Part shown: positions 1-64,000 of the stretch, piece after piece
How positions within the stretch are numbered: the first letter of the stretch is position 1
Layout of the letters: each line of letters begins with the position of its first letter
From: an uncultured Bacteriovoracaceae bacterium
GTDB taxonomy: Bacteria; Desulfobacterota; Desulfomonilia; UBA1062
Direction of reading: 5' to 3'
DNA: 64,000 nucleotides
NCBI GenBank assembly: GCA_964600235.1
Contig: CAZRIV010000008.1
Span: 7,683 to 71,682, forward strand
The notes under the pieces: model-generated
Told to the model about the DNA's origin: nothing
The model's database searches: none
What the model saw: the letters and a program-made list of their open reading frames with translations, nothing else
Made by a program: the position numbers and the translations under genes

Positions 1-1432
1 AATAGCCTCCCGGAGCACTAAGCCCATCGTGGTCCTCAAGTCGAACACGACCACTGCCGGGAAAAAGGCCGCCATGAGCCATACGGCTGCGCTGAGCAAC
101 GACGATACGATCATCGACACCGCCTTTGAGCGTTCCGGCGTCATCCGCATCGGAAACTACCATGACTTCCTGGCCGTGGTGAAGGCATTCCAGCTCCCCC
201 CCATGAGGGGAAGGAGGGTCATGGTGATGAGCCCTGCCGGCGGGTTCTCGGTCATTACCGCGGACCTGTGCGAAAAGGAGGGGTTCACCTTCGCCGACCC
301 GGGGCAGGATTTCTACAAAGGCCTCCAGTCATTCTCCAATGCCGGGGTCATCAACTTCTCGAATCCCCTCGACATGGGTGACATCTATGATCCGCAGCTC
401 TCCGCCCACGTGATCACCTCTGTCATGCATTCAAACGAGGTGGACGGCGTGCTGTACGTGGGCCAGAGACCGCAGATGCCCTCGGGTGAAAACGTGTTCT
501 ACCGGATGTTCCTCACGGACCTGTCCAAGGAGGCGTGGGGGACGATCCTCTCTTCAGGGAAACCTCTGGGTGTCTGCCTGTTCGGGCCCTCGCGCATGAT
601 CCTCCAGACCAAGAGGACGGTGAACTTCCCGGTGTTCAACAGCGCGGAAGAGATGGTCCGGGCCATGGCGTCCCAGATGAGATTTTATGAACGCCTAAGC
701 AAGCCCTCGGTGGAGAATCCTTTGCCCAAGGGTATCCATACGCGCACGGCCCAGCAGTGGATCAGGGACAAGGCCGGAGATTTCGGGGAAGAGAGCATGG
801 CCCTTTTGCACGCCTTCGGCATCCCCGTAGCCAGGTCCTTTGTGGCCCAAGATCCCGATCAGGCCGTTGTCCTCGCAAAGAAAGCCGGGTTCCCGGTGGT
901 CATGAAGGTGGTATCGCCCGACGCCATCCATAAATCGGACATGGGAGGGGTGATCCTCGGTATCAAGGGGCCTCAACAGGTGAGGCAGGCCTTCCTGAAG
1001 ATCAGGAAAAATCTTCATTCCTATAAGAAAAAGGCTCGATTCGAGGGTATACGGATCTCGGCCATGGCCCGGGATGGCTCAGACATGTTCATAGGCGCCA
1101 AGCATGATCCTTCCTTCGGCCCGGTGGTGTTCTTCGGCATGGGCGGCGTGTTCATCGAGCTGTTCAGGGACGTGATGAGTGTTCTGTGCCCCGCAGGCAC
1201 AAGCGAGGTACGGGAAAAACTCGAACGGCTCAGGTCCGTTGCCCTGCTGAGGGGATACCGGGGTTCAGCGCCGGCCGATATCGACGCATTCGTGGACGCC
1301 GTGGTGAGAGTGTCCCATCTCATGCATACATGCCCGCGGATAGAAGAACTCGACATAAACCCCATCAGGGTGTTCCCCAAAGGGTGCGGGGTCCTCGCCC
1401 TCGATGCCAGGATGAGGATCAGGGGAGGATGA
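1..1432 (+). CDS. Acyl-CoA synthetase (NDP-forming) / acetate--CoA ligase (ADP-forming), C-terminal ~475 aa; 5' end lies outside the window
   Basis: The frame is open back to position 2 with no in-frame stop, and the listed start at 29 is an internal GTG. CoA-binding-domain motif KPIVVLKS..GKKAAMSHTAALS, followed by an ATP-grasp-like C-terminal half. Stop at 1430-1432. Confidence 0.8.
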   Translation, partial: IASRSTKPIVVLKSNTTTAGKKAAMSHTAALSNDDTIIDTAFERSGVIRIGNYHDFLAVVKAFQLPPMRGRRVMVMSPAGGFSVITADLCEKEGFTFADPGQDFYKGLQSFSNAGVINFSNPLDMGDIYDPQLSAHVITSVMHSNEVDGVLYVGQRPQMPSGENVFYRMFLTDLSKEAWGTILSSGKPLGVCLFGPSRMILQTKRTVNFPVFNSAEEMVRAMASQMRFYERLSKPSVENPLPKGIHTRTAQQWIRDKAGDFGEESMALLHAFGIPVARSFVAQDPDQAVVLAKKAGFPVVMKVVSPDAIHKSDMGGVILGIKGPQQVRQAFLKIRKNLHSYKKKARFEGIRISAMARDGSDMFIGAKHDPSFGPVVFFGMGGVFIELFRDVMSVLCPAGTSEVREKLERLRSVALLRGYRGSAPADIDAFVDAVVRVSHLMHTCPRIEELDINPIRVFPKGCGVLALDARMRIRGG

Positions 1433-1453
1433 AGCCCATGTGACCAGGGGGCA

Positions 1454-1906
1454 TCAAACAGTCACATCTATCCGGGTGAATGACGAGCTTGACAGCGTTT
1501 TATATTTCCGGATGACGGACAACAGGTCACTGGAACTCATAGATACCAAGTCTATGTTCTTAACGGAAGAAGATGTCAGAGAAGAAAAGTTGCTTTCCGT
1601 TGCCTCTGACTCATCAACGGCGAGGATCATATTAACGAGACCATAGCTGTGCCTTATGAGGTTCATGTTTGATGCAGAAAGTAAAACATCAGACATGGAA
1701 CTTCCGCTGGTTTTCGATGTGCTGCTCAGGGAACTCAGGAGGGATGTTATCTTGTTCTGCGCTTCAGGTGATATGCTGACCGTATCTTTAATGCCCGAAT
1801 CCGAAATGCCGCTTTTCAGTATTTTATAGAGATATGAAGGGTAAGACTCCCCCATACCTGACAGATATCTTGAAAGAATGGCGCTGATACTGCTGATACT
1901 TGACAT
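1454..1906 (-). CDS. Hypothetical Ser-rich low-complexity protein (AT-rich island)
   Basis: 150-aa ORF in the low-GC segment with extreme Ser/Leu bias and no recognisable domain. It may be the continuation of the 1935-2255 ORF in a different frame. Confidence 0.3.
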   Translation of the reverse strand: MSSISSISAILSRYLSGMGESYPSYLYKILKSGISDSGIKDTVSISPEAQNKITSLLSSLSSTSKTSGSSMSDVLLSASNMNLIRHSYGLVNMILAVDESEATESNFSSLTSSSVKNIDLVSMSSSDLLSVIRKYKTLSSSSFTRIDVTV

Positions 1907-1934
1907 GTCTTGCCTCTTTATCTCTTTATCTCTT

Positions 1935-2255
1935 TTATACGGTTATGTTGATCATCCTGGGCATGCCGGCGGCACTCGTGCCTGCCTCGCCCTTGGAATC
2001 GTATTGCGCAGGCATGTTCTGTGATGCCGTTTCATCAGGATGCATCAGTTCGTACAGATATGCTTCCAGTGCGGAGACAACGCCATCTTTGTTCAAGTCT
2101 CTGACATCGTACGTTTCACTGCTGCTGCCTGATATGCTTCCTGTGAAAGGTGATCTCTGCAGGTTTTCCGTAGTTCCTTGGTGCGTAGTGGTTAAAATCT
2201 TCGTAGTAGGAGTTGTCCCCAAACCTTTCATGGCAGACATGAATTGAATATTCAT
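1935..2255 (-). CDS. Hypothetical protein with EF-hand-like Ca-binding loop (DLNKDGVVSALE)
   Basis: 106-aa ORF. The 12-residue loop matches the EF-hand/dockerin consensus DxNxDGxIxxxE. It sits in the low-GC island. Confidence 0.35.
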   Translation of the reverse strand: MNIQFMSAMKGLGTTPTTKILTTTHQGTTENLQRSPFTGSISGSSSETYDVRDLNKDGVVSALEAYLYELMHPDETASQNMPAQYDSKGEAGTSAAGMPRMINITV

Positions 2256-2942
2256 ACCAGAAACCCCTTACGGCTTTGTCACTGTCCCATGCCTTTTAGA
2301 GTCTCAAAATATGGGTTTAGATGCAAGAGAAACCTTGAACGACATACTATCGGCCTCGATATTCAGAAATCATTCAGGTAATACTCAGCGTCTCATCGTC
2401 AGAGCAAAAAAAATCAGGACCGTTGGCGGTCCTGAAAATGAGGAGGTTCTATTGGGGAATTACTTGAAGAACCTATATTGTTCATCGGCGTGAATCGGAT
2501 TCCCATTAGCCCCTCCTGCCGGATTTTTTATGACAGGCATGACTGGAAACAGAACAATGGCCCATCAGGGACAGCCAGAGGCTTTACATCTCTTCATGAC
2601 AGATCAACGGCTTTAACGGACCAGTTAAAACAATTCCGTCCACTGCAGATTATCCGGTTAATGCACTCCTGAAAACCCGGGTGCGTACGGACACAAACAG
2701 ACGCACAAGCAAGCGGTTAATAATGACAAGAGCGGATGCAGAAAAGGACTCGCGGGTTACCGGCCAGGCCTGTTTGCATATGAACAGCTACCTGAGAACC
2801 CGGACAAGTGCGTGAAGGGTATCATTTCAGTTTAAAACGGTTCCGGGCAGCAGGAGCGGTGCGCACCCGGAACGATACCCCCCCCTGAACATGGGCCTGG
2901 ACCGTATCGATGCTTTCCTATGAATCCGCCGGTATCGGTTCT

Positions 2943-3368
2943 TTACTGAACCGCTTTTTCGACCGCCGTGTCCACGGCCTTTTCGACGGCCTTCTCTTTC
3001 GTCTTCTTCACCTTCTCATCAATGGTCTTTTTCTCCAGGACCAGTACTTTCTCGGCATTCATGGTGCCGGCTGCCAGGGAGACCTTCACCTTATAGCCGA
3101 CCTTGAGCTTTTTGAGGTGCTTCTGCTTCACGGTTATGGTCTGGTCCTTTACGAGAATCGTCTTTGCCGCCGTGTCGATTTTCTTGATGGTGCCGATGAC
3201 GGTCTCACCGGTAACGGCCTTCACCGCCTCGGTCGTCAGGACATCCGTCGCCTGTGCAGCGGCTGCGGCTGCAGGTGTTGCCGCAGGGGCCGGCGCATCT
3301 GCGCCGAAGACCAGTGTGGAAAAACACGCCAGTACCAGTACCACTGTAATGCAACTGAGTATCTTCAT
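2943..3368 (-). CDS. Secreted Lys/Ala-rich hypothetical protein (signal peptide)
   Basis: N-terminal MKILSCITVVLVLACFSTLVFGADA signal peptide, then a charged repetitive KxK/EKAV region. GC is normal for the genome, unlike its flanks. Confidence 0.5.
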   Translation of the reverse strand: MKILSCITVVLVLACFSTLVFGADAPAPAATPAAAAAAQATDVLTTEAVKAVTGETVIGTIKKIDTAAKTILVKDQTITVKQKHLKKLKVGYKVKVSLAAGTMNAEKVLVLEKKTIDEKVKKTKEKAVEKAVDTAVEKAVQ

Positions 3369-3766
3369 TGAACGCTCCCCCCTGAGATTCTGTTATGGCA
3401 CACAGCATACCATATGTGGGTCGTGCTATGAACAGGGTAAGATCATCTACTCTTATTCTATGCTCCTGAAGCTGAAGAACACGGGTTACGCCGTCTGGTA
3501 CTCCTGTTTATCAACTGCATAAAATCCCTGGTTTCGCAGTAACGTTGTGCGTCCTGATGAAACTCTGTTATTTTTGGAACAGCATCAATCGCGACTCAGG
3601 AATAATCACTATATATTTCTGTAGGTTAAATTATCAAAGATACGCGACAAAAGGATCTGAGACCCCCTTGATTTTCACCAGGTGAACGTTATTATAAAAT
3701 TTATCATCTACCTTCATTTTTTTACGATAGAAGCCAGTTATCTAGAGAAAGAAAAGGGGGTAGCCA

Positions 3767-4150
3767 ATGATCATGAAAAAGACGTTACTCGTGTCCCTTT
3801 TTATCTTTGTGCCATTGGTAACTCATGCACTTCCAATGAACGATCTGCCGAGCATGAACTCGAATACAACGTTGTTCTTCTTCAATACGATGTATTCCAG
3901 TAGATTGTTTGATATGTTCTCTCATGAACCATCCTTGCCCGCAAGCATTACCGCCCCAAGGCCAAACCATGATATACTTGCTGAGAGCCTGCATCAGCAA
4001 CCATCCCAGCCATTACGGCTCAATGAATCTCTTGATATAAATAATGACCAGGCCACGAACCAACCAGCACCTATTCCTGAACCGTCTACCTTGTTACTCT
4101 TAGGTTGTGGCCTGATCGGTCTTGCCGGATTGAGAAAGAAGACGAAATAG
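3767..4150 (+). CDS. PEP-CTERM sorting-domain protein (exosortase substrate)
   Basis: N-terminal signal peptide. The C-terminus PIPEPSTLLLLGCGLIGLAGLRKKTK is the PEP motif plus a TM helix plus an Arg/Lys cluster. RBS GGGGG lies upstream of ATG 3767. Confidence 0.7.
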   Translation: MIMKKTLLVSLFIFVPLVTHALPMNDLPSMNSNTTLFFFNTMYSSRLFDMFSHEPSLPASITAPRPNHDILAESLHQQPSQPLRLNESLDINNDQATNQPAPIPEPSTLLLLGCGLIGLAGLRKKTK

Positions 4151-4316
4151 CAACTGTTCTTGCAACAGGCGGCTCTGGAGGCAGGAACATAATCATCCCT
4201 GTCTTTTTATGTTTCTGCGGGAAAAAATGGGGCTTTGCCGTTAATGCTACTGCTATGTAAACGATGTGTCCAAGATCCTCAAAGGTCTCATGCTAGGGAT
4301 TCGCCCCTTGAAATAC

Positions 4317-5234
4317 TCATAACTTTTTCCGCGCAGGCTTCTTCCCATCATCCTTGAGGTCCCGAGCATTTGCGGCTATCCTGGCGACCTTGCCCAGGGT
4401 ATCTCGAATAGGGTACAGCTTGATCACCAGGGGCCTTCCTGCGGGAACAGCCACCAGTTCAAGGGGCTTGCCGGTGAAAATTACCTGGTCCATCGCCTCC
4501 TTTGCCTGGGCTGCAGCCATCCCCGGCATCTCCATGAATATATTCGAACCCTTGAGCTTTTTCACGCTTTTGCCGAACCTTCGGGCCGCAGGCTCGTTGA
4601 TGGCGATCACGTTCCCTGAGGTATCCAGGATCAGCGAGGTGTCATTGCTTGCATCCAGGAGCACCTGAGCGGTCTCCTGGCTCTCCCGGATCCTCTTTTC
4701 GCGCTCTATGCGGTCGCTGATATCCCTGGCGACGCAGATAAGTTCCGTTGTCCTGCCTCTGCGCTTCAGCGGGATACGGCTCAGCTCGCCGAACTTTATC
4801 TTCCCGTCCTTGGTAATGAACCGGTGAATGTTGTAGTAAACGCCTTTCCCGGCAAATGCCGTCAGGGAATCTTCCAGTGCGTCGCTCAAGTCTTCCGGGT
4901 GGAGTATGGCCAGGTCATAGAAGTACCTCCCCACCAGCTCTTCGGGTTTGAACCCGATCAGCCGCTCGACATTGTCCGAAACGCTCAAGATCTTCAGATT
5001 GAGGTCATAGGAGAACATGACATCATTGGTCATGGAGAAAAGGAGCTGGTATTTCTGATCGGCCTCGCGCACCGAAACTACTTCCTTCTTCAGCTCCGCG
5101 ACCTGACTCTTCAGCTCCAGTATCATCTTGTGGGCCTCACTCAGTTCGACGGCAAGCTCATCCCTCGTCAGGTTCCCGTATCTCATTGCAAAACCTCCAT
5201 TGATAATTCCATGGACTATATTAATCCTGCCCAT
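4317..5234 (-). CDS. PAS-domain sensor protein (two PAS-like segments, no output domain)
   Basis: Coiled-coil N-terminus, then PAS-like blocks (e.g. ...FSYDLNLKILSVSDNVERLIGFKPEELVGRYFYDL...). The true start may be the internal MRYGNLT. Confidence 0.7.
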   Translation of the reverse strand: MGRINIVHGIINGGFAMRYGNLTRDELAVELSEAHKMILELKSQVAELKKEVVSVREADQKYQLLFSMTNDVMFSYDLNLKILSVSDNVERLIGFKPEELVGRYFYDLAILHPEDLSDALEDSLTAFAGKGVYYNIHRFITKDGKIKFGELSRIPLKRRGRTTELICVARDISDRIEREKRIRESQETAQVLLDASNDTSLILDTSGNVIAINEPAARRFGKSVKKLKGSNIFMEMPGMAAAQAKEAMDQVIFTGKPLELVAVPAGRPLVIKLYPIRDTLGKVARIAANARDLKDDGKKPARKKL

Positions 5235-5440
5235 GGGAAGTCAAGCATCGGAATATGATGAGTTGTTAAAAATTTATCTTGATACTTGGAAACCAAAGGT
5301 ATATGTGGGCGCCGTAAGGTTACAAGATCTCACACAAAGGAGCAGTTCATGAGGATGTTCTTCACCGCAGGAATCGTAGTATATGCCTTCCTGGTCTTTC
5401 TCTCCTGGATCTAATCCGAGCATAACTTCCCCGCTATAAT

Positions 5441-8655
<3,215 letters not shown>

Positions 8656-8659
<4 letters not shown>

Positions 8660-9777
8660 TGCGCGGCCTCTGCCTCGATCATACCTCCGTCAGTTGCCTT
8701 CTGGACGCCTGCAGTGATGATCCGCTCATGGGGCTTCAGGCCCGAGAGGACCTCTACGCCCGTCTCTGTAACCCTGCCTTCCCTGATGAGGCGGTAGGTT
8801 ATGACGCCCCCTTCCCCCACCACATACACGCCCGTGAGCTGGCCCTTGCGGATAATGGCGTTATCCGGGATGATGAGTACATCCCTCTTCCCCACGGGGA
8901 TCTTCACCCGCGCGAACAGCCCGCTCTTGAGCCCCTCCTCCGGAATGTCTATCTTGATGGTAAAGGTCCTGGTGCTCGGGCTGATGTCCGGCAGGACTTC
9001 GCGGATGGTTCCTTTCAGGTGTCTGCCCTGGGAATCGATGACAACCTCTGCAGGCATCCCTGCCCGGATCTTCCCGCTGAGACCCTCGTCAATGGCCGCT
9101 TCCACATAGGCATCGCCGAGTGCCTCGATGACGAGAAGCGGCATACCGGGCGATGCCATGCTGCCCTCATCGATCTGCTTACTGGTCACCACGCCATCCA
9201 CCGGTGAGGTTATGCGGGCGAAGGCCAGGAAGGTCTTGGCCTCCTCGGCCATGGCCCGCGTGCGCTCATAATCGGCATTGGCGACATTGCGCCTGGTCTC
9301 AACCTGGTCCATGTCCTGCTTCGAGATGATCTTCTGCTCGTGGAGGTTGTGGTACCGTTTCCAGGTTATCTCGTTCAGGTCTTTATTCTGGCGTGCAGCC
9401 TCCAGAGCCATGGCAGCGGCATGAGACCGTTCCCGTGCATCCTTGTCATCGATGGTGAGCAGCAGCTGGCCTGCCTTTACCTGTTCGCCCTCCCGGACCT
9501 TCAGCGAGGTGACGACCCCCATGACACGGCTCGCGATGGTGCTGGTGCTCTCGGACCTGATGGTGCCTGAGGTCTCGTACACATCGTCCGTCTGGGTCGC
9601 GGCAACGGTGCTTACGGTTACCCCGGTTACATGAGGCCTTGCAACGTTCTGCTCCCCGGCCTCTTCCCGGCACCCGGACAGGGAACCAGCTACTATGGCC
9701 AAACATGCGGCCAGGCAGAATACCTGCAGGGAGCGGCCCTGAAATACCTTCATGAAATTCTTCCTGTTTCCACTCAT
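8656..9777 (-). CDS. Efflux RND transporter periplasmic adaptor subunit (MFP/HlyD family, lipoprotein)
   Basis: Lipobox LSGC, a coiled-coil hairpin and beta-barrel segments typical of membrane-fusion proteins. ATGA overlap with the RND gene. No outer-membrane factor is in the operon. Confidence 0.9.
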
Positions 9778-10351
9778 ATGAAACTCCCTGTGGCGCTTCT
9801 GCCGCGATCCCTCATGACCTAATCCCTTGAGAGACCAAGAAACGGTCGAAGCATTACATGCATGGCGTTTGTCCTTTGTATCAAATCATCTTTGAGATCA
9901 AATCCATACACCTTACACACCTTTATAATTGACTGACCCGGTTAATTCAATATCCGCCCATATGGATTTCCATGCAGTCTCTCTGAAAAGGGCTCCTTCG
10001 GCCTTGATATGTATCATCATATTGAAAGGCCTCCTTGTTATACTAAGACCTCTCATTCCGTATGGCATTGATATACATCAACATCCATGCCCTCCAGGGG
10101 TATCCGCTCCATTAGGCCTTGGGCTTCTGATCCGTGGAATGACAGGTGGATGAACGGTCACGCAGGCATTGAGAACCGGGATTGACTGAGAAGGTTACGC
10201 CTCTTTCTGAGAACTGCGCCCTCCCCCGGCTCTCCCCGTCAATTTTCAGGGAGAGGTCCGGGAGAGGTGATGTGTCATATACCTCTCAGATACTGTTGCC
10301 AGGTGGTGCGCAAGCTGTGATCAGGAGATCAATCTGCACTCGGTCCGGCCT

Positions 10352-10960
10352 TCAGTCGGATTCCATGGAGGTCTTCCATACCTCCCAGACCTTGCCCACG
10401 AGGTCGGGCCCGGGTTTGAGCGTGAGCTTGCCCGGTTTCCAGCCAGACGGCGTGGCCTCGGTGCCCTTGCTGTTCCGCACATACTGGAAGGCCTGGATCT
10501 GGCGGAACGTCTCGCTCACGTTCCTGCCCACCGGCGGGGTGAGCACCTCGTAGCCCTGGATGACACCGTCCGGGTCGATGAGGAACCTGCCGCGCATCTC
10601 CACGCCGGCGTCCGGGTCGTACACCCCGTATACGCTCCCCACCCGCCCTCCACCATCTGCGAGCATGGCAAAGGGCACTCCGCCCTTGACCATCTTTGAA
10701 AGCTCGTGGTCGTTCCACATCTTGTGCACGAACACGCTGTCAACGCTCATGGAGAAGACCTCCACCCCGAGCTTGACGAATTCAGGATATCTCTCGGCAA
10801 CTGCCGAGACCTCGGTGGCTCAGACAAAGGTGAAGTCACCCGGGTAGAAGCAGAGCACCACCCACTTGCCGAGATAGTCGGAAAGCTTCACCTGCACGAA
10901 CTTGCCCTTCAAATATGCCGGGGCAGTGAAATCAGGGGCCTTGCCCCCCACCTTGATCAT
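10352..10960 (-). CDS. Peroxiredoxin (AhpC/TSA family) with in-frame UGA (putative selenocysteine) at the peroxidatic-Cys position; UGA at 10820-10822
   Basis: The two listed ORFs (10820-11236 and 10352-10765) are in the same frame. Read-through gives ...[16 protein letters not shown][UGA][35 protein letters not shown]..., which aligns to AhpC ...FYPADFTFVCPTE..., so the UGA sits exactly on the Cp. Strong RBS (AAAGGAGG) 8 nt before ATG 10960 ([11 protein letters not shown]...). A SECIS-like hairpin lies 10 nt downstream of the UGA. The resolving Cys is replaced by Ser (TPSGWKPG vs VCPAKWKEG). Confidence 0.75.
10788..10812 (-). promoter_or_regulatory. Putative bacterial SECIS hairpin for the peroxiredoxin UGA
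   Basis: On the mRNA: UGA-GCCACCGAGG-UCUCGGC-AGUU-GCCGAGA. This is a perfect 7-bp stem starting 10 nt after the UGA, with a 4-nt apical loop containing GU. Confidence 0.45.
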
Positions 10961-11143
10961 AACCTTTGCCTCCTTTCGTGGACCCTCCTGTACGGGAGGT
11001 GCAGCCTCAGGTTCCCCGCCCACCGGCCCGCCTGTCGGCCTGGCGCACCCTGCCTTGATCTCTTCAGGCATAACGAACCTCCTTTCCTGTGCATCTCTGT
11101 ACATGAAACCGGCCCCCGTATGCTGAAAGGGACCTGTTTTATG

Positions 11144-11158
11144 ATTCAATACATGAAT
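11144..11158. promoter_or_regulatory. Inverted repeat ATTCA-N5-TGAAT in the prx promoter region (candidate PerR/Fur-family operator)
   Basis: Perfect 5+5 inverted repeat inside an AT-rich Fur-box-like context (TTATGATTCAATACATGAATAA), between the divergent prx and perR genes. Confidence 0.3.
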
Positions 11159-11229
11159 AAGTATAGCCCTTACATGCTCAAAGGCAATACCCGGAGCAAC
11201 GATAATTTGACTTATAAAGCAAGAATCTC

Positions 11230-11280
11230 TTGACATCCTGATAAGAAATAGTTAGATTTTTTAAATAATCATTCTTCATA
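11230..11280 (+). promoter_or_regulatory. Putative sigma-70 promoter of perR (TTGACA-17-TAGATT) with a Fur-box-like site AATAATCATTCTT immediately downstream
   Basis: Perfect -35 TTGACA at 11230-11235, a 17-nt spacer, then TAGATT at 11253-11258. AATAATCATTC at 11264-11276 resembles the Fur/PerR half-site ATAATCATTATC, consistent with autoregulation. Confidence 0.4.
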
Positions 11281-11310
11281 AACCGTATGCCACGAACGAG
11301 GTGAGAGCCC

Positions 11311-11769
11311 GTGAAACAACACCAGAGCGCCACACAGTGTTCCCGGCGTCTTGAGCAGATGCTCTCCAAGCTGAAAGAGCGGAGCTACCGCCTCACGCCC
11401 CAACGCATGGCCGTGCTCGAGATCCTCGCATCCAGCGAAGGACACCCCACCGTTGCCCAGGTCTATGAAACGGTCAGGGCCAAGTTCCCCACCACGAGCC
11501 TTGCTACGGTCTACAAGACAATCATCCTCCTGAAGGAGCTGGGCGAGGTCCTGGAGCTGGGCTTCCCGGACGGCAGCAACCGCTACGACGGCGCCAGGCC
11601 GGAGCCCCACCCCCACATCATCTGCACGAGGTGCAGAAAGATCATGGACCCTGAGCTTTCCAGCATTGACCACCTCAGCGAGGAGATGAAGAAAAAGACC
11701 GGCTATGCCATCGAGTACCACCGCATGGACTTCTTCGGCCTCTGCCCAGCCTGCCAGAAAGGGAACTGA
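11311..11769 (+). CDS. perR: Fur-family transcriptional regulator, PerR-like (peroxide-responsive repressor)
   Basis: Fur-family fold: winged-helix N-terminus (LTPQRMAVLEILA...), a C-terminal metal site with CTRC...CPAC. It lies divergent to the peroxiredoxin and directly upstream of catalase. GTG start. Confidence 0.85.
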   Translation: MKQHQSATQCSRRLEQMLSKLKERSYRLTPQRMAVLEILASSEGHPTVAQVYETVRAKFPTTSLATVYKTIILLKELGEVLELGFPDGSNRYDGARPEPHPHIICTRCRKIMDPELSSIDHLSEEMKKKTGYAIEYHRMDFFGLCPACQKGN

Positions 11770-11885
11770 TTTTTTTTCACTTTACTTAAGAATCATTATC
11801 CGTTAATAGTGATATTCTTCTAAGCTTGATTATCATCCTGAGCCTATTACTATAGCAAAGGTCCATACAGAGAAAGGAGGACGAA

Positions 11886-13370
11886 ATGGCGAAAAAGGAA
11901 AACCCGAACAAGGATAAAAAGAAACTGACTACCAGAAGCGGCGCACCCGTGGTGGACAACCAGAACGTTCTGACCGCCGGGCCGAGGGGGCCTCAGCTCT
12001 TGCAGGATGTCTGGTTCCTCGAGAAACTGGCCCACTTCGACCGGGAGGTGATCCCTGAACGGCGCATGCACGCCAAGGGGTCCGGGGCCTATGGCACCTT
12101 CACCGTCACCCATGACATCACCAGGTACACAAAGGCCAAGATCTTTTCCAGGATCGGCAAGAAGACCGACTGCTTCATCCGCTTCTCCACCGTGGCGGGT
12201 GAACGCGGGGCAGCGGACGCTGAGCGGGACATCCGCGGTTTCGCCATGAAGTTCTACACCGAAGAGGGCAACTGGGACCTGGTGGGCAACAACACGCCGG
12301 TCTTCTTCCTGCGCGACCCGCTCAAATTCCCTGATCTGAACCACGCGGTGAAGCGCGACCCACGCACCAACCTGCGGAGCGCTCTGAACAACTGGGACTT
12401 CTGGACTTCCCTGCCCGAGGCGCTCCACCAGGTGACCATCGTCATGAGCGACCGGGGGATACCAGCAACCTACCGCCACATGCACGGCTTCGGGAGCCAC
12501 ACCTTCAGCTTCATCAACGCGAAGAACCAGCGTTACTGGGTGAAGTTTCACCTGCACACGCAGCAGGGCATCAGGAACCTCACCGATGAAGAGGCCGAGG
12601 CCGCCATCGGCAAGTGCAGGGAAAGCCACCAGCGCGACCTGTACAATGCAATCGAGAAAGGCGATTTTCCCCGCTGGACCTTCTCTGTCCAGATCATGAC
12701 GGAGAAGGAGGCCCAGGCATGCCCCTACAACCCCTTTGACCTGACCAAGGTCTGGTACCACAAGGATTATCCGCTCATCGAGGTGGGTGTTCTGGAACTG
12801 AACCGCAACCCGGAGAACTATTTTGCCGAGGTGGAGCAGTCCGCCTTCAACCCGGCCCACGTGGTCCCGGGCATCGGCTTCTCGCCGGACAAGATGCTCC
12901 AGGGCAGGCTCTTCTCCTATGGCGACGCCCAGCGCTACCGCCTGGGCGTAAACCACGACCAGATCCCGGTCAATGCGCCACGCTGCCCCTACCACAGCTA
13001 TCACCGGGACGGCGCCATGAGGGTGGACGGCAACTACGGCAGCACGCTGGGCTACGAGCCCAACAGCTTCGGCGAGTGGCAGGAACAGCCCGAGTTCAGC
13101 GAACCGCCGCTGAAGCTCTCGGGAGATGCCTACCACTGGGATTTCCGTGAGGACGATGACGACTACTACACCCAGCCGGGCAAGCTCTTCCGCCTCATGA
13201 CCCCCAAGCAGAAGAAGGCGCTCTTCGAGAACACGGCCCGGGCCATGGGCGACGCCCCCAGGGAGATCAAGTTCCGCCACATCAGAAACTGCTTGAAGGC
13301 TGACCCGGCATACGGCAAGGGCGTGGCCGACGCTCTGGCCATTGACCTGAAGAAGGTGCCCAAGGACTAG
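11886..13370 (+). CDS. katA: Monofunctional heme catalase
   Basis: Canonical catalase motifs (RERIPERVVHAKG-like [34 protein letters not shown], a distal His and a proximal Tyr region), 494 aa. RBS GAAAGGAGG lies before the ATG. Confidence 0.97.
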
Positions 13371-13396
13371 AAAGACAAAGGGAATACGATGAACAC

Positions 13397-13434
13397 GCGG
13401 CAGCAGGCTCATGCCAGCTGCCGCCTGTTTTTTA
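13397..13434. terminator. Rho-independent terminator (bidirectional, between convergent katA and the radical-SAM gene)
   Basis: GCGGCAGC-12 nt loop-GCTGCCGC followed by CTGTTTTTTAT. Confidence 0.6.
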
Positions 13435-14445
13435 TACGCAGCCTCCGTAGAAGCGCGACGGCCCGTCCAGTACGTCCCACCCGCACTCTGCAAAGAGGTT
13501 CCGACAGCTGGCCACGGTCTCTCCCCTGCCCTCCTCGGTCTTTTCCCGTACATCCCGGGGGTTGGCACCCACTTCTGCCCAGAACAGGTTGGCACCGGCA
13601 ACCCCTCCCAGCGTGCAGGGCTCGTGGGTGCAGTTGCCGGGCACGGTCCTGGGCATACACAGCCTCGTGATGGCCACGATCTGGGCCATACGGAGCTCGG
13701 TGATGGTGCCGAGCCTTGCCATCTCGGTGCCCGGGATGGGGATGCGCCTGGCCGCCCCGCTGTAGGCAGGGTTTACGGACGCTGTGTACAGAATCAGGTC
13801 TGCGAGCTCTTCATTGGTATGCTCGGGGCCCACCGGCTCCACGCAGGTGCCCACCACCAGGCCCGCCTCCTGGAAGTTGCGGATGCTCTCCCTGCGCTTT
13901 TCCGGGGACAGCTTCGAGTCGATGCCCTCCCGCAGGCGTAAGGCGTGGTACACCCCGGTGATGCCGGCATCCTTCATCCGCCTTGCAGCCTCGTACGTCT
14001 GGTCTCCCACGTTGGCGATAAGGATGGTCTCTTCCCTGAGGTTTTTCCCGATCTCCCGGGACATGTCCAGGAACAGCTCGAAGGGATACTTGGCAGTGGT
14101 CATGACGAACACGGCGTTGGCGCCGTCGTACTCGAACTGCCGCGCATAGGCCACGGCCTGCTCCGCTGTAAGCCGGGTCTCTTCCTGAAAGACATTGTTC
14201 ACGCGGGCAAAGGAGCAGAACCTGCAGTCACCCGGACAGGGCGCCAGGTTGAGCGCCAGCTGGGCGTGCACCTCGGCCTGGTTGCCGGTGAGCTCCTGGG
14301 AGATGCGCCTTGCCTCGGCCATGACGAGGTACGATTCCGGGGAGTCAGGCCGCAGGCCCAGGAGGTCGATGAGATCCTGCCTGGATGGCGGCACGTGGTC
14401 TTTGCTTTTTTCGATCAGGTCGTGAATGTTCATGGATATCCTCAT
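13432..14445 (-). CDS. Radical SAM protein (BioB/HydE/ThiH-like, CxxxCxxC)
   Basis: The CPGDCRFCSF motif sits ~65 aa from the N-terminus. A TIM-barrel-length protein (337 aa) with additional C-terminal Cys residues. Function cannot be assigned from sequence. Confidence 0.85.
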   Translation of the reverse strand: MRISMNIHDLIEKSKDHVPPSRQDLIDLLGLRPDSPESYLVMAEARRISQELTGNQAEVHAQLALNLAPCPGDCRFCSFARVNNVFQEETRLTAEQAVAYARQFEYDGANAVFVMTTAKYPFELFLDMSREIGKNLREETILIANVGDQTYEAARRMKDAGITGVYHALRLREGIDSKLSPEKRRESIRNFQEAGLVVGTCVEPVGPEHTNEELADLILYTASVNPAYSGAARRIPIPGTEMARLGTITELRMAQIVAITRLCMPRTVPGNCTHEPCTLGGVAGANLFWAEVGANPRDVREKTEEGRGETVASCRNLFAECGWDVLDGPSRFYGGCV

Positions 14446-14516
14446 ACCAATCAGCAGATGACTCCATACATATCAAGTTTCAGATCCCGTGCAAGGTCTT
14501 TTCTCATAGACGGTAA

Positions 14517-14840
14517 TCACAGGGGGTCAGTGCCCTGGTATTTTTTCCGGTACATCCGGTACGCAGCAGGGATGAACAAGACCACCACGATGAGCGCCGC
14601 ATCCACCGTGCTCAGCCCCCGAATGGCGTTCTACATGAAGTCCGCATGGCCAGGAACGTCCCCCAGGCTGACCTGCACGCCCAGGGTTAGCAAAAGCGGG
14701 GCGATCCCGAATTCCATGGAAAGACCGCAGCGCTTCTCCTCCTTCATCCTGTCCGCGTCGATACCGGTCAGGGACCTCACGAGGCTCGTCTTGCAGTGAT
14801 CAACATGGCCGGAAACGCCTATGGTAACGATCCGTGACAT
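14517..14840 (-). pseudogene. selB: selB (selenocysteine-specific elongation factor) N-terminal remnant, degraded
   Basis: MSRIVTIGVSGHVDHCKTSLVRSLTGIDADRMKEEKRCGLSMEFGIA...DVPGHADFM[TAG]NAIRGLSTVDAALIVVV then divergence and TGA. It matches the SelB G-domain (GHVDHGKT, TGxDxDRLxEEKxRGISIELGFA, DxPGHExFIxNM, LVVAADEG). It has P-loop G->C, an in-frame TAG, and is cut to ~108 codons where SelB is ~630 aa. Confidence 0.6.
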
Positions 14841-14916
14841 GCTTTATGAATCAATCAGTCCTTCTGCGCTCCACCCATATGAGGTTCTTCGTGGGACCTG
14901 TCCATTCTCTGCACAA

Positions 14917-15008
14917 TGGAAGGGGCAAGGGGAATCGAACCTCCTCCCCGTGTGTTAGCCAGGGCTGACAGATTTGAAGTCCGCGGGGTGCCCAGCATAG
15001 TTGCCCCT
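14917..15008 (-). tRNA. selC: tRNA-Sec (selC), anticodon UCA, 92 nt including encoded CCA
   Basis: The minus-strand sequence AGGGGCAA...GCGGACTTCAAATCTGT...GGTTCGATTCC...TTGCCCCTTCCA has an anticodon loop CUUCAAA identical to E. coli selC. It has a 7-8 bp acceptor stem (AGGGGCAA/TTGCCCCT), a T-loop TTCGATT, a ~23-nt variable arm, discriminator U and CCA. It lies 76 nt upstream of the selB remnant. Confidence 0.75.
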
Positions 15009-15105
15009 GTTCTGTTCGCGGATAGAACGCTCTTACGGATTTTCTTCCAAACACTGATCTTGCTCCAGACAGCTGAAACGGTTGTCCTCTCGAGCCTGAT
15101 CATTA

Positions 15106-16383
15106 TTATTTGAGCATCTCAACGAAGGCCTCGACCCGGGTCCTGAGCTGGCCCACGTCCTCCATGCTGTAGTCTGTCTCGATCCGCAGGGTGGGTATGC
15201 TGTTCTTCTTGAGCTCCTCGGCCACCGGGATGGACTCCATCAGATAGGGCTGGCAGAACTGGAGTCCGTAGTGGATGACCCCATCGGCCTTGTATGTCTT
15301 AACCATCTCTTCCACATGCTTCAACCGGTCAGGGTTCGGGGTGAAGATGGCGCAGTCCACCTGGAAGTAGCGCTCCACGATGGCGTCCATCAATCCATCT
15401 ACCGTACCGGCCGAGCCGTCCACCAGGTTGCGGGTCCCCCGTTCGCCCACACAGGACTCCTCGCCCACGATGACCGCGCCCGAGGTCTCCACGATCCAGG
15501 GCAGCTTCCAGTTCGGCACGGCCATGGGGCAGCCGGAGATGAGGATACGAGGTGTACCTGCGGGGAACACACCCTGCTTCTGCGCGATGCGCATCTCCAG
15601 CTCATCGCAGATCTTGTTCACGGAGTCCGTGAACCTCCTGGGATTGTCGTAGAAATAGACCTGGTTGGCCAACAGGGCGTCAACACCCGATATGGGCGCC
15701 GGGTCCGCCTGGCGAAGCCTGGACAGCCGATGAATGGCCCTGCGCTTGTTGTTCACGGTTTCGATGGCCTCCTTGAGGCCCAGGGCGTCAATGGTCACAC
15801 CGGTGAGCTTCTCAAGGGCCTCTTTAAACTTCAGGTACTCGGCCTTGAGCAATAACCGCCCCTGGGCTGATTTCATCTGGGGAAGGTCCATCACATAGAG
15901 ATTTGACACCAGGGGGCCAAGGGACTCGTAGGCCTTCTTCTTGCCGTCGCAGGTGTTCTCACCCACGATCATGTCCGAGGCCTCCAGATAGGGGCAGACC
16001 TTGCCCAGCTTGAACCCGAAGCTGGACTTGATGAGCGCGCAGGTGTTTCGTGGCAGGAGCTTCTCCACCTCTTCCAATGCGAAGTCTGCGCCCGAGCACA
16101 GCCCCACCAGGGTAGCGTTCGCCGCCAGGACGATCTCCTCGGGCACGTACACACAATAGGAGCCGATGATCTTGCGACCTGCCTTCTTCTCGTCCAGGAG
16201 TTCCCTGATCCGCAGACCATGCACCTCACTCATGACGAAATCAAAGTACTGCATACCTTCGGGTCGGTTTTTCTGCGACAGGTGAATGTCCTTATAAAAA
16301 TTCCCCAAAACCCCAAGAAGCGCGTCGTGGGCAGTCAGGTCAAGCCCCAGATCCTTCCACATGCTGCGATAGTCTTCACCCAT
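15106..16383 (-). CDS. 2-hydroxyacyl-CoA dehydratase family protein (HgdB/HadC/BcrB-like subunit), orphan
   Basis: 425-aa protein with conserved Cys ligands for the dehydratase Fe-S cluster and family-typical overall similarity. No partner A-subunit or activator is adjacent. Confidence 0.8.
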   Translation of the reverse strand: MGEDYRSMWKDLGLDLTAHDALLGVLGNFYKDIHLSQKNRPEGMQYFDFVMSEVHGLRIRELLDEKKAGRKIIGSYCVYVPEEIVLAANATLVGLCSGADFALEEVEKLLPRNTCALIKSSFGFKLGKVCPYLEASDMIVGENTCDGKKKAYESLGPLVSNLYVMDLPQMKSAQGRLLLKAEYLKFKEALEKLTGVTIDALGLKEAIETVNNKRRAIHRLSRLRQADPAPISGVDALLANQVYFYDNPRRFTDSVNKICDELEMRIAQKQGVFPAGTPRILISGCPMAVPNWKLPWIVETSGAVIVGEESCVGERGTRNLVDGSAGTVDGLMDAIVERYFQVDCAIFTPNPDRLKHVEEMVKTYKADGVIHYGLQFCQPYLMESIPVAEELKKNSIPTLRIETDYSMEDVGQLRTRVEAFVEMLK

Positions 16384-16713
16384 GATGTTCCCTCTCTCTT
16401 CAGGTCAGATTGAATTGTTATTCAGTTGCATACGGCATCATATGGGCATGCTTAAATGAATAAATCAAATTCTAATATTGAATGGTTCCTGCATGATTAT
16501 TCAATGATAGCATTATGATACACGACGACAAAAAACCACTTTGAAAAGACTATTTATCGGAACACCGATGTTGATGCTCATGTTTCAGTTTCATGCACAA
16601 ACATATACCACGAATGTCGTAACAATATCTTTACTGTCTTGATTTATAAGACCCCTGAATTATCTTTCTGAAAAAGGGATATCTTATCCCGATTAAAGGG
16701 AAAGGAGTAAGTC

Positions 16714-16923
16714 ATGAAATATGGGGCACGCAACACCATCAAGGCAAAAGTTAAATCCGTGAAAAAGGGCGATGTCATGTCCCTGGTGAAGTTCGAGGCC
16801 ATCAGCGCTGCTGAGATGGCGTCAGTCCTCACCACCGAATCGGTGGAGGGCATGGAACTGAAAGCGGGGGATGCCGTGCAGCTCATCATAAAGGCCATCC
16901 ACGTTCTGCCGGTCAAAGAATAA
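16714..16923 (+). CDS. mop: Molybdopterin/molybdate-binding TOBE-domain protein (Mop, molbindin)
   Basis: 69-aa single TOBE domain (SARNTIKAKV..., here GARNTIKAKVKSVKKGDVMSLVKFE). RBS AAAGGAAAGGAG. Confidence 0.85.
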   Translation: MKYGARNTIKAKVKSVKKGDVMSLVKFEAISAAEMASVLTTESVEGMELKAGDAVQLIIKAIHVLPVKE

Positions 16924-17095
16924 CTAACCTGACAGCGTTTGGAAGGTGCATCCCGCACAGGGTTTGAGCCTGGTTTCGTCTATGAGCGTCCTTGGGAAGT
17001 ACGCCGGTTTTCGTTGTATCGATTTTGAAGATCCTCTCTGCCGAGCGCACACCCATGCTGTGTTCGCCTGCCAGGCCTCTTTTCGTACGCACTGT

Positions 17096-17584
17096 TCATG
17101 AACGGAGCGTAGCAATCAGACGTTTCGGATTTCGAAGCAGATCCAGGGCATCGAGAATGTCGGAGGCTACTATGTCGGCACTTGCCAGTGTAACCGCAGA
17201 TGCCCCTTCCTTTTGAATCAGCGCAATACCGATAGCAGCTTCACTCAGCATTTTCCTGTCATTGAGCCCATTGCCGATGGCGACAACGGTTTCTACCCCG
17301 AGCTGAGATATGAAATCAAACTTTGCTTGAGCCTGGGACTCAACCGGGATAACGGTAAGTTGCACAGGTAATCCGTGAAGCTGGTTTGCCGCCAGGCCGA
17401 ACGTGTCAGCCGTGATTACATGTATCCGGATGACGGTCGAAAGCGCAGCAAGTGCGTCACACACACCGGGAAGCAGTTTTCCGTCCACTGCAAGGGTACC
17501 GTTGAAGTCGCATACAACGTGTTCTATATGAACATTGCCAAAGCCTGGTATATTGACGTCTATCATACTGGTCTCATGAAGCAC
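17096..17584 (-). CDS. HAD-superfamily hydrolase (soluble P-type-ATPase-like HAD domain)
   Basis: Motif I VCDFNGTL. The C-terminal AIGNGLNDRKMLSEAAIGIAL...ADIV resembles the hinge/HAD motif III of P-type ATPases. 11-nt overlap with nifS. Confidence 0.8.
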   Translation of the reverse strand: MLHETSMIDVNIPGFGNVHIEHVVCDFNGTLAVDGKLLPGVCDALAALSTVIRIHVITADTFGLAANQLHGLPVQLTVIPVESQAQAKFDFISQLGVETVVAIGNGLNDRKMLSEAAIGIALIQKEGASAVTLASADIVASDILDALDLLRNPKRLIATLRS

Positions 17585-18719
17585 TACGCAGTCTGATCGC
17601 TGCCGAGGCCACTACATCGACGGCCCGATCGATCTGGGCAACGGTGGTCATCCGGCCAATGGAAAATCGCAAGGTCCCCTTAGCCCATTCGATCGGCACC
17701 TGCATGGCCTCAAGCACATGGGAGACGGTAACAGTGCCGGCATGGCAGGCGGCTCCGGCCGAGGCGGCGACTTCAAGCCCGATCTCCTCCAGCAGGCGAT
17801 TGGACTCGATCCCACTGAATGACAGGTTGAGGGTGTTGGGCAGCCGGTGTTCGGGGTGGCCGTTGAGCCGCACATCTGCCACCCGTGAGGAAATACCCTT
17901 ATGCAGCCTTTCGCGCAGGTCCCTCATGCGGACCATGCTGCCGGACAGTTCTCTTGCCGCTATCTCGCAGGCCTTGCCCAGGCCCACAATCCCAGCCACG
18001 TTCTCCGTACCTGCCCTCCATCCCTTCTCCTGCCCGGCGCCGTGGCAGAACTTCTCAGGCGCAAGGCCTTTCCGTACATAAAGTGCCCCCACGCCCTTGG
18101 GCGCATACAGCTTGTGGCCGGCAACGGAGAGAAGATCAACACCGAGGGTCGACACATCGGCCGGGATCTTACCAATCGACTGGGCGGCGTCGGTGTGCAT
18201 GGCAATGCCGCGCGCCCTGGCCAGTTCGGCAACAGCCGCTATGGGTTGCACCGTACCCACCTCATTGTTTGCATGCATGACCGTAATCAGGATGGTGTCG
18301 GGGCGCAGGGCCTGTTGCACCTGCGCGGGTTCGAGCATGCCCTGGGCGTCCACGGCCACCTTTGTGGTTTCAAATCCTTCACCTTCAAGGTGCCTGCATA
18401 CTTCCAATACTGCCGGGTGCTCAATGGCGCTCGTGACGATGTGTCTGCCTTTGAGCTTGAGCGCCCGGGCCATACCCTTTATCGCATGGTTGTTGGATTC
18501 GGTTCCTCCGGAAGTAAAGAAGACCTCTTCGGGCAGACAGCCGAGCAGACCGGCCACCTGCCGCCGCGCTGACTCCACGGCCTGCTTCGGCATGATGCCA
18601 TACCAGTGGGAACTGGACGGGTTGCCGAACTCCTCCTCCAGAAAGAGCCGCATGGCGGCAAGCACTCCGGGGTCGAGGGGTGTTGTACCGTTGTAATCAA
18701 GGTAGATAGGCCTGGTCAC
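17574..18719 (-). CDS. nifS: Cysteine desulfurase (NifS/IscS-type class V aminotransferase)
   Basis: N-terminus IYLDYNGTTPLDP, PLP Lys region ...SVAGHKLYAPKGVGALYVRKG, and an active-site Cys loop. Confidence 0.9.
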   Translation of the reverse strand: MTRPIYLDYNGTTPLDPGVLAAMRLFLEEEFGNPSSSHWYGIMPKQAVESARRQVAGLLGCLPEEVFFTSGGTESNNHAIKGMARALKLKGRHIVTSAIEHPAVLEVCRHLEGEGFETTKVAVDAQGMLEPAQVQQALRPDTILITVMHANNEVGTVQPIAAVAELARARGIAMHTDAAQSIGKIPADVSTLGVDLLSVAGHKLYAPKGVGALYVRKGLAPEKFCHGAGQEKGWRAGTENVAGIVGLGKACEIAARELSGSMVRMRDLRERLHKGISSRVADVRLNGHPEHRLPNTLNLSFSGIESNRLLEEIGLEVAASAGAACHAGTVTVSHVLEAMQVPIEWAKGTLRFSIGRMTTVAQIDRAVDVVASAAIRLRSAS

Positions 18720-18812
18720 ATAACCTCCGGGTAATCGAAATAATCATACTTGAGCCTGTCCAAACCGACTTTCTCCACTCTTGTCATTTCTCATTCGAAA
18801 TCAATAGCCAAG

Positions 18813-19568
18813 TCAGAAGAACTCCTCTATGAGCTCTTCCAGAAGGCCCGGGTTATGAAAATCCCTGTGTTCAAGGCTTCTCACAATCCTCCCTTCAGAG
18901 AGAATGATCACCCTGTCCGCAATCAACTTCACCTGTCTGATGCTGTGGGACACGGCAAGGATTGTATAATGTTCTTTTAGTTTTACAAGGAGTTCCTCGA
19001 TCTTTCTCGCCGACCTGACATCGAGAGATGCTGTGGGCTCATCCAACAGCAGGACCTCCGGTGAAAGAGCAAGCGCCCTTGCGAGGCATAGTCGCTGCTG
19101 TTGTCCGCCGGAAAGCGTCAGCGCATTATCATTCAACCGGTCACATACCTCGTCCCAGAGTTCTACCTCCCTGAGTACGTGCTCCATCCGTTGATGCCTT
19201 TCCTTCCGACCCATGGAATGTATAACCCGCAAGGGGGCAAGCAGATTTTTCTGTATGGAAAAAGGAAATACATTGGGTGACTGGAATACCATGCCAACCC
19301 TTCGCCTCAGCTCGTTCGGCGTCAGGCCATCATAGACTTCCACGGCTGCGTCTGAGAAGAAAATCTTCATGGATCCGGCTGCCGAGCACCCGGTAAACTC
19401 TTCATTGAGCCGGTTGACGGCCCTGAGCAAAGTGGTCTTGCCGGATCCGGAGGGGCCGATGATCATGGTGATGGAGTGTTTGGGGACATCCATGCTGATG
19501 TTCTCAAGGATCGTCCTACCTGAAAAGCCCACGCTCAGGTTCGTCATGGTTATGGCGGTTTCCTGCAT
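18813..19568 (-). CDS. pstB: Phosphate ABC transporter ATP-binding protein PstB
   Basis: Walker A GPSGSGKTT, signature LSGGQQQRLCLARALA and a PstB-type C-terminus. The probable start is the internal MQETAITM, since the ORF's N-terminal 33 aa overlap pstA. Confidence 0.85.
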   Translation of the reverse strand: MQETAITMTNLSVGFSGRTILENISMDVPKHSITMIIGPSGSGKTTLLRAVNRLNEEFTGCSAAGSMKIFFSDAAVEVYDGLTPNELRRRVGMVFQSPNVFPFSIQKNLLAPLRVIHSMGRKERHQRMEHVLREVELWDEVCDRLNDNALTLSGGQQQRLCLARALALSPEVLLLDEPTASLDVRSARKIEELLVKLKEHYTILAVSHSIRQVKLIADRVIILSEGRIVRSLEHRDFHNPGLLEELIEEFF

Positions 19569-19570
19569 CT

Positions 19571-20473
19571 TCACTCCCCACGGTGCCAGTAACGTTTCAG
19601 ATTCTTCTGGATGTAATAGGATATGAGAAAGAGCGTTCCAGTAAGGACAAGCAGAACGAGTGCACATCCAAAGGCCTTCTGCAGTTCGAAATCATCCCTG
19701 TGCTCTGCAGTCAGGTAAAATATTGTGAACGGAAGGGCCTCGAACTTGTCGGACAATGCCCGTGGAATACCCGCATTGGCCACTACACCGGTAAGCATGA
19801 TGACCGCCGTGTCTTCCGCTGCGCGGCCTATTGCCAGGACAATACCGCTGAAAATCGCAATGCTCGAAGCGGGCAGCAGGACATGCAAAATATTCTGCCA
19901 GCGGGTATATCCCAGCGAAGGCCCCAACAGCCGCACACTGTCCGGCAGGCTTTCAAGGGCGACCTGGGTCATCCGGATCAGGTACGGGAGGATGAGCAGG
20001 GCGATGCACACCGAAGACAGCATGATCGACGTGTTGGCATGGTTGAACAGGGTTCTCCGCATAAGGAGGATCAGGGCAAAGCCGAACAGCCCCATGACGA
20101 TGGAAGGCATGCCGGAGAGCAGATCCACCATGAAACTGAAGACCGATTTTAAAAAACCATGTGCATATTCAGCCAGGTATATGCCGCAGCATATCCCGAG
20201 GGGAATGGCGATGATGGATGAACACACAATAAGGATGAATGTCCCTGCCATGGCCGGATAGATGCCTTCAAAGACCGGCTCTGTTCCGACTATGGCAGCC
20301 ATCCACGGGGTGTCGCCGAAGAACAGCGTATGGCTCATGGCAGGCCATCCCCTCACGAACAGGTACACCATGAGCACACCCACGGACACCACGACGAGGC
20401 CGGAGGCAAGCCAGGAAAACACGCTGAATGCCCTTTCAGGACGCACTGCCATTGCGTTTCTTTCCCTTTCCAA
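19571..20473 (-). CDS. pstA: Phosphate ABC transporter permease PstA
   Basis: 6-TM ABC permease with an EAA-like loop, in the order pstS-pstC-pstA-pstB. The start may be the internal MAVRPERAF. Confidence 0.85.
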   Translation of the reverse strand: MERERNAMAVRPERAFSVFSWLASGLVVVSVGVLMVYLFVRGWPAMSHTLFFGDTPWMAAIVGTEPVFEGIYPAMAGTFILIVCSSIIAIPLGICCGIYLAEYAHGFLKSVFSFMVDLLSGMPSIVMGLFGFALILLMRRTLFNHANTSIMLSSVCIALLILPYLIRMTQVALESLPDSVRLLGPSLGYTRWQNILHVLLPASSIAIFSGIVLAIGRAAEDTAVIMLTGVVANAGIPRALSDKFEALPFTIFYLTAEHRDDFELQKAFGCALVLLVLTGTLFLISYYIQKNLKRYWHRGE

Positions 20474-21314
20474 GAGTGCCGCCGAGGCTGCGGATGACCA
20501 TGGTGAGACATGCCATGATCAGAAAAAGCATGAGCCCCGAGGCAAAGATGGAGTAATACGCCTGGTCCTGCGAGTCGGTGGCCACCACCAGTGCGATGTG
20601 AGCGGTGAGGGCGCGGATTGGGTCAAGCAGCGAATGGGGTATGACCGGGGCATTACCCGCCACCATGAGGGCCACCAAGGTATCGCCCACGGCGCGCCCG
20701 AACCCCAGGACCGCCGCGATGACCAGCCCTTTTGCGGAACAGGGGAGAAGCACCCAGAGCACTTCCTGGACAGGGGTCAACCCCAGGGATCGCGCCGCCA
20801 TGTGGACCTCGAGCGAGCGCTGGCTCATCTGAGCGTTCAGGGATATCACCACGGTGGGCACAATGAGGATTCCGAGGGTTATGGCGGATGCCGCAAGGCA
20901 GAATCCTGTGCCGTGTTCGAAATAGTCACGGAAAAGGGGGACCAGGATAAAGACCGACACGAACCCGTAGATGACCGTGGGAATGCTCGTCATGAAGTAC
21001 ACCAGACCGAGAACGATGCCCCTGACCCTGGCCGGCGCGAGTCCCTGGCTGAAGCAGGCAATGCCCACTGCCATGGGATAGGCAATGCCCAGGGACAGCA
21101 GTGCGAGGCTGAATGTGCCTGCCACCATGGCGAGTATGCCGAACTGGCCCGCGAACGGCTTCCACGTCCAACTGAAGACTGCGGCAAAGCCCCGCGCATC
21201 GAGGAACAGGGGCCATGAAAAATAGACGAGGAAGCCGAAGACCGCTGTGACACACAGCGAGCAGAACAGTGCCGAGGCAAAAAGTGCCCGTTCGACCCAT
21301 TTTTCGATCGTCAT
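20436..21314 (-). CDS. pstC: Phosphate ABC transporter permease PstC
   Basis: 6-TM permease with a conserved PstC core. Confidence 0.85.
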   Translation of the reverse strand: MTIEKWVERALFASALFCSLCVTAVFGFLVYFSWPLFLDARGFAAVFSWTWKPFAGQFGILAMVAGTFSLALLSLGIAYPMAVGIACFSQGLAPARVRGIVLGLVYFMTSIPTVIYGFVSVFILVPLFRDYFEHGTGFCLAASAITLGILIVPTVVISLNAQMSQRSLEVHMAARSLGLTPVQEVLWVLLPCSAKGLVIAAVLGFGRAVGDTLVALMVAGNAPVIPHSLLDPIRALTAHIALVVATDSQDQAYYSIFASGLMLFLIMACLTMVIRSLGGTLGKGKKRNGSAS

Positions 21315-21357
21315 GACGATGCGCTTTCCCCGATGGGTGCGCCTGCACCCATCGGGA

Positions 21358-22191
21358 CTAGTTGGGGATGGGAATGTACCCGCTCTTCTTGACGATCTCG
21401 GAACCGTCGGGCCCTTTGATGTAGTCGATGAAGGCCTTCACGAGCGCGGAGGGCTGCCCCTTGGTGTTCATATACAGGTTTCTCGCCACCTTGTAGGCGC
21501 CTGATTTCGCGTTTTCCTGGGTCGGCTCCATCTTGTCGATGACAACGGCCTTTACATCGCCTCCCACATGCCCGATCCCGAGATAGCCGATGGCCTGGGG
21601 GTCCTGCGCTATTGCGACCTTCATCGCACCGTTGGACGAAACGATATTGATGCCCTGGGCCACGTCGCCCTTGTTGAGCAGCTTCTCCCAGAACACCTCG
21701 CGGGTGCCGCTGGCTTCGTCCCGGCCGAACACATGAATGGCTGCATTCACCCCGCCCACGTCCTTCCAGTTCACGATCTCGCCTGCGTATATCTTCCTTA
21801 TCTGCTGGGAAGAAAGCTCCTTGACGGGGTTCTTCGGGTTTACCGCCACCGCGACACCGTCAATGGCGAAGGGAAACGATACGAGCCCGTACTTGTTCTT
21901 CTCCGCATCACTGAGCGCCCGTCCGGTGTTGCCGATATCCACCAGGCCTTCCCCGACCTTCTGCACGCCCACCCCGGAGCCCCCGCCCGCCACGGTGATC
22001 CTGATGCCGGGGTTGAACTTCATGATATTCTTTGCCGCGTCGTTCATCACCGGGATATGGGCCGTTCCGCCTGCAATATCAATGGTCCCCTTCAGACCGG
22101 TGAACCTGTCCATCTCTGAACCATGAGACGTGCCGGCAATAAGAAAAGCGAACATGCTCATAATGACCGCGACGAGAGATACCCTGTTCAT
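21358..22191 (-). CDS. pstS: Phosphate ABC transporter substrate-binding protein PstS
   Basis: Signal peptide plus a PstS-family fold (GTIDIAGGTAHIPV..., ...ITVAGGGSGVGVQKV...). RBS GGAGGA 6 nt upstream of ATG 22191 (MNRVSL). Confidence 0.85.
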   Translation of the reverse strand: MNRVSLVAVIMSMFAFLIAGTSHGSEMDRFTGLKGTIDIAGGTAHIPVMNDAAKNIMKFNPGIRITVAGGGSGVGVQKVGEGLVDIGNTGRALSDAEKNKYGLVSFPFAIDGVAVAVNPKNPVKELSSQQIRKIYAGEIVNWKDVGGVNAAIHVFGRDEASGTREVFWEKLLNKGDVAQGINIVSSNGAMKVAIAQDPQAIGYLGIGHVGGDVKAVVIDKMEPTQENAKSGAYKVARNLYMNTKGQPSALVKAFIDYIKGPDGSEIVKKSGYIPIPN

Positions 22192-22424
22192 GAATCCTCC
22201 TGCCATGTTTTTGCACACGATAGAATAAATCTCAGCGGTTGAATAATAACATGTCTCTATAGATACAGCTCAATTATTCAAAATAGTTATAAAGAGATAA
22301 TCAGGTCACTCCATTCGAAGTCCCTCGTATGGACGCTGCCTATGGCAAGGCTCATGCGGGGCACACCCCGGTCAGGCTACAGGCTCTTCTTCGAGGTCAA
22401 ATCTGTGGTGAGCATCCGGCCTTG

Positions 22425-23180
22425 CTAGTGTCCTGAACCAGGATCGAAGCCTCCGGACTCGATTATGTAGCAGAACTGTTTCAGACCCAGCAGGTTGGCT
22501 ACGCCGGTGACGGTCACGCCGTAGAAATAGGTATCCCGGCCCGCGTCCAGTATCTCGTCAATGGTACCGTTCACGACCGTGCTCCCGGTGGCAAAGATCG
22601 CCTCGGCCCAGGCGGCGTTCTCGGAAAAACGTTCCGGCCCGTCGATCACGACACCACATTTGGTCGTTCCGATGTTCTCCGGGTTCAGGTCGCAGGCCCT
22701 TACGTTTTTCAGCTCCGTCAACTTTTCCAGGAAGCGCGGCTGCAAACCGACGAGCAGGACCTTGTCCGCTTTTATGGACTGGTGCTTCAGGCAATCGAGG
22801 AAGTGATCGGCGCATCTCATGAGATCGTTGTCCTTGCAGTGCAGCGACTCTGGTATCCTCCCCAGATAGGCCATGATGGCGTTCAGGGATGAAATGAAGA
22901 TGGCCCTGCGCGCGTTGGTTTCCAGGTTCAGAGCGAGCACGTCGCCGACCTTGCCGCTGTAGTTGAAACAGGAATCTGAAAAGGCCTGTCCCTTTCTGCC
23001 CATGAAATCGGCCTCGATGATCCTCTCTTTGCCCAGTTGGATGGGATAGTCGTCGTGAAGCGGATTTCCGATGGCCTCTTCGGGCGTCAGCGTCTTGCAG
23101 GTGATGGTTATTTCCCTGTCCTGGATATCCAGGTTGTCTATTATTTCCATGAGCTGTTTTCTCGCCTGTTCCAAGATCAT
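22425..23180 (-). CDS. DUF364/DUF4213 Rossmann-like domain protein (putative metal-chelation/cofactor-associated)
   Basis: 251-aa protein with two-domain DUF4213+DUF364 features (conserved Cys/His). Typical neighbour of metal/oxyanion ABC transporters. Confidence 0.7.
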   Translation of the reverse strand: MILEQARKQLMEIIDNLDIQDREITITCKTLTPEEAIGNPLHDDYPIQLGKERIIEADFMGRKGQAFSDSCFNYSGKVGDVLALNLETNARRAIFISSLNAIMAYLGRIPESLHCKDNDLMRCADHFLDCLKHQSIKADKVLLVGLQPRFLEKLTELKNVRACDLNPENIGTTKCGVVIDGPERFSENAAWAEAIFATGSTVVNGTIDEILDAGRDTYFYGVTVTGVANLLGLKQFCYIIESGGFDPGSGH

Positions 23181-23215
23181 GAACCGTCTTCCTCCTTATC
23201 CTTTGTGAATATGAA

Positions 23216-24001
23216 TCAGCGTTCGCCGGGGCTCTGTTTATAGCCGTATTTCTTTTTTATGTTTTGGGCTTCCGTCGAAACAAGAAACGCGGCAAAATGA
23301 CGGGCACGCTCGATGTCTTTTGCGTTCTTTAACACACATGCCGAATATACCACAGGCGGCACCTCTTTCATTTCATAGTAGCAGCCCGTTTTCCCCTGGT
23401 CAGTATAGGCATGCGCGAGTGAACAGAAGGCGGCATCCACAGCGCCTTCCGATGCATACTGAAATACCTGGGACAGGTCCGGCGCGTATACGAGCCTGGA
23501 CACAACAGAATCCCAGAGGCCGGCATCCTGAAGGGCCTTTTTCGCCCTTAATCCATGCACGGCTGTTTCAGGATTGGCTATGGCGATTTTCTTCACGTCC
23601 TTGCCCATGAGCGCAGACCGCCAGTCATGAAAGGTGCAGAAATTCCGGTTCGAAGACCAGAGGATGACCTCGCCTGTCGCATATATGAACGGCTTCTCGC
23701 ACAGTGCCTTTTCATGGAGCAGGTCAGGCCTCTCCCTGTCTGCGGAGAGGAAGATGTCATAGGGCGCCCCGTTGACGATCTGACCGTAGAATCTTCCTGC
23801 CGACGTATACGTGGGCACGATCTTGACGCCGGTTTTCGCCTCGTAGGCAGCCGCAATCTCTTCGAAGGGCATGATGAAGCCTGCCACGACGGCCGCGTTT
23901 ATCTTCTGGTCTGCAAAAGCCCGGCCCGGCATGAACATGAAATTTACACATACCATTACAAAAACCAGAACATACACGTACATCCGTTTTGATCGTTCCA
24001 T
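23216..24001 (-). CDS. modA: Molybdate ABC transporter substrate-binding protein ModA-like
   Basis: Signal peptide and a ModA-family fold (...INAAVVAGFIMPFEEIAAAYEAKTGVKIVPTYTSAG...). Orphan: its permease and ATPase are not adjacent. Confidence 0.8.
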   Translation of the reverse strand: MERSKRMYVYVLVFVMVCVNFMFMPGRAFADQKINAAVVAGFIMPFEEIAAAYEAKTGVKIVPTYTSAGRFYGQIVNGAPYDIFLSADRERPDLLHEKALCEKPFIYATGEVILWSSNRNFCTFHDWRSALMGKDVKKIAIANPETAVHGLRAKKALQDAGLWDSVVSRLVYAPDLSQVFQYASEGAVDAAFCSLAHAYTDQGKTGCYYEMKEVPPVVYSACVLKNAKDIERARHFAAFLVSTEAQNIKKKYGYKQSPGER

Positions 24002-24307
24002 AAATACGCTGCCCTCTCTTTCCCGAAATGAGATGCCGAAGCAAGAGTCTAAGGCGGGGTTTTATTTATGTCAAGTTTAACATAATTTAATGCGGCCCTC
24101 TGCCTCCTCCCTTCCGGATCATACCCCTGGCGAATGGACCCTGAAAGGGCAGGTGCGGAAAGGGGGGACTGTCCTGACTGACTTGAGCTTCCTGAATCAA
24201 ATCACGGTTTCACGGGGCGTCTGTTTTTCCTTTTCTCCCAGGAGAGTCTGTGGCAGCATGATCACGCCCACGGCCACCGGAAAATACTGTGAGAGGAAGG
24301 GGAAAGC

Positions 24308-24961
24308 ATGAACGACCTCAAAGAATACCTCATATCGACGGACACAATCGACTGCGGCCACGGGCAGATCCTCGCAAAGGCCCGCGAGCTCACCCTGGGC
24401 TGCGCCTCACAACGGGAAAAGGCGCTCAGGCTCTTTGCCTTTGTCCGCGACGAGATCCCCTACAACCTCTACATGATCTCGGTCTTCAGGGAAGACTTCA
24501 GGGCCTCGCGCGTCCTGGCGTGGGGCAAGGGCTACTGCGTCCAGAAGGCGGTACTGTTCACGGCCCTGGCCAGGGCCGCAGGCATCCCGGCGCGCCTGAC
24601 GTTTGCCAGGATCCGCAACCACAAGGCCCCGGCAAAGATCGTGGCATTCACCGGGACCAACATCTTCCCCCGCCACGGCTACACCCAGCTCTTCCTTGAT
24701 GGTGCATGGGTGAGCGTGGCGCCTACCTTTGACCGAGCCCTGTGCGAGAAGATCGGCGTGCCTGTCGTGGACTGGGACGGCCGCACCGACGCCACGCTGC
24801 CCGCGGAAGACCTCCAGGGAGGGAAGTACATCGAGTACATTGAAAAGTTCGGGCACTACGCCGACCTGCCCTTTGACTGGATCGTGGCCGAGACCTCGAA
24901 GAACGTGGGGAAGGACAAGAGGCCCTGGATAACAAGGGACGACATCCCCAGGGGATTATGA
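24308..24961 (+). CDS. Transglutaminase-like cysteine-peptidase superfamily protein
   Basis: Catalytic Cys context GKGYCVQKAVLFTALARAAGIPAR plus downstream His/Asp. Confidence 0.8.
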   Translation: MNDLKEYLISTDTIDCGHGQILAKARELTLGCASQREKALRLFAFVRDEIPYNLYMISVFREDFRASRVLAWGKGYCVQKAVLFTALARAAGIPARLTFARIRNHKAPAKIVAFTGTNIFPRHGYTQLFLDGAWVSVAPTFDRALCEKIGVPVVDWDGRTDATLPAEDLQGGKYIEYIEKFGHYADLPFDWIVAETSKNVGKDKRPWITRDDIPRGL

Positions 24962-25001
24962 GCATATCCCCCCGGATAAGCTCATCTTAGCGGCTCTCCC
25001 T

Positions 25002-26039
25002 TCAGAACATATGCACGGCGGACGTCTTGAACGAGATCTGCGCACGCGTGCCGATGTCCAGGCTAAGATCCACCGCAGAGCCCTTGGTCACAAGCGACCT
25101 GAACACCAGGGCCTGCACTGATACATGGACCTCGTAGAGAAAGCCCTGGTCGATGATACCGCTGATGATGCCTGTGAAGGAGTTGCGCATGCTCGACTCC
25201 AGGGGATCGAGGCTTATGACGATATCCTCGGGCCTGATGGCGAGGTAGCCGCTGGGATTATCGTGCCGGCGAGGGACCTCGACGGACAGGGCGCCCAGAT
25301 CTGCCGTAGTCCCGTTGAATACGGCCGGAAAGATGTTCTTCATGCCCACGAAGTCCGCCACGAAGGAGGACGAGGGCCTCTGGAAGATGTCCCGGATCGT
25401 CCCGGTCTGCATAATCGTGCCGCTGTTCATGACGGCCGCCCTGGTGGCGAGCGTCAGTGCCTCGGAAAAGTCATGCGTCACCATGAAAAAGGTGATGTGC
25501 GAGCTCTTGTGGATCTGCTTGAGCAGCAGCCGGATCTCCTCCCTGAAGCCCTGGTCCAGGGCAGAAAGCGGCTCATCCAGGAGGATCACCCTCGGTTCCA
25601 CCATGAGGGCCCTCGCCAGGGCCGAGCGCTGGAGCTCGCCGCCGCTGAGCGTCTCCGGGTGCCGGTGGAGCAGGTGGCCGATGCCGAGGTCATCCACGAG
25701 CTTTTTGAACCGCGCTCCGGCAGCTGCCCTGTCGTGCCGGTGATAGCGAAGGCCGTAGGTGATGTTGCTTTCGATGGTCAGGTGCGGGAACAGGGCATAG
25801 TCCTGGTACATGATGCCGATACCCCGCTTCTCCGGAGGCAGCCTCGTGATGTCCCTGCCTCCCACCACGATGCTCCCGCCGAGGACCGGGACCAGCCCTG
25901 CAATGGCCTCCAGCAGGACGGTCTTGCCGGCGCCGGTGGGGCCCATGAGCACGAAGAACCCGCCTTCTTCTATGGAGAGGTCGATGTCCTTGAGGCGGAA
26001 TTCGCCAAGATGAACCTTCAGTCCCCTGATATCGATCAT
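25002..26039 (-). CDS. Molybdate/tungstate ABC transporter ATP-binding protein with C-terminal TOBE domain (ModC/WtpC-like)
   Basis: Walker A GPTGAGKT, LSGGELQRSALARAL, Walker B ILLDEP, a C-terminal TOBE fold, and an ATGA overlap with the permease gene. The start is taken at MIDIRGL. Confidence 0.9.
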   Translation of the reverse strand: MIDIRGLKVHLGEFRLKDIDLSIEEGGFFVLMGPTGAGKTVLLEAIAGLVPVLGGSIVVGGRDITRLPPEKRGIGIMYQDYALFPHLTIESNITYGLRYHRHDRAAAGARFKKLVDDLGIGHLLHRHPETLSGGELQRSALARALMVEPRVILLDEPLSALDQGFREEIRLLLKQIHKSSHITFFMVTHDFSEALTLATRAAVMNSGTIMQTGTIRDIFQRPSSSFVADFVGMKNIFPAVFNGTTADLGALSVEVPRRHDNPSGYLAIRPEDIVISLDPLESSMRNSFTGIISGIIDQGFLYEVHVSVQALVFRSLVTKGSAVDLSLDIGTRAQISFKTSAVHMF

Positions 26040-26821
26040 GCGGCCTTCTTTCCGGGCAGGGCGAGTACCCTCAGCGCCAGGAACAGCGTCAGGCACACCA
26101 GCACCAGCCATACCGCCACGGGCTGGGAGTACCTGAGCCCGTACGCCTCGTAGCGTTCATAGATGAGCACCGGCGCGATCATGGGGTGGTAGGCCACCAC
26201 CACCACGGCCCCGAACTCGCTGATGGCACGCGCACAGCACATGATGAGCCCCGCCAGGACGCTGCGCCAGGCAAGGGGGAAGGTGATGCGGGCAAAGGTG
26301 CTCCACATGGGGGCGCCAAGGCTCCGGGAGACGTTCTCCAGCCGGGGGGAGATGGCCTCGATCCCGCTCTTGAGCGCATTGATGTAGAAGGGCATGCCCA
26401 CGAAGGTAAGGACGGTGATGATCCCCGTGGTGCTGCCCATGATCCTGATGCCGAGCTCGCTCATGAACTGGCCCAGCCAGTGGTTCCTGCCGGCCACGCC
26501 CAGGATGGCGATGCCGACCACGGGGTGCGGGATCACGATGGGCAGGTCGATGATGCCCTCGATGAGGTGCTTGCCCCTGAAGGTCGAGCGGGCGAGCACA
26601 TAGGCCAGCGGCGTACCGATCACGAAGGATATGGAGGCGGCCGCGACCGCCGTGTATATGCTCAGCCAGATCGAGTGTATGACTGTCTTATCTTTGAGCG
26701 TTTCCTTGAGCATGGCAAAGGAGGGGGCCGTCAGCATCTCCACGAGCGGCAGGAGAATGAATGCCATGACCATGATGCCGCAGGACACCGACACCCAGAA
26801 AAACGGTTCCCTCCTCGCCAT
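26036..26821 (-). CDS. Molybdate/tungstate ABC transporter permease (ModB/WtpB-like)
   Basis: 6-TM permease with EAA motif region ...SRSLGAPMWSTFARITFP... Confidence 0.9.
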   Translation of the reverse strand: MARREPFFWVSVSCGIMVMAFILLPLVEMLTAPSFAMLKETLKDKTVIHSIWLSIYTAVAAASISFVIGTPLAYVLARSTFRGKHLIEGIIDLPIVIPHPVVGIAILGVAGRNHWLGQFMSELGIRIMGSTTGIITVLTFVGMPFYINALKSGIEAISPRLENVSRSLGAPMWSTFARITFPLAWRSVLAGLIMCCARAISEFGAVVVVAYHPMIAPVLIYERYEAYGLRYSQPVAVWLVLVCLTLFLALRVLALPGKKAA

Positions 26822-26834
26822 AACGGTCTGCCTG

Positions 26835-27824
26835 TCAGTCCTTCACTTCCACGAACCCTTTGAGCTCTGCGGGCAGTGAGGATTTCATCTGTTCGGTGGG
26901 GACCCGGCAGGGGATGAAGGGCGGCTGGCCCTGGTCCTTCAGAACCTTCAGGCCTCCTTTGGGGTCGAGCAGGTACTTGAGGAACGCGATGGCCGCCTCT
27001 CTGTTCGGTGCATCCTTGATGAGGGTGACCCCGTACGTGACCGACTCGCCCTTCATGTCCATGAACTCGCCGGGATTCTTCCCCGTCACCTTCACCACGG
27101 CCTGGGAATAGAACTGATCCTTCTTGTAGTCGCCCAGGTTGATGTCGTCGGGGAGCACCACATACTTCAACCCGTGCTGCACGGCCACGGAGAGGTACTC
27201 CCACGCATAGTCCATGTTGCCGGTCTGGAGCAAAGACACCAGCTCCACCGACTTGGGCCTAACATTAGCCTGGGGGCGGTTGGCGAGCATCTGGTCGTTG
27301 AGCCCGGGCTTCTTGTAGTACTTCTCCGCCAGCTGGAGCACCATCAGAGCGCGGTAGCCACAGGGATCGAGGTTCGGGTCCGAGTGACCCCAGACAACCC
27401 CCTTTTTCTGCAGGATCTCGTACCAGTTGTCGGCATTCACCTCCTTGGCGAACCTGCTCTTGTCCGTGTAGCAGAGCACGAGCTGGTTGGTGGCGAACCG
27501 GATGTTCCAGTCGGCATGCTTGGGGATGAGCAGCTTGTCGATAACCTTGAAATCCGCCGATGCCATGATGTCGCAGGGCTTTTTCAGGTCGGTTATCTTG
27601 CGCGCCGCTGCCTGGCTGCCGCTGGCCTCGCGCTGCAGGTCAACGCCCGGATACATGGCCTCGAACTCCTTCTCCATGGTCTCGAAGGGCATGGTGAGGC
27701 TCCCTGCATGGAACATGACCACGGTCCCCTTGGGCCCTGCCAGGGCGCTCTTCGGTGCCATGAAGGCAATGACTCCCAGGACGATGAACAGCACAGCTAC
27801 CTTATTGCCGAATGAATTCCTCAT
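26835..27824 (-). CDS. Tungstate/molybdate ABC transporter substrate-binding protein (WtpA-like)
   Basis: Signal peptide and a VVMFHAGSL motif characteristic of WtpA-type oxyanion binders. It is first in the wtpABC-like operon. Confidence 0.8.
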
Positions 27825-27894
27825 ACAAATTCCTCCTCATGTATAGATTTTTTGGATGCTCCCCATAACTCAGGCCGTGCCTTCCCTTCTGCGA

Positions 27895-28848
27895 TCACGC
27901 GCTGAAGGTCAGCCTGGTCCCGGACATGTTCAGGATGAACTGCCCCGGCATCTCGCGCTCCATGTGCATGATGGCCTTGCGGCCCGTGCAGTGCGTGGGC
28001 ACCACGTAGAGCGGATTCATGCCCTTGAGCTCGCCTACGGTCCGCTCGATGATGGGCTCGAAGAAGGGCCCGCTCAGGTGGAACCCGCCCATGACCGTGC
28101 ACACCCTGTCCACGCCGGTTTCCTTCATGGCATGGCGGACCGTGTTCACCACGCCCGCGTGGGCGCACCCGGTGAGGACCACGAGGCCCTTGCCCTTCAC
28201 GTTCACCGCGATGCCGGTGTCGTCCTCGATGGCGTCCCACTGTTCCTTGCCTGCCTCCTCGCGATGGGCGATGGGAAAGCCCTTCTCGAAGTCGGTAATT
28301 CTGGGTATCTCGCCGAGAAACAGTGCCTGGCCGTCCAGAAGGGGGTAGGGATCGGTGGTCTCCTTGAGGGTGTAGCCCTCCTTGAGTACGGTGTCTCTGG
28401 TGAACTCGGGGAAGTAGACCTTGAGCTCCTCGCCGAACTTCAGGTACCGTGGCTTCATGAAGACGCCGGGGTGACAGACGAACTCGAGTCCTAACCTGTT
28501 CTCCCCCATGAGAGAACTGAACATATGAATCCCCCCGGTGTGGTCCGAATGCCCATGAGACAACACCACGGCCTTGACGGCACTCATGTCAGCACCCAGC
28601 ATGACTGCGTTCCGGGCAGCCCCGTCCTCGGAGAACCCGAAGTCGAAGAGCAGGGACGATGCCTTGCCCTCGGCATGGACCGTAACAAAGGCCGAGAACC
28701 CGTGCTCGGCCAGGATGGAGTTCTTGATCTGCATGTCCTTCAAGGGTGTTGCCCTCTGTACCACGGCCGAGTTGTCCAGGGCCGTGATATCGATGTAGTT
28801 GTCCTGCAGGGTCAGGATCTCCACCTTGTCCACCTCGCGAATCTTCAT
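27895..28848 (-). CDS. MBL-fold metallo-hydrolase
   Basis: HxHxDH motif LSHGHSDHTGG and downstream His/Asp ligands. RBS AAGGAGG 5 nt before ATG 28848 (MKIREV...). Confidence 0.8.
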   Translation of the reverse strand: MKIREVDKVEILTLQDNYIDITALDNSAVVQRATPLKDMQIKNSILAEHGFSAFVTVHAEGKASSLLFDFGFSEDGAARNAVMLGADMSAVKAVVLSHGHSDHTGGIHMFSSLMGENRLGLEFVCHPGVFMKPRYLKFGEELKVYFPEFTRDTVLKEGYTLKETTDPYPLLDGQALFLGEIPRITDFEKGFPIAHREEAGKEQWDAIEDDTGIAVNVKGKGLVVLTGCAHAGVVNTVRHAMKETGVDRVCTVMGGFHLSGPFFEPIIERTVGELKGMNPLYVVPTHCTGRKAIMHMEREMPGQFILNMSGTRLTFSA

Positions 28849-28934
28849 GGATACCTCCTTCACGTTCATCCGGGTGCGGCCTGGCATGGCCGCACCCGAT
28901 TCTCGTCAGCGAATCGATCCAAACCGCCGGGGCA

Positions 28935-30635
28935 TCACTTCTCCTTGGCGTAGGGCCAGGCCACGATGCCGCCCTCCATGACCTTGACGTTGGTCCAGCC
29001 GTTGGCCTCGAGCACCAGGGCCGCTTCGTAACCTCTGAGCGAGATCTTGCAGTAGCAGATGATCTCCCTGTCCTTGTCCTGGGGAAGCTCACCAAGCCGC
29101 TTCCTCAAGGCCCCGAGCGGGATCAGGGTCTCTCCGATGCCCAGGCGCATCTGTTCGTATTCGTCAGGGCCCCGGGCATCGAGGAAGAAGGGCCGGTCCT
29201 TCTCGTCCAGTTTCTTTCTCACCTCCATGGGCGAGATACCCTTGAGCCTGCCCTTGAGCTTGTTCTGCATGAGGTGGGCCGTGGCGATGAAGTGGTCGAT
29301 GGCAAGAGAGAAGGGGGGCGCGTAGGGGAGGTCGGCGTTCACGATGTCCTCCACGTGCATGCGCGCCTGGATGGCCATGGCCCACTGGGCGATCTGCTTG
29401 GCCACGTTGCCGGGTCCGATGCACTGAGCGCCCAGGATCTTCCCGCTCGACCGCTCGGCCACGAGCTTGGTGATGATGAGCTCCCCGCCCATGAAGTTCG
29501 GCCTGTCCGTGCTCGCGTTCATTACGGTAATGATGTCCTCGATGCCGTTCTTCTTCGCAGCGGTCTCGGACAGACCCGTGGAGCCCGCAGAGAAGTCGAA
29601 GACCTTGCAGATGCCGGTCTGTATGGTGCCCGGGAAGGTGACCGTGTTGCCGACAACGGCGTTTTCCCCCGCTACCCTGCCCTGGAGGTTCGCCAGGTCG
29701 CCGTAGGGTGCCAGCACCTTTCTGCCCGTGATGCGGTTAAGGGTCTCCACGCAGTCGCCCACGGCATAGATGTCCGCATCGGACGTCTGCATGTACTCGT
29801 TCACCTCGATGCCGCCCGTGGCCCCGATGGTGAGGCCGGCCTCTTTCGCGAGCTTCACGTTCGGGCTCACGCCGATGGCCACCACGGCCAGGTCGCAGGG
29901 CAGTTCGGTGCCGTTGGACAGTTTCACCCCGGTGAGCGTGCCGTTCTCGCCCAGGAACTCGGCGATGCCGTTGCCCGTGATCACGTTGGCGTTCTTGGTC
30001 CGCACGTGGTTCTCCACGAGCTTTGCCAGATCCCAGTCAAGGAAGGTGAGCAGCTGGGGCAGCATTTCGATGACCGTGATCTCGATGCCCGCCAGTTCCA
30101 GTGCCTCGCAGGTCTCGATGCCGATGAGTCCGCCGCCGATGATGGCCGCCTTCTTGATAATGCCTTCGTCGCGTACCTTGCGCAGGAAGTCGGCGTCCTT
30201 CATGGACTGCAGGGTGGTGATGCCCTTGAGGTTCGTACCAGGGATGGGGGGCATCTTGGGCGTGGCGCCGGTTGAGATGATGAGCCTGTCGTAGGCCATG
30301 CTGCCGGTCTCGCCGGTGGCAAGGTTCCGGTAGCTCACCGTGTGCGCCTTCCTGTCGATGCCGGTCACCTCGGTGAGCGTCCGCGCATCGATGGCCTTGG
30401 CGTTCAGGTAAAACTTCGGGTCCCGCACGATGCCGGCCGGCGTGCACAACAGCATGTTGCGGTCGTCGAAGTATCCGCCCACGTAATAGGGATACCCGCA
30501 GGACGCCATGGACAGGTCCGCTTCCTTCTGGAAGATCACCACCTCCGCATGCTCGTCCATGCGCCTTGCCTTTGCCGCAGCCTTGGGCCCGGCCGCGGAC
30601 CCGCCGATTACCACTATCCTCTTTCTGTCTACCAA
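28935..30635 (-). CDS. CoA-disulfide reductase / NADH-dependent persulfide reductase with C-terminal rhodanese domain (CoADR-RHD)
   Basis: FAD motif VVIGGSAAG, single redox Cys SMASCGYPYY, an NAD(P) GxGxxG, and a C-terminal rhodanese with active Cys (ICYCKISLRG). Confidence 0.85.
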   Translation of the reverse strand: MVDRKRIVVIGGSAAGPKAAAKARRMDEHAEVVIFQKEADLSMASCGYPYYVGGYFDDRNMLLCTPAGIVRDPKFYLNAKAIDARTLTEVTGIDRKAHTVSYRNLATGETGSMAYDRLIISTGATPKMPPIPGTNLKGITTLQSMKDADFLRKVRDEGIIKKAAIIGGGLIGIETCEALELAGIEITVIEMLPQLLTFLDWDLAKLVENHVRTKNANVITGNGIAEFLGENGTLTGVKLSNGTELPCDLAVVAIGVSPNVKLAKEAGLTIGATGGIEVNEYMQTSDADIYAVGDCVETLNRITGRKVLAPYGDLANLQGRVAGENAVVGNTVTFPGTIQTGICKVFDFSAGSTGLSETAAKKNGIEDIITVMNASTDRPNFMGGELIITKLVAERSSGKILGAQCIGPGNVAKQIAQWAMAIQARMHVEDIVNADLPYAPPFSLAIDHFIATAHLMQNKLKGRLKGISPMEVRKKLDEKDRPFFLDARGPDEYEQMRLGIGETLIPLGALRKRLGELPQDKDREIICYCKISLRGYEAALVLEANGWTNVKVMEGGIVAWPYAKEK

Positions 30636-30683
30636 GCGATCCTCCTCAGGTCTTGTATGATTTTTCTTTATGGTGCGCTAAAC

Positions 30684-31022
30684 TCAGTGGTCGCAGGCGT
30701 TCTGTCCACCCTGGAGCCTGCCCGCCAGGTACTCCTCCACCAGGGCCTCCGGGGCCAGGGCAGGGGCGCCCACAAAGACGTCGATACCCTGCTGGTTGAA
30801 CAGGGCAATGGCCCGCTGGCCCATACCGCCTGCGATGACGAAGGTGGCGCCGCGCTCGGCGAGCCAGGGGGGAAGCAGGCCGGGCTGGTGAGGCGGGGCC
30901 TGGAGGTCTTCCCGGCCCTTAATCTTCTTGGTGTCCGGGTCCACGTCGATGAGCGCGAAGCGCTCGCAGTGTCCGAAGTGCATGCACAGTGTTCCGTTTG
31001 CCAGGGGTATTGCGATTTTCAT
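30684..31022 (-). CDS. NifX/NifB-like dinitrogenase FeMo-cofactor-biosynthesis-domain protein
   Basis: MKIAIPLANGTLCMHFGHCERFALIDVD... and ...FVIAGGMGQRAIALFNQQGIDV match the PF02579 fold. Confidence 0.8.
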   Translation of the reverse strand: MKIAIPLANGTLCMHFGHCERFALIDVDPDTKKIKGREDLQAPPHQPGLLPPWLAERGATFVIAGGMGQRAIALFNQQGIDVFVGAPALAPEALVEEYLAGRLQGGQNACDH

Positions 31023-31074
31023 ATATATTCTCCTTGTTCAGATAAGAGTTTTTTCTCCGTTTAAAAAAGTGTGC

Positions 31075-32361
31075 CTACTCTTCCTGCAGCTCCAGGAAGA
31101 GCTGTTCGACGATGTCCCGCATGGCGCCTGCCGTGGGGGTTTTCGCGTAATGGTGGATAAACGCGAACCCGTCGTCGCCCGCCTCTGCCACCTGGGGGTC
31201 CATGGGGATGGCCCCGAGGAAGGGCACGGCCATGTCCTCGGCGATGCCCCTTCCGCCGCCGCTTCTAAGGACCGGCGTGTACTGGCCGCAGTGCGGGCAC
31301 ACGAACCCGCTCATGTTCTCCACCACCCCGAGTACGGGCACCGAGAGCTCATGGCAGAACGAGACCGACTTGCGGACATCCACCGCGGCCACCTTCTGGG
31401 GCGTGGTGACCACCACCGCGCCGTCAACCCCGCCCAGCAGCTGGCAGATGGAGAGCGGCTCGTCTCCTGTTCCCGGAGGCAGGTCCACGATGAGGTAGTC
31501 CAGGTCTCCCCAGGCCACGTCCTTGAGGAACTGCTTGAGCGCCCCCATCTTCATGGGCCCGCGCCAGATCACGGCATCGTCCCTGTTACGCAGAAAGAAC
31601 CCCAGGGACATGACCTTGAGCCCGCCCACATCCACGGGCAGCAGCTCACCGGGCTCACCGTCCACCCTCCTGCCCTCCAGGCCCAGCATGGTGGGCACAC
31701 TCGGGCCGTGGATATCCGCGTCCAGCAGGCCCACTGTCCAGCCGTCCATCATGAGGGCAACGGCCAGGTTCACGGCCACGGTGCTCTTGCCGACCCCTCC
31801 CTTGCCCGAAAGCACCACGATCTTGTGCCTGATCCGGCAGAGCCTCTGCTCAAGCTTCTGCCGATCCGCAAAGTCGGCGTCGCTCTCGCCCTGATTGCGT
31901 CTCTTGGCCGAGCACGATGCATCCGTACAGGTTCCGCAGCTCTGGCCCGCCTTGCGCGTCTTCCGGGCTTCGCGCACCGTCCGGCCTTTGCCGTAAGCAT
32001 CGAGGGCGGCCTTCAGGGTATCCGAAGCCAGCAGGGCACAGTGTTCGACCTCGCCCGGCAGGCCTCCCAGGGCGTCGATGATCTCCTTCTGCCCGAACTG
32101 CGACACCTCTCTCACGTCCCTGCCCGAGGCAAGGGAGGTGGCCATGCTCCCGCAGGCCCGCGAAGGTCCGCAACCGGTGGTGGTGAACGACGCCCGCTCC
32201 ACAATGTCGTCCCGGACAAGGAGCCAGAACTCCATGGTGTCTCCGCAGGGACCTGTGATGCGCGCGTGGGCGTTGAACCTGGGCAGGCCCCCCTCGTTTC
32301 GGGGCTTTTCCGCGTGCTCGCGCACCACGGGGGACAGGTTCAGTTCTTCATGCATTTCCAT
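31075..32361 (-). CDS. Fe-S cluster scaffold/carrier fusion: N-terminal NifU/IscU-like domain + Mrp/NBP35 (ApbC) P-loop ATPase
   Basis: IscU-type ligands GPCGDTMEF, TGCGPSRACGS and HCALLA. Then Mrp Walker A SGKGGVGKST and the C-terminal CPHC of ApbC. Confidence 0.85.
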   Translation of the reverse strand: MEMHEELNLSPVVREHAEKPRNEGGLPRFNAHARITGPCGDTMEFWLLVRDDIVERASFTTTGCGPSRACGSMATSLASGRDVREVSQFGQKEIIDALGGLPGEVEHCALLASDTLKAALDAYGKGRTVREARKTRKAGQSCGTCTDASCSAKRRNQGESDADFADRQKLEQRLCRIRHKIVVLSGKGGVGKSTVAVNLAVALMMDGWTVGLLDADIHGPSVPTMLGLEGRRVDGEPGELLPVDVGGLKVMSLGFFLRNRDDAVIWRGPMKMGALKQFLKDVAWGDLDYLIVDLPPGTGDEPLSICQLLGGVDGAVVVTTPQKVAAVDVRKSVSFCHELSVPVLGVVENMSGFVCPHCGQYTPVLRSGGGRGIAEDMAVPFLGAIPMDPQVAEAGDDGFAFIHHYAKTPTAGAMRDIVEQLFLELQEE

Positions 32362-32362
32362 A

Positions 32363-33265
32363 TCATCCGCCCGAATGGGTTATATTCTTCCAGAGTTCCC
32401 TGATGTCTTGGGCGGCAGGACAATCCGTCTCCACCACGGTCAGCGATGCCACCTGCGCCGTTGTCACCCCGGCATCGTAGCGGATGCGGCCCGCGATCCT
32501 GACTCCGCCCCGGCTCGCCATCTCATCGATACGGCAGGTCAGATCAGGGTTGATGTCCCACTTGTTCACGCACACTGCAGAGGGTATGTCGAAGTGCCTT
32601 GCCAGGGCTAGGACACGCTCCAGGTCGTGCTCGCCCGACACGGTGGGCTCGGTGACGACAAGCACCATGCTGGCCCCGCCCATGGATGCGATGACCGGGC
32701 AGCCGATGCCGGGAGGCCCGTCCACGATGATCATGGACCGACCCTGTTCTTCGGCGATGCGGCGGGCCTCTTTACGCACCATGGAGACCAGCTTGCCCGA
32801 GTTCTCTGCCGCGATGCCCAGGCGGGCGTGGACCATGGGGCCGCACCTGGTCCGCGAGATCATCCAGTGCCCGCAGGAGCGCTCGGGAAAATCGATGGCC
32901 TTTTCCGGGCAGAACTGCACGCACACCCCGCACCCTTCGCACGAGACCGGGTCAATGCGATACGTGCGAATATCCTCTCCGTCCTGGCGCAGGCCGATGG
33001 CGCCGAACCGGCACAGGTCACTGCAGATCCCGCACCCCGTGCAGTCCGAGGCCCTGATAACGGCCTCGCGCCCGCTGATGAACTCGTGCCGTTCGATCTC
33101 CTGCGGCCTTAAAAGCAGATGCAGATCAGCGGCATCCACGTCGCAGTCCGCGACCACGGAGTTGCCGGCCAGCACGGCCAGCGAAGCAGCCAGGCTGGTC
33201 TTGCCCGTGCCACCCTTGCCGCTTATGACGACCAGTTCGCGGACGCTCTGCGTGTCTATGCCCAT
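32363..33265 (-). CDS. MinD/ParA-superfamily P-loop ATPase with inserted 2x[4Fe-4S] ferredoxin domain
   Basis: The start is taken at MGIDTQSV... Walker A SGKGGTGKTS, then CTGCGICSDLC and CEGCGVCVQFCP ferredoxin motifs. Confidence 0.8.
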   Translation of the reverse strand: MGIDTQSVRELVVISGKGGTGKTSLAASLAVLAGNSVVADCDVDAADLHLLLRPQEIERHEFISGREAVIRASDCTGCGICSDLCRFGAIGLRQDGEDIRTYRIDPVSCEGCGVCVQFCPEKAIDFPERSCGHWMISRTRCGPMVHARLGIAAENSGKLVSMVRKEARRIAEEQGRSMIIVDGPPGIGCPVIASMGGASMVLVVTEPTVSGEHDLERVLALARHFDIPSAVCVNKWDINPDLTCRIDEMASRGGVRIAGRIRYDAGVTTAQVASLTVVETDCPAAQDIRELWKNITHSGG

Positions 33266-33273
33266 AGCCTGAT

Positions 33274-33534
33274 TCACTCCCCGCACGACGGCTTCCCGCA
33301 GCGCGCATCCCTGCCGCAGCAGGTCTTCCCGGTCGTCTCCAGCGAGCACGACCCGGCGGGGATAGAGGCCCGTCCCTGTCCTGCACCCCTGAAGATGAAG
33401 CCCGTCCCTCCGCTCACAAGGCGGCGCACCTCGGCGCCGCACTGCGGACACTGCCGGAGCGGTTCATCAGTCATGGCCTGCTCGTGTTCGAAACGCGAGC
33501 CGCATGTGGTACATTCATACTCGTAGGTCGGCAT
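33274..33534 (-). CDS. FmdB-family zinc-ribbon protein
   Basis: MPTYEYECTTCGSRFE...CPQCG is the FmdB signature. Gly/Ser-rich C-terminus. Confidence 0.65.
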   Translation of the reverse strand: MPTYEYECTTCGSRFEHEQAMTDEPLRQCPQCGAEVRRLVSGGTGFIFRGAGQGRASIPAGSCSLETTGKTCCGRDARCGKPSCGE

Positions 33535-34387
33535 GGTTCTCTCTCCTTGCCCTGTTCCATAATTCGCTAATATTAATCATAAGCTGTTCAAAGAGCGCCC
33601 GGTATTCTATCAGGGCGTCGACCATGAGGTCTCCCCTCGAATAGGCCTCGGCGATACGGCGGTCGTCCGGGATCTCCATGAGGATGGGCACGCCGGACTC
33701 CCGGCAGAAGGAGTGGACCCTGTCGTCGCCCACCCCTACCCGGTTGATCACCACGCCGAAGGGGATGGCGAGCTCGCGCACCATGTCGACGGCAAGCTTC
33801 AGGTCGTTCAGGCCGAAGGGCGTGGGCTCGGTTACCAGGACGACCAGGTCTGTTCCCTTGATGGTGGCGATCACGGGGCACGAGGTGCCAGGCGGCGCGT
33901 CCAGTATGGCCATCCTCTCCCCGTCGAGGCGTTCCTTCACGGCCCGTATGACAGGCGGCGCCATGGCCACGCCTACATCGATGCGGCCCTGAACCAGGGT
34001 GATATGCCCCGATTCGATGATCTCGACCTCGCCGATACGGCGGTCCTTCTCGGTTATGGCCTTTCTCGGGCAGACAAGCGTGCAGCCACCACACCCATGA
34101 CAGAGCTCCTCGAAGACCAGGGCCTCGTCGGTGAGCGCCGCGATGGCATTGAACTCGCAGATGGCGCTGCAAGCCCCGCAGCCGTCGCAGAGCGCCGCAT
34201 CCACCTGGGGCACGGGCATGGTTACCACCTCCCGGCTCTTCAGGACGCCCGTGAGGAACAGGTGGGCGTTCGGCTCCTCCACGTCGCAGTCTAGAAGCTT
34301 CACCGGCGTGGCGGATACCTTTGCCAGGTTAACGGACACCGTGGTCTTTCCCGTTCCGCCCTTGCCCGATGCCACGGAGACGATCAT
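33515..34387 (-). CDS. MinD/ParA-superfamily P-loop ATPase with inserted 2x[4Fe-4S] ferredoxin domain (second paralog)
   Basis: SGKGGTGKTTVSVNLA, then CDGCGACSAICEF and CHGCGGCTLVCP. Confidence 0.85.
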   Translation of the reverse strand: MIVSVASGKGGTGKTTVSVNLAKVSATPVKLLDCDVEEPNAHLFLTGVLKSREVVTMPVPQVDAALCDGCGACSAICEFNAIAALTDEALVFEELCHGCGGCTLVCPRKAITEKDRRIGEVEIIESGHITLVQGRIDVGVAMAPPVIRAVKERLDGERMAILDAPPGTSCPVIATIKGTDLVVLVTEPTPFGLNDLKLAVDMVRELAIPFGVVINRVGVGDDRVHSFCRESGVPILMEIPDDRRIAEAYSRGDLMVDALIEYRALFEQLMINISELWNRARRENHADLRV

Positions 34388-34923
34388 GATTCCGCCTCCG
34401 GATCGTTACCCGGACGGTATCCACGCCTCCCCCGACTCTGGGCCGATGCCTCGTTAACCTCGTGATGCCACCCGTCTCTCGTGCCCTCGATGCGGTCGAA
34501 CCTGCCCACATAGGGCTTGATGTCGAGCAGGGGTGTGCCGTCGAGGATGTCCACTCCGTCGAGGTGCAGTGTCGCACCTTCTCGCCTCACAAGCTCCACG
34601 ATACTCAGCCCGATGGGGTTGGGCCTGCAGGGAGCCCGGGTGGAAAATACCCCGCGCTCCACGTCCTGGAGAAAGGGCTGCACGGTCAGCCGTGCCAGGC
34701 CTGAGCGGTGGAAATGATAGATCAGGATGATGTGGGAGAATCCGTCGAGGTCCTTCAGTCCTTCAGCATACTCGGGCAGCACCTCGACCCTGCCGGTGCA
34801 GCCCTGTGCGTACACGCTCTGGATCGGCGTCCGCTCAGGGTCCGTATGGGTGCTGCGGATGATGCCGATGGGCCCGTAGGACAGGCTCAAGGGATTGGAC
34901 CTCATCCCTTCTTTCATACCCAA
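34384..34923 (-). CDS. TsaA/YaeB-family SAM-dependent methyltransferase (tRNA m6t6A37 methyltransferase-like)
   Basis: Conserved TsaA core ...IGIIRSTHTD...DLDGFSHIILIYHFH...RPNPIGLSIVEL... Confidence 0.75.
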   Translation of the reverse strand: MGMKEGMRSNPLSLSYGPIGIIRSTHTDPERTPIQSVYAQGCTGRVEVLPEYAEGLKDLDGFSHIILIYHFHRSGLARLTVQPFLQDVERGVFSTRAPCRPNPIGLSIVELVRREGATLHLDGVDILDGTPLLDIKPYVGRFDRIEGTRDGWHHEVNEASAQSRGRRGYRPGNDPEAES

Positions 34924-35276
34924 TGTCCCTCCACATCCGCGTCGTGTGCAGGCTTCAGACTGCCCGCCCGGAACCTGTCAAGGGCATCGGCAACGCTTGC
35001 GGCATCGGTGGTGTAGATGGCGATCCCGGCCGCCTTGAGCACCTTGAAGGCCTTGGGGCCGCAGTGACCGGTAACCAGGTGCGTCGCGCCCGTCCTGGCC
35101 ACGTTCTGGGCCGCCTGTATGCCCGCTCCCTGTGCGGCGTTCAGGTTCTGGGTGTTGTCCGTAATCTCAAAGGTCTGTCTGTCCAGATCGTACACGAGGA
35201 TCTTCGGCGCCCGGCCGAATCGGCTGTCAAGGGGTGCTTCCAGGCTGTCGCCCGAGGTGGTGAATGCAACCTTCAT
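34914..35276 (-). CDS. NifX/NafY-like dinitrogenase FeMo-cofactor-biosynthesis-domain protein
   Basis: The start is taken at MKVAFTTSGD. PF02579-like fold with ...HLVTGHCGPKAFKVLKAAGIAIY... Confidence 0.8.
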   Translation of the reverse strand: MKVAFTTSGDSLEAPLDSRFGRAPKILVYDLDRQTFEITDNTQNLNAAQGAGIQAAQNVARTGATHLVTGHCGPKAFKVLKAAGIAIYTTDAASVADALDRFRAGSLKPAHDADVEGHWV

Positions 35277-35311
35277 ATCCTTCTCCTTCTGCCGGTGTCT
35301 TATCGCCGGCA

Positions 35312-35755
35312 TCAATCATAGGCCTTCATGATCAGAGGGTCTTCGTCCATGAGGGGACCGGCAAGGTCCTTCATGTTCGAGCGCTCCCAGAAATCGAGAG
35401 CGTCGTGGTTCTTGAGGTACTTCATGGGGATGGGGTGTGTGCCCACCACCACGTCCAGGCCGTACTGCTTCTCGATGAATTCCTTGAAATCGGCTATATA
35501 AGGACACGGGGGGTACCCCACGACAAACCCGGTTGCCAGGTGGATGACCTCGGCGCCGTTCTTCTTCATCTCGGCAGGGACATATTCCACGTTCCCTCCG
35601 GGACACCCCCCGCAGCCGGAATAACCCACCACCTCCACGTCCTCGTCCGCGGGGTATATCGCGAAGGCCCCGCACCTTTCCCTGAGCGCCCGGAAGCACT
35701 TTCCGCCACCGCACGTACGGTAGCGCTCACAGATGATGATGCCGATCTTTTTCAT
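35312..35755 (-). CDS. CGGC-domain protein
   Basis: MKKIGIIICERYRTCGGGKCFRA...GYSGCGGCPGG matches the CGGC-domain signature. Confidence 0.75.
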   Translation of the reverse strand: MKKIGIIICERYRTCGGGKCFRALRERCGAFAIYPADEDVEVVGYSGCGGCPGGNVEYVPAEMKKNGAEVIHLATGFVVGYPPCPYIADFKEFIEKQYGLDVVVGTHPIPMKYLKNHDALDFWERSNMKDLAGPLMDEDPLIMKAYD

Positions 35756-35756
35756 A

Positions 35757-36095
35757 TTATTCTTTTCCTGTTTTTTTGATTTCTCCACCGGGCTTCCCTC
35801 CCTGTTCATCAGGGCCCTCGATGGCCTTCGGCGTCACGACCACCGCCTTTACCCGCTGCGGTTCCTTCCTTTTCTCCAGCACCCGCCGCGCAAAGGCCTT
35901 GATCCTGCTGTCGGGCTGTCTGAGGTCGTGCACGGCGATCCCGGCGATCCATGCCAGCACCGGCCCGAGGACGGGGGCCCTCCTGAACAGGCGCATGGGT
36001 ATCATGGATGCGCCGGGCAGGTTTTTCCCCAGGGTCTTCATCAGGATATTCTTCCCCCACCTGAACCTCCATGGTCCTCCCGAGTGTGTATTCAT
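35757..36095 (-). CDS. Hypothetical small membrane protein (operon member)
   Basis: An ATG overlaps the upstream stop (ATGA) and there is one hydrophobic helix (VLGPVLAWIAGIAV). No domain is recognised. Confidence 0.35.
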   Translation of the reverse strand: MNTHSGGPWRFRWGKNILMKTLGKNLPGASMIPMRLFRRAPVLGPVLAWIAGIAVHDLRQPDSRIKAFARRVLEKRKEPQRVKAVVVTPKAIEGPDEQGGKPGGEIKKTGKE

Positions 36096-36667
36096 GGCAT
36101 CTGGTCCTCTTTTGTCCGTATGCCCCTCGGATCGGGTCCCCTGACCAGCGCACTCCCGCATACGGGGCACTTCTTCCGCGAGCAGGGGACGCCCCGCTCA
36201 TGCGGTTCGCTGTGAGGGCAGTTCGGACAGATACAGGTGAACCCTGATTCTCCCCCGGTGGCATCCCCCATTACGCACCTTCCCTTTCCTAAGCGCATGC
36301 CCATGCCGCTGCCCCCACGGCCTCTAACCTGCCGGCAGCATCCGGGCATGGCGAAAATATCGTCATGGATACTACCGTCGAGACTCGCCTGGATCACCGT
36401 GCGCAGTTCCCCGGCGACAAACGGGATCACCGTGATGCCGCAGGATGCGACAAGGTCCTGCAGCGGACGAGATATGGCGCCGCAGACCAGTGTGTTAACC
36501 CCGAGGTTTTCGAGGCACCGGGCCTTCGCCGCCGGGTCGTCGCCGGGCATCGCCTCGTCGGACTCGCGCACGATCCGGCCTTGGTCGCTCTCCACGATGA
36601 AGACCTGCCGGGCCACGTCGAAGACCGGGGCGATTCTGTTGTTCCAGGAGGAAAATGCTGTTTTCAT
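36092..36667 (-). CDS. NifX/NifB-like FeMoco-biosynthesis-domain protein with Cys-rich C-terminal extension
   Basis: N-terminal PF02579 fold (MKTAFSSWNNRIAPVFDVARQVFIV...LVCGAISRP...). The C-terminus carries CICPNCPHS...CPVCG zinc-ribbon-like motifs. Confidence 0.75.
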   Translation of the reverse strand: MKTAFSSWNNRIAPVFDVARQVFIVESDQGRIVRESDEAMPGDDPAAKARCLENLGVNTLVCGAISRPLQDLVASCGITVIPFVAGELRTVIQASLDGSIHDDIFAMPGCCRQVRGRGGSGMGMRLGKGRCVMGDATGGESGFTCICPNCPHSEPHERGVPCSRKKCPVCGSALVRGPDPRGIRTKEDQMP

Positions 36668-36701
36668 AAGCGTTCAGGCAATCCTTCTTTCTGTCCTTAT
36701 T

Positions 36702-36720
36702 CAGCATAGTCCATGCCAGG
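36702..36720 (-). promoter_or_regulatory. Candidate sigma-54 (-24/-12) promoter of the NifX-like/Fe-S operon
   Basis: The minus strand reads CTGGCATGGACTATGCTG. The GG-N10-GC spacing matches TGGCAC-N5-TTGCW with mismatches. It is ~35-50 nt upstream of ATG 36667 and directly downstream of the sigma-54 activator gene. Confidence 0.3.
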
Positions 36721-36851
36721 TCCTATCCAGTAGAATATAAAGCCTTCAACACCTTGATATATTTGGATTATCCTGCGTATTTCAGGGGAAGAGCCATATC
36801 TTATCAGTCGCGATATTGCGACTCTGTAGGTTTATTATAGTCCCATTTATG

Positions 36852-38246
36852 CTACTGTTTCACATGGCGGGCAGCACGGCCGTCTTTTCCTTCCGTATGG
36901 ATCCCGTGCTTCTTGATCTTCCTGAACAGGGTGCTCTTGTGGATGCCGAGCTCACGCGCCGCTGCAAGGCGGTTGTTCGCGTTGCGCTCCAGGGCCTTCC
37001 GGATGGCCTGCGCCTCCAGCATGTCTCCTGCCGATTTCATGCCCGGATGAGCCCTGCCCTCGGAGTAGCGCACGGTCAGCTCCTCGGGAAGATGTGAAAT
37101 ACCGATAGTGCCTTTTTCGCAAAGGATGAATGCCCGCTCGACAACGTTCTCCAGCTCCCTTATGTTGCCCGGCCAGTCGTGGGCCATGAGCAGCGACAGG
37201 GCCTCCGTGGTGATGCCCTGGACGGATTTCTTCTGCAGCGCGTTGAAGTGGGCGATGAACTGCTCGGAGAGCAGCGGTATGTCTTCCTTGCGCCTGCGCA
37301 GCGGCGGCAGCTCCAGGCGGACCACATTCACCCGGTAGTAGAGGTCTTCACGGAAGAGGCCGAGCTTCACCTGGCGGGCCAGGTCCTTGTTGGTGGCCAC
37401 GATGACCCGGGCATCGGCGGTCTCGGAAAAAGTGGCGCCCAGGGGCTCGTACTTCCTGTCCTGGAGGACCCGCAGCAGCCTCACCTGCAGGGCCGGGCTC
37501 ACCTCGCCGATCTCGTCGAGAAACAGAGTCCCGCCCCTGGCCAGGGCGAACCGGCCCGGTTTGTCCTTTGCGGCGCCTGTGAAGGCCCCTGCCTTGTAGC
37601 CGAAGAGTTCGGACTCCAGAAGCGTGTCGGGCAGCGCCCCGCAGTTGACCGCGATGAAGGGCCCTTCACGCCTGGGGCTCAGGGCATGGATGGTCCTGGC
37701 CACCACCTCCTTGCCCGTGCCGGTCTCGCCGAGGATGAGCACGGTGCTGGGGCTTGCCGCCACGGCCGGGATGACCTCGAACACCTTCTGCATGATGGGG
37801 CTGCGGCTCGCAAGCTCGCCCACGTGGGAGCGTCCGGCCAGCTCCTGGCGGAGTTCCTCGAGCTCGGACAGGTCGCGGAAGGTCTCCGCGCCTCCGATGA
37901 TGCGGCCTTGAGCGTCCTTCAGCATGGCCGTGGAGACGCTGATGGGGATGCGCTGCCCCCTGGCATCGATGATGTAGCAAGACTTCCCGATCACCTGCTT
38001 TCCGTTCTTCAGGGTGCGCTTCAGGGCGCAGTCGACCTCGCACATGCTGGAGCGGAAGACCTCCGAGCAGAGCCTCCCGATGGCTTCATCCCTCGGTATG
38101 CCCGTGATCTCTTCGGCCGCGCGGTTGAAGGAGGTGACGACCCAGTCCCTGTCCACCGTGAACACCCCGTCGGAGATGCTCTCCAGGATTTCACCGGTGA
38201 GCGTGGATAGCTGCGGTGTGCGTTTCCTTACGGCCTTGTCACCCAT
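36852..38246 (-). CDS. Sigma-54-dependent transcriptional activator (PAS sensor + AAA+ + Fis-type HTH)
   Basis: PAS domain, then AAA+ with [14 protein letters not shown] and ESELFGH motifs, and a C-terminal HTH. Confidence 0.9.
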
Positions 38247-38458
38247 CGTAATTGTCCTGTCCGGCCCGGTCGTACCAGACCATGAGGGTTATCCTTATAC
38301 CATATCGCCGAGGACTTCAAAGGGCAAGAGGCCTTCTTGAAATGCATGATACTGCTGAGCAGCGCTTTCCATATGGAGATCTTTCCCATGCCGGTGGCCG
38401 TTTTTTATGGTATTATCAGCCATTCATTGAAAAGTGACCGGCTTCAAGGGGAGGCCCC

Positions 38459-39478
38459 ATGCCTGAACTGAAGTTTGAACCGGAGCTCTGCGCAACGTGC
38501 ACCACCATCGACTGTGTCATGAAGTGCCAGTACATGGACCTGGACCTTGCCAGGGCAAGGGATGAACATGACCGGCTCGTGCGCAAAGAGCGTTCATCGA
38601 TCCTCACCGACTGTGTCACCTGTTATGCCTGCGAGGAATACTGCCCTTGCGGCAACCACCCCTTCTACCTCATCGTGGAGAGGCAGGAACAGCTGGACAT
38701 CCATCCCGTCCCTGTGCCCATCGAGAAATCCCAGGTGGTCATGATGGCCCCCAGGGGCAGGATCGTCCCCGAAGAGGTGCATGCCCCGGTGATCGACATG
38801 TGCTTTTTCGACATCATGAAGGCAGGCATCAGGGGAAGGCTCTTCGAAGGCGCCACCACCATAGGGGGAAGCGATGTCTTCTGCAACCTCATGTTCCTCC
38901 ACTTCGCCCGCAACTCCACCATCAAGGAGCGGCTCCCGCTGATCATGGAGAACATCATGCGTTTCCACCTGGAGCCCTCGGGCGTCTCCGAGCTCATCTG
39001 CTTCCACGACGAGTGCTACGGCACCTACACCTCCTGGGCGAAGGCCTTCGGTCTCGAGGTGCCCTTCAAACCGGTCCACTTCTTCGACTACCTCTACCAC
39101 CGTCTCGTCGAGATGAAGTCCGAGATAAAACCGCTGAACGTGAAGGTGGCCTACCAGCGCCCGTGCTCCAACCGGCTCTGCCCCGAGACCGACCACTACG
39201 TGGACGACATCTTCGGCCTTATCAGTGCCGACAGACCGAAGAGGACCTACGAGTACGGCAATGCCCTGTGCTGCGGGGGCGTGCCCGAGGCCGCCCAGCG
39301 CTTCGACCTGGTGGACGATATCAGGGGCAGGAACGTGGAGGACATGAGGGCCGCAGGCGTCCAGTACTGCGTGTTCAACTGCCCGTTCTGCTTCTGGACC
39401 CTGGCAGAGCCCGTGGCCAAGGCGGGTATTTTCCCCATCATGATGTCGGACCTGTGTCTCATGGCGCTTGGGGAGTGA
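38459..39478 (+). CDS. (Fe-S)-binding protein, ferredoxin + CCG (Cys-rich) domains (GlcF/LutA/HdrD-like)
   Basis: CATCTTIDCVMKC and CVTCYACEEYCPCG, then a CCG-domain CCGG motif. RBS GGGGAGG. Confidence 0.85.
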   Translation: MPELKFEPELCATCTTIDCVMKCQYMDLDLARARDEHDRLVRKERSSILTDCVTCYACEEYCPCGNHPFYLIVERQEQLDIHPVPVPIEKSQVVMMAPRGRIVPEEVHAPVIDMCFFDIMKAGIRGRLFEGATTIGGSDVFCNLMFLHFARNSTIKERLPLIMENIMRFHLEPSGVSELICFHDECYGTYTSWAKAFGLEVPFKPVHFFDYLYHRLVEMKSEIKPLNVKVAYQRPCSNRLCPETDHYVDDIFGLISADRPKRTYEYGNALCCGGVPEAAQRFDLVDDIRGRNVEDMRAAGVQYCVFNCPFCFWTLAEPVAKAGIFPIMMSDLCLMALGE

Positions 39479-39487
39479 GGAGAGATC

Positions 39488-40876
39488 ATGGAACGTTCGG
39501 CGATAATCAAACGGCTGAAGGCCATCGTGGGCGATGCCTGTGTCTCGGATGCCCCCGAGGAACTCTTCATCTACTCGCGGGACCAGGGGGTCCAGGAACC
39601 TCACCTGCCCGACTGGGTAGTCATGCCGGCGAGCACCGGCGAGGTGGTCTCCATCCTGAAACTCGCCTCCCGGGAGAAGATCCCGGTGGTGCCCATGGGC
39701 GGAGGGCTCGTGCTCTCGGGTCTGTCCGTGCCGCTGCAAGGAGGCATCGTGCTGGACATGAAGCGCATGAACCGCATCCTTGAGGTAAATGAGCACAGCC
39801 ACTACGCGGTGGTGGAGGCAGGGACCTCCCAAGGTATGCTCGATGCCTATCTCAGGAAGCATCACCCCGGCCTCAAGCACTCGCTGCCCGACGCGCCTCC
39901 TGGGGCCACCGTTGCGGGAAACATCGCCATCCACGGCTCCGGACACCTCTCCCAGAGCGAGGGCGGGTTCCACTCCGAGATGGTCACCGGGCTCGAGGTG
40001 GTGCTCGCGAGCGGCGAGGCCGTGAAGATCGGCTCGTGCTCCACCGTGCCTGCCTGGTTCTCCCGGGCACCCCTGCCCGACCTGGCGGGCCTGTTCCTCG
40101 GCTGGAACGGCACCACCGGTGTCATTACCAAGGTGGGCATCAAGCTTTTCCCCCGTCCGAAGCACCATGATGTCCTGGTCTACATGACCGAGGACATCGA
40201 CCTGGCCCCGTTGGTGCTTTCCCGGGTGATCGGCACCTCCATGGCCGAGGACATCAACTACGCCCTGGCGCCCAAGCCGGACTACCTGAACGGTTTCCAG
40301 ATGACCGTGATCAACTTCACGGCCGCCTCCGAGGACGAGCTCACCTTCAAACGCAAGAAGCTCCGCTCGGTGATGAAGGACCTCTACGACACGAAGAGGT
40401 CCGGGTTCATGCCCATACCCCCGAACATGAAGGCGGGCTTCCTCGAGGCGCCCCAGAAGGCCCTGAGCAAGTTTGCCGACGTGCGCAAGGGCGGCGGGTT
40501 CGAGTATGTGGGCGCCATCATGCCCATCGAGAAGATCCCGGATGCCTGCAGGGCGGGCATGGCCATCACGGCGCGGCACAACATCACCTACTCATTGGGT
40601 TCCCGCATCATCGGGCGCGGGCACGCGGCCATGTTCTTCTTCGCCTACCCCTTCAACCGGGTGGACAAAGATGAGGTGGAGCGGGTGAAACAGGCCCTGG
40701 ATGACACCAACGAGACGGCCCTGGCGCTGGGCGGCATCCCCTGGAAAACCGAGGTGCAGGGCCAGCAGCTCATCCTCAAACAGATGGACCCAGCCACACG
40801 TGCCCTCATCAAGCGGATCAAGGGGGTCCTCGATCCGGACGGGATCATGAATCCCGGCAACTGGGAGGTGGCCTAG
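39488..40876 (+). CDS. FAD-binding oxidoreductase (GlcD/D-lactate dehydrogenase family FAD-linked oxidase)
   Basis: FAD_binding_4 domain (VVPMGGGLVLSG...) plus the C-terminal FAD-oxidase_C domain. 462 aa. Confidence 0.9.
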   Translation: MERSAIIKRLKAIVGDACVSDAPEELFIYSRDQGVQEPHLPDWVVMPASTGEVVSILKLASREKIPVVPMGGGLVLSGLSVPLQGGIVLDMKRMNRILEVNEHSHYAVVEAGTSQGMLDAYLRKHHPGLKHSLPDAPPGATVAGNIAIHGSGHLSQSEGGFHSEMVTGLEVVLASGEAVKIGSCSTVPAWFSRAPLPDLAGLFLGWNGTTGVITKVGIKLFPRPKHHDVLVYMTEDIDLAPLVLSRVIGTSMAEDINYALAPKPDYLNGFQMTVINFTAASEDELTFKRKKLRSVMKDLYDTKRSGFMPIPPNMKAGFLEAPQKALSKFADVRKGGGFEYVGAIMPIEKIPDACRAGMAITARHNITYSLGSRIIGRGHAAMFFFAYPFNRVDKDEVERVKQALDDTNETALALGGIPWKTEVQGQQLILKQMDPATRALIKRIKGVLDPDGIMNPGNWEVA

Positions 40877-42037
40877 ATGGACAGTGCATACCGCGACATC
40901 CTTCACAGGTGCTTCCGCTGCGGCTGGTGCAAGTTCCCGCTCAACTATACCGACTTCAACTGTCCCGCCTATCTGAAGTTCCGCTTCGAGTCGTTCTCTT
41001 CGGGCGGCAGGATGTGGCTCATCAGGGCATGGCAGGACGGAGAGATCGCCACCAGCGAACGTCTCGGGCAGATCCTCTTCTCGTGCGTCACCTGCAGGAA
41101 CTGCGTGGAGGCATGCGCCATACCGGGCATAAAGGACAAGCTGGTGGACGTGTTCATCGAGGCTCGCTCGGACATGGTGGAACAGGGCAGGATACCGCCA
41201 AAGGTGAGGGACTACTTCAAGGCCATCAGCGTAAACGGCAACCCCTACAAGATGCCGGCTGGTGACAGGGGGAAATGGTCTGACGGCCTCGGACTGGACA
41301 GGTATGAAGACCAGGAATATCTCTTCTATGTGGGGGACGAGGGCGCCTTTGACGAGATGGGCCAGAGGATGGCCCGGTCCGTGGCCACGCTCATGAAGCG
41401 GGCCGGGTTGTCTTTCGGCGTCATCTTCGAAGACGAACTCACCGACGGCAACGACGTGCGCGCCCTGGGTGAGAAGGGCCTGGCCGCATACCTGGCCCAG
41501 CAGAATATCGCGCTCATGATCGCTCGCGGGGTGAAAAAGGTCATCACGCTGTCCCCGCATGCGTTCAATGCCATGAAGAACGAATACCCCGCCCACGGCT
41601 CGACCATACACGTGGAGCACTACACCCAGACGTTGCGGCCCCTTATGGGGAGCCTCGGCGCCGGGGCGTCCACCGGCAGGGTGGTGACCTACCACGACCC
41701 CTGCTACCTGGGTAGGTGGAACAACGAGTACCTCGCCCCACGCCAGATCCTGAAATCCGTCAAGGGGCTCAAGCTCGTGGAAATGGACAGGGCAATGAAA
41801 AACGCCCTGTGCTGCGGGGGCGGAGGGGGCAACTTCTTCACGGACATGCTCGGCACAGGGCCTGACCTGGCGGCTCGGGCACGGGTGAAAGAGGCGCTCG
41901 CAACGGGTGCGGACACCATCGCCGTGGCCTGCCCACAATGCCTGAGGATGCTCGGAGATGCCGTGAAGGACGAAGGCGTCGAAGACATGATCCAGGTGAG
42001 GGAGATCTCCGAAATCGTGAACGAAGCCGCGCCCTGA
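40877..42037 (+). CDS. (Fe-S)-binding protein with two CCG domains (GlcF-like)
   Basis: CFRCGWCKF...CPAY and CVTCRNCVEAC ferredoxin motifs, then CCGGGGGNF CCG domains. Confidence 0.85.
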   Translation: MDSAYRDILHRCFRCGWCKFPLNYTDFNCPAYLKFRFESFSSGGRMWLIRAWQDGEIATSERLGQILFSCVTCRNCVEACAIPGIKDKLVDVFIEARSDMVEQGRIPPKVRDYFKAISVNGNPYKMPAGDRGKWSDGLGLDRYEDQEYLFYVGDEGAFDEMGQRMARSVATLMKRAGLSFGVIFEDELTDGNDVRALGEKGLAAYLAQQNIALMIARGVKKVITLSPHAFNAMKNEYPAHGSTIHVEHYTQTLRPLMGSLGAGASTGRVVTYHDPCYLGRWNNEYLAPRQILKSVKGLKLVEMDRAMKNALCCGGGGGNFFTDMLGTGPDLAARARVKEALATGADTIAVACPQCLRMLGDAVKDEGVEDMIQVREISEIVNEAAP

Positions 42038-42159
42038 AAATGCTGCACACAGCATTGTGATTTCTTAAGAAGAAGCCATTTTCTGGCCATGCTCAAAAAT
42101 ATCGGGATTGCTAATGAGAAGCTTTCCGGTTATGGAGAGATAAAATTTTGGAGAATCCT

Positions 42160-42525
42160 ATGAAGATTGCACTGCCTTCGAACGGAACCATGGTTGATGG
42201 TCATTTCGGCCACTGTGAATATTTTACGGTTATAACGGTAGACGATAAGAGGAAGATCGTGAACCAGGAACTGGTGCAGCCTCCTGCCGGTTGCGGATGC
42301 AAGTCCAACATAGTGGGCACGCTGGCGGACATGGGGGTAAAGGTGATGCTCGCCGGGAACATGGGCGCCGGGGCAGTCAATGTCCTGAACTCTCACGGGA
42401 TCGAGGTTGTACGCGGGTGCAGCGGCAACGTGCGGAAAGTGGTTGAGGACTGGCTCAGTGGCACCTTGAATGACTCGGGAACGACATGCGCCTCCCACGA
42501 CGGATGCGGCGATCATAGCCATTAA
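42160..42525 (+). CDS. NifX/NifB-like FeMoco-biosynthesis-domain protein
   Basis: MKIALPSNGTMVDGHFGHCEYFTVI...MLAGNMGAGAV... matches PF02579. Confidence 0.8.
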   Translation: MKIALPSNGTMVDGHFGHCEYFTVITVDDKRKIVNQELVQPPAGCGCKSNIVGTLADMGVKVMLAGNMGAGAVNVLNSHGIEVVRGCSGNVRKVVEDWLSGTLNDSGTTCASHDGCGDHSH

Positions 42526-42666
42526 ATCATCGCGTGGTTCAATGCGCGGCAAAGGGACATCCTTACTGTTATCAGCTTTTCAGCAGGTGTGAACCCTTTT
42601 TTCGGTCCGGGCATCATTGATCAGCACTATAAACATGCCCCTACCCCTTTTCTTCGTGCCCAGAGC

Positions 42667-43440
42667 CTATTCCCGGTCTTCCTGATCCGACTCATCAGTA
42701 GCGGCAGCGGGCTCTTCCTGAACCGTCTCGCCGGATTCTTCTTCCGCCACCCGGGCAACGGGGGCCTGCTTCGCAGATAGTTCAGCGATCCAGAGCGGAT
42801 GGCGGTGCTCGGCATAGTCGCGCCGGATCTTCCCGGTGAGGATGGCCCGGATCATGGGCCGGTTGGGCCTGATAAGTATGGCCGCCATGTGGGCGAAGAA
42901 GGCCAGCACGAAGAGGATGAAGAAGAGGTTGTGCGCCCAGGTGGCCATAAGCACCAGTGCCAGGGACATGTCCGGGGCGAAGAGGTTCTTCCAGGTCTTT
43001 ATGAGCCCGCTCGCGATGAGCCCTGCGATGATGAGGGCTATCCCCACGTAGGCAAGGCGCTGTTCCGGGAGGTACTTGGCAAAGGGCGGCTCCTCGCCCT
43101 TGCCGAAGAGACTCCTGATCACATCCCAGGACTCCCTGAGGTCTCCTTTCTTCGGCAGTATGGACCTGTGCCCCATGAACCCATGGTATATTACATGAAA
43201 CAGGCTCATGCCCACAAAGACCACCGAGGCCGCATAGTGCAGGTAGAGCGAGAAGATGTAGTCGCCCGACCACCTCAGACCAGGGATCTCGGTGATGAAG
43301 TAGCGCCTGGCAATGGGGAGTTCGAAGAGTCCGGTAAGAATAAGTACGAGACCGGATATGGCGATGGCCCAGTGCTCGGCCAGAACGACGATGTCGTGGC
43401 GCTTCACCAGGTCCCGTGCATCAGAGGCTTGCCTACTCAT
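42667..43440 (-). CDS. b-type cytochrome membrane subunit (FdnI/HydC formate-dehydrogenase-gamma-like)
   Basis: Four-five TM helices with conserved His pairs (EHWAI..., LYLHYAAS, WAHNLFF). It overlaps the upstream Fe-S subunit gene. Confidence 0.8.
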   Translation of the reverse strand: MSRQASDARDLVKRHDIVVLAEHWAIAISGLVLILTGLFELPIARRYFITEIPGLRWSGDYIFSLYLHYAASVVFVGMSLFHVIYHGFMGHRSILPKKGDLRESWDVIRSLFGKGEEPPFAKYLPEQRLAYVGIALIIAGLIASGLIKTWKNLFAPDMSLALVLMATWAHNLFFILFVLAFFAHMAAILIRPNRPMIRAILTGKIRRDYAEHRHPLWIAELSAKQAPVARVAEEESGETVQEEPAAATDESDQEDRE

Positions 43441-44419
43441 GGTCGTTCTCCTTCCTGTTCTTCAACCGCGCCACAGCAACGGCAGCCACCCCTGCGATGA
43501 TCCCGACCGCCGGTGAGGCCAGCACGGCCGCTCCCATGGGGTCGGTCTTTTCCATATTCCGGACCGCCTTGCCCAGGTGGGGCCTGCCCGGCCCTTTCTC
43601 GATGGCCGCGTTCAGCTCCTCGAAGGGCACCGGCGAGACGTACAGGGTGGAGGTGCCTCCGTTCTCGTCCTTGCCGTAGATGAACCCGTTCATGGCCGCG
43701 GCCCTCTTTTCGGCCTGGGCGAAGATCTCTTCTTTCGGCCCGATGAGCATGGCCTGTCTCGGGCAGGCCGTTATGCATGCAGGGTCCTGGCCTTTGACGA
43801 GCAGGTCCTGGCAGAGATCGCACTTGAACATGACCCCGTTGCCCGCCAGTTCGGGCAGGATTTTAAGGTAGATGCCCACGCCCGACTGCCGCTGGGGGAT
43901 GGACCAGGGGCACACCTCCCGGCACTTGGCGCCGCCGAAACAGATGTCCTGGTCAATGACCACGGCCCCGGTTTCGAACTTGTGATTGGCGGAAAAGGGG
44001 CAGATCGTTGCGCAGGCCGGGTTGTCGCAGTGCATGCACCGTCTCGGGACATACACGGTCATCTTCTCGCCCCCGCGCTCCACCTCGGCCTTCTGGACAA
44101 AGAGATAGTTGTACGGGGTGAGGCGGTTTTTTATCCCCTGCTTGTCCGAAAAATCCTCGATCTTGCCCCGTGGAAAGAGCTTCGGAATAGGCCGGGCCGG
44201 CTCGGGAACCACGCCAGCATTCTTGGCCCGGCAGGCCGCGACGCACGCCGGCGTCTCGCTCCCAGCGCATCCGTCGCACAGGCTCAGGTCAATGAGGGTG
44301 GCAAAGGCCCCGGGTTCTGCCGCCCGGGCAGATACGGGCAGGCCCACGGTACCGGCAAGGGCTGCACCGCCTGCCAGCTTCAGAAGCGATCTTCTCGTGA
44401 TTCCGGTCTTTTTGGTCAT
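43433..44419 (-). CDS. Tat-exported 4x[4Fe-4S] iron-sulfur subunit (FdnH/HybA/PsrB-like)
   Basis: Twin-arginine signal TRRSLLKLAGGAALAG and multiple CxxCxxCxxxCP clusters. No catalytic molybdo/NiFe subunit is adjacent. Confidence 0.85.
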   Translation of the reverse strand: MTKKTGITRRSLLKLAGGAALAGTVGLPVSARAAEPGAFATLIDLSLCDGCAGSETPACVAACRAKNAGVVPEPARPIPKLFPRGKIEDFSDKQGIKNRLTPYNYLFVQKAEVERGGEKMTVYVPRRCMHCDNPACATICPFSANHKFETGAVVIDQDICFGGAKCREVCPWSIPQRQSGVGIYLKILPELAGNGVMFKCDLCQDLLVKGQDPACITACPRQAMLIGPKEEIFAQAEKRAAAMNGFIYGKDENGGTSTLYVSPVPFEELNAAIEKGPGRPHLGKAVRNMEKTDPMGAAVLASPAVGIIAGVAAVAVARLKNRKENDHE

Positions 44420-44634
44420 GTCTCCTCCTGGAGAAACCTTGCAAGGTCGATTATCTTTTAAATATAGTATCTATTAAACCCCTGGGGAAGGGTATTACAG
44501 GAAAGAAAACCATAAAATCATTGATCCAGATCAACGAAGCGTTTTTTCTCAAGGGACAGGCTGTCACAGAATAGGTATCGATTCAAAGTTTCTCGCGGGA
44601 GAAGCCGATTCACTCGCCGCAGATGACACCCGGA

Positions 44635-45375
44635 TCAGGGATACTCGTCCTTGTGCCTGTGCGAATACTTCCCTCCTACGTGGACATGCGTATGCGTGTG
44701 CGGGGTTATGTCACGGACTTCTTCGATGCGCCCGTCTGCCAGGGAGTAGAAGGTTCCGGCCATCCTCGTGAGGAAGTCCATTTCGTGGGAGGTGATGAGA
44801 AAGGTCAGATCAAGGCCGTGAAGGATCTCCATGAGCCGGGTCTTGGTTGTGTGGTCGAGGCCGGCGGTGGGCTCGTCGAGGATGAGCACCTGCGGGTCCA
44901 TGGCCAACACGCTCGCCAGGGCCACCAGCTTCTTCTCACCATGCGAGAGCTTGTGGCTCACCCGGTTCTCGAAGTCGGCGATCCCGAGGGTCGCCAGGGT
45001 CCTTCGTGCGATGGAGCGGGCCTCGGCAGGAGACCTGCCGAGGTTGAGCGGCCCGAACGCCACGTCCTCCATGACCGTTGGGCAGAAGAGCTGGTCATCG
45101 GAGTTCTGGAAGAGGAACCCGATTTTCCTTCGCACCTCGATAAAGCCTCCTTCGTCCCGCACCGTTTGTCCGAAAACGCTGATACTGCCCGAGACAGGTC
45201 TGGCGAGGCCCATGATGAGGTGGAAGAGCGTGGTCTTTCCCGAGCCGTTGGGACCGATGATGCCGATCCTCTCGCCCCTGAGCGCCACCAGGCGGGCACG
45301 GTCCAGAACCTTTGGGCCTCCCGGGTATGCGTAGGTGACGTCCGTTATCTCGATTACCCTCTCATGTATCTGCAT
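44635..45375 (-). CDS. ECF-type (CbiO/NikO) transporter ATP-binding protein with His-rich C-terminal tail
   Basis: Walker A GPNGSGKTT and LSHGEKKLVALASVLA. C-terminal HTHTHVHVGGKYSHRHKDEY. The start is taken at MQIHERV. Confidence 0.85.
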   Translation of the reverse strand: MQIHERVIEITDVTYAYPGGPKVLDRARLVALRGERIGIIGPNGSGKTTLFHLIMGLARPVSGSISVFGQTVRDEGGFIEVRRKIGFLFQNSDDQLFCPTVMEDVAFGPLNLGRSPAEARSIARRTLATLGIADFENRVSHKLSHGEKKLVALASVLAMDPQVLILDEPTAGLDHTTKTRLMEILHGLDLTFLITSHEMDFLTRMAGTFYSLADGRIEEVRDITPHTHTHVHVGGKYSHRHKDEYP

Positions 45376-46111
45376 ATACGATCCCTGCGAGGACGAGACA
45401 TAGCACACCCAGACACAGTACATCCAGCCAGGAAATGGTGTCTGTTTCGACGCGCGGGAACTTCCCGTTGAACCCCCGGCAGAGCATGGCGGAGCGTATC
45501 CGCTGGGCCCGCTCGAAGCTGTTCACCAGGAGCATGCCCACCAGGTAGGCATAGCTCCGGTAGGTGTGTACGCTGGTGGAGGGCCGGAAACAACGCATCT
45601 TCATGGCATTGACGAGCCTGGCGTACTCGCTGGTTATCTCGCCGATGTAGCGGTACGTGAGAAAGAACAGGTAGGTTATCTTGTCGGGCACTTTCATGGC
45701 GCTCATGGCACGGGTCATGGCCGTGATGGAGGTGCTTGCCATGAAGGCCATGAGGGCGAGCACGAGGGCGTTGGCACGCAAGGTCGTGGCGGCCATGTAC
45801 GTGATCCCCTCCCTGCTCACGGCAAGCTCCCCGATCCCGAAGGCCTTTTCTCCCGGGATGCCCCAGGGGATGAAGAGCCAGAGGAAGGCCAGGAAGAGGT
45901 TGAAGGTGAACAGGCGCTGCAGGAGGACCCTGGCGGGAGGGTGTGCGAGCAGGACAAAGACCAGCGACAGTCCCAGCGAGAGCCCCAGGGCGCTCGGGGT
46001 CCGGAGGAAGGCGACAACCGTGGAAAAGACCACGATGCCCAGAAGCCTGGTGCGTGCGTCCGGGGAGAGAAGCGCCGAGCTGCCTGCAGTGGCCTGGTCG
46101 GAATCCATCAT
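45362..46111 (-). CDS. ECF transporter transmembrane (T) component CbiQ/NikQ
   Basis: 5-6 TM helices, the CbiQ-family ARG motif region, and its position in the operon. Confidence 0.8.
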   Translation of the reverse strand: MMDSDQATAGSSALLSPDARTRLLGIVVFSTVVAFLRTPSALGLSLGLSLVFVLLAHPPARVLLQRLFTFNLFLAFLWLFIPWGIPGEKAFGIGELAVSREGITYMAATTLRANALVLALMAFMASTSITAMTRAMSAMKVPDKITYLFFLTYRYIGEITSEYARLVNAMKMRCFRPSTSVHTYRSYAYLVGMLLVNSFERAQRIRSAMLCRGFNGKFPRVETDTISWLDVLCLGVLCLVLAGIVYADT

Positions 46112-46788
46112 GTATCGCTTCTTCGTCGTGCCTTGAAGTACATGATGATGCCCATGATACCGGCTATGTACCCGATGCCCCCGATGATGTCCGTCAGCGA
46201 TGTCTTGTCCTGGCCGAGGATCGTCACCTCGCGCAGCAGCGGGGCAAGCTTCCTGTCGAGTTCTTCGGCGATGATGGCACGTATCCGGTCTTCCTCGATG
46301 GCTGCAGTGCCTGGGGCAGCGGGATCATTTAAGGTGGCTGCCGCCGGAATCGCGACTGAGCGTCCCTGTTCTGGCTTCGCTGCGGCCTTGGCTGCAGCAT
46401 GAACAGGAGCCTTATGCCTCTCCGGTGATGCCTCCCGGGCAGGAGTCTCCTTCCCGCCCTCCACAATACACTCGGCGCGGTGCCCCATGGACCCGGTGAG
46501 TACGACCCTTACCTCCGGGACGTCCGGCATGGGAAAGGAGAATACCCCCATCTCGTCGGTCTTCCCCTCGAGGAGCTTCTTACCGTCTTTGGCGAACACC
46601 TCCACCAGGGAGTTCTCCGCCTTCTTCCCGTCGGCGAAGTACCCCTCCAGGTGAACACGGCCCCCTTCGAGATAGCCGAATACCATGACCTTGTGCGCGT
46701 ATGCCGGCGTGTTCGCCATGGTTGCGGCCAGCATGCACACCAGCGCCGCCATGCAGGGCCACAGCCGTTTTCGAGTTCCCATATTCAC
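46108..46788 (-). CDS. Membrane-anchored periplasmic accessory protein of the Ni/Co ECF operon (NikL/CbiL-like, uncertain)
   Basis: Signal peptide, His-containing HKVMVFGYLEGGRVHLEGYF, an Ala/Pro-rich linker and a C-terminal TM anchor. It overlaps both neighbours. Confidence 0.45.
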   Translation of the reverse strand: MNMGTRKRLWPCMAALVCMLAATMANTPAYAHKVMVFGYLEGGRVHLEGYFADGKKAENSLVEVFAKDGKKLLEGKTDEMGVFSFPMPDVPEVRVVLTGSMGHRAECIVEGGKETPAREASPERHKAPVHAAAKAAAKPEQGRSVAIPAAATLNDPAAPGTAAIEEDRIRAIIAEELDRKLAPLLREVTILGQDKTSLTDIIGGIGYIAGIMGIIMYFKARRRSDT

Positions 46789-47384
46789 ACCTCCATGATC
46801 TCCGGTTTCACCTTTTTCAGAAAGATCAGCGCAAAGGCGGTGACAATGCCCTCGATCACCATCACGGGGACGTGCGCCGCCAGCACCACCTTGGCGGTAA
46901 AGAGAAAGGCCTTCTCGGTGAGCACCAGGGTGGCCCCCACGGCGAAGATGCTCAACGTCAGCGAAACGAATCCGCAGGCAAACCCCGCCAGACCCGCCAT
47001 TTCCACTTTGCCCGAGCGGACCATGCCCCTGAACAGGTAGTGACAGATCACCGCGGGCAGGGCCATGTTCACCGTATTAACGCCCAATGTGGTCAGCCCC
47101 CCGAACTGGAACAGCACCCCCTGCAGGAGCAGGGCGATCATGATGGCGGGAAAGGCGGCCCACCCGAGCAGCAGGCCCATGAGGCCGTTGAGAACGAGGT
47201 GGACACTGGTGGGCCCGATGGGGACATGGATGAGCGACGCCACGAAGAAGGCCGACGAGAGCACCCCCACCTTGGGGATGCCCTGGGTGTCTATCTTCTT
47301 CATGCCATAGGCCGCTCCGGCAGCCGCAAGCACCCAGCCTGCTGCAAGGACCTGCGGCGAGCAGATGCCTTCTGAGATGTGCAT
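46785..47384 (-). CDS. Ni/Co ECF transporter substrate-capture component CbiM/NikM
   Basis: The N-terminal MHI...EG motif (MHISEGICSP) is diagnostic of CbiM/NikM. 6-7 TM helices. Confidence 0.85.
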   Translation of the reverse strand: MHISEGICSPQVLAAGWVLAAAGAAYGMKKIDTQGIPKVGVLSSAFFVASLIHVPIGPTSVHLVLNGLMGLLLGWAAFPAIMIALLLQGVLFQFGGLTTLGVNTVNMALPAVICHYLFRGMVRSGKVEMAGLAGFACGFVSLTLSIFAVGATLVLTEKAFLFTAKVVLAAHVPVMVIEGIVTAFALIFLKKVKPEIMEV

Positions 47385-47387
47385 GGG

Positions 47388-48143
47388 CTACTTCATCTCG
47401 TGGAACTTCACCCAGAGCACGGCACCGAGTTCCACGTCCTTGTCCTTGATCTTCTCTTTCGACGTGTTCAGGGCCGCGAAACCCCACCACCCGGCCTTGG
47501 GCGCCGCATACGTGAAGACCCCGTTGGCATCGGTCCTGACGACCTGGGTGACAAAACAGTCGTCAGGGGCCTTGTACCTCTTTGCCTGGTTGTAGTACTC
47601 CACCTCCACGTCGCAGTCCGGCACGGGCTTCCCGTCGAGCTTCACCACGCCCTGGAACACGTTCCCGGCATAGAGGCCGAAGGGCCTGGTCATAGGAACG
47701 ATCTCGGTGGCTAGCCCCACCTCCGCGTCCCACCCCTCTTCCAGGCCAAACGCGCTCATAATGACCTTGGTGTAGTGGATGATGTAGCAGTCTTCCGCCG
47801 GTTCCCAGTACGGTTTGGGTACCATGTAGAAGCTGTACACCCCTGGTTTCTTTATGGTGTACGAGGCCTCCCATGCCTTCTGGCCGTGGGCCTTGATCTC
47901 CTTGAGATTCCCTGACAGGTCTGCCTTTTCCTTGCCGGTCATGACTCCGAACTGCTCCGGTTTCTCAAGCGGCATACCCTGCATCTCGAAGGGGTGGGCG
48001 AACATGAGCCTGAGGCTCACCTGCCTGGGGTCACCCTGGGAGACGATATCGTCGGACGGGATAACCATGCCGAAGTGGGCATGGGCCCCCTGGGCAAAGA
48101 GCAGAAACGATGCCGCCGCGATGAGAAGCACCCTGCTGGTCAT
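47388..48143 (-). CDS. DUF4198-domain periplasmic protein (putative Ni/Co-binding NikK-like component)
   Basis: Signal peptide, then mature HFGMVIP... (N-terminal His typical of the family). It is first in the ECF operon. Confidence 0.7.
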
Positions 48144-48414
48144 GAAACACCTCCATGGAGTGGTATGGGCTCCACCTATACCACCTTGAGAGACCATGGA
48201 CAAGATCATAGTGCTACGTTTGTTAATTTAGTAGCACCAATGCTCCTTCTTTTCTTAGCCCGCAGCAAGCTGCGAGGTATCAAAAACAAAGGCAGGGAAC
48301 GAAGCACGCTTCGAGGAATTAACCCGGTAGAGATTTAAAAGGGTATTATCCGCATGATTTAGAAAAAACCCCGTTTGGAGCTACTGAAGATACGGTATCC
48401 TAATGTTATCCCTT

Positions 48415-49728
48415 TCAGGACCGTTTGTGGGGTACACGTCCCTTTGCTGCGTGTGCTGCGGCCTGCATACCGGCCTGGTCCTTGGAGAAGTGTTCCCTGA
48501 TGATGAGCCTTGAGAGCATGTCGGCCTGGATATGGAAACGCTTGCTCAACACCAGGGCACACCCGATGGTGATGGCCTCGCCCGTATCCTTGTTCCTGGC
48601 AAAACCCACGAACCAGTTGCGCCTGCCCCTGGGGTTGTCGCCGTCCATGCTTCCGCTCTTGGCGCCCATTGCAAGGTTCTTGAGCACCCTGTCCGAGTTC
48701 ACTCCCCTGAAGCTTTTCGCCACGGTGCCCGACTTAACGGTCTTCTCCATCATGGCCCGCAGGCTCTCTGCCGTGCCGGCCCTCATGACAGGGACCCTCT
48801 CGTCCCTTTCCGTACGCACCAGCCTCGGTCTGACCATGTAGCCCCCGTTCAGGGCCGGGGTCACCATCTCTGCGGCATGGAGCGGCGATATGCGGGTCTG
48901 CCTGTTGAAACCGCTTGCCAGCTCTGCAAGGTCGTATTCATCCTCGGGCGTGAAGAGGACGGATGCGGGAGATTCGAAGACCCTCAGGGGCGATTGCCCG
49001 AACCCCATCTTCATCGCGGTCATGGTAATGGGAGTTTCGCCGAGATATATCGACCCGAGCTTTCCGAATATGACGTTGTTCGATTTGGCAAAGGCATCAG
49101 TGAGGGTTACGTCCGCGCTCCACCTGTCCCTCTTGTTTGTGAGCTGTCTTTTGTAGAGGGTATGGGCATTGCCGGTGTAGAAGAACCTGGTGTCCCCTCG
49201 AAACCCTTTCTGCTCGATGGCGGCCGTTGCCGTGACCAGCTTGAAGATGCTCGCTGCGATCTCAGGATCGAGCGCCAGGGTACAGTCTTCGCCTTCAGGC
49301 GACTTTCCATAGGCTGCAAGGATGTCACCGTTCTTTGAGTCCATGACGACCACTGCCCCGTGATAGAGCTTGTACCTGGCAGACATATCGGTGATGAACT
49401 GCTGGAGCTCCCAGTCGATGGTGAGGTTGCATTTCTTGATCAGATCCTCGCTGATATGGACGAGATCGTCTTTTCTCAAGGCCGCGGGCTTTGCCGGCAC
49501 CTGCGTCTGCCTGGGGGGTGCGTATCCCTTTGCCGTGGCCATATGGGCTGCTGAAGACTTGACCGAAGAGGCATCGCCGCCTTTGGCAGCAACCTTGTCC
49601 CTTCCGTCCGGGGCCAGGAGGAACCACGCAGCCAGCAGGACAATCAGGAGCAGAAGATGCCGAAGACGCGGAAAGCGTCTTCTCTTCTTTTTCAGCAGAT
49701 ATGAGTCATCATAAACGTACTTGCCCAT
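48415..49728 (-). CDS. Penicillin-binding protein 2 / peptidoglycan D,D-transpeptidase
   Basis: N-terminal TM anchor, a dimerisation domain and a transpeptidase domain with STFK-, SxN- and KSG-type motifs (e.g. GFGQSPL..., KSGTVAKSFR...). Confidence 0.85.
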   Translation of the reverse strand: MGKYVYDDSYLLKKKRRRFPRLRHLLLLIVLLAAWFLLAPDGRDKVAAKGGDASSVKSSAAHMATAKGYAPPRQTQVPAKPAALRKDDLVHISEDLIKKCNLTIDWELQQFITDMSARYKLYHGAVVVMDSKNGDILAAYGKSPEGEDCTLALDPEIAASIFKLVTATAAIEQKGFRGDTRFFYTGNAHTLYKRQLTNKRDRWSADVTLTDAFAKSNNVIFGKLGSIYLGETPITMTAMKMGFGQSPLRVFESPASVLFTPEDEYDLAELASGFNRQTRISPLHAAEMVTPALNGGYMVRPRLVRTERDERVPVMRAGTAESLRAMMEKTVKSGTVAKSFRGVNSDRVLKNLAMGAKSGSMDGDNPRGRRNWFVGFARNKDTGEAITIGCALVLSKRFHIQADMLSRLIIREHFSKDQAGMQAAAHAAKGRVPHKRS

Positions 49729-49979
49729 AGGTCGATATTTAATCGGTTTTTTACACAGGTGGATACGTTATGTCAATCAAGATAGACTCTGGTGGTTATA
49801 TTTTCCTCAATTCCGAACTGCACCTCAGACAGGCAGCAAAAGCTCCGGTATGCCCGGACACGCACAGGGTAAACAATGGTCCTCGCCGGCACGCCGGTCT
49901 CGGGTTTTCCATGCACGGATCTTCCACTTTTCACCCGGACGTTTCGATGATAAGACTTTCATGGTAAGAACGGAGCCCC

Positions 49980-50546
49980 ATGAAGAGAGGAAACGACCAC
50001 ATATGCCCGGTGGAACGGGCAGACCATCTCGATACGAGGGTCCGCAGGTGGGTGCAGAATCCCCGCAGGATCCTGGGGCCATTCATCCAGGAGGGGATGA
50101 CGGTCCTGGAGGTCGGGTGCGGTCCGGGCTTCTTCTCCCTCGACCTGGCATGGATGGTCGGAGAGGCCGGCCGGGTCATTGCCTGCGATCTGCAGGAAGG
50201 GATGCTGCATAAGGTCAGGAAAAAAATCTGCGGGACGGAACTTGAAGGACGCATCACTTTGCACAGATGTGATCACGACCGCATAGGCATTTCAGAGCCA
50301 GTGGATTTTGTTCTGGCCTTTTACATGGTCCACGAGGTCCCCGATCAGGAAGCGTTCTTCCGCGAGATACGCTCGATCCTGAAGCCGGCCGGACAGGTTC
50401 TCGTGGTGGAACCGCCTTTCCATGTTTCCATGGCTGCGTTTGGAAAAACCCTCGAAAGGGCCCGTGCCGGAGGACTGGTGCCTGTTCAGAGGCCGAGGGT
50501 GCTTTTCAGCAAGGCGGTCCTCCTGAAAAAGGCGGGGGCATCTTAG
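49980..50546 (+). CDS. Class I SAM-dependent methyltransferase
   Basis: Motif I VLEVGCGPGFF and an acidic loop. Confidence 0.8.
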   Translation: MKRGNDHICPVERADHLDTRVRRWVQNPRRILGPFIQEGMTVLEVGCGPGFFSLDLAWMVGEAGRVIACDLQEGMLHKVRKKICGTELEGRITLHRCDHDRIGISEPVDFVLAFYMVHEVPDQEAFFREIRSILKPAGQVLVVEPPFHVSMAAFGKTLERARAGGLVPVQRPRVLFSKAVLLKKAGAS

Positions 50547-50590
50547 GGATATATTGTCCGTTGAGCTTTGACGCGAGAAAGGAGGTCTCC

Positions 50591-51790
50591 ATGCAGACTG
50601 GAAGGAAAAAAGTTCTGGTCCTCATAAAGGGGATAATCCTCGTGGCGGCAGTTCTGGCACTGTCCGCAATCTCATCAGGCCTATGGGGCGAAAAGGCCCA
50701 TTCGGAGAATGCACCGCCCATATTCATGCCCGACCCCACCATGTCCCCCCGCACCCTTGCCCGGGAGTCCCAGGTGACTGAACACGCTATTTTGAAAGGC
50801 CTGTCGCTGAACGGGGTAAAGGACCTCGACAGAAGCCTGAAAGACCTCGGCATAGCCCCGTCCCAGGCGATGCAGGCAATTAAGCGCGCCCGGGCCATAG
50901 GCGCCGAGGAATCGTCCAAAAACTGGAAAAAGATTGTCGTAAAGTTCTTCCTCTGGGCAGCCTTCCTCACGATGGTCTTCATCCTTATGCATAAACGGGC
51001 CGTAACAACAGGCAGACGGAAAGCCCTCTATCTGGCTGCATTGACCCTTTTCGGCATCGTGCTGGGGTCCGACCCCAACCCCATGGGTACGGTCAAGGAC
51101 GCCATTGTGCTCTACGGTCAATCCGGCGGGATCTTCCCGCCCAGGTTGATCGCCTTTGCAATCTTCATGGCCATGGTCATCGCGGCCAACAAGTTCATCT
51201 GTTCCTGGGGTTGCCAGCTCGGCACGCTGCAGGACCTGCTCTTCCGTATCAACAGGAACGAAAAAGACAGGGCAGGCGTCTTCAGACAGTACAAGGTCCC
51301 GTTCGTCATCACCAATTCCATCAGGGTGGTCTTCTTTGCGGCCATTACCATAGCCTCTCTTGCCTGGGCCTTGGACATCGCAGGGCCCATAGACCCGTTC
51401 AAGGTGTTTCATCCCTGGGCATTTGTCTTTCCCGGAGCGGTGTTCGCCGGGGTTGTCCTTGCGGCGAGTCTCTTCGTCTATCGGCCATGGTGCCATTTCT
51501 TCTGTCCCTTCGGCCTCGTGGGTTGGCTAGGCGAAAAGATCAGCATCGCAAAGATCCGGGTGAACTATGACACCTGTATCGCCTGCGGCGCCTGCGAAAA
51601 GGCATGCCCGTCCACGGTCATGGAGGCCATCCTCAAACAGGACCGCATCATACCCGACTGCTTCGCCTGCGGCACCTGCATCCACACCTGCCCCACCGAT
51701 TCCATCATCTTCGCTGTGGGCAGGAGACCCAGGCCCCCTCAGAATAAATTCGCCGGGAACATACCCCGGGAACAATCTCCCGGAGAATAG
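50591..51790 (+). CDS. Membrane-integral 4Fe-4S polyferredoxin-like protein (NapH/MauN-like)
   Basis: RBS AAAGGAGG before ATG 50591. Several TM helices with CxxC and a C-terminal CIACGACEKACP...CFACGTCIHTCP. Confidence 0.8.
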   Translation: MQTGRKKVLVLIKGIILVAAVLALSAISSGLWGEKAHSENAPPIFMPDPTMSPRTLARESQVTEHAILKGLSLNGVKDLDRSLKDLGIAPSQAMQAIKRARAIGAEESSKNWKKIVVKFFLWAAFLTMVFILMHKRAVTTGRRKALYLAALTLFGIVLGSDPNPMGTVKDAIVLYGQSGGIFPPRLIAFAIFMAMVIAANKFICSWGCQLGTLQDLLFRINRNEKDRAGVFRQYKVPFVITNSIRVVFFAAITIASLAWALDIAGPIDPFKVFHPWAFVFPGAVFAGVVLAASLFVYRPWCHFFCPFGLVGWLGEKISIAKIRVNYDTCIACGACEKACPSTVMEAILKQDRIIPDCFACGTCIHTCPTDSIIFAVGRRPRPPQNKFAGNIPREQSPGE

Positions 51791-52009
51791 GCGATGGAAA
51801 CCTTGTCCAGAGGATCAGAGGTCTGGCGTTCGAAAAATTGAGAGAGATCCTGCAGAAGAGGGTACCATGAGGCCTTCTCTTCCCGGCGGCCCTACATGCC
51901 GGGCACCCCATGAGCGGTCCGTGGAAATCCACTGTACTCTGGATGAAAGGACTGATAGGGAACATAACCAGGTATTCCGACAGAATCTTTAGGGGGGGAA
52001 ACAGGTATA

Positions 52010-52927
52010 TTGAGTATGCTGTTCAGAGTCGCAGGTCTGATCGCTTTTGGTATGGCGTTCTTGTGCCCTGCCGCCTTTGGGGCTGAAGCTTCCCACGGCA
52101 TGACCTGCTTCCAGGCAGTCGTCCTGGGTATCACCGAGGGGCTCACCGAGTACCTGCCTGTGAGCTCCACCGGCCATCTGTACCTGGCCAGCCGCCTGTT
52201 GGGGCTTGGGAATACCGAGGCAGGCAAGACAGCCTCGGACGCCTACGTGATCGCCATCCAGATCGGGGCCATCCTGGCCGTGGTGTGGCTCTACCCGAAA
52301 CGGATCTTCTCAATGGCTCTTGGGTTTCTGGGGCGCGACAGGGCAGGGCTGTCCCTGGCAATGAACACGGCCGCCGCCTTCCTCCCTGCAGCCGTCATCG
52401 GCCTTGCCTTCGGTGACCTCATCAAGGAGCACCTCTTCGGCCTGTGGCCCGTGACACTTGCCTGGCTTGCAGGGGGCGTCGCCATCCTCACTGTGGCGAA
52501 AGGCATACACCGCAGCGCCGGGGAGGGGGCAGGCCTCGAGGGTCTGAGCATGCGCATGGCCGTCATCATCGGTCTGATCCAATGCATCGCCATGTGGCCC
52601 GGCGTGAGCAGGAGCCTGGTCACGATCCTGGGAGGCGTACTGGTGGGGCTCTCGGTCCAGGCCGCCGTGGAGTTCAGCTTTCTGCTGGGCCTCATCACAC
52701 TGGGCGCCGCCACATGCTACGAGATTTTCAGGGAAGGGCCGGCCATGCTACTCCAGTTCGGCCTGGTATCGCCTGTGATCGGCATCATTACCGCCTTCTT
52801 CTCCGCCGTGGCCGCAGTGAAGTGGATGGTAGCCTACCTCAACCGGCACGGGCTGGAGATCTTCGGGTACTACCGGATCGTGCTGGGTGTGTGCGTAATG
52901 GCGCTTATCCTGGCAGATTTTTTCTGA
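52010..52927 (+). CDS. uppP: Undecaprenyl-diphosphate phosphatase UppP/BacA
   Basis: VVLGITEGLTEYLPVSSTGHL is the hallmark motif. The start may be the internal MTCFQ (52100), since the first 30 aa look like an extension. Confidence 0.9.
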   Translation: MSMLFRVAGLIAFGMAFLCPAAFGAEASHGMTCFQAVVLGITEGLTEYLPVSSTGHLYLASRLLGLGNTEAGKTASDAYVIAIQIGAILAVVWLYPKRIFSMALGFLGRDRAGLSLAMNTAAAFLPAAVIGLAFGDLIKEHLFGLWPVTLAWLAGGVAILTVAKGIHRSAGEGAGLEGLSMRMAVIIGLIQCIAMWPGVSRSLVTILGGVLVGLSVQAAVEFSFLLGLITLGAATCYEIFREGPAMLLQFGLVSPVIGIITAFFSAVAAVKWMVAYLNRHGLEIFGYYRIVLGVCVMALILADFF

Positions 52928-52943
52928 TATAAGGATCGCCGCC

Positions 52944-53579
52944 ATGAGCACCCGAGAAAGAGACTTCGATAAGGAGGCTGCGTCATGGGACCAGAAGCCG
53001 GGGCGAATCAGGCTTGCCGCAGATGTCGCTGCAGCCATACGAAACGAGACCATCATAACCCCGGATATGGACGCCCTGGACTTCGGCTGCGGCACCGGGC
53101 TGCTGACCCTGCAGATGCAACCCCTCGTACGATCGATAACAGGAGTCGACAGCTCCGGGGGGATGCTCGACATCCTGATGTCCAAGGCGAGGGAACAGAA
53201 CCTGACCAATGTGAGCACCCAGCTCAAGGACCTGTCCAGGGGCGATGGACTTGATGGCAGGTATCACCTGATCATGAGCAGCATGACCCTGCACCATATC
53301 AGGGAGATCGCCCCACTGCTCCATCACCTCTCGGAGGCCATGCTCCCGGGCGGGCACCTCTGCATCGCCGACCTTGACCCTGACGACGGCAGGTTCCACA
53401 CCAACAATGAAGGCGTGTTCCACTTCGGGTTTGACCGATCGATTCTCTCTCAGGCATTCACGGAAGCGGGGTTCAGCGAGATCCGGGTTCAAACAGCAGC
53501 AACAATGGACAAGCCTGTCCCTGGAGGGGGCAAGCGCACCTTCACCGTTTTCCTCATGACCGCCCGGAAACCTGCCTGA
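52944..53579 (+). CDS. Class I SAM-dependent methyltransferase
   Basis: LDFGCGTGLLT motif I. Confidence 0.8.
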   Translation: MSTRERDFDKEAASWDQKPGRIRLAADVAAAIRNETIITPDMDALDFGCGTGLLTLQMQPLVRSITGVDSSGGMLDILMSKAREQNLTNVSTQLKDLSRGDGLDGRYHLIMSSMTLHHIREIAPLLHHLSEAMLPGGHLCIADLDPDDGRFHTNNEGVFHFGFDRSILSQAFTEAGFSEIRVQTAATMDKPVPGGGKRTFTVFLMTARKPA

Positions 53580-53699
53580 TACTGCGCAAGGCCACACGGA
53601 TGGAAAGCAGGTGCGTACGGTCTTCCCCCTCCCCATGCACGCACGGTTGAACTTGCCTTTGTGTAACCTCGCGGCTATTCCATCGTTATAGGGTGAACA

Positions 53700-54176
53700 A
53701 TGCAGATCACATCCATGTTCGAACAGTGCAAGGCAGGTATCTTCTCGTACCTGATGCGCATGAGCGGAAACTACGATCTTTCCCAGGACATCCTCCAGGA
53801 GACCTTCACGCGCTGTATGGAGCATTACCCGAACGGCAACGCATCGGCATCGCTGCTGTTCACCATCGCGAGAAACGCCCTGGTGGACCACCGGAGAAGG
53901 CATAAACCCAATAGCCCGTTCGACGAGGAGGTGCACCATGCCCAGGGGGATACGGCCGAACAGAGCGTCCTCATCAAGGAGAGCTACATCAAGATGCTCG
54001 AGGCCTTGAAGACCTTGCCCTCAGACGAGCGGGAGATGCTCTCGCTTGCCGTGAGCAGCGAGCTGCCATACAAAGAGATCGCCACCATCATGAACCTGAC
54101 CGAGGCGAACGTGAAGGTGAAGATCCACCGGGCACGGCAGAAACTCAGAGAGATCATCCAAGGAGGTCGGCCATGA
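53700..54176 (+). CDS. ECF-subfamily RNA polymerase sigma-70 factor
   Basis: Region 2 (...DILQETFTR...) and region 4 HTH (...LPYKEIATIMNLTEANVKVKIHRARQKLRE). Confidence 0.9.
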   Translation: MQITSMFEQCKAGIFSYLMRMSGNYDLSQDILQETFTRCMEHYPNGNASASLLFTIARNALVDHRRRHKPNSPFDEEVHHAQGDTAEQSVLIKESYIKMLEALKTLPSDEREMLSLAVSSELPYKEIATIMNLTEANVKVKIHRARQKLREIIQGGRP

Positions 54177-54739
54177 AAGAAGAGCTGATCAGCATGTTCA
54201 TCGATGACGAGATGGACCTGGAAGAAAAAATCGAATTTGTGGAGCAGGTGCATGCGGATGTGTTTTTCAAGGACAGCACCATCGAGTTCCTGTACCTGGA
54301 GAAGGACCTCAGGGGCGATGTGGTCGAGCGGCTGCCTCAGGTAAGCGTACCTGCACGAAAAACCTCATGGATATTCTTCCGGCCCATGCATCTTGTCGCG
54401 GCTTCCCTGGCCGCTGCCGCAGCACTGCTTGTCTTTCTGTTCTGGCCGGTCCACCAGGAAGCAGCTAACCCCAGCGAGCCCTACCGGTTCGTGATCTACC
54501 GACCCGATGTATCCCGGGCCGCCATTGCCGGCGATTTCACCGGGTGGAAAGATGTTCCGCTGCAGCGTGTCGGATCGAGCGGTTACTGGGAGATATCGTT
54601 CAGCCTCCCCCGGGGGGAACACCGGTATGTCTTTGTCCTGGGCGGAGGAGAACGGGTCCCGGACCCCACGGTCATGACCCGGGAACCAGATGATTTCGGG
54701 GGAGAGAATACGATCATTGCAACAGGGGGTAATGCATGA
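54173..54739 (+). CDS. Anti-sigma factor (single TM) with periplasmic AMPK-beta/CBM48-like beta-sandwich domain
   Basis: ATGA overlap with the sigma gene, an acidic N-terminus, a TM (LVAASLAAAAALLVFLFW), and a C-terminal domain ...FTGWKDVPL...YVFVLGG.... Confidence 0.65.
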   Translation: MKEELISMFIDDEMDLEEKIEFVEQVHADVFFKDSTIEFLYLEKDLRGDVVERLPQVSVPARKTSWIFFRPMHLVAASLAAAAALLVFLFWPVHQEAANPSEPYRFVIYRPDVSRAAIAGDFTGWKDVPLQRVGSSGYWEISFSLPRGEHRYVFVLGGGERVPDPTVMTREPDDFGGENTIIATGGNA

Positions 54740-55062
54740 GATTCCGGGCACTCACGATTGCAGGGCTATTCTTCCTTCTGGCCGGATGCACACACCATAC
54801 GGTCCTTGTGGACAAAGGCTCGGTTACCCTGTCTCTGAAGGCGCCGGGCGCGAAAAGCGTCCATCTCGCATCTTCCCTGGACGGATTTGAGCTCCACGAG
54901 GCCCGGCAGGCGGATGACTCGAACTGGGTGATACAGCTCCCCTCGGACATGCAGTTCAGTTACTTCTACCTGGTGGACGGCGAGGTCTTCCTGCCCGAGT
55001 GCACCCTTACGGAATCGGACGATTTCGGGTCACGCAACTGCGTCTATGCCCCCGGGATGTAA
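54736..55062 (+). CDS. Lipoprotein with CBM48/AMPK-beta-like domain (paralogous to the anti-sigma C-terminal domain)
   Basis: Lipobox LLAGC. Its domain ...LDGFELHE...SYFYLVDGEVFLPE...DDFGSRN is similar to the preceding protein's ...FTGW...YVFVLGGGERVPDP...DDFGGEN. Confidence 0.6.
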   Translation: MRFRALTIAGLFFLLAGCTHHTVLVDKGSVTLSLKAPGAKSVHLASSLDGFELHEARQADDSNWVIQLPSDMQFSYFYLVDGEVFLPECTLTESDDFGSRNCVYAPGM

Positions 55063-55116
55063 CCTGTGCCGCATCTATACGTTTCATATGGCAACTCAGC
55101 ACAAAAGGAGAACATC

Positions 55117-56187
55117 ATGAAAAAGGTAATCACGGCTCTGTTCTTACTGGCCTTCATGGCATCCGGCGCCCGTGCGGATTCCATCGATGACGCCCTGGGA
55201 ACGGACACATCGCCGCAGGTCAGAGAGAGCGTCAGGGAGATGGTACGGGCTGGCATCCATCAGGATGATGCCATTGGGATCACAAGGGCCATGGTCCTAA
55301 ACAGGTATCAGGAGCGCAACGTCCTGCAGGTGCACCAGTCCGTCCGGGAGGCCAGGCGTGCAGGTCTGCCGACCGAGCCTCTCATGAACAAACTCCGGGA
55401 AGGCATTGCAAAACAGGTACGCTCCGAGGCGGTGGCAAAGGCCGTGGATCAGGTGAGGGGCCGGTACGCGCATGCATACGGCAAGGCAAAGGGCCTTGCC
55501 TCTGTTGAAGGCAATCTGGCCCCGCTGGGCAACGCCATTGCCGAGGGCATGGCTGCCGGCATGGCCCCGGGTGATGTGGACGCAATCGCCCGGAAACTAA
55601 AGGACCACACACGGACCATGGACAGGGAGCAGGTTCACAAGCTCTCCATGGAGAGCTTCCTGACCGCCAGAGACATGACAAGGCAGGGCGTCGCTCCGGC
55701 GACGGGAACCGATGTCGTATGCCAGGCGCTGGAGAAGTCATGGCAGTACAGTGACATGGAAAGGCTGAGAAACTCGTTCATGACACAAGCCCGCCTGGAG
55801 AACCCTCAGGGGCTTGCCATGAGATACTCCAGGGCCATCAGGAACGGCTTCGATTCGAGCCGGATCGATTCGAAACAGGCCCGGGAGACATATGGCCAGG
55901 GTGCCCAGAGAGGACAGGGATCGCCGGGTGGAAAAGGCATGGGGTCTGGCGACGGTTCCACTTCAGGAGGTAAGGGCGGGGCGTCGGGTAACGGTGGGGG
56001 ATCGGGTTCTGGCGGAAGCGGTTCTTCAGGCAGTGGGGCTGGCTCAGGCGGGAGCGGATCTTCAGGAAGCGGCGGCTCATCCGGCAGTGGATCGGGGTCT
56101 GGTAGCGGGTCCGGGTCAGGTGGCGGTTCAGGCTCCGGCTCAGGCGGAAGCGGCGGTTCCGGATCGGGAGGACGAGGCGGCAAGTAA
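55117..56187 (+). CDS. Secreted protein with long C-terminal Gly/Ser low-complexity tail
   Basis: RBS AAAAGGAG, signal peptide MKKVITALFLLAFMASGARA, a helical domain, then ~100 aa of (G/S)n. Confidence 0.6.
   Translation: MKKVITALFLLAFMASGARADSIDDALGTDTSPQVRESVREMVRAGIHQDDAIGITRAMVLNRYQERNVLQVHQSVREARRAGLPTEPLMNKLREGIAKQVRSEAVAKAVDQVRGRYAHAYGKAKGLASVEGNLAPLGNAIAEGMAAGMAPGDVDAIARKLKDHTRTMDREQVHKLSMESFLTARDMTRQGVAPATGTDVVCQALEKSWQYSDMERLRNSFMTQARLENPQGLAMRYSRAIRNGFDSSRIDSKQARETYGQGAQRGQGSPGGKGMGSGDGSTSGGKGGASGNGGGSGSGGSGSSGSGAGSGGSGSSGSGGSSGSGSGSGSGSGSGGGSGSGSGGSGGSGSGGRGGK
55915..56185. repeat. GGN/AGC trinucleotide-rich low-complexity tract encoding the Gly/Ser tail
   Basis: Imperfect tandem repeats of ggc/ggt/agc/tcc. 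A candidate for slipped-strand length variation. Confidence 0.55.
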
Positions 56188-56345
56188 TGGGATATGGTAT
56201 AGTTGACTCTCCAAAGGACGTAACTATGGAGGCAAGTGATGAAGGTACGAAGGAGAGAGGACATTACAGGATTTATCACGGTCTTCTGTCTGACCATGCC
56301 ACATGTAACCTTCTAGCCATGAACAAGATAAAAGGAGGTACTGCC

Positions 56346-56501
56346 ATGAAGAAGTTGATCATAACGATGCTGTTTCTTGCACTGACAACAGGGGTTGTAA
56401 TCGCCGGAGGTGATCAGAACCAGGGAACAAGCGGTTCCGGGTCGACATCGACCGGTTCGACTTCGCAGGGCCAGGCATCTCAATCACGTTCAGGTCGATA
56501 A
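56346..56501 (+). CDS. Small secreted Gly/Ser/Thr-rich peptide (51 aa)
   Basis: Strong RBS AAAAGGAGG before ATG 56346. Signal peptide MKKLIITMLFLALTTGVVIA, then a GS-rich region. Confidence 0.4.
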   Translation: MKKLIITMLFLALTTGVVIAGGDQNQGTSGSGSTSTGSTSQGQASQSRSGR

Positions 56502-56788
56502 TTCATCTATCTGTAAGCTTGTGCTATGCCCACGGGCAAAGGCTTATGCCTTTGCCCGTTTCGTTATCCGGCTCGCTCGGGGTACGGACCATCGGGACAA
56601 AATATTTGTCTCTTGTCTTTTTTCAATGCCCCCTTATAATTAAAGAAAAGCTTTTTGATTTTCATTACCATGAATGGATTCAGGAATATACTCGGCGATA
56701 ATAGGGCGTAATTTCAGTTGGTTTTAATTCCTGCATCTCTGCGGGATGAGGGACTTTATGTACATGAGAACAAGGGAGATCCCATGAC

Positions 56789-58027
56789 ATGAAGCATTGG
56801 CCCTTCCTTTTCATCCTGCCGGCCATGCTGTTCATTGCCGTCCCTGCAGATGCCCCTCGGGCGGATTCCAACTCCTGCGTTATCTGCCACACCGACGGTG
56901 CCAAGCTGAAGTCCCTGGTCATCCCGCCCAAGATCCACTCTGAGGGAGAGGGTTGAGCGGGTGCTCCTCCGCCGGTCCGGGCGGAAGACTACTACAAGGG
57001 TTACCTGGTGGACTCCTCTCTTCTGGAAAAGGACCCTCACCTCTCCAGGGGATGCCGCTCCTGCCACAAGGGAAATGCCGATGCCCAGGATAAGGACGAG
57101 GCGCATAAAGGCATGCTCAAGCGGCCCTCCGACGACCTCGCTACCTGTGGAGGCAAGTGCCATGGGAAGATCGCCGCAAACTATGCCAAATCTCTGCATT
57201 ACACATCCCTGGGCCAGAGGCAGGGGGTCATCCCCCGGTTCTCCAGGGCCGAGGTCAAGCTCTTCGACCAGAAGGTCTTCCAGCAGTCCTGCCGCAGCTG
57301 CCACGCCTCCTGCGGGTCCTGCCATGTGAAATCGCCCGCGGTATCGGGCATAAGCCTGGGTCTCATCAAGGGCCACAAGTTCATCAAGAAGGACGAGGGC
57401 AAGACCTGCGCCTTCTGCCACGGCGGCCGCGTATACCCCGAATACACCGGTGAGTACGGAGGGTCTACGGATATACACTACCAGAAGGGCATGATGTGCG
57501 TGGACTGCCACAAGAAGGTGGAGATGCACGGCGACGGCAGGAGATACCTGGGGAAGCAGGAAGTGAAAGACCGGCCGAAGTGCACGAACTGCCACAAGAC
57601 CATCAAGTCGGGCAAGCTCCGCGTACAGGTGGCCCACGATGCCCACAAGGGCAAGGTGAGCTGCTACGGCTGCCACGCCGCGGGCCAGTACCGGAACTGC
57701 TACACCTGCCACAAGGAGTCGACCTCGAAGCCCGGCTTCATCCTGGGGAAGAATCCGCGCAATCTAAAAGAGGTCACCACACTGAGGATCATCCCCACGG
57801 TACGCGACAGCTTCGCCCATGCAGGAATCAAGCAGGAGAACTACGACAGGCTTCCCAACTACTGGAATACCCCGGCACACACCATCAAAAAACGGACGGA
57901 CCGGACACGGTCTTGCGATATCTGTCATACGGAGAAGAAGGATTTCCTCACCCGGGAGACCCTTCTGAAGGACGGCTCCAAGGCCAATCAGGGACTGATC
58001 CATGTCCCGAAACCCATAACACACTAG
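56789..58027 (+). CDS. Periplasmic multiheme cytochrome c (~11 CxxCH) with in-frame UGA at 56954-56956 (candidate Sec/recoding site, or a disrupted gene)
   Basis: ATG 56789 encodes signal peptide MKHWPFLFILPAMLFIAVPADA plus a first heme motif CVICH. The sequence ...SEGEG-UGA-AGAPPPVRAEDYYKGYLVDSSLLEK... continues in the same frame into the 57008-58027 ORF, which itself lacks a signal peptide. Ten further CxxCH motifs follow. Confidence 0.55.
56968..56985 (+). promoter_or_regulatory. SECIS-like hairpin 11 nt downstream of the cytochrome UGA
   Basis: UCCGCC-GGUCCG-GGCGGA: a 6-bp GC-rich stem with a GGUC apical loop (compare the GGUC apex of E. coli fdhF SECIS) in the canonical window after the UGA. 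Confidence 0.3.
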
Positions 58028-58040
58028 ACAAGGAGGAAGT

Positions 58041-58937
58041 ATGAAACAGCTCAAAACATGTGCACTCATGATGGTGGTGTTCGCTCTCCTCATCCCGGCA
58101 GCCGTCATGGCCCGGGGAATAGATCCCATCGTCTCGACGGAATGGCTCGACAAGAACCTGGCAGACGCGAAGCTCGTGATCGTGGATATCCGCAAGGTGG
58201 AGGAGTACAACGCGGGACACATTCCCGGTGCGGTCAATGTCTTCTACAATGTCTGGGCACCAGGCAAGGGTGACATGCAGAACGAACTCCCGGCCGACGA
58301 TGACCTGAAGGATGCCCTGTCCGCCAACGGGATCGCAGCCGATTCCAAGGTGGTGGTGGTGGGTAAGACCGACACCCCGCCCGACAAGGTGAACGTCACA
58401 AGGGTAGCGCTCACGCTCCTCTATGCGGGCGTAAGCGATGTGGCTGTCTTGGACGGCGGGATGAACAAGTGGACCTCAGAGACCAAGAAGGTTTCCACGG
58501 ATGCGGTGAAGCCCAAGGCAAAGGACTACAAGGGAAAGTTCAACAAGGGCCTGTTCATCAAGAAGGAAGATGTTGCGGCCAAGATCGGCAAGGCGATCAT
58601 ACTGGATACCCGTGAGGCGCCTTTCTATAGCGGAGAGAAGAAGCTCGACTTCGTTGCCAAGCTCGGTCATGTCAAAGGTGCGGTGAACCTCCCCACCATG
58701 TCCCTGATCTTCAACGCGGACGGGACATACAAGGCAGCTGCCGACCTGATGGTCCTTGCGGCAAAGGCTGCGGGTGAGGACAAGGCAAAAGAGATCATCG
58801 TGTACTGCGATTCGGGCAGGGTGGCCTCGGCCTGGTGGTACCTATTAAAAGAAGTCCTGGGGTACAAGGACGTGAAGATCTACGACGGCTCCTTCCAGGA
58901 CTGGGCCAAGGATGCAAATCTGCCCGTAGAACCGTAA
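58041..58937 (+). CDS. Periplasmic tandem-rhodanese sulfurtransferase (Sud/thiosulfate-sulfurtransferase-like)
   Basis: Signal peptide, two rhodanese domains, and active-site Cys loop IVYCDSGRVAS in the second. Confidence 0.85.
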   Translation: MKQLKTCALMMVVFALLIPAAVMARGIDPIVSTEWLDKNLADAKLVIVDIRKVEEYNAGHIPGAVNVFYNVWAPGKGDMQNELPADDDLKDALSANGIAADSKVVVVGKTDTPPDKVNVTRVALTLLYAGVSDVAVLDGGMNKWTSETKKVSTDAVKPKAKDYKGKFNKGLFIKKEDVAAKIGKAIILDTREAPFYSGEKKLDFVAKLGHVKGAVNLPTMSLIFNADGTYKAAADLMVLAAKAAGEDKAKEIIVYCDSGRVASAWWYLLKEVLGYKDVKIYDGSFQDWAKDANLPVEP

Positions 58938-59007
58938 TGCACCAGCCGGGACGGGACAGGCACAGCCATGTCCCGTCCCGTGTACCATGGAAAGGATTGG
59001 GGAACGA

Positions 59008-60837
59008 ATGACTCGCTTGAAGGCCATACGTCTCATCTTCCTGGTCATGGCAGTAACTGTCGTGCTGCCGGCGGGCAGGTCCGACAGCGGCCAGCGGTCA
59101 TCCGCACACCAGGACATCTGGCTGCGCAACGAGACCGGCGATCGCATCACGCCGACGGACAACGCGGCAGAGCCCTACAGCCCGAGGAAGACCTGCGGGG
59201 CCTGTCACCACTACCCGACCATCGTGCAGGGCGACCACTTCCGCATGGGCTCCCCGGCAAAGAAGGCCGATCCTTCCCGGGCGAACCTCCCCCTGGAGCT
59301 TCTGCCGGGCGAAGGGCGACCCGCGCCCTACGGCGGTGCAGCGATCTATGACTGGATCGCCGCGAATGCCTCCTACCACCCGGGCGGCGGACCCATGGAG
59401 TGTCTCAACCTGCGTCCGGCCGGAGGAACACCGACGAACCTCGTAGAGGCGGAGCGCATCGTCTCCTCGTCCAGGAACCCCCATTTCCAGTCCCGCCTCA
59501 CCCCGGACGGCCACAGCCGCTTCAAGGCAAGCGGAGTCCTGGAAGGGGACTGCCTCATGTGCCACCTGAACGAGTACCGCCTTGAGCGGCGCAACGCCCA
59601 GATCGCCTCCCGGAACTACCGGTGGGCGGCCACGGCGGGCTCAGGCCTGGGCGAGGTGACCGGCCGGGTGTGGACCCCGGGCGAGGGCAAAGGCACCTGG
59701 GAATTCTCCCGCAGGCCGCTGGTGAAATACCACTGGAAGAACGGCATGTTCAAAACGGATGGCAGGCTTTCGGGACGCCTCATCCGCAAGGCGGTCTCTT
59801 CAAGCTCATGCCTGGCGTGCCACGGGACCACGCAGGCCCTCCGGACAGGGACCCTGTACCGCTCAGGCGATGATGCCCACATAAAAGCGGGCCTGCGGTG
59901 CGCAGACTGCCACACCTTGGCCGAGGCTGCACCTGGAGGCAGGCTCGGTCACCGCTTCGGCGGCTCGTCCGCATCCGGTGACTTCCGGCAGACCGGCATG
60001 AGGACCTGCGCCGACTGTCACCTGGCACAGGGGGGGCGTGCCCCCGACCCGACACTGACCCATGCGGACATGCTGCCCAATGCCACATTCCACCTGAGGC
60101 TGCTGGCCTGCACGGCCTGCCACGCCACGGCACAACCGGCAAAGGGGGCGTACCTGCTGGACCTCTCCACCGGCGCCGGACAACGGTTTACCGCACAGGG
60201 TCTTGAAGCACTCATCTCCCCGGCCGATGCCGCGAATCCCGCCCGGGAATCCTGGAGGCCCTGGCTCGCCATCTACGACCTCAAGGGATCACGCGGCCGG
60301 CGCTACGTGCCTGTTGCCCTGCACACGGCCCAGTGGTTCGGGGTGAAGGGACACAAAAACCGGATAACACCGTTGGAAGCCCCTGTGGTGGCCAATGCCT
60401 TCAGGCTCTGCACCGGCATCACCACTGCGGAGGTCAGGGACACCGCGGGGAGAAAACTCAGGATCCCCACCGTGGCCACCGAGGCCGACACGGCGAAGAT
60501 GCTTCACGCGCTGACACGCCTGGGCGTGAAGCAGGCGGTCTTCGTCTCGGACAAGGCCTATTCGCTCAAAGGCGGCAAGGTCGTGTCCTCGGAGCTGCCC
60601 TTGATCAACACCCTGAGCCTGCCGGTCTGGCACAACGTCCAGCCTGTGGCGAAAAGGCAGACCTATGGCGCCAAAGGCTGCACCGACTGCCACCAGGACA
60701 AGGCCCCCTTCTTTACGAAGATGAAGGTAAAATCCGTGGGGCGGTTCCTGAAGGACGACTACCCGGTGCCCAAGGCGCCCAATGCATCCCCCCAGATGCT
60801 GGACTGGGGTTACGAGGAAGTGCCGAGCCATGAATAG
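59008..60837 (+). CDS. Periplasmic multiheme cytochrome c (>=8 CxxCH)
   Basis: Signal peptide MTRLKAIRLIFLVMAVTVVLPA. Heme motifs CGACH, CLMCH, CLACH, CADCH (x2), CTACH and CTDCH. ~610 aa. Confidence 0.85.
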   Translation: MTRLKAIRLIFLVMAVTVVLPAGRSDSGQRSSAHQDIWLRNETGDRITPTDNAAEPYSPRKTCGACHHYPTIVQGDHFRMGSPAKKADPSRANLPLELLPGEGRPAPYGGAAIYDWIAANASYHPGGGPMECLNLRPAGGTPTNLVEAERIVSSSRNPHFQSRLTPDGHSRFKASGVLEGDCLMCHLNEYRLERRNAQIASRNYRWAATAGSGLGEVTGRVWTPGEGKGTWEFSRRPLVKYHWKNGMFKTDGRLSGRLIRKAVSSSSCLACHGTTQALRTGTLYRSGDDAHIKAGLRCADCHTLAEAAPGGRLGHRFGGSSASGDFRQTGMRTCADCHLAQGGRAPDPTLTHADMLPNATFHLRLLACTACHATAQPAKGAYLLDLSTGAGQRFTAQGLEALISPADAANPARESWRPWLAIYDLKGSRGRRYVPVALHTAQWFGVKGHKNRITPLEAPVVANAFRLCTGITTAEVRDTAGRKLRIPTVATEADTAKMLHALTRLGVKQAVFVSDKAYSLKGGKVVSSELPLINTLSLPVWHNVQPVAKRQTYGAKGCTDCHQDKAPFFTKMKVKSVGRFLKDDYPVPKAPNASPQMLDWGYEEVPSHE

Positions 60838-61573
60838 CTCATTACGCCCACTGCTGCTTGCGGGTCTTATCCTGCTGACCATTGCCTGGGCCCTCCCCGC
60901 CCCCCTCACGGCCGCCCAGAGCTGGAAGATGGTGAAGGCCGAGACGCTGGATTCCTGGCTGAAGACGGAGCAGCTCACGCTGGTGAACGTCATGAGCCGC
61001 ATCGAGTGCCTGGACCACCGCATCGCGGGTTCAGAGTGCATTGCCTGCGAGGAGTTCAAGGACAGGCTCTCCAGCATCCCCCGGGACAGGAAACTCGTGA
61101 TCTACTGCGAGAGCGAGGTGTGCACCCGCAGCTGCCTGGCCGCAGACGAGGCGACCAAGGCCGGTTTGAAGGACGTTTATGTGCTGGAAGGGGGCATGCC
61201 GGCATGGAAGGCCGCCGGGTTCACTCTGGAATCGGTGCAGCGCATCCCGCGCATGCCCGTTTCCTCGGTGAAGGCTACTGAGATCAAGACCTGGATGAAC
61301 CGCCACCCGGAGTTCATGGTGCTCGATATCCGCTCCCGGGAAAAATATGAAAAGGGTCACCTCGATGGCGCCATGAGCATCCCCCTGCACCAGCTGCACG
61401 AACGATACCAGGAAATCCCCCACGACAGGGCGCTGATGCTGGTGGACGACCAGGGCTTCCGCTCCTTCCTGGCTGCCAGCTACCTTGCCCGCAAGGGGTT
61501 CAAGGTCATGCGGCTCTTCGGGGGCATGGCGGCGTGGAAGACCTTCTCCGAAGGCAAGAGGCAGGTGAAATGA
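60830..61573 (+). CDS. Secreted tandem rhodanese-domain protein
   Basis: The ATG overlaps the upstream stop. Signal peptide, then two rhodanese folds with Cys loops (VIYCESEVC... and a C-terminal domain). Confidence 0.8.
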   Translation: MNSSLRPLLLAGLILLTIAWALPAPLTAAQSWKMVKAETLDSWLKTEQLTLVNVMSRIECLDHRIAGSECIACEEFKDRLSSIPRDRKLVIYCESEVCTRSCLAADEATKAGLKDVYVLEGGMPAWKAAGFTLESVQRIPRMPVSSVKATEIKTWMNRHPEFMVLDIRSREKYEKGHLDGAMSIPLHQLHERYQEIPHDRALMLVDDQGFRSFLAASYLARKGFKVMRLFGGMAAWKTFSEGKRQVK

Positions 61574-63417
61574 GGCGAAACCATCTCTCAGCGCGCTCCG
61601 TCATGGTCCTGGTGGCCTGGTGCCTGTCCCTGGCCCTGTGCGGCACCGTGGAGGCAAAGACCTGCCAGGACTGCCACTACGGCGCCATGTACACGAGCGG
61701 GTTTGCAGCCTCGGTGCACGCCAAGAACGGGTGCCTGAGCTGCCACAGCGACATAACGGACATGGATCTTCACATGAAGGGTCTGAAGAAGCCTTCCCCG
61801 GTGACCTGCGGGAAGTGCCACGCCGGGATCGCCCAGAAATACCGCAAGAACTTCCACTACCTCCAGGAGGACTTCCGTTGTGTGGACTGCCACAGCGACG
61901 TGCACACCCGCACTGCCCCCACCAGGGACATCAAGATCCGCACCATCGAGAAGTGCACCCAGTGCCACGGCAACGAGGAGTACGTCAACTCCGGCCACGC
62001 CGAGGCCGTGCTCAAGGGCAACCGTGACGCCGCTGCCTGCGGCGACTGCCACGGGCTGCACGACACCCGGGTCTTCCACACCTCCCTGTCGGCCTACCCA
62101 GAAGAGGCGCGCATGTTCTACAACGACAAGTGCATCTCCTGCCACGACGATTCGGCCATGATGAAGCGGAACAACCTCTCGGACAAGGTGGTGGAATACT
62201 ACGAGGAGACCTACCACGGCAAGGTCCAGGGCGTGGGGTTCGCCACGCTCGTGGCCGGATGCGCCGACTGCCACCAGACCCACAACATCCTGCCCAAGAC
62301 CGACCCGCGCTCTTCCATCCACCCGGACAACCTGGTGGAAAACTGTGGCCGCTGTCACAAGGGCTTCCACAAGCGCTTCGTGGACTACAAGGCCCACCCG
62401 GACTACCACGACCGGCACAACTACCCGGCCCTGTTCTGGACCTTCGTCTTCATGTCCGGACTCCTCATCTTCACCTTCGTCTTTTTCTGGACCCACACGT
62501 TACTCTGGTGGCGCAAGAGCTACTGGGAGCATCACGAGCAGGAAAAGAAGGGCGTCCTGCCAGAAGTCTGCACGACCGACACGGAGGGCTTCCAGCACGT
62601 CCAGCGCTTCAGCGTGATGGACCGGGCCATGCACGTGCTGCTCATCCTCTCCTTTTTCACGCTCGTTACCACCGGGTTCCCGCTCAAGTACCACAAGGCC
62701 CCCTGGGCCAAGTTCATCATGGGTATCTGGGGCGGAGCGCCCATGGCCGGTCTCTTCCACCGCATCGCGGCCGTGGTGCTCATGGTGCTCTTCGCGGTCG
62801 TGGCCGTGCGATGCCTGCTCTTCCTGTTCCCCCCGGGAATCGGGTTCAAGGGCTGGACGGACCGCCTCTTCAGCCCGGACTCCCTGTTCCCTAGGTGGAA
62901 GGACTGGGAGGACATCAAGGGCATGATCCGCTGGTTCTTCAACAAGGGAGAGAAGCCGCGGTTCGACCGGTGGTCCTACTGGGAGAAGTTCGACTTCTGG
63001 GCCGTGTTCTGGGGCATGTTCGCCATCGGCGGCTCCGGGGTGCTCCTGTGGAATCCCGAGATATCCTCGTATATCGTGCCCGGCTGGGTGCTGAACGTGG
63101 CCACGCTGATCCATTCCGAAGAGGCCCTCCTGGCGGCGCTCTTCATCTTCACGGTCCACTTCTTCAACACCCACTTCGTGCCCGAGAAGTTCCCCATGGA
63201 CCGGCTCATCTTCACGGGCACCTATTCCATTGACAACCTGAGGCGGGAGCGGCCCGAGGAGTATGAGCGGCTTGTTGCAGAGCAGAAAATAGAGAACCTC
63301 AAGCGCAGGCATCCGAGCATCCCGCTTAAGCTAGTATCGGCAGTCATCGGGCTTGCGAGCCTGCTGCTGGGACTGACACTCACCGTTCTGTTCATCTGGG
63401 TGATCGTGGGGCTGTGA
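61570..63417 (+). CDS. CbcL-like fusion: periplasmic nonaheme cytochrome c domain + FdnI/HydC-type diheme cytochrome b membrane domain
   Basis: Signal/anchor, then nine CxxCH (CQDCH...CGRCH). The C-terminal half has 4-5 TM helices with conserved His, typical of PF01292 b-type cytochromes. The ATG overlaps the upstream stop. Confidence 0.85.
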   Translation: MRRNHLSARSVMVLVAWCLSLALCGTVEAKTCQDCHYGAMYTSGFAASVHAKNGCLSCHSDITDMDLHMKGLKKPSPVTCGKCHAGIAQKYRKNFHYLQEDFRCVDCHSDVHTRTAPTRDIKIRTIEKCTQCHGNEEYVNSGHAEAVLKGNRDAAACGDCHGLHDTRVFHTSLSAYPEEARMFYNDKCISCHDDSAMMKRNNLSDKVVEYYEETYHGKVQGVGFATLVAGCADCHQTHNILPKTDPRSSIHPDNLVENCGRCHKGFHKRFVDYKAHPDYHDRHNYPALFWTFVFMSGLLIFTFVFFWTHTLLWWRKSYWEHHEQEKKGVLPEVCTTDTEGFQHVQRFSVMDRAMHVLLILSFFTLVTTGFPLKYHKAPWAKFIMGIWGGAPMAGLFHRIAAVVLMVLFAVVAVRCLLFLFPPGIGFKGWTDRLFSPDSLFPRWKDWEDIKGMIRWFFNKGEKPRFDRWSYWEKFDFWAVFWGMFAIGGSGVLLWNPEISSYIVPGWVLNVATLIHSEEALLAALFIFTVHFFNTHFVPEKFPMDRLIFTGTYSIDNLRRERPEEYERLVAEQKIENLKRRHPSIPLKLVSAVIGLASLLLGLTLTVLFIWVIVGL

Positions 63418-63457
63418 TCATGCAGCTCGTCACATTACGCAGGAGAAAAAGACCTTC

Positions 63458-63535
63458 CCTGTACAAATAATGATGAAAACTGTCAGGAAAAGTCATATGA
63501 CTTTTCCTGACAGTTTTCATCATTATTTGTACAGG
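63458..63535. repeat. 78-bp perfect palindrome (39-bp arms, centred on CATATG)
   Basis: cctgtacaaataatgatgaaaactgtcaggaaaagtcat|atgacttttcctgacagttttcatcattatttgtacagg is an exact reverse complement. It lies between the convergent cytochrome and crp-like genes. Confidence 0.9.
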
Positions 63536-63646
63536 CCGTTTTTTCGTGCCTCTCGGCTGCAAGTACTTATTTATCCCAGATCTCGTGTTTGAAGGGGTTT
63601 CAAATTGATCCGTTCAAAGCAGTGATCTCGATGCCCGGGGAAGATA

Positions 63647-64000
63647 CTACTCCCCTTCTGCGAGCGCCTTCAGTGCCCTGGCATCCAGAATTCGGACCAC
63701 CCTTCCCTGAACTTCCAGCATGCCCTGGTCCTGCAGCTTCCTGAATGCCCGGGACAGGGCCTCGGGTGTGGACCCGAGTATCTTGGACAGCTCGCGCTGC
63801 GTAATAGGGAGCTCGATGGACCAGGCGCCGTTTCCCTCTTTTCTGCTCAGGGCCATGATGAAGGCGGCCAGTCGTTCCGGGACCTCTTTGAGCGCCAGGG
63901 ACTCGATGAGCGTCATGGACTCCTTGAGCCTGAGCGACAGCACCTTGAGGATGTTCAGAAGGAGCTCCGGCTCTTTCATGACGATCTCCTCCACAGCGGA
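63647..64000 (-). CDS. Crp/Fnr-family transcriptional regulator, C-terminal part (N-terminus beyond window end)
   Basis: C-terminal HTH ...TQRELSKILGSTPEALSRAFRKLQDQGML..., preceded by part of the dimerisation helix. The ORF is open to the window edge. Confidence 0.75.
   Translation of the reverse strand, partial: SAVEEIVMKEPELLLNILKVLSLRLKESMTLIESLALKEVPERLAAFIMALSRKEGNGAWSIELPITQRELSKILGSTPEALSRAFRKLQDQGMLEVQGRVVRILDARALKALAEGE

Follow-up and report, generated by a model that had tools for sequence, protein, structure and literature searches.

A prxU-type selenocysteine peroxiredoxin gene with a conserved N-terminal cysteine arm, located near a probably decayed selC*-type tRNA gene

The prxU locus and its neighbourhood

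The minus strand of the window (the whole stretch of DNA analysed, 64 kb) carries a single reading frame at positions 10352-10960, interrupted by one internal TGA at 10822-10820; translation through this codon confirmed an earlier sequence-only reading, in which two annotated ORF fragments had been proposed to form one frame. The features of the locus are listed in Table 1. The product of the long frame scored 413.0 bits (profile positions 2-233), and that of the short form 396.3 bits, against NF040737 (peroxi_PrxU), a whole-protein HMM of 233 positions with an equivalog cutoff of 270 bits. This is the curated NCBIfam family of the Eubacterium acidaminophilum selenoperoxiredoxin, described as selenocysteine/cysteine thioredoxin-dependent peroxiredoxin. 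The Pfam domains AhpC-TSA (1.7e-36) and 1-cysPrx_C were also recognised. Homologues of 237-240 aa covered 97-100% of the long frame, and residues 1-239, or nearly all of them, were matched in 80 out of 80 related genome loci, which belonged to Desulfobacterota, Spirochaetota, Nitrospirota, Chloroflexota and others. Over the 150 codons 3' of the UGA, prxU and its counterpart in one of these loci (L001) differed at 12, 9 and 83 sites in codon positions 1, 2 and 3, respectively, with 13 amino-acid changes, and sequence comparison indicates that purifying selection acts on prxU both before and after the UGA.

Table 1. Positions of the features discussed in the text, in window coordinates
Feature	Position	Strand	Remarks
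prxU, long frame	10352..11071	minus	239 codons including Sec84; stop TGA 10354-10352
Thr207 codon	10451..10453	minus	aligned with the C-terminal resolving Cys of canonical enzymes; EVCPAGW versus EATPSGW (phmmer: 4fh8, 7kj1, 5zte)
SECIS hairpin (predicted)	10792..10809	minus	5' arm TCTCGGC 10809-10803, loop AGTT 10802-10799, 3' arm GCCGAGA 10798-10792
UGA, predicted Sec84 (Sec47 in short form)	10820..10822	minus	peroxidatic residue, P77-x-x-x-T81-x-x-U84
Cys74 codon TGC	10850..10852	minus	10 residues before Sec; invariant in 96 aligned proteins
Internal in-frame ATG (Met38)	10958..10960	minus	probable start of 202-aa short isoform, Sec47
Internal Shine-Dalgarno AGGAGG	10969..10974	minus	within linker coding sequence
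N-terminal motif G8-C9-A-R-P-T-G-G-P-V-G18	11018..11050	minus	Cys9 codon 11047-11045
Shine-Dalgarno AGGAGG	11078..11083	minus	6 nt 5' of ATG 11071-11069, long-isoform start
Sigma-70-like promoter candidate TTGCCT-16-TATACT	11160..11187	minus	5' of long start; consensus scan only
FUR-family regulator, PerR-like, divergent	11311..11769	plus	Pfam FUR 104 bits
Monofunctional catalase	11886..13370	plus	Pfam Catalase 642 bits
selB* pseudogene remnant	14583..14840	minus	first ~88 codons; P-loop GHVDHGKT to GHVDHCKT; stop 14630-14628
selC*-type tRNA-Cys(UCA)-like gene	14917..15008	minus	A1 = 15008, U73 = 14920, encoded CCA 14919-14917

The PerR-catalase neighbourhood described in the sequence-only reading was recovered, the two genes lying next to prxU. 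The best NCBIfam match of the regulator was PerR, at 128 bits and thus under the equivalog cutoff of 180. Homologues of the regulator adjoin prxU in the related loci L001, L026, L027 and L078, and a catalase is found near prxU also in L034, L058 and L078. Co-regulation of prxU and the catalase by the divergent PerR-like repressor is probable. The intergenic region 11072-11310 contains AT-rich palindromes at 11207-11222 and 11255-11270.

Sec-Prx has been verified by experiment as a family of bacterial selenoproteins, characterised by a TxxU motif (PMC9312934, PMC13188914), and the selenoproteomes listed for Syntrophus, Syntrophobacter, Geobacter and others include it (PMC1794560). The literature on PrxU goes back to 2001 (Sohling et al. 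2001, Biol Chem 382:979) and 2006, and many anaerobic bacteria possess it; the family is already known, and the gene described here is a correct but ordinary instance of it. In annotation, the two ORF fragments should be joined as a single selenoprotein gene, prxU, which starts at 11071 and has Sec as residue 84 of its long form. Biologically, the locus is a further case of a well-documented tendency of anaerobic Desulfobacterota and other anaerobes to place Sec in a peroxide scavenger beside PerR and catalase.

The in-frame UGA and the downstream hairpin

At the UGA the translated motif reads P77-G-D-F-T81-F-V-U84, followed by ATE. An alignment to Prx homologs, which had been suggested as a check, was done with phmmer, and the stop codon fell in the column of the peroxidatic Cys (Cp; DFTFVCPTE) of the PDB chains of solved Prx1/AhpC structures (E = 1.7e-48 to 4fh8, 1e-46 to PRDX2, and 1e-41 to 1e-48 across typical 2-Cys Prx structures). 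A TGA occupied this column in 80/80 related genome loci, and a Cys was present in other homologues (P0015, P0026, P0033, P0086, P0090, P0106 and P0120). The proposal that the UGA encodes Sec as the catalytic residue of a peroxiredoxin is supported. Database proteins with a W at the Sec column have a TGA codon in the DNA, the W being a choice of the gene caller (P0001). A G at the same column was also considered as a possible recoded TGA and was rejected, the DNA of the protein in question (P0011) having GGA (Gly) at this position, with the hairpin intact.

The hairpin begins after a gap of 10 nt (10819-10810) 3' of the UGA, with 17 nt from the UGA to the apical loop, and consists of a perfect 7-bp stem and a 4-nt AGUU loop, with an energy, for the hairpin alone, of -11.4 kcal/mol. 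Within the loop (A10802, G10801, U10800, U10799) the A and the last U can close as a pair, leaving GU exposed. The bacterial SECIS consensus model is that of Zhang and Gladyshev 2005, and as summarised in PMC13188914 (Figure 2 legend) it comprises an apical loop of 3-9 nt on an upper stem of 4-16 bp; a G at loop position 1 or 2, usually followed by G/U, with pairable N1/N2 flanks; a distance of 16-37 nt from UGA to loop; and an MFE of at most -7.5 kcal/mol. The prxU hairpin lies within all four criteria as summarised there.

Among 73 distinct sequences, the hairpin was paired in 99.0% of cells, relative to 37-70% for slid controls. Compensatory (double) changes were found in five of eight hairpin pairs, and the covariation score was matched by none of 500 shuffles. 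For example, pair 24-39 occurred as UA (48), CG (16) and AU (7), and pair 27-36 as GC (45), AU (24), UA (3) and CG (1), while the closing pair 30-33 (N1:N2) was AU in 40 sequences, GC in 32 and GU in 1; loop positions G31 and U32 were invariant in 75 sequences. One of the compensating changes (ATA...GAT) alters the protein, from Glu to Asp. On the window sequence alone, the 54-nt region gave z = -1.33, at which the hairpin is not statistically unusual for its composition, so that the support for SECIS function comes from the comparative data and not from the fold of the window by itself. No Rfam family matched the hairpin in a scan of the window. Given its agreement with the model, the 99% pairing and the covariation, the earlier suggestion of a bona fide bacterial SECIS downstream of the UGA is upheld, and the hairpin is classified as a SECIS element for which SelB binding and read-through are predicted. 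Like the SECIS of Escherichia coli fdhF and of Moorella thermoacetica fdhA, it lies just 3' of the UGA, within the coding sequence, and it shares with known bacterial elements a small apical loop with G then U, a closable flanking pair and adequate stability. Unlike the fdhF element, it has no bulged U in the stem, and sequence similarity to that element is limited to the GU of the loop.

Decoding of the UGA and the nearby tRNA-like gene

By analogy with established bacterial Sec biology, the UGA at 10822-10820 would not be read as a stop during translation: the downstream hairpin, presenting an exposed G-U on a closed stem, would recruit SelB-GTP-Sec-tRNA(Sec), and this complex would deliver Sec to the A site. 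Within the 64-kb window, no selA, selB, selD or canonical tRNA-Sec was found, and Pfam and NCBIfam scans of ~40 window ORFs gave no match to SelA, SelB, SelD or CysRS; the only Sec-like elements in the window are the tRNA-like gene and the selB* remnant described below. Sec competence of this particular genome is therefore an inference. Of 41 Pfam-supported window genes, 28 end in TGA as their ordinary stop, prxU among them, so that the UGA within prxU represents a local recoding. When the window was scanned for in-frame TGAs flanked on either side by coding signal, only that of prxU emerged. A candidate double-stop selenoprotein at 38438-42037 was rejected, the region consisting of three ordinary genes in the same frame, each with its own Shine-Dalgarno sequence and ATG.

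A tRNA-Sec gene had been claimed 4 kb from the peroxiredoxin. The tRNA-like gene is real, but its U73, A1:U72 and 8/4 architecture with a bulged T arm mark it as of the selC* tRNA-Cys type. With default settings ARAGORN reported no tRNA at all in the 64 kb, and with relaxed thresholds a mis-drawn tRNA-SeC; likewise, at gathering thresholds no Rfam family matched anywhere in the window, tRNA-Sec (RF01852) appearing only below threshold, with 36.4 bits for this gene against a gathering threshold of 47. The gene has an 8-bp acceptor stem (AGGGGCAA/UUGCCCCU) with A15008:U14921 as A1:U72 and U14920 as the discriminator (U73), a UCA anticodon, a 5-bp variable stem, and a T arm (GG(A)GG-UUCGAUU-CCCC) with a 4-bp stem and a bulged A (A51a), giving the 8/4 acceptor/T architecture. 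Only three standard pairs are present in the D stem, compared with 6 bp in canonical tRNA-Sec. Canonical tRNA-Sec carries a G73 discriminator, which is a SerRS identity element, and the canonical-looking tRNA-Sec genes found in a metagenome scan had G73 (L092, L104 and L142). The gene shares U73, A1:U72, UCA and a GG(A)GG/CCCC T arm with a metagenomic tRNA family of over 100 members, in which GCA with G1:C72 was counted 34 times, UCA with A1:U72 30 times and UCA with G1:C72 28 times. Of the 28 pairs of this family, 25 are kept in the gene described here, the three broken ones lying at positions that are 99-100% conserved (G10, G11 and G43). No broken stem pair was found in 54 of 70 family members, and at least two in 3 of 70. 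The gene retains an intact acceptor stem, T arm, anticodon loop and CCA.

The selB* remnant begins 76 nt 3' of the tRNA-like gene and matched residues 1-88 of the SelB of metagenome locus L196 with 61% identity (tblastn, E = 1e-26), ~550 codons having been deleted. An intact GTPase motif of the SelB type lay 45-170 nt 3' of the tRNA in most of 120 metagenome loci (L081-L200), and the one looked at more closely, the SelB encoded 3' of a tRNA of the same type in L196, is a TIGR00475 selB (313 bits). A pattern search of the window for the SelB P-loop was negative because the P-loop of the remnant is mutated, and the remnant was detected by tblastn. In selC* tRNA-Cys, U73 occurs with a GCA or UCA anticodon, and A1:U72 accompanies UCA (Mukai et al. 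2017, PMC5389517). With the deltaproteobacterial selC*/selB*/cysS* module (Mukai et al. 2017, NAR 45:2776, PMC5389517), the tRNA-like gene shares U73, A1:U72 and UCA, as well as the 8-bp acceptor stem, the bulged A in a T stem of 4 bp, a variable arm that is long, and a homologue of selB located 3'. Unlike in that module, three pairs are broken, only 88 mutated codons are left of selB*, and no cysS* turned up in the window; the genes are neighbours of prxU that need not take part in its expression. The tRNA-like gene is thus probably a degraded selC* relic outside the PrxU decoding apparatus. Together with the selB fragment, it is not evidence for a working Sec machinery, and the two should not be counted in annotation as the Sec machinery of the organism. 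As an observation in its own right, the pair represents a selC*/selB* cysteine-recoding module caught in decay.

The best explanation overall, to which a probability of about 0.9 was assigned, is that prxU encodes a Prx1/AhpC-class peroxiredoxin with a UGA-encoded Sec as the peroxidatic residue, read via the SECIS element. Were the gene instead a pseudogene, a Cys-peroxiredoxin lately inactivated by a TGC to TGA change whose hairpin is a chance product of Ser-Ala-Val-Ala-Glu codons, the only marginally better folding of the 54-nt region than of its shuffles, and the lack of visible Sec machinery in the window, would be accounted for. This is very unlikely, as the TGA is shared by all 80 loci across several phyla, synonymous sites covary so as to preserve the stem, to an extent that none of the 500 shuffles reached, the 150 codons after the TGA are under purifying selection, and the frame is intact down to a normal stop. 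Recent inactivation without a conserved hairpin in the orthologs, named in the sequence-only reading as an outcome that would speak against it, is contradicted by the same loci: the TGA in every one of them and the conserved, covarying hairpin rule out a recently inactivated Cys-Prx. A still smaller probability attaches to the UGA being a true stop, with an 83-residue N-terminal peptide and a separate C-terminal fragment starting from GTG 10765. Mechanical ORF calling yields exactly these two fragments, yet neither is a complete Prx fold, the catalytic loop would be split at the peroxidatic position, the frame is maintained across the TGA in every homologue along with the SECIS, and the Cys-form homologues are single polypeptides. 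Equally negligible is an organism-wide alternative code that assigns TGA to Trp or Gly; the W written at the Sec column of many database homologues could be read in this way, but it originates with the gene callers, TGA terminates most of the Pfam-supported window genes, and only one in-frame TGA in the window combines a two-sided coding signal with a recognisable read-through protein.

Somewhat less improbable, although still very unlikely, is that the UGA is read as Cys, alone or beside Sec, by the selC*-type tRNA-Cys(UCA) 4 kb away, giving a Cys-peroxiredoxin when selenium is scarce. The tRNA-like gene has the cysteine-identity set of UCA, U73 and A1:U72 and retains the intact parts named above, and in E. 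coli supplied with a suitable CysRS, selC* tRNAs are able to decode a Sec UGA as Cys (PMC5389517). Against this stand the three broken stem pairs in a family where most members have none, the adjoining elongation factor gene, which is a pseudogene (P-loop Gly to Cys, premature stop, ~550 codons lost), the failure to find cysS* among the Pfam-scanned window ORFs, and PrxU loci of other genomes that have no selC*-type tRNA nearby.

N-terminal arm, probable internal start and candidate resolving thiol

The ORF most likely begins at ATG 11071, 37 codons upstream of the start at 10960 assumed in the sequence-only reading, and the extension is conserved in homologues. Most of the 81 homologous genes have a Shine-Dalgarno-like motif ahead of M1. 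The GC..P of the N-terminal motif was present in 81/81 sequences, and Cys9 was invariant in 96 aligned proteins. Entropy in the codons of the motif was ~0 bits at positions 1 and 2 and 1.0-1.95 bits at position 3, a pattern which indicates that selection acts on the protein. In all 81 homologous genes, AGGAGG, AAGGAG or GGAGG was found 6-10 nt 5' of the internal start codon, which was ATG in 79, GTG in 1 and ATT in 1, and the residues encoded at this internal Shine-Dalgarno site varied (KE, QE, EE, RE, AE, PE or TGG). Short homologues start at the internal ATG (Met38). The conserved internal Shine-Dalgarno sequence and ATG 10960 suggest a second, shorter isoform; initiation at both in-frame starts, for each of which a separate Shine-Dalgarno sequence is conserved, would probably yield a 239-aa protein that has the Cys arm and one of 202 aa that lacks it. 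ClpB, IF2 and CheA are each made as two isoforms from in-frame internal starts, and prxU likewise has a conserved internal Shine-Dalgarno sequence and ATG and a conserved upstream protein part. To our knowledge, dual in-frame initiation has not been described for any peroxiredoxin.

The PrxU of Eubacterium (Peptoclostridium) acidaminophilum reportedly has Sec at residue 47 of a core of ~202-203 aa. It is named thioredoxin-dependent, and prxU shares with it the equivalog HMM match, PxxxTxxU and the missing canonical C-terminal resolving Cys. The window prxU and the 80 related loci differ from it in their 37-residue N-terminal extension, GCxRPTGGxVG and the extra upstream start. The NCBIfam profile (233 positions) already takes in the extension. 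No literature discussing the N-terminal extension of PrxU was found, nor any on a role of the GCxRPTGGxVG motif or on dual initiation of PrxU.

In fold, prxU resembles the typical 2-Cys Prx1/AhpC enzymes (human PRDX2 1qmv/7kj1, Salmonella AhpC 1yep/4ma9), with a DFTFV-C/U-xTE loop, a conserved Arg (RGxFxID) and a C-terminal GWKPG segment. It differs from them in having Sec for Cp, Ala for the Pro after Cp, and Thr for the resolving Cys of EVCPAGW; with Sec for Cp and Thr for the resolving Cys, the Cp-Cr intersubunit disulfide mechanism, by which this class is defined, is impossible in the prxU product. The canonical C-terminal Cys is accordingly absent, as had been claimed, but its replacement is Thr207 and not a Ser, which lies two residues later. 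The product has only two Cys, Cys9 and Cys74, and none of 81 sequences had a Cys 3' of the Sec. That the protein lacks any resolving Cys, and acts by a 1-Sec mechanism with an external thiol, was however not established. The start at 10960 had left out the conserved 37-residue arm with Cys9, found in 81/81 sequences, and Cys74 is also conserved, so that resolution by an internal thiol is no less likely than by an external one.

In the proposed catalytic cycle, the Sec84 selenolate, in a PxxxTxxU pocket with the conserved Arg, would attack H2O2 or an organic hydroperoxide to give a selenenic acid, which a thiol would resolve to a selenenyl-sulfide, to be reduced last by thioredoxin. The best internal resolving candidate is Cys9, its motif being placed at the end of a flexible N-terminal tether of ~25 residues; Cys74, or direct attack by thioredoxin, would be the alternatives. 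An AlphaFold model of a Cys homologue (P0026) gave a confident Prx core (core pLDDT > 90, pTM 0.83), with a pLDDT of 53-62 for the N-terminal motif and < 50 for the linker, values at which docking of the motif is not claimable. Tentatively, and with clearly less confidence than for the identity of the gene, two PrxU isoforms might exist in this clade, only the long one having the tethered Cys9 to resolve the Sec84 selenenic acid and the short one being a 1-Sec enzyme. If true, the tethered Cys9 model would amount to a 'Sec/Cys' version of the 2-Cys mechanism that relies on the N-terminal arm. The strictly conserved N-terminal Cys motif and the conserved internal ribosome-binding site are side observations which together hint that there may be two isoforms and that the resolving thiol may be an unconventional one.

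The prxU frame and its in-frame UGA

Translation of the minus strand from 10960 to 10352 gave a single frame of 202 codons, the sole interruption being TGA 10822-10820, at which ORF calling had split the gene into a 5' piece ending at the TGA and a 3' piece starting at GTG 10765; the sequence-only reading had rightly joined the two. With the stop written as Cys for profile searches, the protein matched Pfam AhpC-TSA (1.7e-36), Redoxin and 1-cysPrx_C, and the 202-codon form scored 396 bits against the NCBIfam equivalog NF040737 (peroxi_PrxU; curated cutoff 270), the second-best NCBIfam model being AhpC (190 bits, cutoff 272). The best matches of solved structure were typical 2-Cys peroxiredoxins (4fh8 (1.7e-48), human PRDX2 and AhpC), and the TGA aligned exactly with the peroxidatic Cys of their DFTFVCPTE motif, as had been proposed from the sequence. 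Judged by these matches, the gene is prxU, and its product a member of the PrxU family. PrxU, a selenocysteine peroxiredoxin, was reportedly first purified from Eubacterium acidaminophilum by Sohling et al. in 2001. Reviews list it, with its TxxU motif, among the experimentally verified prokaryotic selenoproteins (PMC9312934; PMC13188914), and a Sec-peroxiredoxin has been recorded in the selenoproteomes of Syntrophus, Syntrophobacter, Geobacter metallireducens, Anaeromyxobacter, Syntrophomonas and others (PMC1794560). The find is a rediscovery of an already known, curated family, and a standard annotation pipeline based on NF040737 would name the gene.

Related prxU loci, sampled as one genome per species, numbered 80, from Desulfobacterota (Syntrophales, Desulfobacterales, Smithella), Spirochaetota, Nitrospirota, Anaerolineae, Caldithrix, KSB1, Acidobacteriota and others. 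All 80 had a stop at the Sec column: the FYPGDFTF motif led to 74 of them, every one with TGA, and the six outside that search likewise carried a stop. Many close homologues in the protein database had 'W' in this column and more distant homologues had Cys; for the homologue P0001 the stored W was a TGA codon in the DNA. By alignment, the stop column of prxU is the classical Sec/Cys column. A recently inactivated Cys-peroxiredoxin (TGC to TGA), with orthologs lacking a conserved hairpin, was the alternative raised beforehand, and it is contradicted by the stop in 80/80 loci and by the covarying hairpin described below. Between the window and its closest relative (L001), the 150 codons past the UGA differed at codon positions 1/2/3 by 12/9/83, with 13 amino-acid changes, which shows that this part of prxU is translated and under purifying selection. 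A variant genetic code was ruled out, since 28 of the 41 Pfam-supported window genes end in TGA as their ordinary stop, and the UGA of prxU therefore reflects local recoding.

Among the database matches (P0001-P0120), most close PrxU homologues were entered with Trp in place of Sec, a result of gene callers reading TGA by another code (checked for P0001 only); such entries are a systematic annotation artefact that conceals selenoproteins. The homologue P0011 (nine contigs; positions 550-552 of its locus, L202) is a natural prxU variant in which the catalytic codon is GGA (Gly) in place of TGA and the SECIS hairpin is still intact; an inactive enzyme, a mutation of very recent date and an error of assembly are all possible explanations. 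Elsewhere in the window, three same-frame ORFs at 38438-42037 (+), parted by single stops (TGA 39476 and TAG 40874), were considered as a multi-stop selenoprotein and rejected, being three genes each with its own Shine-Dalgarno (SD) sequence and ATG.

Coordinates of the features around prxU in the window
Feature	Position	Strand	Remarks
N-terminal motif with conserved Cys	11018-11050	-	Cys in 81/81 sequences
Internal Shine-Dalgarno and Met38 ATG	10958-10974	-	same position in L001-L080 (related prxU loci)
Spacer from TGA to hairpin	10819-10810	-	10 nt
SECIS hairpin	TCTCGGC 10809-10803, loop AGTT 10802-10799, GCCGAGA 10798-10792	-	perfect 7 bp
FUR-family regulator	11311-11769		divergent from prxU
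Monofunctional catalase	11886-13370		after PerR-like gene
selB* pseudogene	14583-14840	-	76 nt downstream of selC*-like tRNA; first ~88 codons left
selC*-type tRNA-Cys(UCA)-like gene	14917-15008	-	U73, A1:U72, 8/4 arms with bulged A, encoded CCA

A covarying SECIS hairpin

The hairpin alone folded at -11.4 kcal/mol. Taken in the window sequence alone, the 54-nt region was not unusual for its own composition (z = -1.33), so the case for a function must rest on comparison with other sequences. In a gapless alignment of 75 sequences (73 distinct), 99.0% of the hairpin cells were paired and five of eight pairs showed both-sided changes, among them pair 24-39 (UA 48, CG 16, AU 7), pair 27-36 (GC 45, AU 24, UA 3, CG 1) and the loop-closing pair 30-33 (AU 40, GC 32), while the central loop bases G and U were invariant. 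The observed covariation score was reached by none of 500 shuffles, and pairing fell to 37-70% once the 3' partner was shifted by 1-3 columns. The covarying positions are wobble bases of Ile/Val, Ser, Ala, Val, Ala and Glu codons; seven sequences keep the pair by ATA...GAT, at the cost of a Glu to Asp change. In the published bacterial SECIS model a stem of 4-16 bp carries a loop of 3-9 nt, the loop has G among its first two bases, with G or U next and a pairable N1/N2 on either side, the UGA lies 16-37 nt away, and the MFE is no higher than -7.5 kcal/mol (PMC13188914). The prxU hairpin, 17 nt from the UGA by this measure, agrees with all four, and the SECIS-like element noticed from the sequence is upheld. 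By established Sec biology, SelB-GTP-Sec-tRNA(Sec) would bind the exposed GU of the hairpin and decode the UGA.

Start codons and cysteines

Besides ATG 10960, the start taken by the sequence-only reading, prxU probably has another. ATG 11071 lies in the same frame behind an AGGAGG (11083-11078) and lengthens the protein by 37 residues; with these, positions 2-233 of the PrxU profile were matched (413 bits), and homologues of 237-240 aa span the whole 239-aa query. All 81 genes (80 loci and the window) encode M..E...GCxRPTGG.VG, followed by a variable acidic/basic linker of about 25 residues and then by Met-Ile/Val-x-Val-Gly. Entropy in the motif was essentially zero at codon positions 1 and 2 and 1.0-1.95 bits at position 3, which points to selection on the protein and not on the DNA. 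Both starts have a conserved ribosome-binding site. At the internal one, 81/81 genes carry an SD-like sequence within about 6-10 nt of the ATG (62 with AGGAGG, 10 with AAGGAG, 6 with GGAGG and 3 with a shorter core of GGAG type), although the residues encoded by these bases vary (KE, QE, EE, RE, AE, PE, TGG). The simplest reading of this conserved arrangement is that two isoforms would be made, one of 239 aa with the N-terminal arm and one of 202 aa without it. The motif and the dual-start architecture of prxU are not known to have been described; no description of GCxRPTGG.VG was found in the literature searched.

The absence of a resolving Cys, as claimed earlier, held for the canonical position only: no Cys follows the Sec in any of the 81 sequences, but an alignment of 96 homologues showed Cys9 (in the N-terminal motif) and Cys74 without variation. 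Where the Prx1/AhpC class has its canonical resolving Cys (EVCPAGW), the window protein has Thr207 (EATPSGW) in the alignment, and the Ser proposed as its replacement sits two residues further on. In an AlphaFold model of a Cys-form homologue (P0026; pTM 0.83) the Prx core had pLDDT above 90, the linker was disordered (below 50) and the N-terminal motif, at 53-62, was not reliably docked. By analogy with Prx chemistry, Sec84 would be oxidised to a selenenic acid, a thiol would resolve it and thioredoxin would reduce the product; speculatively, the tethered Cys9 might be that thiol, which the short isoform would lack.

Neighbouring genes and a probable relic of a selC*/selB* module

The oxidative-stress locus described from the sequence stood as to the catalase and the FUR-family gene; the regulator's best NCBIfam match was PerR, at 128 bits below the equivalog cutoff of 180, and 'PerR-like' is thus the defensible name. 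PerR-like genes adjoin prxU in L001, L026, L027 and L078 and catalase in L034, L058 and L078, so this context recurs without being universal. Two AT-rich palindromes between prxU and perR, at 11207-11222 and 11255-11270 (TTGACTTATAAAGCAA; GATTTTTTAAATAATC), are possible PerR/Fur boxes.

A tRNA-Sec gene had been placed 4 kb away. ARAGORN found no tRNA in the window and Rfam nothing at gathering thresholds; at relaxed thresholds RF01852 (tRNA-Sec) matched 15009-14920 (-) with 36.4 bits (gathering score 47). The tRNA-like gene is real, with an 8-bp acceptor stem (AGGGGCAA/UUGCCCCU) that has A1:U72, a discriminator U73 followed by encoded CCA, a UCA anticodon, a long variable arm and a T arm, GG(A)GG-UUCGAUU-CCCC, of 4 bp with a bulged A; this set of features defines selC* tRNA-Cys. 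Mukai et al. described selC* of Deltaproteobacteria as a cysteine-charged mimic of tRNA-Sec, in which A1:U72 accompanies UCA, with a second selB (selB*) downstream of it (PMC5389517; PMC7609411). Scanning metagenomes for the bulged T-arm pattern gave 120 loci, nearly all with U73 (GCA/G1:C72 34, UCA/A1:U72 30, UCA/G1:C72 28), with a cloverleaf 98.9% paired, 13 covarying pairs and, in most loci, a SelB-type GTPase motif 45-170 nt downstream; in the one locus checked (L196) the downstream gene was a TIGR00475 selB (313 bits). The copy in the window stands apart, with three of its pairs broken by changes (G10 to T, G11 to A, G43 to A) at positions 99-100% conserved in the family, of which 54/70 members have no broken pair. 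Residues 1-88 of the L196 protein matched the selB* remnant at 61% identity (E = 1e-26); in the remnant, GHVDHGKT of the P-loop is altered to GHVDHCKT (Gly to Cys), an in-frame stop (14630-14628) follows DVPGHADFM, and the other ~550 codons are gone. The tRNA-like gene and the selB fragment are thus probably the wreck of a cysteine-recoding module, and they neither support nor undermine Sec insertion into PrxU. Among about 40 window ORFs scanned with Pfam and NCBIfam, there was no match to SelA, SelB, SelD or CysRS; we infer Sec competence of the source genome because TGA, SECIS and frame are all intact, and from the complete selABCD that Mukai et al. found in all selC*-containing isolate genomes they examined (PMC5389517).

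Loss of the selC* module seems to recur among the metagenome loci: the 3' acceptor strand is missing in L094 (~1725-1800) and L121, with a gene for the double-cubane-cluster reductase DCCP 17 nt on; the variable arm is truncated in L146; and in L136 the 3' acceptor strand is mutated, with no SelB-type motif downstream. Of the 80 loci only L065, from a spirochaete MAG, had a canonical-looking tRNA-Sec (~245 (-)) close to prxU, at a distance of a few hundred bases. The window also has a DCCP gene (15106-16383 (-); NF040772, 475 bits), and DCCP recurs beside selC*/selB* in metagenomes (L094, L103, L106, L122, L143, L177, L184, L196 and others), in the orders DCCP-(activase)-selC*-selB* or selC*-selB*-DCCP-activase; we know of no described functional link between them. 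At 2.5 kb from the selC*-like tRNA gene there is a gene for a NifS-type cysteine desulfurase (17574-18719 (-)), which scored 474 bits with TIGR03402, short of its cutoff of 531, and its product weakly resembles the selenocysteine lyase SclA (116 bits, cutoff 525).

Follow-up and report, generated by a model that had tools for sequence, protein, structure and literature searches.

A decayed selC*-type tRNA and a chimeric selB* fragment, the probable remnant of an accessory module, near a selenocysteine peroxiredoxin gene

The locus and its features

The relic lies on the minus strand of the window, i.e., the whole 64-kb stretch of DNA that was analysed. Its coding part is a 108-codon frame (14840→14517, counting an internal TAG and the terminal TGA) that opens with an ATG at 14840 and closes with a TGA stop at 14519-14517; the mechanically called ORF amounts to 69 aa (14840→14631), since it ends early at the TAG of codon 70. 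The CCA end of a tRNA-like gene falls at 14917, 76 nt 5' of this ATG, which is the distance given in a sequence-only reading of the same DNA. That reading had described the locus as a degraded selB N-terminus beside a tRNA-Sec gene. The degraded SelB-family fragment and its tRNA-Sec-like neighbour are indeed there; their identity as canonical selC-selB did not stand. The features, in order along the window, are:

10352..10960, minus strand: prxU, selenocysteine peroxiredoxin gene (NF040737), UGA at 10820-10822
11311-11769, plus strand: perR (FUR family)
11886-13370, plus strand: catalase gene
13432..14445, minus strand: BioB/HydE-like radical-SAM (rSAM) gene (family matches, synteny)
14517..14582, minus strand: tail of a Fer4/CCG gene, last ~21 codons and TGA, LFIPAAYRMYRKKYQGTDPL* (homology to locus L081)
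14580..14594, minus strand: junction zone (alignments to selB* and to the Fer4/CCG tail; read from the sequence)
14583..14840, minus strand: selB* 5' fragment, codons 1-86 (family and structure matches, alignment)
14841..14916, minus strand: spacer from tRNA to ATG, ~45 nt longer than in most relatives (DNA alignment)
14917..15008, minus strand: selC*-type tRNA pseudogene (Rfam, ARAGORN, alignment with selC* of 15 relatives)
15106..16383, minus strand: double-cubane-cluster reductase (DCCP) gene (NF040772, 474.7 bits)
56789..58027, plus strand: multihaem cytochrome c gene, in-frame UGA at 56954-56956

The fragment belongs to the SelB rather than the EF-Tu family, as had been proposed: the NCBIfam model TIGR00475 (selB) matches residues 5-86 with E=4e-22, compared to ~1e-8 for EF-Tu models, and the best PDB matches are the SelB structures 4zu9 (Aquifex aeolicus) and 5lzb (E. 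coli). The lesions that the sequence-only reading listed were likewise recovered. The P-loop GHVDHGKT is changed to GHVDHCKT (codon 16 = TGC, 14795-14793), codon 70 is TAG (14633-14631) at a site where 17 of 17 relatives have Lys, and SelB similarity ends past codon ~86 (~14583), so that the frame diverges before it terminates after ~108 codons. The rSAM, catalase, perR and prx genes are its neighbours beyond this point. A role of TAG 70 as a pyrrolysine codon was considered and rejected, since the frame is in any case cut short and carries other mutations; the rSAM next to it fits BioB (E=5e-17) better than PylB (E=5e-8), both far below the cut-offs of these models.

The tRNA (15008→14917) is called neither by ARAGORN at default settings nor by Rfam at the gathering score. 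RF01852, i.e., tRNA-Sec, is its sole Rfam match and gives 36.4 bits relative to a gathering score of 47, and ARAGORN recovers it only with -ps80; neither program found a second tRNA-Sec match in the window. The anticodon is UCA in a CUUCAAA loop. The 8-bp acceptor stem is formed by AGGGGCAA pairing with UUGCCCCU, followed by U-CCA, with A1:U72 as a base pair, and the 3' end (…CCCC, then TTGCCCCT, T and CCA) encodes both the discriminator U73 and the CCA. From sequence reading and the Rfam alignment, the T stem has 4 bp and a bulged A (GG-A-GG/CCCC). The 96 nt that separate DCCP from the tRNA hold no activase or selB remnant and have no match in the retrieved loci, nor does the spacer 14841..14916 match any of them, and a promoter and terminator scan found nothing on the relevant strand.

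Affinities of the tRNA and of the fragment

A tRNA-Sec-like tRNA-Cys termed selC* is known from Desulfobacterales and Syntrophobacterales (Mukai et al., 2017, Nucleic Acids Res 45:2776, PMC5389517). It is marked by the discriminator U73, an identity element for CysRS, by an anticodon that is either UCA or GCA, and by a modified 8/4 arm, in which the acceptor stem has 8 bp and the T stem has 4 bp with A51a bulged out. A second selB copy, selB*, is located downstream of selC*, and in a subgroup of Desulfobacterales selB* is followed by cysS*, encoding a CysRS without the anticodon-binding domain; genomes with cysS* always have a selC* with A1:U72, and all selC* genomes examined contain complete canonical selA/B/C/D (PMC5389517). 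The module, reviewed in PMC7609411, is thought to insert cysteine at UGA.

The window tRNA resembles selC* in its U73, A1:U72, UCA anticodon, 8-bp acceptor stem and 4-bp T stem with bulged A, and a SelB-family gene begins just downstream of it. With canonical tRNA-Sec it has in common the long variable arm, the 8-bp acceptor stem and the UCA anticodon, but it differs in having U73 instead of G73 and an 8/4 instead of an 8/5 arm, and in scoring below the gathering threshold of 47 bits. A canonical Desulfobacterales tRNA-Sec (locus L151) has G73, an 8/5 arm and 75.3 bits. Since U73 and A1:U72 are combined here with the UCA anticodon and with an 8/4 arm that contains a bulged A, the tRNA is, as judged from its sequence, of the selC* tRNA-Cys type and not a canonical tRNA-Sec. 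The label of a tRNA-Sec gene (selC) in the canonical sense had to be dropped on this comparison with L151.

To place the locus among its relatives, loci were gathered with the DCCP gene as the query; the best 80 have 73-86% identity and come mostly from Desulfobacterales, together with other Thermodesulfobacteriota. Among these best 80, ARAGORN calls tRNA-SeC in 15 and a SelB-like gene (636-659 aa) is present in 17. The usual order is tRNA → SelB-like gene → (CysRS-like gene) → DCCP → activase, with a SelB-like gene <=2.5 kb upstream of DCCP in 15 of the 66 loci that have enough upstream flank, and the activase directly downstream of DCCP (<=400 bp) in 58 of the 76 that have enough downstream flank. 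In L001, L003 and L043, a UCA tRNA with A1:U72 and U73 is followed by selB* and then by a 425-aa CysRS (cysS*), which in L001 spans only positions 3-396 of the 466 in TIGR00435. The relatives carry the label selB* by their linkage to U73 tRNAs and cysS*, not by comparison with the sequences of Mukai et al.

When the fragment was ranked by identity against ~100 SelB N-termini, the 19 closest were all of the SelB* type (56-65%), whereas canonical-type SelB reached at most 54%. The 19 have the motifs GLS.E.G.AP and KNT[IV]RGL, the 19th with RNTVGGL as a variant of the second; canonical-type SelB have RG[IM]TI.LG.A and N[ML]..G. The fragment's own versions are CGLSMEFGIAP and *NAIRGL, the asterisk standing for the stop codon, so that in motifs and in identity rank it goes with the SelB copies found behind selC*-type tRNAs. 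It shares with canonical SelB an EF-Tu-like G domain with SelB-specific sequence, but is without domains II-IV and the SECIS-binding winged helices. The SelB*-type motifs, the identity ranking and the selC*-type tRNA upstream together indicate that the fragment is the N-terminal piece of a selB* paralogue, and not of canonical selB.

Decay of both parts

Both the tRNA and the selB* fragment have decayed. Over its first 86 residues, the fragment differs at 6 of the ~25 columns that are invariant in 17 relatives, i.e., A10S, G16C (in the P-loop), T29A, R38C, I42M and K70stop. Its mean identity to the relatives is 60%, compared to 72% for the relatives among themselves and to the 70-78% predicted from DCCP divergence, so that it falls ~10-20 points short of the DCCP-based expectation, and its pN is 0.23-0.28 relative to 0.11-0.22 between relatives. 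Of a gene that encodes 636-659 aa with an intact P-loop when at full length, only 86 codons are left. In the tRNA, where 15 relatives are nearly invariant for …AAUGGUGCUGG-GCACC…, the window copy has CUA for UGG. These three adjacent substitutions convert the D stem from GGUGC/GCACC to UAUGC/GCACC with the loss of 2 of 5 pairs, G10 and G11 being invariant in the 15 relatives. The selC* genes of relatives score 47.2-61.7 bits in Rfam, compared to 36.4 for the window copy. RNAfold returned a cloverleaf for L001 and L056, whereas the window copy misfolds (-32.7 kcal/mol, z = -0.49) into a minimum free energy (MFE) structure without a D arm.

Relative to the selC* module as described in PMC5389517, the window copy thus appears dead: the D stem is broken, cysS* is absent (tblastn of the window with the CysRS* of L001), and selB* is cut to 86 codons, mutated in the P-loop, interrupted by a stop codon and fused to a foreign tail. 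With lesions of this kind, neither the tRNA nor the fragment would be expected to be expressed or active. We consider it highly probable that the locus no longer functions and is what is left of a selC*-selB*(-cysS*) module, an accessory system of sulfate-reducing bacteria that occurs in Desulfobacterales.

Eroded selB* genes are present in other loci also. In L161 (ENA k141_2882725, 157-674), codons 1-84 are joined out of frame to the last ~30, with ~85-603 missing; in L162 (Ga0326323_10018190, 1728-2732), codons 1-141 are followed in another frame by ~420-588, with ~142-419 missing; and in L020 (9852-10001), selC* is followed by DCCP with no selB* between. L161 and L162 were among the closest database matches to the fragment in a search biased towards short proteins, and little should be made of how often such genes turned up. 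As in these two loci, selC* in the window is followed by a selB* broken by a large deletion, and the break in L161 (codon ~84) is close to that in the window (~86). Unlike L161 and L162, where the deletions are internal and the 3' end of selB* is kept, the window has a different gene as its 3' partner, and unlike these two and L020, its tRNA is damaged as well.

A 3-bp D stem alone is no proof of tRNA inactivity, and the acceptor stem, T arm, anticodon loop, U73 and CCA of the window copy are identical to those of functional-looking relatives. It could be that only selB* is dead, and that the tRNA continues to be produced and serves in UGA→Cys suppression or in regulation, being delivered by EF-Tu or by a SelB* from another locus. 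L161, L162 and L020 would be parallels, each keeping a detectable selC* despite an eroded or absent selB*, and in E. coli, UGA was suppressed by a selC* tRNA in the absence of its cognate SelB* (PMC5389517). We regard a living tRNA as improbable, however, given that the three substitutions fall at near-invariant positions and remove 2 of 5 D-stem pairs, that the Rfam score is 11-25 bits under that of every relative, that the MFE fold is not a cloverleaf, and that tblastn of the 64-kb window found no cysS* nearby to charge an A1:U72 tRNA.

Selenocysteine use, the junction and the origin of the remnant

The sequence-only reading had offered decay of the Sec system, with the prx and cytochrome genes as pseudogenes, as one of two scenarios. 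The prxU gene matches the PrxU equivalog NF040737 at 396 bits (cut-off 270), its UGA is at the peroxidatic position, and the same UGA is found in all seven homologues retrieved. In the comparison with prxU of L082 (93% identical), the part before the UGA has a dN/dS of 0.09 and the part after it one of 0.08 (dS 0.32-0.64). With a dN/dS of 0.08, the sequence past the UGA has been translated for most of this divergence, and prxU is, on this measure, intact and under purifying selection. A hairpin 11 nt past the UGA (7 bp, AGUU loop) serves as a supporting detail only, the RNAfold z-score over 81 nt of this region being -0.81 and not significant. The cytochrome gene is a candidate for a second selenoprotein gene: a signal peptide and the first CxxCH motif are encoded upstream of its UGA, which follows SEGEG, and a hairpin (UCCGCC-GGUCCG-GGCGGA) is located 14 nt downstream. 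It is set among a rhodanese gene and other cytochrome genes (58041-63417).

Because the Sec-containing prxU is intact, loss of selenocysteine use by the organism is not indicated, and neither is the scenario of a decaying Sec system. Given prxU, the cytochrome and the full machinery of selC* genomes (PMC5389517), an intact canonical Sec system elsewhere in the genome is likely, and we infer that its selA/B/C/D still serve prxU and the UGA-containing cytochrome. The relic itself is an ordinary pseudogene, and says little on whether the organism still uses selenocysteine.

We give very little weight to the locus being what is left of a canonical selC-selB in an organism losing selenocysteine decoding, even though TIGR00475 selB is the best family model, tRNA-Sec is the only Rfam match of the tRNA and both parts are damaged. 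The U73, A1:U72 and 8/4 arm (compared to G73, 8/5 and 75 bits in L151), the closer affinity of the fragment to SelB* than to canonical SelB, the intact prxU with its dN/dS of 0.08 past the UGA, and the complete canonical machinery of all selC* genomes examined (PMC5389517) speak against it.

We further analyzed the point at which SelB similarity ends. DNA homology to selC*-selB* extends from the 5' end of the tRNA through codon ~86, where CTCATCGTGGTGGTC (14594→14580) is an imperfect match common to selB* (…ALIVV…) and to the tail of a Fer4/CCG gene (…GLMVLV…). At codon ~86, the Fer4/CCG tail LFIPAAYRMYRKKYQGTDPL is joined in frame to selB*. The Fer4/CCG gene encodes a GlpC/HdrD-like membrane-anchored oxidoreductase. 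In L081, whose rSAM is 84% identical to that of the window, the gene 5' of rSAM ends …LIPAVYRMYQKRHQGAEPL*, and the homologue in L083 has 606 aa with Fer4, CCG and VTT domains. Window 14446-14600 matches L081 344-479 by blastn and tblastx, the fragment tail and the 5' region of rSAM are homologous to L081, L083 and L085, and the TGA of the tail is followed by 71 intergenic nt homologous to the downstream spacer of the Fer4/CCG gene in rSAM relatives. The 108-codon frame is therefore a chimera of selB*(1-86) and a Fer4/CCG tail. Since the partner sequence is the 3' end of the gene that natively precedes rSAM in relatives, the junction reads as the product of a deletion or fusion and not of an insertion.

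The other scenario of the sequence-only reading was that an island of rSAM, catalase, perR and prx had entered a selC-selB locus; if it split an intact selB, the 3' part of that gene would be found past the island. The abrupt stop of SelB similarity at codon ~86, with unrelated genes next, is what such an insertion would leave. However, tblastn with full-length SelB* found no other selB piece within the 64-kb window, so that no remaining selB body lies beyond the supposed island there, and the sequence past the break is the native upstream neighbour of rSAM. Homologues of the rSAM gene in L061 and L081-L160 have 64-84% identity to it, and rSAM is adjacent to prxU in L082, L102, L103, L109 and L110 and nearby in L114; by synteny, rSAM→prxU forms a backbone pair that is conserved among relatives. 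L082 is collinear with the window from 35809→27895 (the 27.9-35.8 kb region) and then continues straight into rSAM and prxU, with just ~280 bp separating these two genes. Two segments of the window have no counterpart in L082, one of 13.4 kb (27894→14446) and the other consisting of catalase and perR. A search that tolerated 3 mismatches found the 25-nt 3' end of the tRNA at a single place in the window, no sizeable flanking repeats were found in 9-29 kb, and no integrase family was found among the neighbouring genes scanned. An island within selB is hence very improbable. A tRNA-targeted genomic island was rejected on the lack of an att-like repeat, of flanking repeats and of an integrase in the scanned neighbours.

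Least likely of all is an artefact of assembly or binning, in which a short stretch of common sequence brought two unrelated regions together. The position of the junction inside a 15-nt microhomology, and a source that appears to be a draft contig, would agree with it, but a mis-join cannot account for the stop codon, the lesions of the tRNA and the amino-acid replacements at invariant positions, all of them far from the junction, and 15 imperfect nt is shorter than the usual assembly k-mers.

For the preferred reading as the remnant of a selC*-selB*(-cysS*) module, we infer the following order of events. Illegitimate recombination or deletion at the ~15-nt microhomology, short junction microhomology being typical of illegitimate recombination, would have fused selB* at codon ~86 with the final ~21 codons of the Fer4/CCG gene, the one upstream of the rSAM-prxU unit. 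The ~550 codons of selB* beyond this point would have been lost in the same event, along with a cysS* if there was one. The fragment may then have drifted, with the P-loop Gly->Cys and Arg38->Cys changes and codon 70 becoming TAG, as may the tRNA, with the three adjacent substitutions that abolish two D-stem pairs.

The position of the relic relative to DCCP is unlike that in the selC* loci of relatives. The order in the window is DCCP→selC*→selB*, reversed from the common selC*→selB*→DCCP, and the relic, with DCCP directly upstream, occupies the usual position of the activase (58 of 76 relatives); no activase gene was found within the 64-kb window. A single inversion and a single tandem duplication were each considered as ways to derive the window order from the common one, and no single step fits. 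The order is DCCP-activase-selC* in L076 and selC*-DCCP in L020, and the DCCP/selC* neighbourhood seems, from such comparisons, to be often reshuffled.

Failure to recognize selC*/selB* has consequences for annotation, since pipelines or readers may mistake the relic for a decaying Sec system, or its tRNA for a genuine selC, and the UGA-containing genes may then be wrongly called pseudogenes; recognition avoids this error. The locus also provides an example from nature in which such a recoding system has been lost. It is conceivable, though we hold it to be rather doubtful, that the lineage has given up a back-up module for UGA→Cys and has retained Sec-dependent genes, namely prxU and the cytochrome gene with its UGA; taken with the eroded selB* genes of L161, L162 and L020, this would make SelB* dispensable and repeatedly lost. 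If true, the recurrent place by DCCP/activase, rSAM and selD(UGA)-yedF would point to the physiological setting of the selC* system.

Several further observations concern the neighbourhood. Besides DCCP and the relic, which lies at the rSAM-proximal edge, the extra 13.4 kb (14446-27894) contains pstSCAB, nifS, HAD, mop and an ABC transporter whose substrate is probably tungstate or molybdate; no mobile-element genes were seen in this segment. The perR and catalase genes (11311-13370, plus strand) are wedged between rSAM and prxU on the opposite strand, and L086 also has a catalase gene after rSAM. The rSAM-prxU pair occurs in at least five metagenome loci, with prxU immediately after a BioB/HydE-like rSAM. 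In 15 of the 66 related loci, selC*-selB*(-cysS*) is directly upstream of DCCP and activase; loci with this linkage are L001 (6600-12045), L003, L008, L010, L013, L025, L043, L056, L058 and L059, and further L062, L064, L065 and L069-L071. The linkage of selC* to DCCP is unmentioned in the main text of Mukai et al. (PMC5389517) and could, as a modest lead, hint at the physiological context of the module. In L007 (1456-6951) and L153 (2254-8987), DCCP-activase clusters contain a BioB-like rSAM, selD, yedF and mop; selD in these clusters is Sec-containing (GAG-U-ASKLP), and the neighbourhood looks selenium-related. Finally, L001, the closest relative by DCCP, has a tyrosine-recombinase-like ORF (5255-5806, minus strand) ~800 bp 5' of selC*.

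Follow-up and report, generated by a model that had tools for sequence, protein, structure and literature searches.

The window, the 64-kb stretch of DNA analysed here, carries on its minus strand a real tRNA-like gene (14917..15008), tRNA-Cys-like in type and with the anticodon UCA. This gene is not selC, the gene for tRNA-Sec, but most likely a decaying relic of a selC*-selB* module, as indicated by its match to a covariance model of the selC* family (R1, built from 70 relatives) combined with alterations at otherwise invariant positions. At intact loci of this type, the tRNA is charged with cysteine by CysRS or by a dedicated CysRS*, and SelB*, encoded ~20-80 nt downstream, presumably carries it to UGA codons. 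In the window, a deletion or rearrangement would have taken selB* beyond its first ~87 codons, plus any cysS*; the remaining selB* stub would then have been hit by an early stop (TAG) and by changes of catalytic GTPase residues, and the tRNA would have gained eight lineage-specific substitutions, three breaking base pairs and two weakening pairs to G:U. The true selC presumably lies elsewhere in the genome.

A tRNA-like gene resembling tRNA-Sec

Read on the minus strand from 15008 to 14917, the gene is AGGGGCAACUAUGCUGGGCACCCCGCGGACUUCAAAUCUGUCAGCCCUGGCUAACACACGGGGAGGAGGUUCGAUUCCCCUUGCCCCUUCCA (92 nt). Its ends form an 8-bp acceptor stem, AGGGGCAA/UUGCCCCU, with A1:U72 as the first pair, followed by U73 at 14920 and an encoded CCA at 14919-14917; the T stem has 4 bp (GG-A-GG/CCCC, with a bulged A) and a UUCGAUU loop, giving an 8/4 acceptor/T domain of 12 bp in total. 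The anticodon loop is CUUCAAA, and the long variable arm consists of a 5-bp stem, CCCUG/CGGGG, that still pairs, and a 9-nt loop. The D stem is reduced to 3 pairs by U10 and A11, the sixth anticodon-stem pair is broken by A43, and the D/variable region, CAACUAUGCUGGGCACC ... GGCUAACACAC, is unique to the window tRNA. The single-sequence fold is no better than that of shuffled sequences (z = −0.49) and is not a cloverleaf. An earlier sequence-only reading had proposed this gene as selC, and the features that it described are present: the anticodon loop with UCA, the complementary ends followed by U-CCA, the T loop, the long extra arm and the length of 92 nt. It had also found the D arm hard to fold, in keeping with the 3 pairs that can form; its remark that this is common for tRNA-Sec is wrong, the D stem of tRNA-Sec having 6 bp and a 4-nt loop (PMC7609411).

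ARAGORN called 0 tRNA genes in the whole 64-kb window, an outcome that the sequence-only reading had itself named as evidence against selC. At gathering thresholds, no Rfam family reaches its score at the tRNA locus. In a permissive Rfam scan, tRNA-Sec (RF01852) is the best family, at 36.4 bits vs. a gathering score of 47 (E = 1.3 × 10−5 on 551 nt), with mismatches flagged in the D stem and at one pair each of the T and anticodon stems. R1, in contrast, scores the gene at 84.7 bits (E = 3 × 10−20), which rules out a chance match, and this is the sole match in 64 kb, with no second selC*-like sequence found by R1 in the window. Intact family members among the matches listed score 92-118 bits; the window tRNA lies below every listed full-length member whose acceptor stem and U73-CCA end are intact, and falls 28-29 bits short of its closest listed relatives, L072, L055 and L082. 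ARAGORN detects 44 of 45 listed relatives, which it labels tRNA-SeC(tca) or tRNA-Cys(gca), and misses the window copy. The Rfam tRNA-Sec model likewise places 17 of 18 relatives at 51-59 bits, vs. 36.4 bits for the window copy. Because both ARAGORN and the Rfam tRNA-Sec model accept nearly all relatives, this family is routinely mistaken for selC. Loci of the selC* type are easily mis-annotated as selC in this way, and the selenium-decoding capacity of a genome may then be misjudged.

Membership of the selC* family

Judging by its sequence, the window tRNA almost certainly belongs to the selC* lineage. The selC* tRNA-Cys class is characterized by U73, a GCA or UCA anticodon and a modified 8/4 structure in which A51a is bulged (Mukai et al. 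2017, PMC5389517). U73 is a major CysRS identity element, and a CysRS engineered towards CysRS* cysteinylates the selC* tRNA(UCA) of D. biacutus, which then suppresses UGA in E. coli, a suppression dependent on its 8-bp acceptor stem and A1:U72 (PMC5389517). The selB* gene lies downstream of selC* in Syntrophobacterales and Desulfobacterales (Mukai et al. 2017, Nucleic Acids Res 45:2776, PMC5389517), delivery of the tRNA by SelB* being inferred in the literature, and cysS* is found in some Desulfobacterales, where its presence goes with A1:U72 and UCA (PMC5389517). Together, selC*, SelB* and CysRS* constitute a rare natural second, dedicated machinery for stop-codon recoding. The window tRNA likewise has U73, UCA, A1:U72 and an 8-bp acceptor stem, as well as the 4-bp T stem with a bulged A, the long variable arm and the length of 92 nt, and a selB paralogue starts ~76 nt downstream, present as a pseudogene stub only. 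It differs from the class in that G10, G11, C39 and the near-invariant G43 are mutated and the D stem is broken, selB* is a stub of ~87 codons, and cysS* is missing.

Scanning one genome per species with a pattern that combined the bulged T arm and the anticodon loop, we identified at least 119 loci, mostly in Desulfobacterota, about 100 of which have a 92-nt homologue with U73; the closest listed relatives of the window copy also belong to Desulfobacterota. Among the matches listed, 70 distinct in-register relatives, with U73 as a selection criterion, were placed in an alignment (A1), which is gapless and has 90% mean column identity. The 8/4 cloverleaf is paired in 98.9% of the cells of A1 and shows compensatory changes at 15 of 28 pairs; 0 of 500 shuffles reached the observed values, and slid controls were also far off. 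The acceptor helix covaries in this alignment, and the T stem is invariant, partly since the search pattern demanded the T arm. In the 70 listed relatives, the D arm has a 5-bp stem and a 3-nt UGG loop, and among the loci listed both UCA and GCA (Cys) anticodons occur on the family scaffold.

A ~640-aa ORF begins 20-80 nt downstream of the tRNA in most listed loci, and full-length selB* is found downstream in 41 of the 47 listed loci whose downstream sequence extends to 3.6 kb or more. At L072, the closest listed relative of the window copy, this downstream ORF passes the NCBIfam selB model and has SelB-specific domains; the CysRS encoded after selB* matches positions 1-383 of the 466 positions of the cysS profile and is without the anticodon-binding end. 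Among the loci listed, cysS* occurs only with tRNAs that have UCA and A1:U72 (7/7 cases) and is present at 7 of the 19 such loci.

Distinction from tRNA-Sec and from allo-tRNAs

The window tRNA shares with bacterial tRNA-Sec (selC; RF01852) the anticodon UCA in a CUUCAAA loop, the 8-bp acceptor stem, the long arm and a length of ~90 nt. In tRNA-Sec, G73 and the long variable arm provide SerRS identity, the acceptor/T domain has 13 bp (8/5), and the determinant for SelA is a well-formed D stem of 6 bp closed by a 4-nt loop (PMC7609411). The window tRNA, in contrast, carries U73 in place of G73, its acceptor/T domain is 8/4 with 12 bp instead of 8/5 with 13 bp, and it has no 6-bp D stem with a tetraloop, its family having a 5-bp stem of which the window copy keeps 3 pairs; the selC* family is moreover linked to CysRS* rather than SelA, and sister genes carry GCA. 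True tRNA-Sec genes that were caught by the scan pattern, from Dehalococcoidia and Rubrobacteraceae, have G73 and a longer D stem and score 53-61 bits with R1, vs. 92-118 bits for family members.

This organism does use selenocysteine. The prxU gene (11071..10352, minus strand), 3.8 kb from the tRNA, encodes a PrxU-type peroxiredoxin (NF040737, 396 bits) with an in-frame TGA (10822-10820) at the catalytic position and a hairpin after it at 10809-10792 (UCUCGGC-AGUU-GCCGAGA). L072 and L009 both keep this TGA, and the hairpin of L009 has a different stem sequence and the same AGUU loop. Because prxU has an in-frame TGA and this hairpin, the organism decodes UGA as Sec, and because Sec decoding is thus in use, the true selC is expected outside the window. 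Among 48 scanned ORFs of the window, Pfam and NCBIfam searches found no SelA, SelD or full SelB. With a real selenoprotein gene so near, mis-annotation of the window locus as selC is tempting.

A genuine selC, whose product would receive serine from SerRS, undergo conversion by SelA and reach UGA/SECIS sites with SelB, would agree with UCA, the long variable arm, the 8-bp acceptor stem and tRNA-Sec as the best Rfam family, with the presence of prxU in the same window, and with the tRNA-SeC label that ARAGORN gives to intact UCA relatives. We nevertheless rejected the window tRNA as selC on U73, the 12-bp 8/4 domain, the D arm and the subthreshold Rfam score. Against a genuine selC there are also the close homologues with the Cys anticodon GCA on the same scaffold, the selB paralogue (and in some loci a CysRS paralogue) that lies downstream in the family, the low R1 scores of the true tRNA-Sec genes, and the complete separate selA/B/C/D set carried by all isolate genomes with selC* (Mukai et al., PMC5389517), which together leave this identity highly improbable. 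What stands of the earlier proposal is a tRNA-Sec-like gene with UCA and a long arm; its assignment to selC fails on U73, the 8/4 domain and the homology to selC* tRNA-Cys.

The allo-tRNAs, which have 8/4 or 9/3 domains and occur in Clostridia, Proteobacteria and Acidobacteria (PMC5389517), resemble the window tRNA in their 12-bp acceptor/T domain, which is non-canonical, in their long variable arm and in having anticodons able to read stop codons. Their D stem is long, as in tRNA-Sec, and ends in a tetraloop; they are presumed to accept serine and are often found near toxin-antitoxin genes (PMC5389517), whereas the window tRNA belongs by sequence with the U73 family linked to selB*, the D arm of which has 5 bp and a 3-nt loop. 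We therefore rejected an allo-tRNA on the type of D arm and on gene context.

Lineage-specific substitutions in the window tRNA

Five of the eight lineage-specific substitutions affect pairing: G10U, G11A and G43A break pairs, and C39U and C48U weaken pairs to G:U. Positions 10, 11 and 39, which lie outside the search pattern, are invariant in the 70 listed relatives (G, G and C) and are U, A and U in the window tRNA; position 43, which covaries with C24, is G in 68 of the 70 listed relatives and A in the window tRNA. The pairs 10:22, 11:21 and 24:43 are consequently broken, and 27:39 has become G:U. In the listed relatives, G10:C22 is GC in 70/70, G11:C21 is GC in 68/70, and C24:G43 is CG in 68/70 and UA in 2. 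The MFE fold of the window tRNA retains 13 of the 28 cloverleaf pairs, compared with at least 24 in 48 of the 70 listed relatives. A relative-rate test against L072, with either L055 or L082 as the outgroup, gives 8 unique changes in the window tRNA vs. 1 in L072 (chi-square = 5.44, p = 0.02), and the tRNA-selB* segment is 75.6% identical to L072, with the flanking orthologous segments at 87% and 90% (DNA).

From these sequence comparisons, loss of function of the window tRNA is quite probable, and the most likely condition is that it is non-functional or barely functional. The window tRNA shares with tRNA pseudogenes and operon relics the lost stem pairs, the faster substitution, the detector failure and a truncated adjacent partner gene, and differs from them in having a perfect acceptor stem, T arm and anticodon loop. 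Because these three elements are perfect, decay would be only partial, and residual activity is possible. All eight lineage-specific changes lie within positions 9-57 and none in 1-8 or 58-92, so placed that U73 and CCA are untouched as well; under uniform neutral decay such confinement has a probability of ~0.007, a figure subject to ascertainment bias, as the intact parts are what prompted notice of the gene.

The same facts bear on the alternative that the gene still works as a selC*-type tRNA-Cys(UCA) despite its odd D arm, being transcribed, cysteinylated and used as an opal suppressor that would, for instance, insert Cys at the Sec UGA of prxU and be delivered by EF-Tu or by a SelB or SelB* encoded elsewhere. 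This alternative fits the intact acceptor stem, A1:U72, U73, CCA, T arm, anticodon loop and variable-arm stem, the R1 score, which is still 84.7 bits, and the lack of lineage-specific changes at either end; some listed relatives keep an intact tRNA without an adjacent selB*, the TGA-containing prxU is 3.8 kb away and is likewise found near the selC* operon in L072, and D-arm-defective tRNAs work in some systems, e.g., the mitochondrial type III tRNAs. We nevertheless consider it unlikely: three conserved pairs are broken, with G10 and G11 unvarying in the 70 listed relatives; ARAGORN and the Rfam threshold reject the window copy, although nearly all relatives pass both; the predicted fold is something other than the cloverleaf; selB*, the partner transcribed with the tRNA, has been destroyed; no cysS* is found in the window, even though the window tRNA has A1:U72 and UCA, the only combination with which cysS* occurs among the loci listed; and substitution on the window branch is accelerated. 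A search of the minus strand upstream of the window tRNA found no sigma-70-like promoter, a result that carries little weight. A bolder reading, of low probability, is that the relic, with its acceptor stem, T arm and anticodon loop preserved and its dedicated SelB* and CysRS* lost, persists either by suppressing UGA with Cys at a low level or by serving as a regulatory RNA for the oxidative-stress genes nearby, which are prxU with its Sec-UGA, a catalase and a PerR-like Fur. Most likely, the window copy is an ordinary pseudogene of a known, unusual tRNA class.

The selB* stub and the flanking genes

Downstream of the tRNA on the minus strand lies a selB* pseudogene fragment (14583..14840), identified by a Pfam GTP_EFTU match on a 69-aa ORF and by alignment with 12 SelB* proteins. 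Its ATG is at 14840-14838, 76 nt past the tRNA. The 69-codon ORF (14840..14631) encodes an EF-Tu GTP-binding domain, with a SelB-type N-terminus when the stop is read through, the stop being an in-frame TAG at 14633-14631 where the conserved Lys of DFMKN stands. The P-loop GHVDHGKT is changed to GHVDHCKT, and RRG to RCG. Resemblance to SelB* extends only to about residue 87 of ~640, the similarity ending at ~14583-14587, and a tblastn search of the 64-kb window for other parts of SelB* found only residues 1-77/87. Over residues 1-77/86, the stub protein is 75-78% identical to L072 SelB*, with 10-11 unique amino-acid changes in the window stub vs. 2-3 in L072. The dN/dS of the stub is 0.24 vs. 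0.085 between intact genes, which is raised, yet not 1. A tblastn search of the window with L072 CysRS* found no cysS*.

The junction sequence between the end of the selB* homology and the next gene (14446..14582, minus strand) is unlike SelB*, CysRS* and the related loci, and blastx and blastn searches with 14441-14640 match relatives only over the first ~60 nt, which belong to selB*; we presume that the junction is the scar of a deletion or rearrangement. The gene that follows (13432..14445, minus strand) encodes a BioB-like radical SAM protein of 337 aa (Pfam Radical_SAM and BATS; weak NCBIfam bioB match) and occupies the place that the rest of selB* has in intact loci; at L049, a radical SAM gene comes directly after the HGD-D gene. 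The upstream neighbour of the tRNA (15106..16383, minus strand) encodes a double-cubane-cluster anaerobic reductase of the HGD-D family (425 aa; Pfam PF06050; NCBIfam NF040772, 474.7 bits). Among the loci listed, HGD-D orthologues with 72-86% identity recur beside selC*/selB* in many Desulfobacterota, and this recurrent linkage to one highly conserved double-cubane reductase gene may point to the physiological target or purpose of the selC* system. The best matches listed in the genome and metagenome scans are an HGD-D protein with 86% identity and the L072 flanks, whose DNA is 87-90% identical, none being near-identical to the window.

Relics at other loci and the origin of the window copy

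A metagenome scan with the HGD-D protein yielded at least 80 further loci. In both sets of loci listed, intact tRNAs with scores above 105 bits are followed by full selB*. Other listed loci show various states of reduction: L043, L101, L143 and L154 have a truncated tRNA stub only, directly upstream of the HGD-D gene and without selB*; the tRNA copy of L147 is heavily mutated (50 bits); L167 has an 89-bit copy without selB*; and at L108, selB* is cut to 111 aa and the anticodon stem is broken, this tRNA too failing ARAGORN and the Rfam threshold. A high-scoring tRNA is kept without an adjacent selB* at L049 and L117, for example; because several relatives keep a good tRNA in this way, loss of selB* alone does not doom the tRNA. 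The window locus and the relics in other Desulfobacterota show that the module has been lost repeatedly and decays gene by gene.

Rearrangement or partial duplication is a possible origin of the window relic. The gene order of the window, HGD-D followed by selC* and selB*, exists intact at L186 and L100, which makes truncation in place plausible. At L072, the intact operon is found across orf104, a gene common to both loci, so that the window is not a simple deletion of the L072 arrangement. This position across orf104 is consistent with the window copy being a recent partial duplicate, i.e., a ~430-nt piece (the tRNA and the 5' end of selB*) of an intact selC*-selB*-cysS* operon located elsewhere in the genome, in which case the organism would keep the system and the window copy would be a by-product; L093 indeed has both an intact copy (111 bits) and a degenerate one (72.7 bits). 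However, the 64-kb window holds no second copy and no other SelB or CysRS homologue, truncation in place is equally possible given L186 and L100, and at 75.6% identity to the nearest listed operon the fragment is not recent. We regard such a duplicate as possible though rather doubtful; it differs from the preferred reading only in the origin of the relic.

Other genes of the window

Two further features of the window were considered and set aside. A formate-dehydrogenase-type selenoprotein, suspected next to the Fer4_11 and cytochrome b genes, was rejected, the region consisting of four small transporter-like genes. Two large ORFs at 38594-42055 on the minus strand are antisense shadows of plus-strand glycolate-oxidase-like genes.

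Apparently recurrent decay of selC* and its annotation as selC

The selC* module appears to have been lost repeatedly, and we identified selC* relics at varying stages of decay in other lineages, both among the genome loci that were scanned for a bulged T-arm with the anticodon-loop pattern (L043:1763-1845, L101:7091-7166 and L108:2169-2260) and among the metagenome loci retrieved with the window's HGD-D protein (L143:1703-1781, L147:5838-5924, L154:6035-6110 and L167:4002-4093). Some of these relics are tRNA stubs that retain neither acceptor strand and lie immediately 5' of the reductase gene. The copy in L147 carries many mutations, and in L108 the anticodon stem is broken and the adjoining selB* is shortened to 111 aa. 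On one contig, L093, a pair of selC*-like genes (1000-1091 and 4168-4259) is separated by about 3 kb; the first to be named here of the two states is intact (111 bits with the family covariance model for one gene), and the other gene is degenerate (72.7 bits), with mismatches in the T stem and acceptor stem.

Intact selC* tRNAs of the L001-L119 set, which have U73 and Cys identity, scored 51-59 bits with the Rfam tRNA-Sec model, above its gathering score of 47, and ARAGORN calls the tRNAs of this set that have a UCA anticodon tRNA-SeC. Acceptance of selC* by these two tools is a systematic origin of false selC annotations in Desulfobacterota.

Linkage to a double-cubane reductase

The window encodes a double-cubane-cluster anaerobic reductase of the HGD-D family (15106-16383, minus strand). 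In many Desulfobacterota, this gene lies at most a few kb from selC*/selB*, either 3' of selB* or 5' of the selC* tRNA, and the copies in this vicinity are strongly conserved (72-86% identity). Among the matches listed, roughly 30 of the 119 loci from the genome scan include the reductase gene, and a selC*-like match was found in 14 of the 80 metagenome loci, which had been retrieved with the reductase itself; reductase-linked loci include L001, L011, L016, L022, L033, L050, L070, L087, L102, L127, L144, L148, L150, L169, L176 and L186, as well as others.

Genes in the neighbourhood of the relic and farther along the window

The relic adjoins an oxidative-stress cluster (10352-13370) that consists of prxU on the minus strand, and, on the plus strand, of genes for a catalase (11886-13370) and for a regulator of the Fur/PerR family (11311-11769). 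The selenoprotein peroxiredoxin gene prxU (10352-11071; NCBIfam NF040737), which appears split into two fragments in ORF lists, has an in-frame TGA (10820-10822) at the catalytic Cys position, followed 3' by a SECIS-like hairpin whose loop reads AGUU (10792-10809). Both TGA and hairpin are kept in L072, the window's nearest relative, and in the genome locus L009, where the stem sequence differs from that of the window.

Upstream on the minus strand are a small, conserved 104-aa ORF (16644-16958) and a NifS-type cysteine desulfurase (17574-18719). The ORF, for which Pfam and NCBIfam gave no match, is shared with L072 (84% identity), where its counterpart lies downstream of the selC*-selB*-cysS*-DUF1573 genes. 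A plus-strand cluster of multihaem cytochromes c with interspersed rhodanese-domain genes (57008-63417), in which one cytochrome carries a fused cytochrome b561-like domain, probably has a role in sulfur or electron-transfer metabolism.

Follow-up and report, generated by a model that had tools for sequence, protein, structure and literature searches.

A twelve-gene operon of metal-cluster proteins in an uncultured bacterium is very probably an orp (ORange Protein) cluster with its own OrpR-type activator

Which system is served by the metal-cluster proteins encoded directly downstream of a sigma-54 activator gene in this genome? The initial annotation of the window, by which we mean the whole 64,000-nucleotide stretch of DNA that was analysed, described an operon for Fe-S or complex-metallocluster assembly in a non-nif context, with an unknown target. 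All of the minus-strand genes that it listed are present, and by our count the operon has twelve genes, tightly packed from 36667 to 27895 on the 3′ side of the PAS/sigma-54 activator gene (38246-36852), with gaps between successive genes of -4, 1, 35, -4, -4, -20, 8, 1, 52, 48, and 47 nt. We consider it very probable that the region is an orp cluster arranged as one long operon, together with its dedicated activator OrpR. The orp system, which specifies the “orange protein” complex in anaerobic bacteria, has already been described in Desulfovibrio vulgaris Hildenborough (PMC8359166, PMC3897727, PMC6345978), and the window copy is a longer, single-operon version of that cluster. The genes are, from 5′ to 3′ on their own strand:

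36852..38246, minus strand: orpR-like sigma-54 enhancer-binding protein (EBP), 464 aa (Pfam PAS_4/PAS_9, Sigma54_activat, AAA_lid_14, HTH_8)
36092..36667, minus strand: g1, a NifX-type domain (PF02579), a Gly/Arg-rich linker, and a six-Cys zinc-ribbon-like tail
35757..36095, minus strand: gS, 112 aa with one hydrophobic segment; ATGA start/stop overlap with g1
35312..35755, minus strand: CGGC-domain protein, 147 aa (PF08821, 97.8 bits)
34914..35276, minus strand: orange protein, ORP/Orp8-type NifX-fold, 120 aa (PF02579)
34384..34917, minus strand: TrmO/TsaA-like single-domain protein, 177 aa (PF01980, 138.9 bits; TIGR00104, 125 bits)
33515..34387, minus strand: MinD-type ATPase with an inserted 2x[4Fe-4S] ferredoxin, copy A, Orp3/Orp4 type (CbiA, ParA, Fer4)
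33274..33534, minus strand: FmdB-family zinc ribbon with a Cys-rich C-terminal tail, 86 aa (TIGR02605, 70.3 bits, cut-off 31.3)
32363..33265, minus strand: MinD-type ATPase with an inserted 2x[4Fe-4S] ferredoxin, copy B, Orp3/Orp4 type (CbiA, Fer4)
31075..32361, minus strand: IscU/NifU_N scaffold fused to the Mrp/NBP35 domain of MrpORP, Orp9 type (PF01592 + PF10609)
30684..31022, minus strand: separate Di-Nase (NifX-type) domain of MrpORP (PF02579)
28935..30635, minus strand: flavoprotein disulfide reductase of the CoA-disulfide/persulfide reductase type, Pyr_redox_2 with a C-terminal rhodanese domain (Pfam)
27895..28887, minus strand: MBL-fold protein of the TM1679 type (Pfam Lactamase_B; PDB 3H3E, 2P4Z)

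The proposed sigma-54 control of these metal-cluster genes finds support in the EBP gene, the promoter match, and the gene content. The activator combines a PAS sensor with an AAA+ domain, which contains GAFTGA, and an HTH of the Fis type. Its PAS domain contains Cys60, Cys69, and Cys73 together with Glu62, and because this C-x8-C-x3-C plus Glu arrangement matches the [4Fe-4S] sensor signature of OrpR, we assign the protein to the OrpR type. The cysteine spacing is that of C52/C61/C65 with D/E54 in OrpR (PMC8359166), and the three cysteines are invariant among 30 aligned homologues. The region between the activator gene and g1 holds two palindromic enhancer sites, a match to the IHF consensus, and a match to the -24/-12 promoter:

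36839..36856, minus strand: distal enhancer (UAS) palindrome, one mismatch to AGTMGC-N6-GCKACT, overlapping the orpR stop codon
36806..36823, minus strand: proximal enhancer (UAS) palindrome AGTCGCAATATCGCGACT, zero mismatches to AGTMGC-N6-GCKACT
36747..36759, minus strand: IHF-consensus site TATCAAGGTGTTG, with the enhancer sites on its 5′ side and the promoter on its 3′ side
36703..36718, minus strand: sigma-54 -24/-12 promoter TGGCATGGACTATGCT, with the g1 start codon about 35 nt downstream

A candidate promoter had been noticed earlier, and we place it at 36718-36703, where TGGCATGGACTATGCT is the sole match to TGGCAYN6TGCW on either strand of the window, with 0.76 matches expected by chance anywhere in it. 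Of 48 aligned regions, 28 have an equivalent promoter at this position; they comprise the window itself and 27 of the 47 related loci. The proximal enhancer, whose centre lies about 122 nt 5′ of the predicted start of transcription, is the only zero-mismatch palindrome match in the window, and across related loci the motif is enriched about 145-fold in the EBP-g1 intergenic regions relative to the rest of the same loci. Likewise, the IHF consensus WATCARNNNNTTR has a single match in the 64-kb window when both strands are searched, and the functional IHF sites of the D. vulgaris Hildenborough (DvH) orp promoters have the same position (PMC3897727).

The gene-neighbourhood comparison that the initial annotation had suggested as a check bears out the operon. 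Of the 80 related loci compared, which span many phyla, many show this gene order downstream of the activator, and a close relative MAG (L085) carries all twelve genes in an identical operon, with 62-94% identity. The most constant neighbour of the EBP gene is g1, which lies downstream of it in 43 of the 50 loci whose downstream sequence extends for 6 kb or more; we infer that its probable counterpart is the small Fe-S protein encoded in orp operons (Dde_3197/Orp5 type). Dde_3197 has itself been reported to be homologous to Di-Nase proteins (PMC10533852). The next gene, gS, was absent from the first list of genes and matches no Pfam or NCBIfam family; it has only about 10 representative clusters among 1.84 billion proteins, its homologue at the same position in L085 is 62% identical, and in most related operons a DUF5320 gene is found there.

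Among the four NifX-type paralogues of the window, the product of 35276-34914 matches the orange protein best. Its top PDB match is 2WFB, the ORP of Desulfovibrio (Megalodesulfovibrio) gigas (E 1.8e-18, 40% identity), and its gene lies upstream of the two ATPase genes, as in other orp clusters. The ATPases, found in 36 (copy A) and 35 (copy B) of the 80 related loci, are paralogues that fit the published description of Orp3/Orp4, to which they would correspond. The proposed equivalence with Orp3, Orp4, Orp5, and OrpR is based on what has been published about these proteins and on the MrpORP model of NCBIfam, the D. gigas ORP being the one Desulfovibrio orp protein with which a direct comparison was made.

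MrpORP is split here into an IscU-Mrp gene and a Di-Nase gene. The first is the PF01592 + PF10609 fusion that was earlier recognised, correctly, as an Fe-S scaffold/carrier module; its best family is NF041136 MrpORP (376 bits, versus 241 for ApbC), and its sequence shows the Cys/Asp residues of the scaffold and, in the Mrp part, the CxxC motif (CPHC). The Di-Nase protein scores 130 bits against positions 265-365 of NF041136 and contains CxHFGHCE, PPHxPG, and a C-terminal CDH, which are the motifs described for Di-Nase domains (PMC6345978). When the Mrp gene is joined to the next NifX gene, the score against NF041136 is 512 bits (cut-off 450), covering model positions 2-365 of 365. Published work shows that MrpORP transfers clusters to the ferredoxin-like ATPases Orp3/Orp4 and can also load aconitase in vitro (PMC6345978). 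The description of a system of unknown target thus gives way to that of an orp cluster with OrpR, in which the published target of MrpORP is encoded by the operon itself.

The CGGC gene is present in 8 of the 80 related loci and the TrmO/TsaA-like gene, whose product has AF_0241 as its top PDB match, in 11, while a Zn_ribbon_8 gene is also found in other orp clusters and an MBL-like gene lies 3′ of the cluster in 17 (26-37% identity). The reductase-rhodanese protein (top PDB matches 6PFZ, 3ICR, 3NTA, and 8A56) is 94% identical in L085, and its gene is rare in orp loci, occurring in 5 of 80, with one alone above 40% identity.

By analogy with the D. vulgaris system, transcription, redox control, and complex formation in the window organism may proceed as follows. 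The PAS domain of the activator would hold a [4Fe-4S] cluster through its three conserved cysteines. At low redox potential, under which OrpR is active when sulfide is present (PMC8359166), the activator, assisted by IHF bending, would lead sigma-54 RNA polymerase to open the promoter, and a rise in redox potential would switch the activator off. The IscU-Mrp protein would build Fe-S clusters and pass them to the two ferredoxin-like ATPases, which, with an orange protein carrying a Mo(or W)-Cu-sulfide cluster, would assemble into the ORP complex. More tentatively, the rhodanese-flavoprotein could handle persulfide sulfur for the chemistry of this complex, and the adjoining transporter could feed metal to it:

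25002..27824, minus strand: wtpABC tungstate/molybdate ABC transporter (WtpA 453 bits, cut-off 355; WtpB 285; WtpC 372)

This transporter lies 70 nt from the operon on the same strand, with no terminator-like hairpin in the gap, and is possibly co-transcribed with it. It is outside the conserved operon: wtpABC is missing at the corresponding position in L085, which has the identical operon, and follows orp genes in one of the 80 related loci (L049). Even so, Mo or W remains relevant, since according to the literature a Mo-Cu-sulfide cluster, [S2MoS2CuS2MoS2]3-, is bound by the orange protein itself. Within the orp identity, it is conceivable, although doubtful, that the operon handles thiomolybdate or thiotungstate arising under sulfidic, low-potential conditions, and serves Mo/W-S(-Cu) storage, traffic, or detoxification rather than cell division. 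This would agree with the cluster bound by ORP, with the conditions that activate OrpR, with wtpABC 3′ of the operon in the window and L049, with the DUF364/DUF4213 “heavy-metal chelation” genes in related EBP-g1 operons and beside modA in the window, and with the strong response of G20 Dde_3197-3199 to copper-surface conditions (PMC10533852). However, this evidence is circumstantial; the linkage to Mo/W genes is rare and not maintained in the closest relative, and there are neither Moco-biosynthesis genes in the cluster nor a Moco riboswitch.

Disturbed cell division has been reported in Desulfovibrio, and a hypothesis in the literature assigns to the MinD-like ATPases, together with their partners, a function in cell division or in positioning the septum. 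Loss of orp expression is reported to alter cell morphology in D. vulgaris, MrpORP is found at the cell pole, and an amphipathic helix like that of MinD is present in Orp3/Orp4 (PMC6345978), but we found no division genes in or beside the operon in the window and the related loci examined, and the recurrent accessory genes encode redox, metal, and sulfur proteins (radical SAM, ARMT1-like, peroxiredoxin, CGGC, and DUF364), so that a role in division appears unlikely.

We find it improbable, too, that the operon matures Fe-S or complex metalloclusters and mobilises sulfur for a client encoded elsewhere, such as a W or Ni-Fe-S enzyme whose metal would come through the nearby W/Mo and Ni/Co transporters, as the initial annotation proposed. 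The IscU-Mrp scaffold/carrier, the NifX-fold carriers, and the rhodanese-flavoprotein would suit such a role, as would wtpABC directly downstream, modA and DUF364 nearby, the loading of aconitase by MrpORP in vitro, and the NifS-like class-V aminotransferase gene at 18719-17574, which had been reported as a nearby nifS. Nevertheless, no W, Mo, or Ni enzyme occurs among the scanned ORFs of the window, the targets published for MrpORP, Orp3/Orp4, belong to the operon itself, wtpABC is linked to the cluster in a single related locus, and the relative with the same operon lacks wtpABC, modA, and DUF364 between the operon and pstS/nifS. Lastly, a role in nitrogenase-cofactor (FeMo-co) maturation, with the nif structural genes outside the window, can practically be dismissed despite the four PF02579 proteins (among them the previously noted fourth NifX-like gene, at 42148-42525 on the plus strand), the sigma-54 activator, and the NifU_N domain, given that no NifB radical-SAM domain, NifEN, or NifHDK occurs in the window or in the 21-kb locus of the relative, that the nifX equivalog (20 bits, cut-off 112) and nifA (345, cut-off 529) models fall short, and that orp clusters with these genes are treated in the literature as distinct from nitrogen fixation. 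The non-nif context is upheld, with the cluster unrelated to nitrogenase and neither nitrogenase nor molybdopterin-enzyme domains in the ORFs scanned across the window.

How, then, does this orp cluster compare with known systems? The NifX/NafY/NifB-C carriers of FeMo-co share the PF02579 fold with the four window proteins, but the window lacks nif genes and the equivalog scores are far below their cut-offs. The reductase gives full-length matches of 280-459 bits to A. fulgidus NoxA-3 (6PFZ), B. anthracis CoADR-RHD (3ICR), Shewanella Npsr (3NTA), and CoAPR (8A56) and, like CoADR-rhodanese enzymes, has a redox-active Cys in its N-terminal region and a rhodanese active-site Cys, both visible in the sequence; unlike those enzymes, it is located inside an orp operon. 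Core ORP operons without OrpR (for example L081 and L084) share the order ORP, two MinD-ferredoxin ATPases, Di-Nase-type NifX, and Zn_ribbon_8, but have a DUF134-type regulator or other genes upstream in place of a sigma-54 activator, and lack g1, Mrp, and IscU genes. The ORP proteins of these operons are nearer (about 70%) to the D. gigas protein, whereas most of those beside OrpR-type activators form a subgroup 36-49% identical to it. The window ORP belongs to the same single-domain NifX/MTH1175 fold family as 2WFB, and both have 120 aa, but they are only 40% identical, and Mo-Cu binding by the window ORP is putative.

MrpORP (Orp9/DVU2109, Dde_3202; NF041136) has in common with the window proteins the Mrp/NBP35 P-loop with a deviant Walker A and CxxC, the Di-Nase motifs, and a place in an orp cluster. 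In contrast to Orp9/DVU2109, the window Di-Nase is a separate downstream gene, and an N-terminal IscU/NifU_N domain and a Cys-rich linker have been added; two- and three-domain MrpORP-type fusions are common in metagenomes and nearly missing from a 2019 survey. The closest parallel is found in orp1/orp2 and OrpR of D. vulgaris Hildenborough (DVU2103-DVU2109), which share with the window an adjoining PAS-AAA+-HTH activator with three conserved PAS cysteines, a sigma-54 promoter with palindromic enhancers and an IHF site located between these and the promoter, and genes for MrpORP, two MinD-ferredoxin ATPases, a NifX-fold protein of the ORP type, and a small protein rich in Cys. The AAA+ motif is GAFTDA in DVU2106 and GAFTGA here, and the published DvH enhancer GGGCGYRTTTTGCGCCC differs in sequence from AGTCGC-N6-GCGACT in the window. 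Furthermore, two divergent three-gene operons flank the regulator in D. vulgaris, whereas in the window a unidirectional twelve-gene operon follows it, with CGGC, TrmO-like, FmdB, gS, CoADR-rhodanese, and MBL genes in addition to the D. vulgaris set.

On the minus strand, positions 38246-27895 hold the gene for a sigma-54 enhancer-binding protein and, behind it, twelve closely packed genes whose reading frames overlap in places and are otherwise separated by no more than 52 nt (successive gaps of -4, 1, 35, -4, -4, -20, 8, 1, 52, 48 and 47 nt). The initial annotation had read this row as a sigma-54-controlled operon for metallocluster assembly outside a nif context, and both the control and the content are borne out by the activator, the promoter match and the protein families. 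All of the families that it named were recovered with Pfam and NCBIfam, and the FmdB zinc ribbon at 33534-33274, for instance, is TIGR02605 (70 bits). Two genes that it placed nearby are also real, namely the fourth NifX-type gene (42148-42525, on the plus strand) and a NifS-like one (18719-17574); one operon gene of 112 aa (gS, 36095-35757) was not in its list. The non-nif context also holds: among the ORFs scanned across the window, none had a nitrogenase or molybdopterin-enzyme domain, and the scores for the nifX equivalog (20.2 bits against a cut-off of 112) and for nifA (345 against 529) fall short. Neither the scanned window ORFs nor the locus of the closest relative yielded nif structural, NifB or NifEN genes. 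The claim that did not survive is that of an unknown target, since this is the known orp (ORange Protein)/OrpR system, in which the carrier acts on proteins encoded within the operon itself. The cluster belongs to a known kind and differs notably in architecture from that of the model organism.

What the sequence shows directly is the regulatory layout, the families of the proteins and the conservation of the operon. An 18-nt palindrome, AGTMGC-N6-GCKACT, occurs twice between the activator stop and the first gene, and the control region is arranged as follows.

38246-36852, minus strand: activator gene, with PAS, Sigma54_activat, AAA_lid and HTH_8 domains (Pfam)
36856-36839, minus strand: distal palindrome, one mismatch, overlapping the activator stop codon
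36823-36806, minus strand: proximal palindrome, zero mismatches
36759-36747, minus strand: match to the IHF consensus WATCARNNNNTTR, the sole one in the window on both strands
36718-36703, minus strand: sole match in the window to the sigma-54 -24/-12 promoter pattern TGGCAYN6TGCW

Across related loci, the stretch between the activator and the first gene has the palindrome at about 145 times the density of the remaining sequence. A -24/-12 promoter occupies the equivalent position in the window and in 27 of the 47 related loci aligned with it, 28 of the 48 aligned regions in all. In Desulfovibrio vulgaris Hildenborough, the control regions of the orp operons have been shown to combine activator sites and an IHF site with a sigma-54 promoter (PMC3897727, PMC8359166); the layout in the window is the same, but the palindrome sequence is unlike the Hildenborough site. 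An enhancer-like site at 48230-48247 (one mismatch, without a sigma-54 promoter nearby) was treated as probably due to chance; it lies 20 nt 5′ of a DUF4198 gene (48209-47388), a family associated with Ni/Co uptake. A sigma-70-like match (GTGAAA-18-TATAAT, 10/12, 36863-36834, minus strand) overlaps the distal palindrome, and such matches are no commoner than in shuffled sequence. Neither Rfam nor tRNA scanning gave a match in the window, and there is accordingly no sign of a Moco riboswitch.

The PAS domain of the activator carries Cys60, Cys69 and Cys73 in a C-x8-C-x3-C spacing, together with Glu62, and in an alignment of 30 homologues all three cysteines are kept without exception. In OrpR, C52, C61 and C65 hold a redox-sensing [4Fe-4S] cluster together with D/E54 (PMC8359166). 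Compared with the published description of D. vulgaris OrpR, rather than with the DVU2106 sequence, the window activator agrees in domain order (PAS at the N-terminus, sigma-54 AAA+ in the centre, HTH at the C-terminus), in cysteine spacing and in having an acidic residue at the second position past the first cysteine. It has GAFTGA, whereas DVU2106 is listed with GAFTDA.

Among the four NifX-type paralogues of the window, the protein encoded at 35276-34914 is the best match to the orange protein (ORP), with 40% identity to that of D. gigas. Its best PDB match is 2WFB, the D. gigas orange protein (69.9 bits, E 1.8e-18), ahead of MTH1175 (58.2). By its sequence, then, it is an ORP-type protein, a single NifX/MTH1175-fold domain of about 120 aa. 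According to the literature, ORP holds a non-covalent [S2MoS2CuS2MoS2]3- cluster, an unusual Mo-Cu-sulfide cluster that has been characterised biochemically. As in other orp clusters, the ORP gene precedes two MinD-ferredoxin ATPase genes, but in the window a TrmO-like gene is interposed. Both ATPases belong to the CbiA/ParA and Fer4 families, with two [4Fe-4S] ferredoxin motifs inserted in each P-loop protein, and the two paralogues agree with what has been published on Orp3 and Orp4. Equivalence with Orp3, Orp4, Orp5 and OrpR is assigned here by published descriptions, not by alignment with the Desulfovibrio sequences.

The carrier is the NifU-Mrp gene at 32361-31075, which matches the MrpORP family NF041136 with 376 bits (model positions 2-251) and ApbC with 241 bits. 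Alone, it stays below the MrpORP equivalog cut-off of 450 bits, the Di-Nase part being a separate gene; the gene that follows scores 130 bits against the Di-Nase end of the model, and the two proteins joined in silico reach 512 bits (model positions 2-365). The Mrp part has a CxxC motif, and the Di-Nase gene has CxHFGHCE, PPHxPG and a terminal CDH, the motifs that have been described for the MrpORP Di-Nase domain (PMC6345978). By profile and motif, the Mrp and Di-Nase domains are both of the MrpORP type, split over two adjacent genes. Fusions of IscU with Mrp, and of IscU with Mrp and Di-Nase, are common in metagenomes: PF01592 and PF10609 occur together in 120 of the 120 best matches, and PF02579 is also present in 35. 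Some of these fusions are named MrpORP by NCBI, single IscU-Mrp-Di-Nase polypeptides exist in relatives, and a 2019 InterPro survey reported one such fusion architecture only. The form in the window is intermediate between the separate genes of one related locus (L049) and the triple fusion of another (L044). The occurrence of fused forms is an argument for successive action of the scaffold, the carrier and the Di-Nase domain.

In published accounts, OrpR seems confined to delta-proteobacteria, whereas a PAS-domain profile search detected relatives of the activator in at least 585 GTDB species; these belong to many phyla and groups, among them Thermodesulfobacteriota, Acidobacteriota, Omnitrophota, Verrucomicrobiota, Bacillota, Thermotogaceae and Vibrionaceae (Vibrio/Photobacterium). 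From the best 80 loci, we took the 50 with at least 6 kb downstream of the activator and counted the neighbouring genes on the same strand.

Loci with each type of gene downstream of the activator, among 50 loci
NifX domain with Cys-rich tail (g1 type, 36667-36092 in the window): 43
ORP type: 32
MinD-ferredoxin ATPase A: 29
MinD-ferredoxin ATPase B: 28
Di-Nase gene: 22
Metallo-beta-lactamase-fold (MBL)-like: 14
Mrp: 13
IscU (NifU_N): 13
TrmO-like: 7
CGGC: 5
CoADR-like (CoA-disulfide reductase): 2
WtpA: 1

Around the core, the recurrent accessory set comprises IscU, Mrp, Di-Nase, DUF5320, FmdB, radical SAM, ARMT1-like, TrmO-like, CGGC, MBL and DUF364 genes; DUF5320 (with gS in its place), radical SAM, ARMT1-like/DUF89 and peroxiredoxin genes recur in other loci and are absent from the window operon. 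In 12 of the 50 long loci (L001, L003, L034, L035, L050, L056, L059, L066-L069 and L073), the activator and g1, usually with DUF5320, occur without ORP or MinD-ferredoxin genes and are followed by DUF364/DUF4213, radical SAM, ARMT1-like and cytochrome c genes. Thus, the most constant partner of the regulator is g1 and not ORP.

In the closest relative, represented by a MAG contig (L085, GCA_029547045.1), all twelve genes recur in unchanged order, with 62-94% protein identity. One of these is gS, and its conservation at 62% identity marks it as a genuine gene. It belongs to a rare family, which has about 10 representative clusters among 1.84 billion proteins. The protein has one hydrophobic segment and occupies the position of DUF5320 in other operons, and when it was considered as a diverged DUF5320, no family match or obvious similarity was found. 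The best-conserved gene of the operon encodes the CoADR-rhodanese protein (30635-28935, against 11736-13436 in the relative), at 94% identity over the whole protein and 99% within its rhodanese part, while the others range from 62 to 89%. This flavoprotein is related to CoA-persulfide/polysulfide reductases (PDB 6PFZ, 3ICR, 3NTA and 8A56), and genes like it are rare in the orp operons of other lineages.

On the relative's contig, a gene for a PstS-type transporter and nifS directly follow the orp operon, and thus the following stretch of the window is an insertion relative to that contig.

27824-22425: block of wtpABC, transglutaminase-like, modA and DUF364 genes, Mo/W-related, absent from the relative between the operon and pstS/nifS
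24308-24961, plus strand: transglutaminase-like gene, convergent
24001-23216: modA
23180-22425: DUF364 'heavy-metal chelation' gene

DUF364/DUF4213 genes also occur inside OrpR-type operons of other genomes (for instance, L059). WtpA passes its cut-off (453 against 355 bits); for WtpB (285 against 340) and WtpC (372 against 440), these are the best families for their proteins, below cut-off. A 70-nt gap without a terminator-like hairpin separates the MBL gene from wtpA, and the terminator scan of the window, which matched no more often than in shuffled sequence, placed none between genes. Read-through from the MBL gene into wtpABC is possible. Among the best 80 loci, orp genes adjoin wtpABC independently in one other (L049). 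The binding protein at 21358-22218 was considered as tungstate TupA and rejected, as it passes a PstS-family cut-off.

The plus-strand unit at 38459-42525, divergent from orpR, is likewise an insertion relative to the closest relative, where a Fer4_11/cytochrome b pair (44419-42667 in the window) abuts orpR. The unit encodes a CCG-domain protein, an FAD-linked oxidase and an Fe-S/CCG protein, a trio resembling glycolate or lactate oxidase, and then the Di-Nase-type NifX protein. Minus-strand ORFs at 38594-40579 and 40592-42055 have no family matches and were rejected as spurious because the opposite strand carries real genes. Farther along, a row of multihaem cytochrome c genes (57008-63417, plus strand), one of which includes a cytochrome b domain as a fusion, is suggestive of electron transfer outside the cell or in the periplasm.

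By analogy with D. vulgaris, the activator loaded with its [4Fe-4S] cluster would, at low redox potential, bind the two palindromes and, aided by IHF, activate the sigma-54 RNA polymerase, and oxidation would turn it off. The IscU-Mrp protein would then load Fe-S clusters onto the two ferredoxin-like ATPases, which would form a complex with the orange protein carrying a Mo(or W)-Cu-sulfide cluster. The rhodanese-flavoprotein may serve as a source or buffer of persulfide sulfur, with wtpABC perhaps providing the metal. A broader reading, which we consider improbable, is that the OrpR operon is a self-contained, redox-gated pathway of many anaerobic phyla that assembles a heterometal-sulfide cluster (Mo/W-S-Cu or -Fe) on the orange protein, with IscU-Mrp-Di-Nase as the assembly line, the CoA-persulfide-reductase/rhodanese protein as the sulfur gate and W/Mo uptake sometimes attached. 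The literature suggests a link between the ORP complex and cell division; in the gene neighbourhoods examined, we found no division genes, but redox, sulfur and metal genes instead. If the broader reading were true, the operon would represent an unrecognised route of cofactor biosynthesis or thiometallate handling and not a cell-division accessory.

What the comparison adds leaves the kind of system unchanged and offers leads for choosing experiments on ORP function: an OrpR-type activator with a single-row operon is widespread, and in this lineage the operon also includes a highly conserved CoA-persulfide-reductase-like gene and adjoins a putative tungstate transporter. In contrast to D. vulgaris, no divergent operons flank the regulator, and the orp genes of the window stand in one downstream row. 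Gene order in the related loci, compared over the best 80, none of them from Desulfovibrio, matches that of the window, and thus the single-row operon is the usual form and the divergent Desulfovibrio arrangement the exception.
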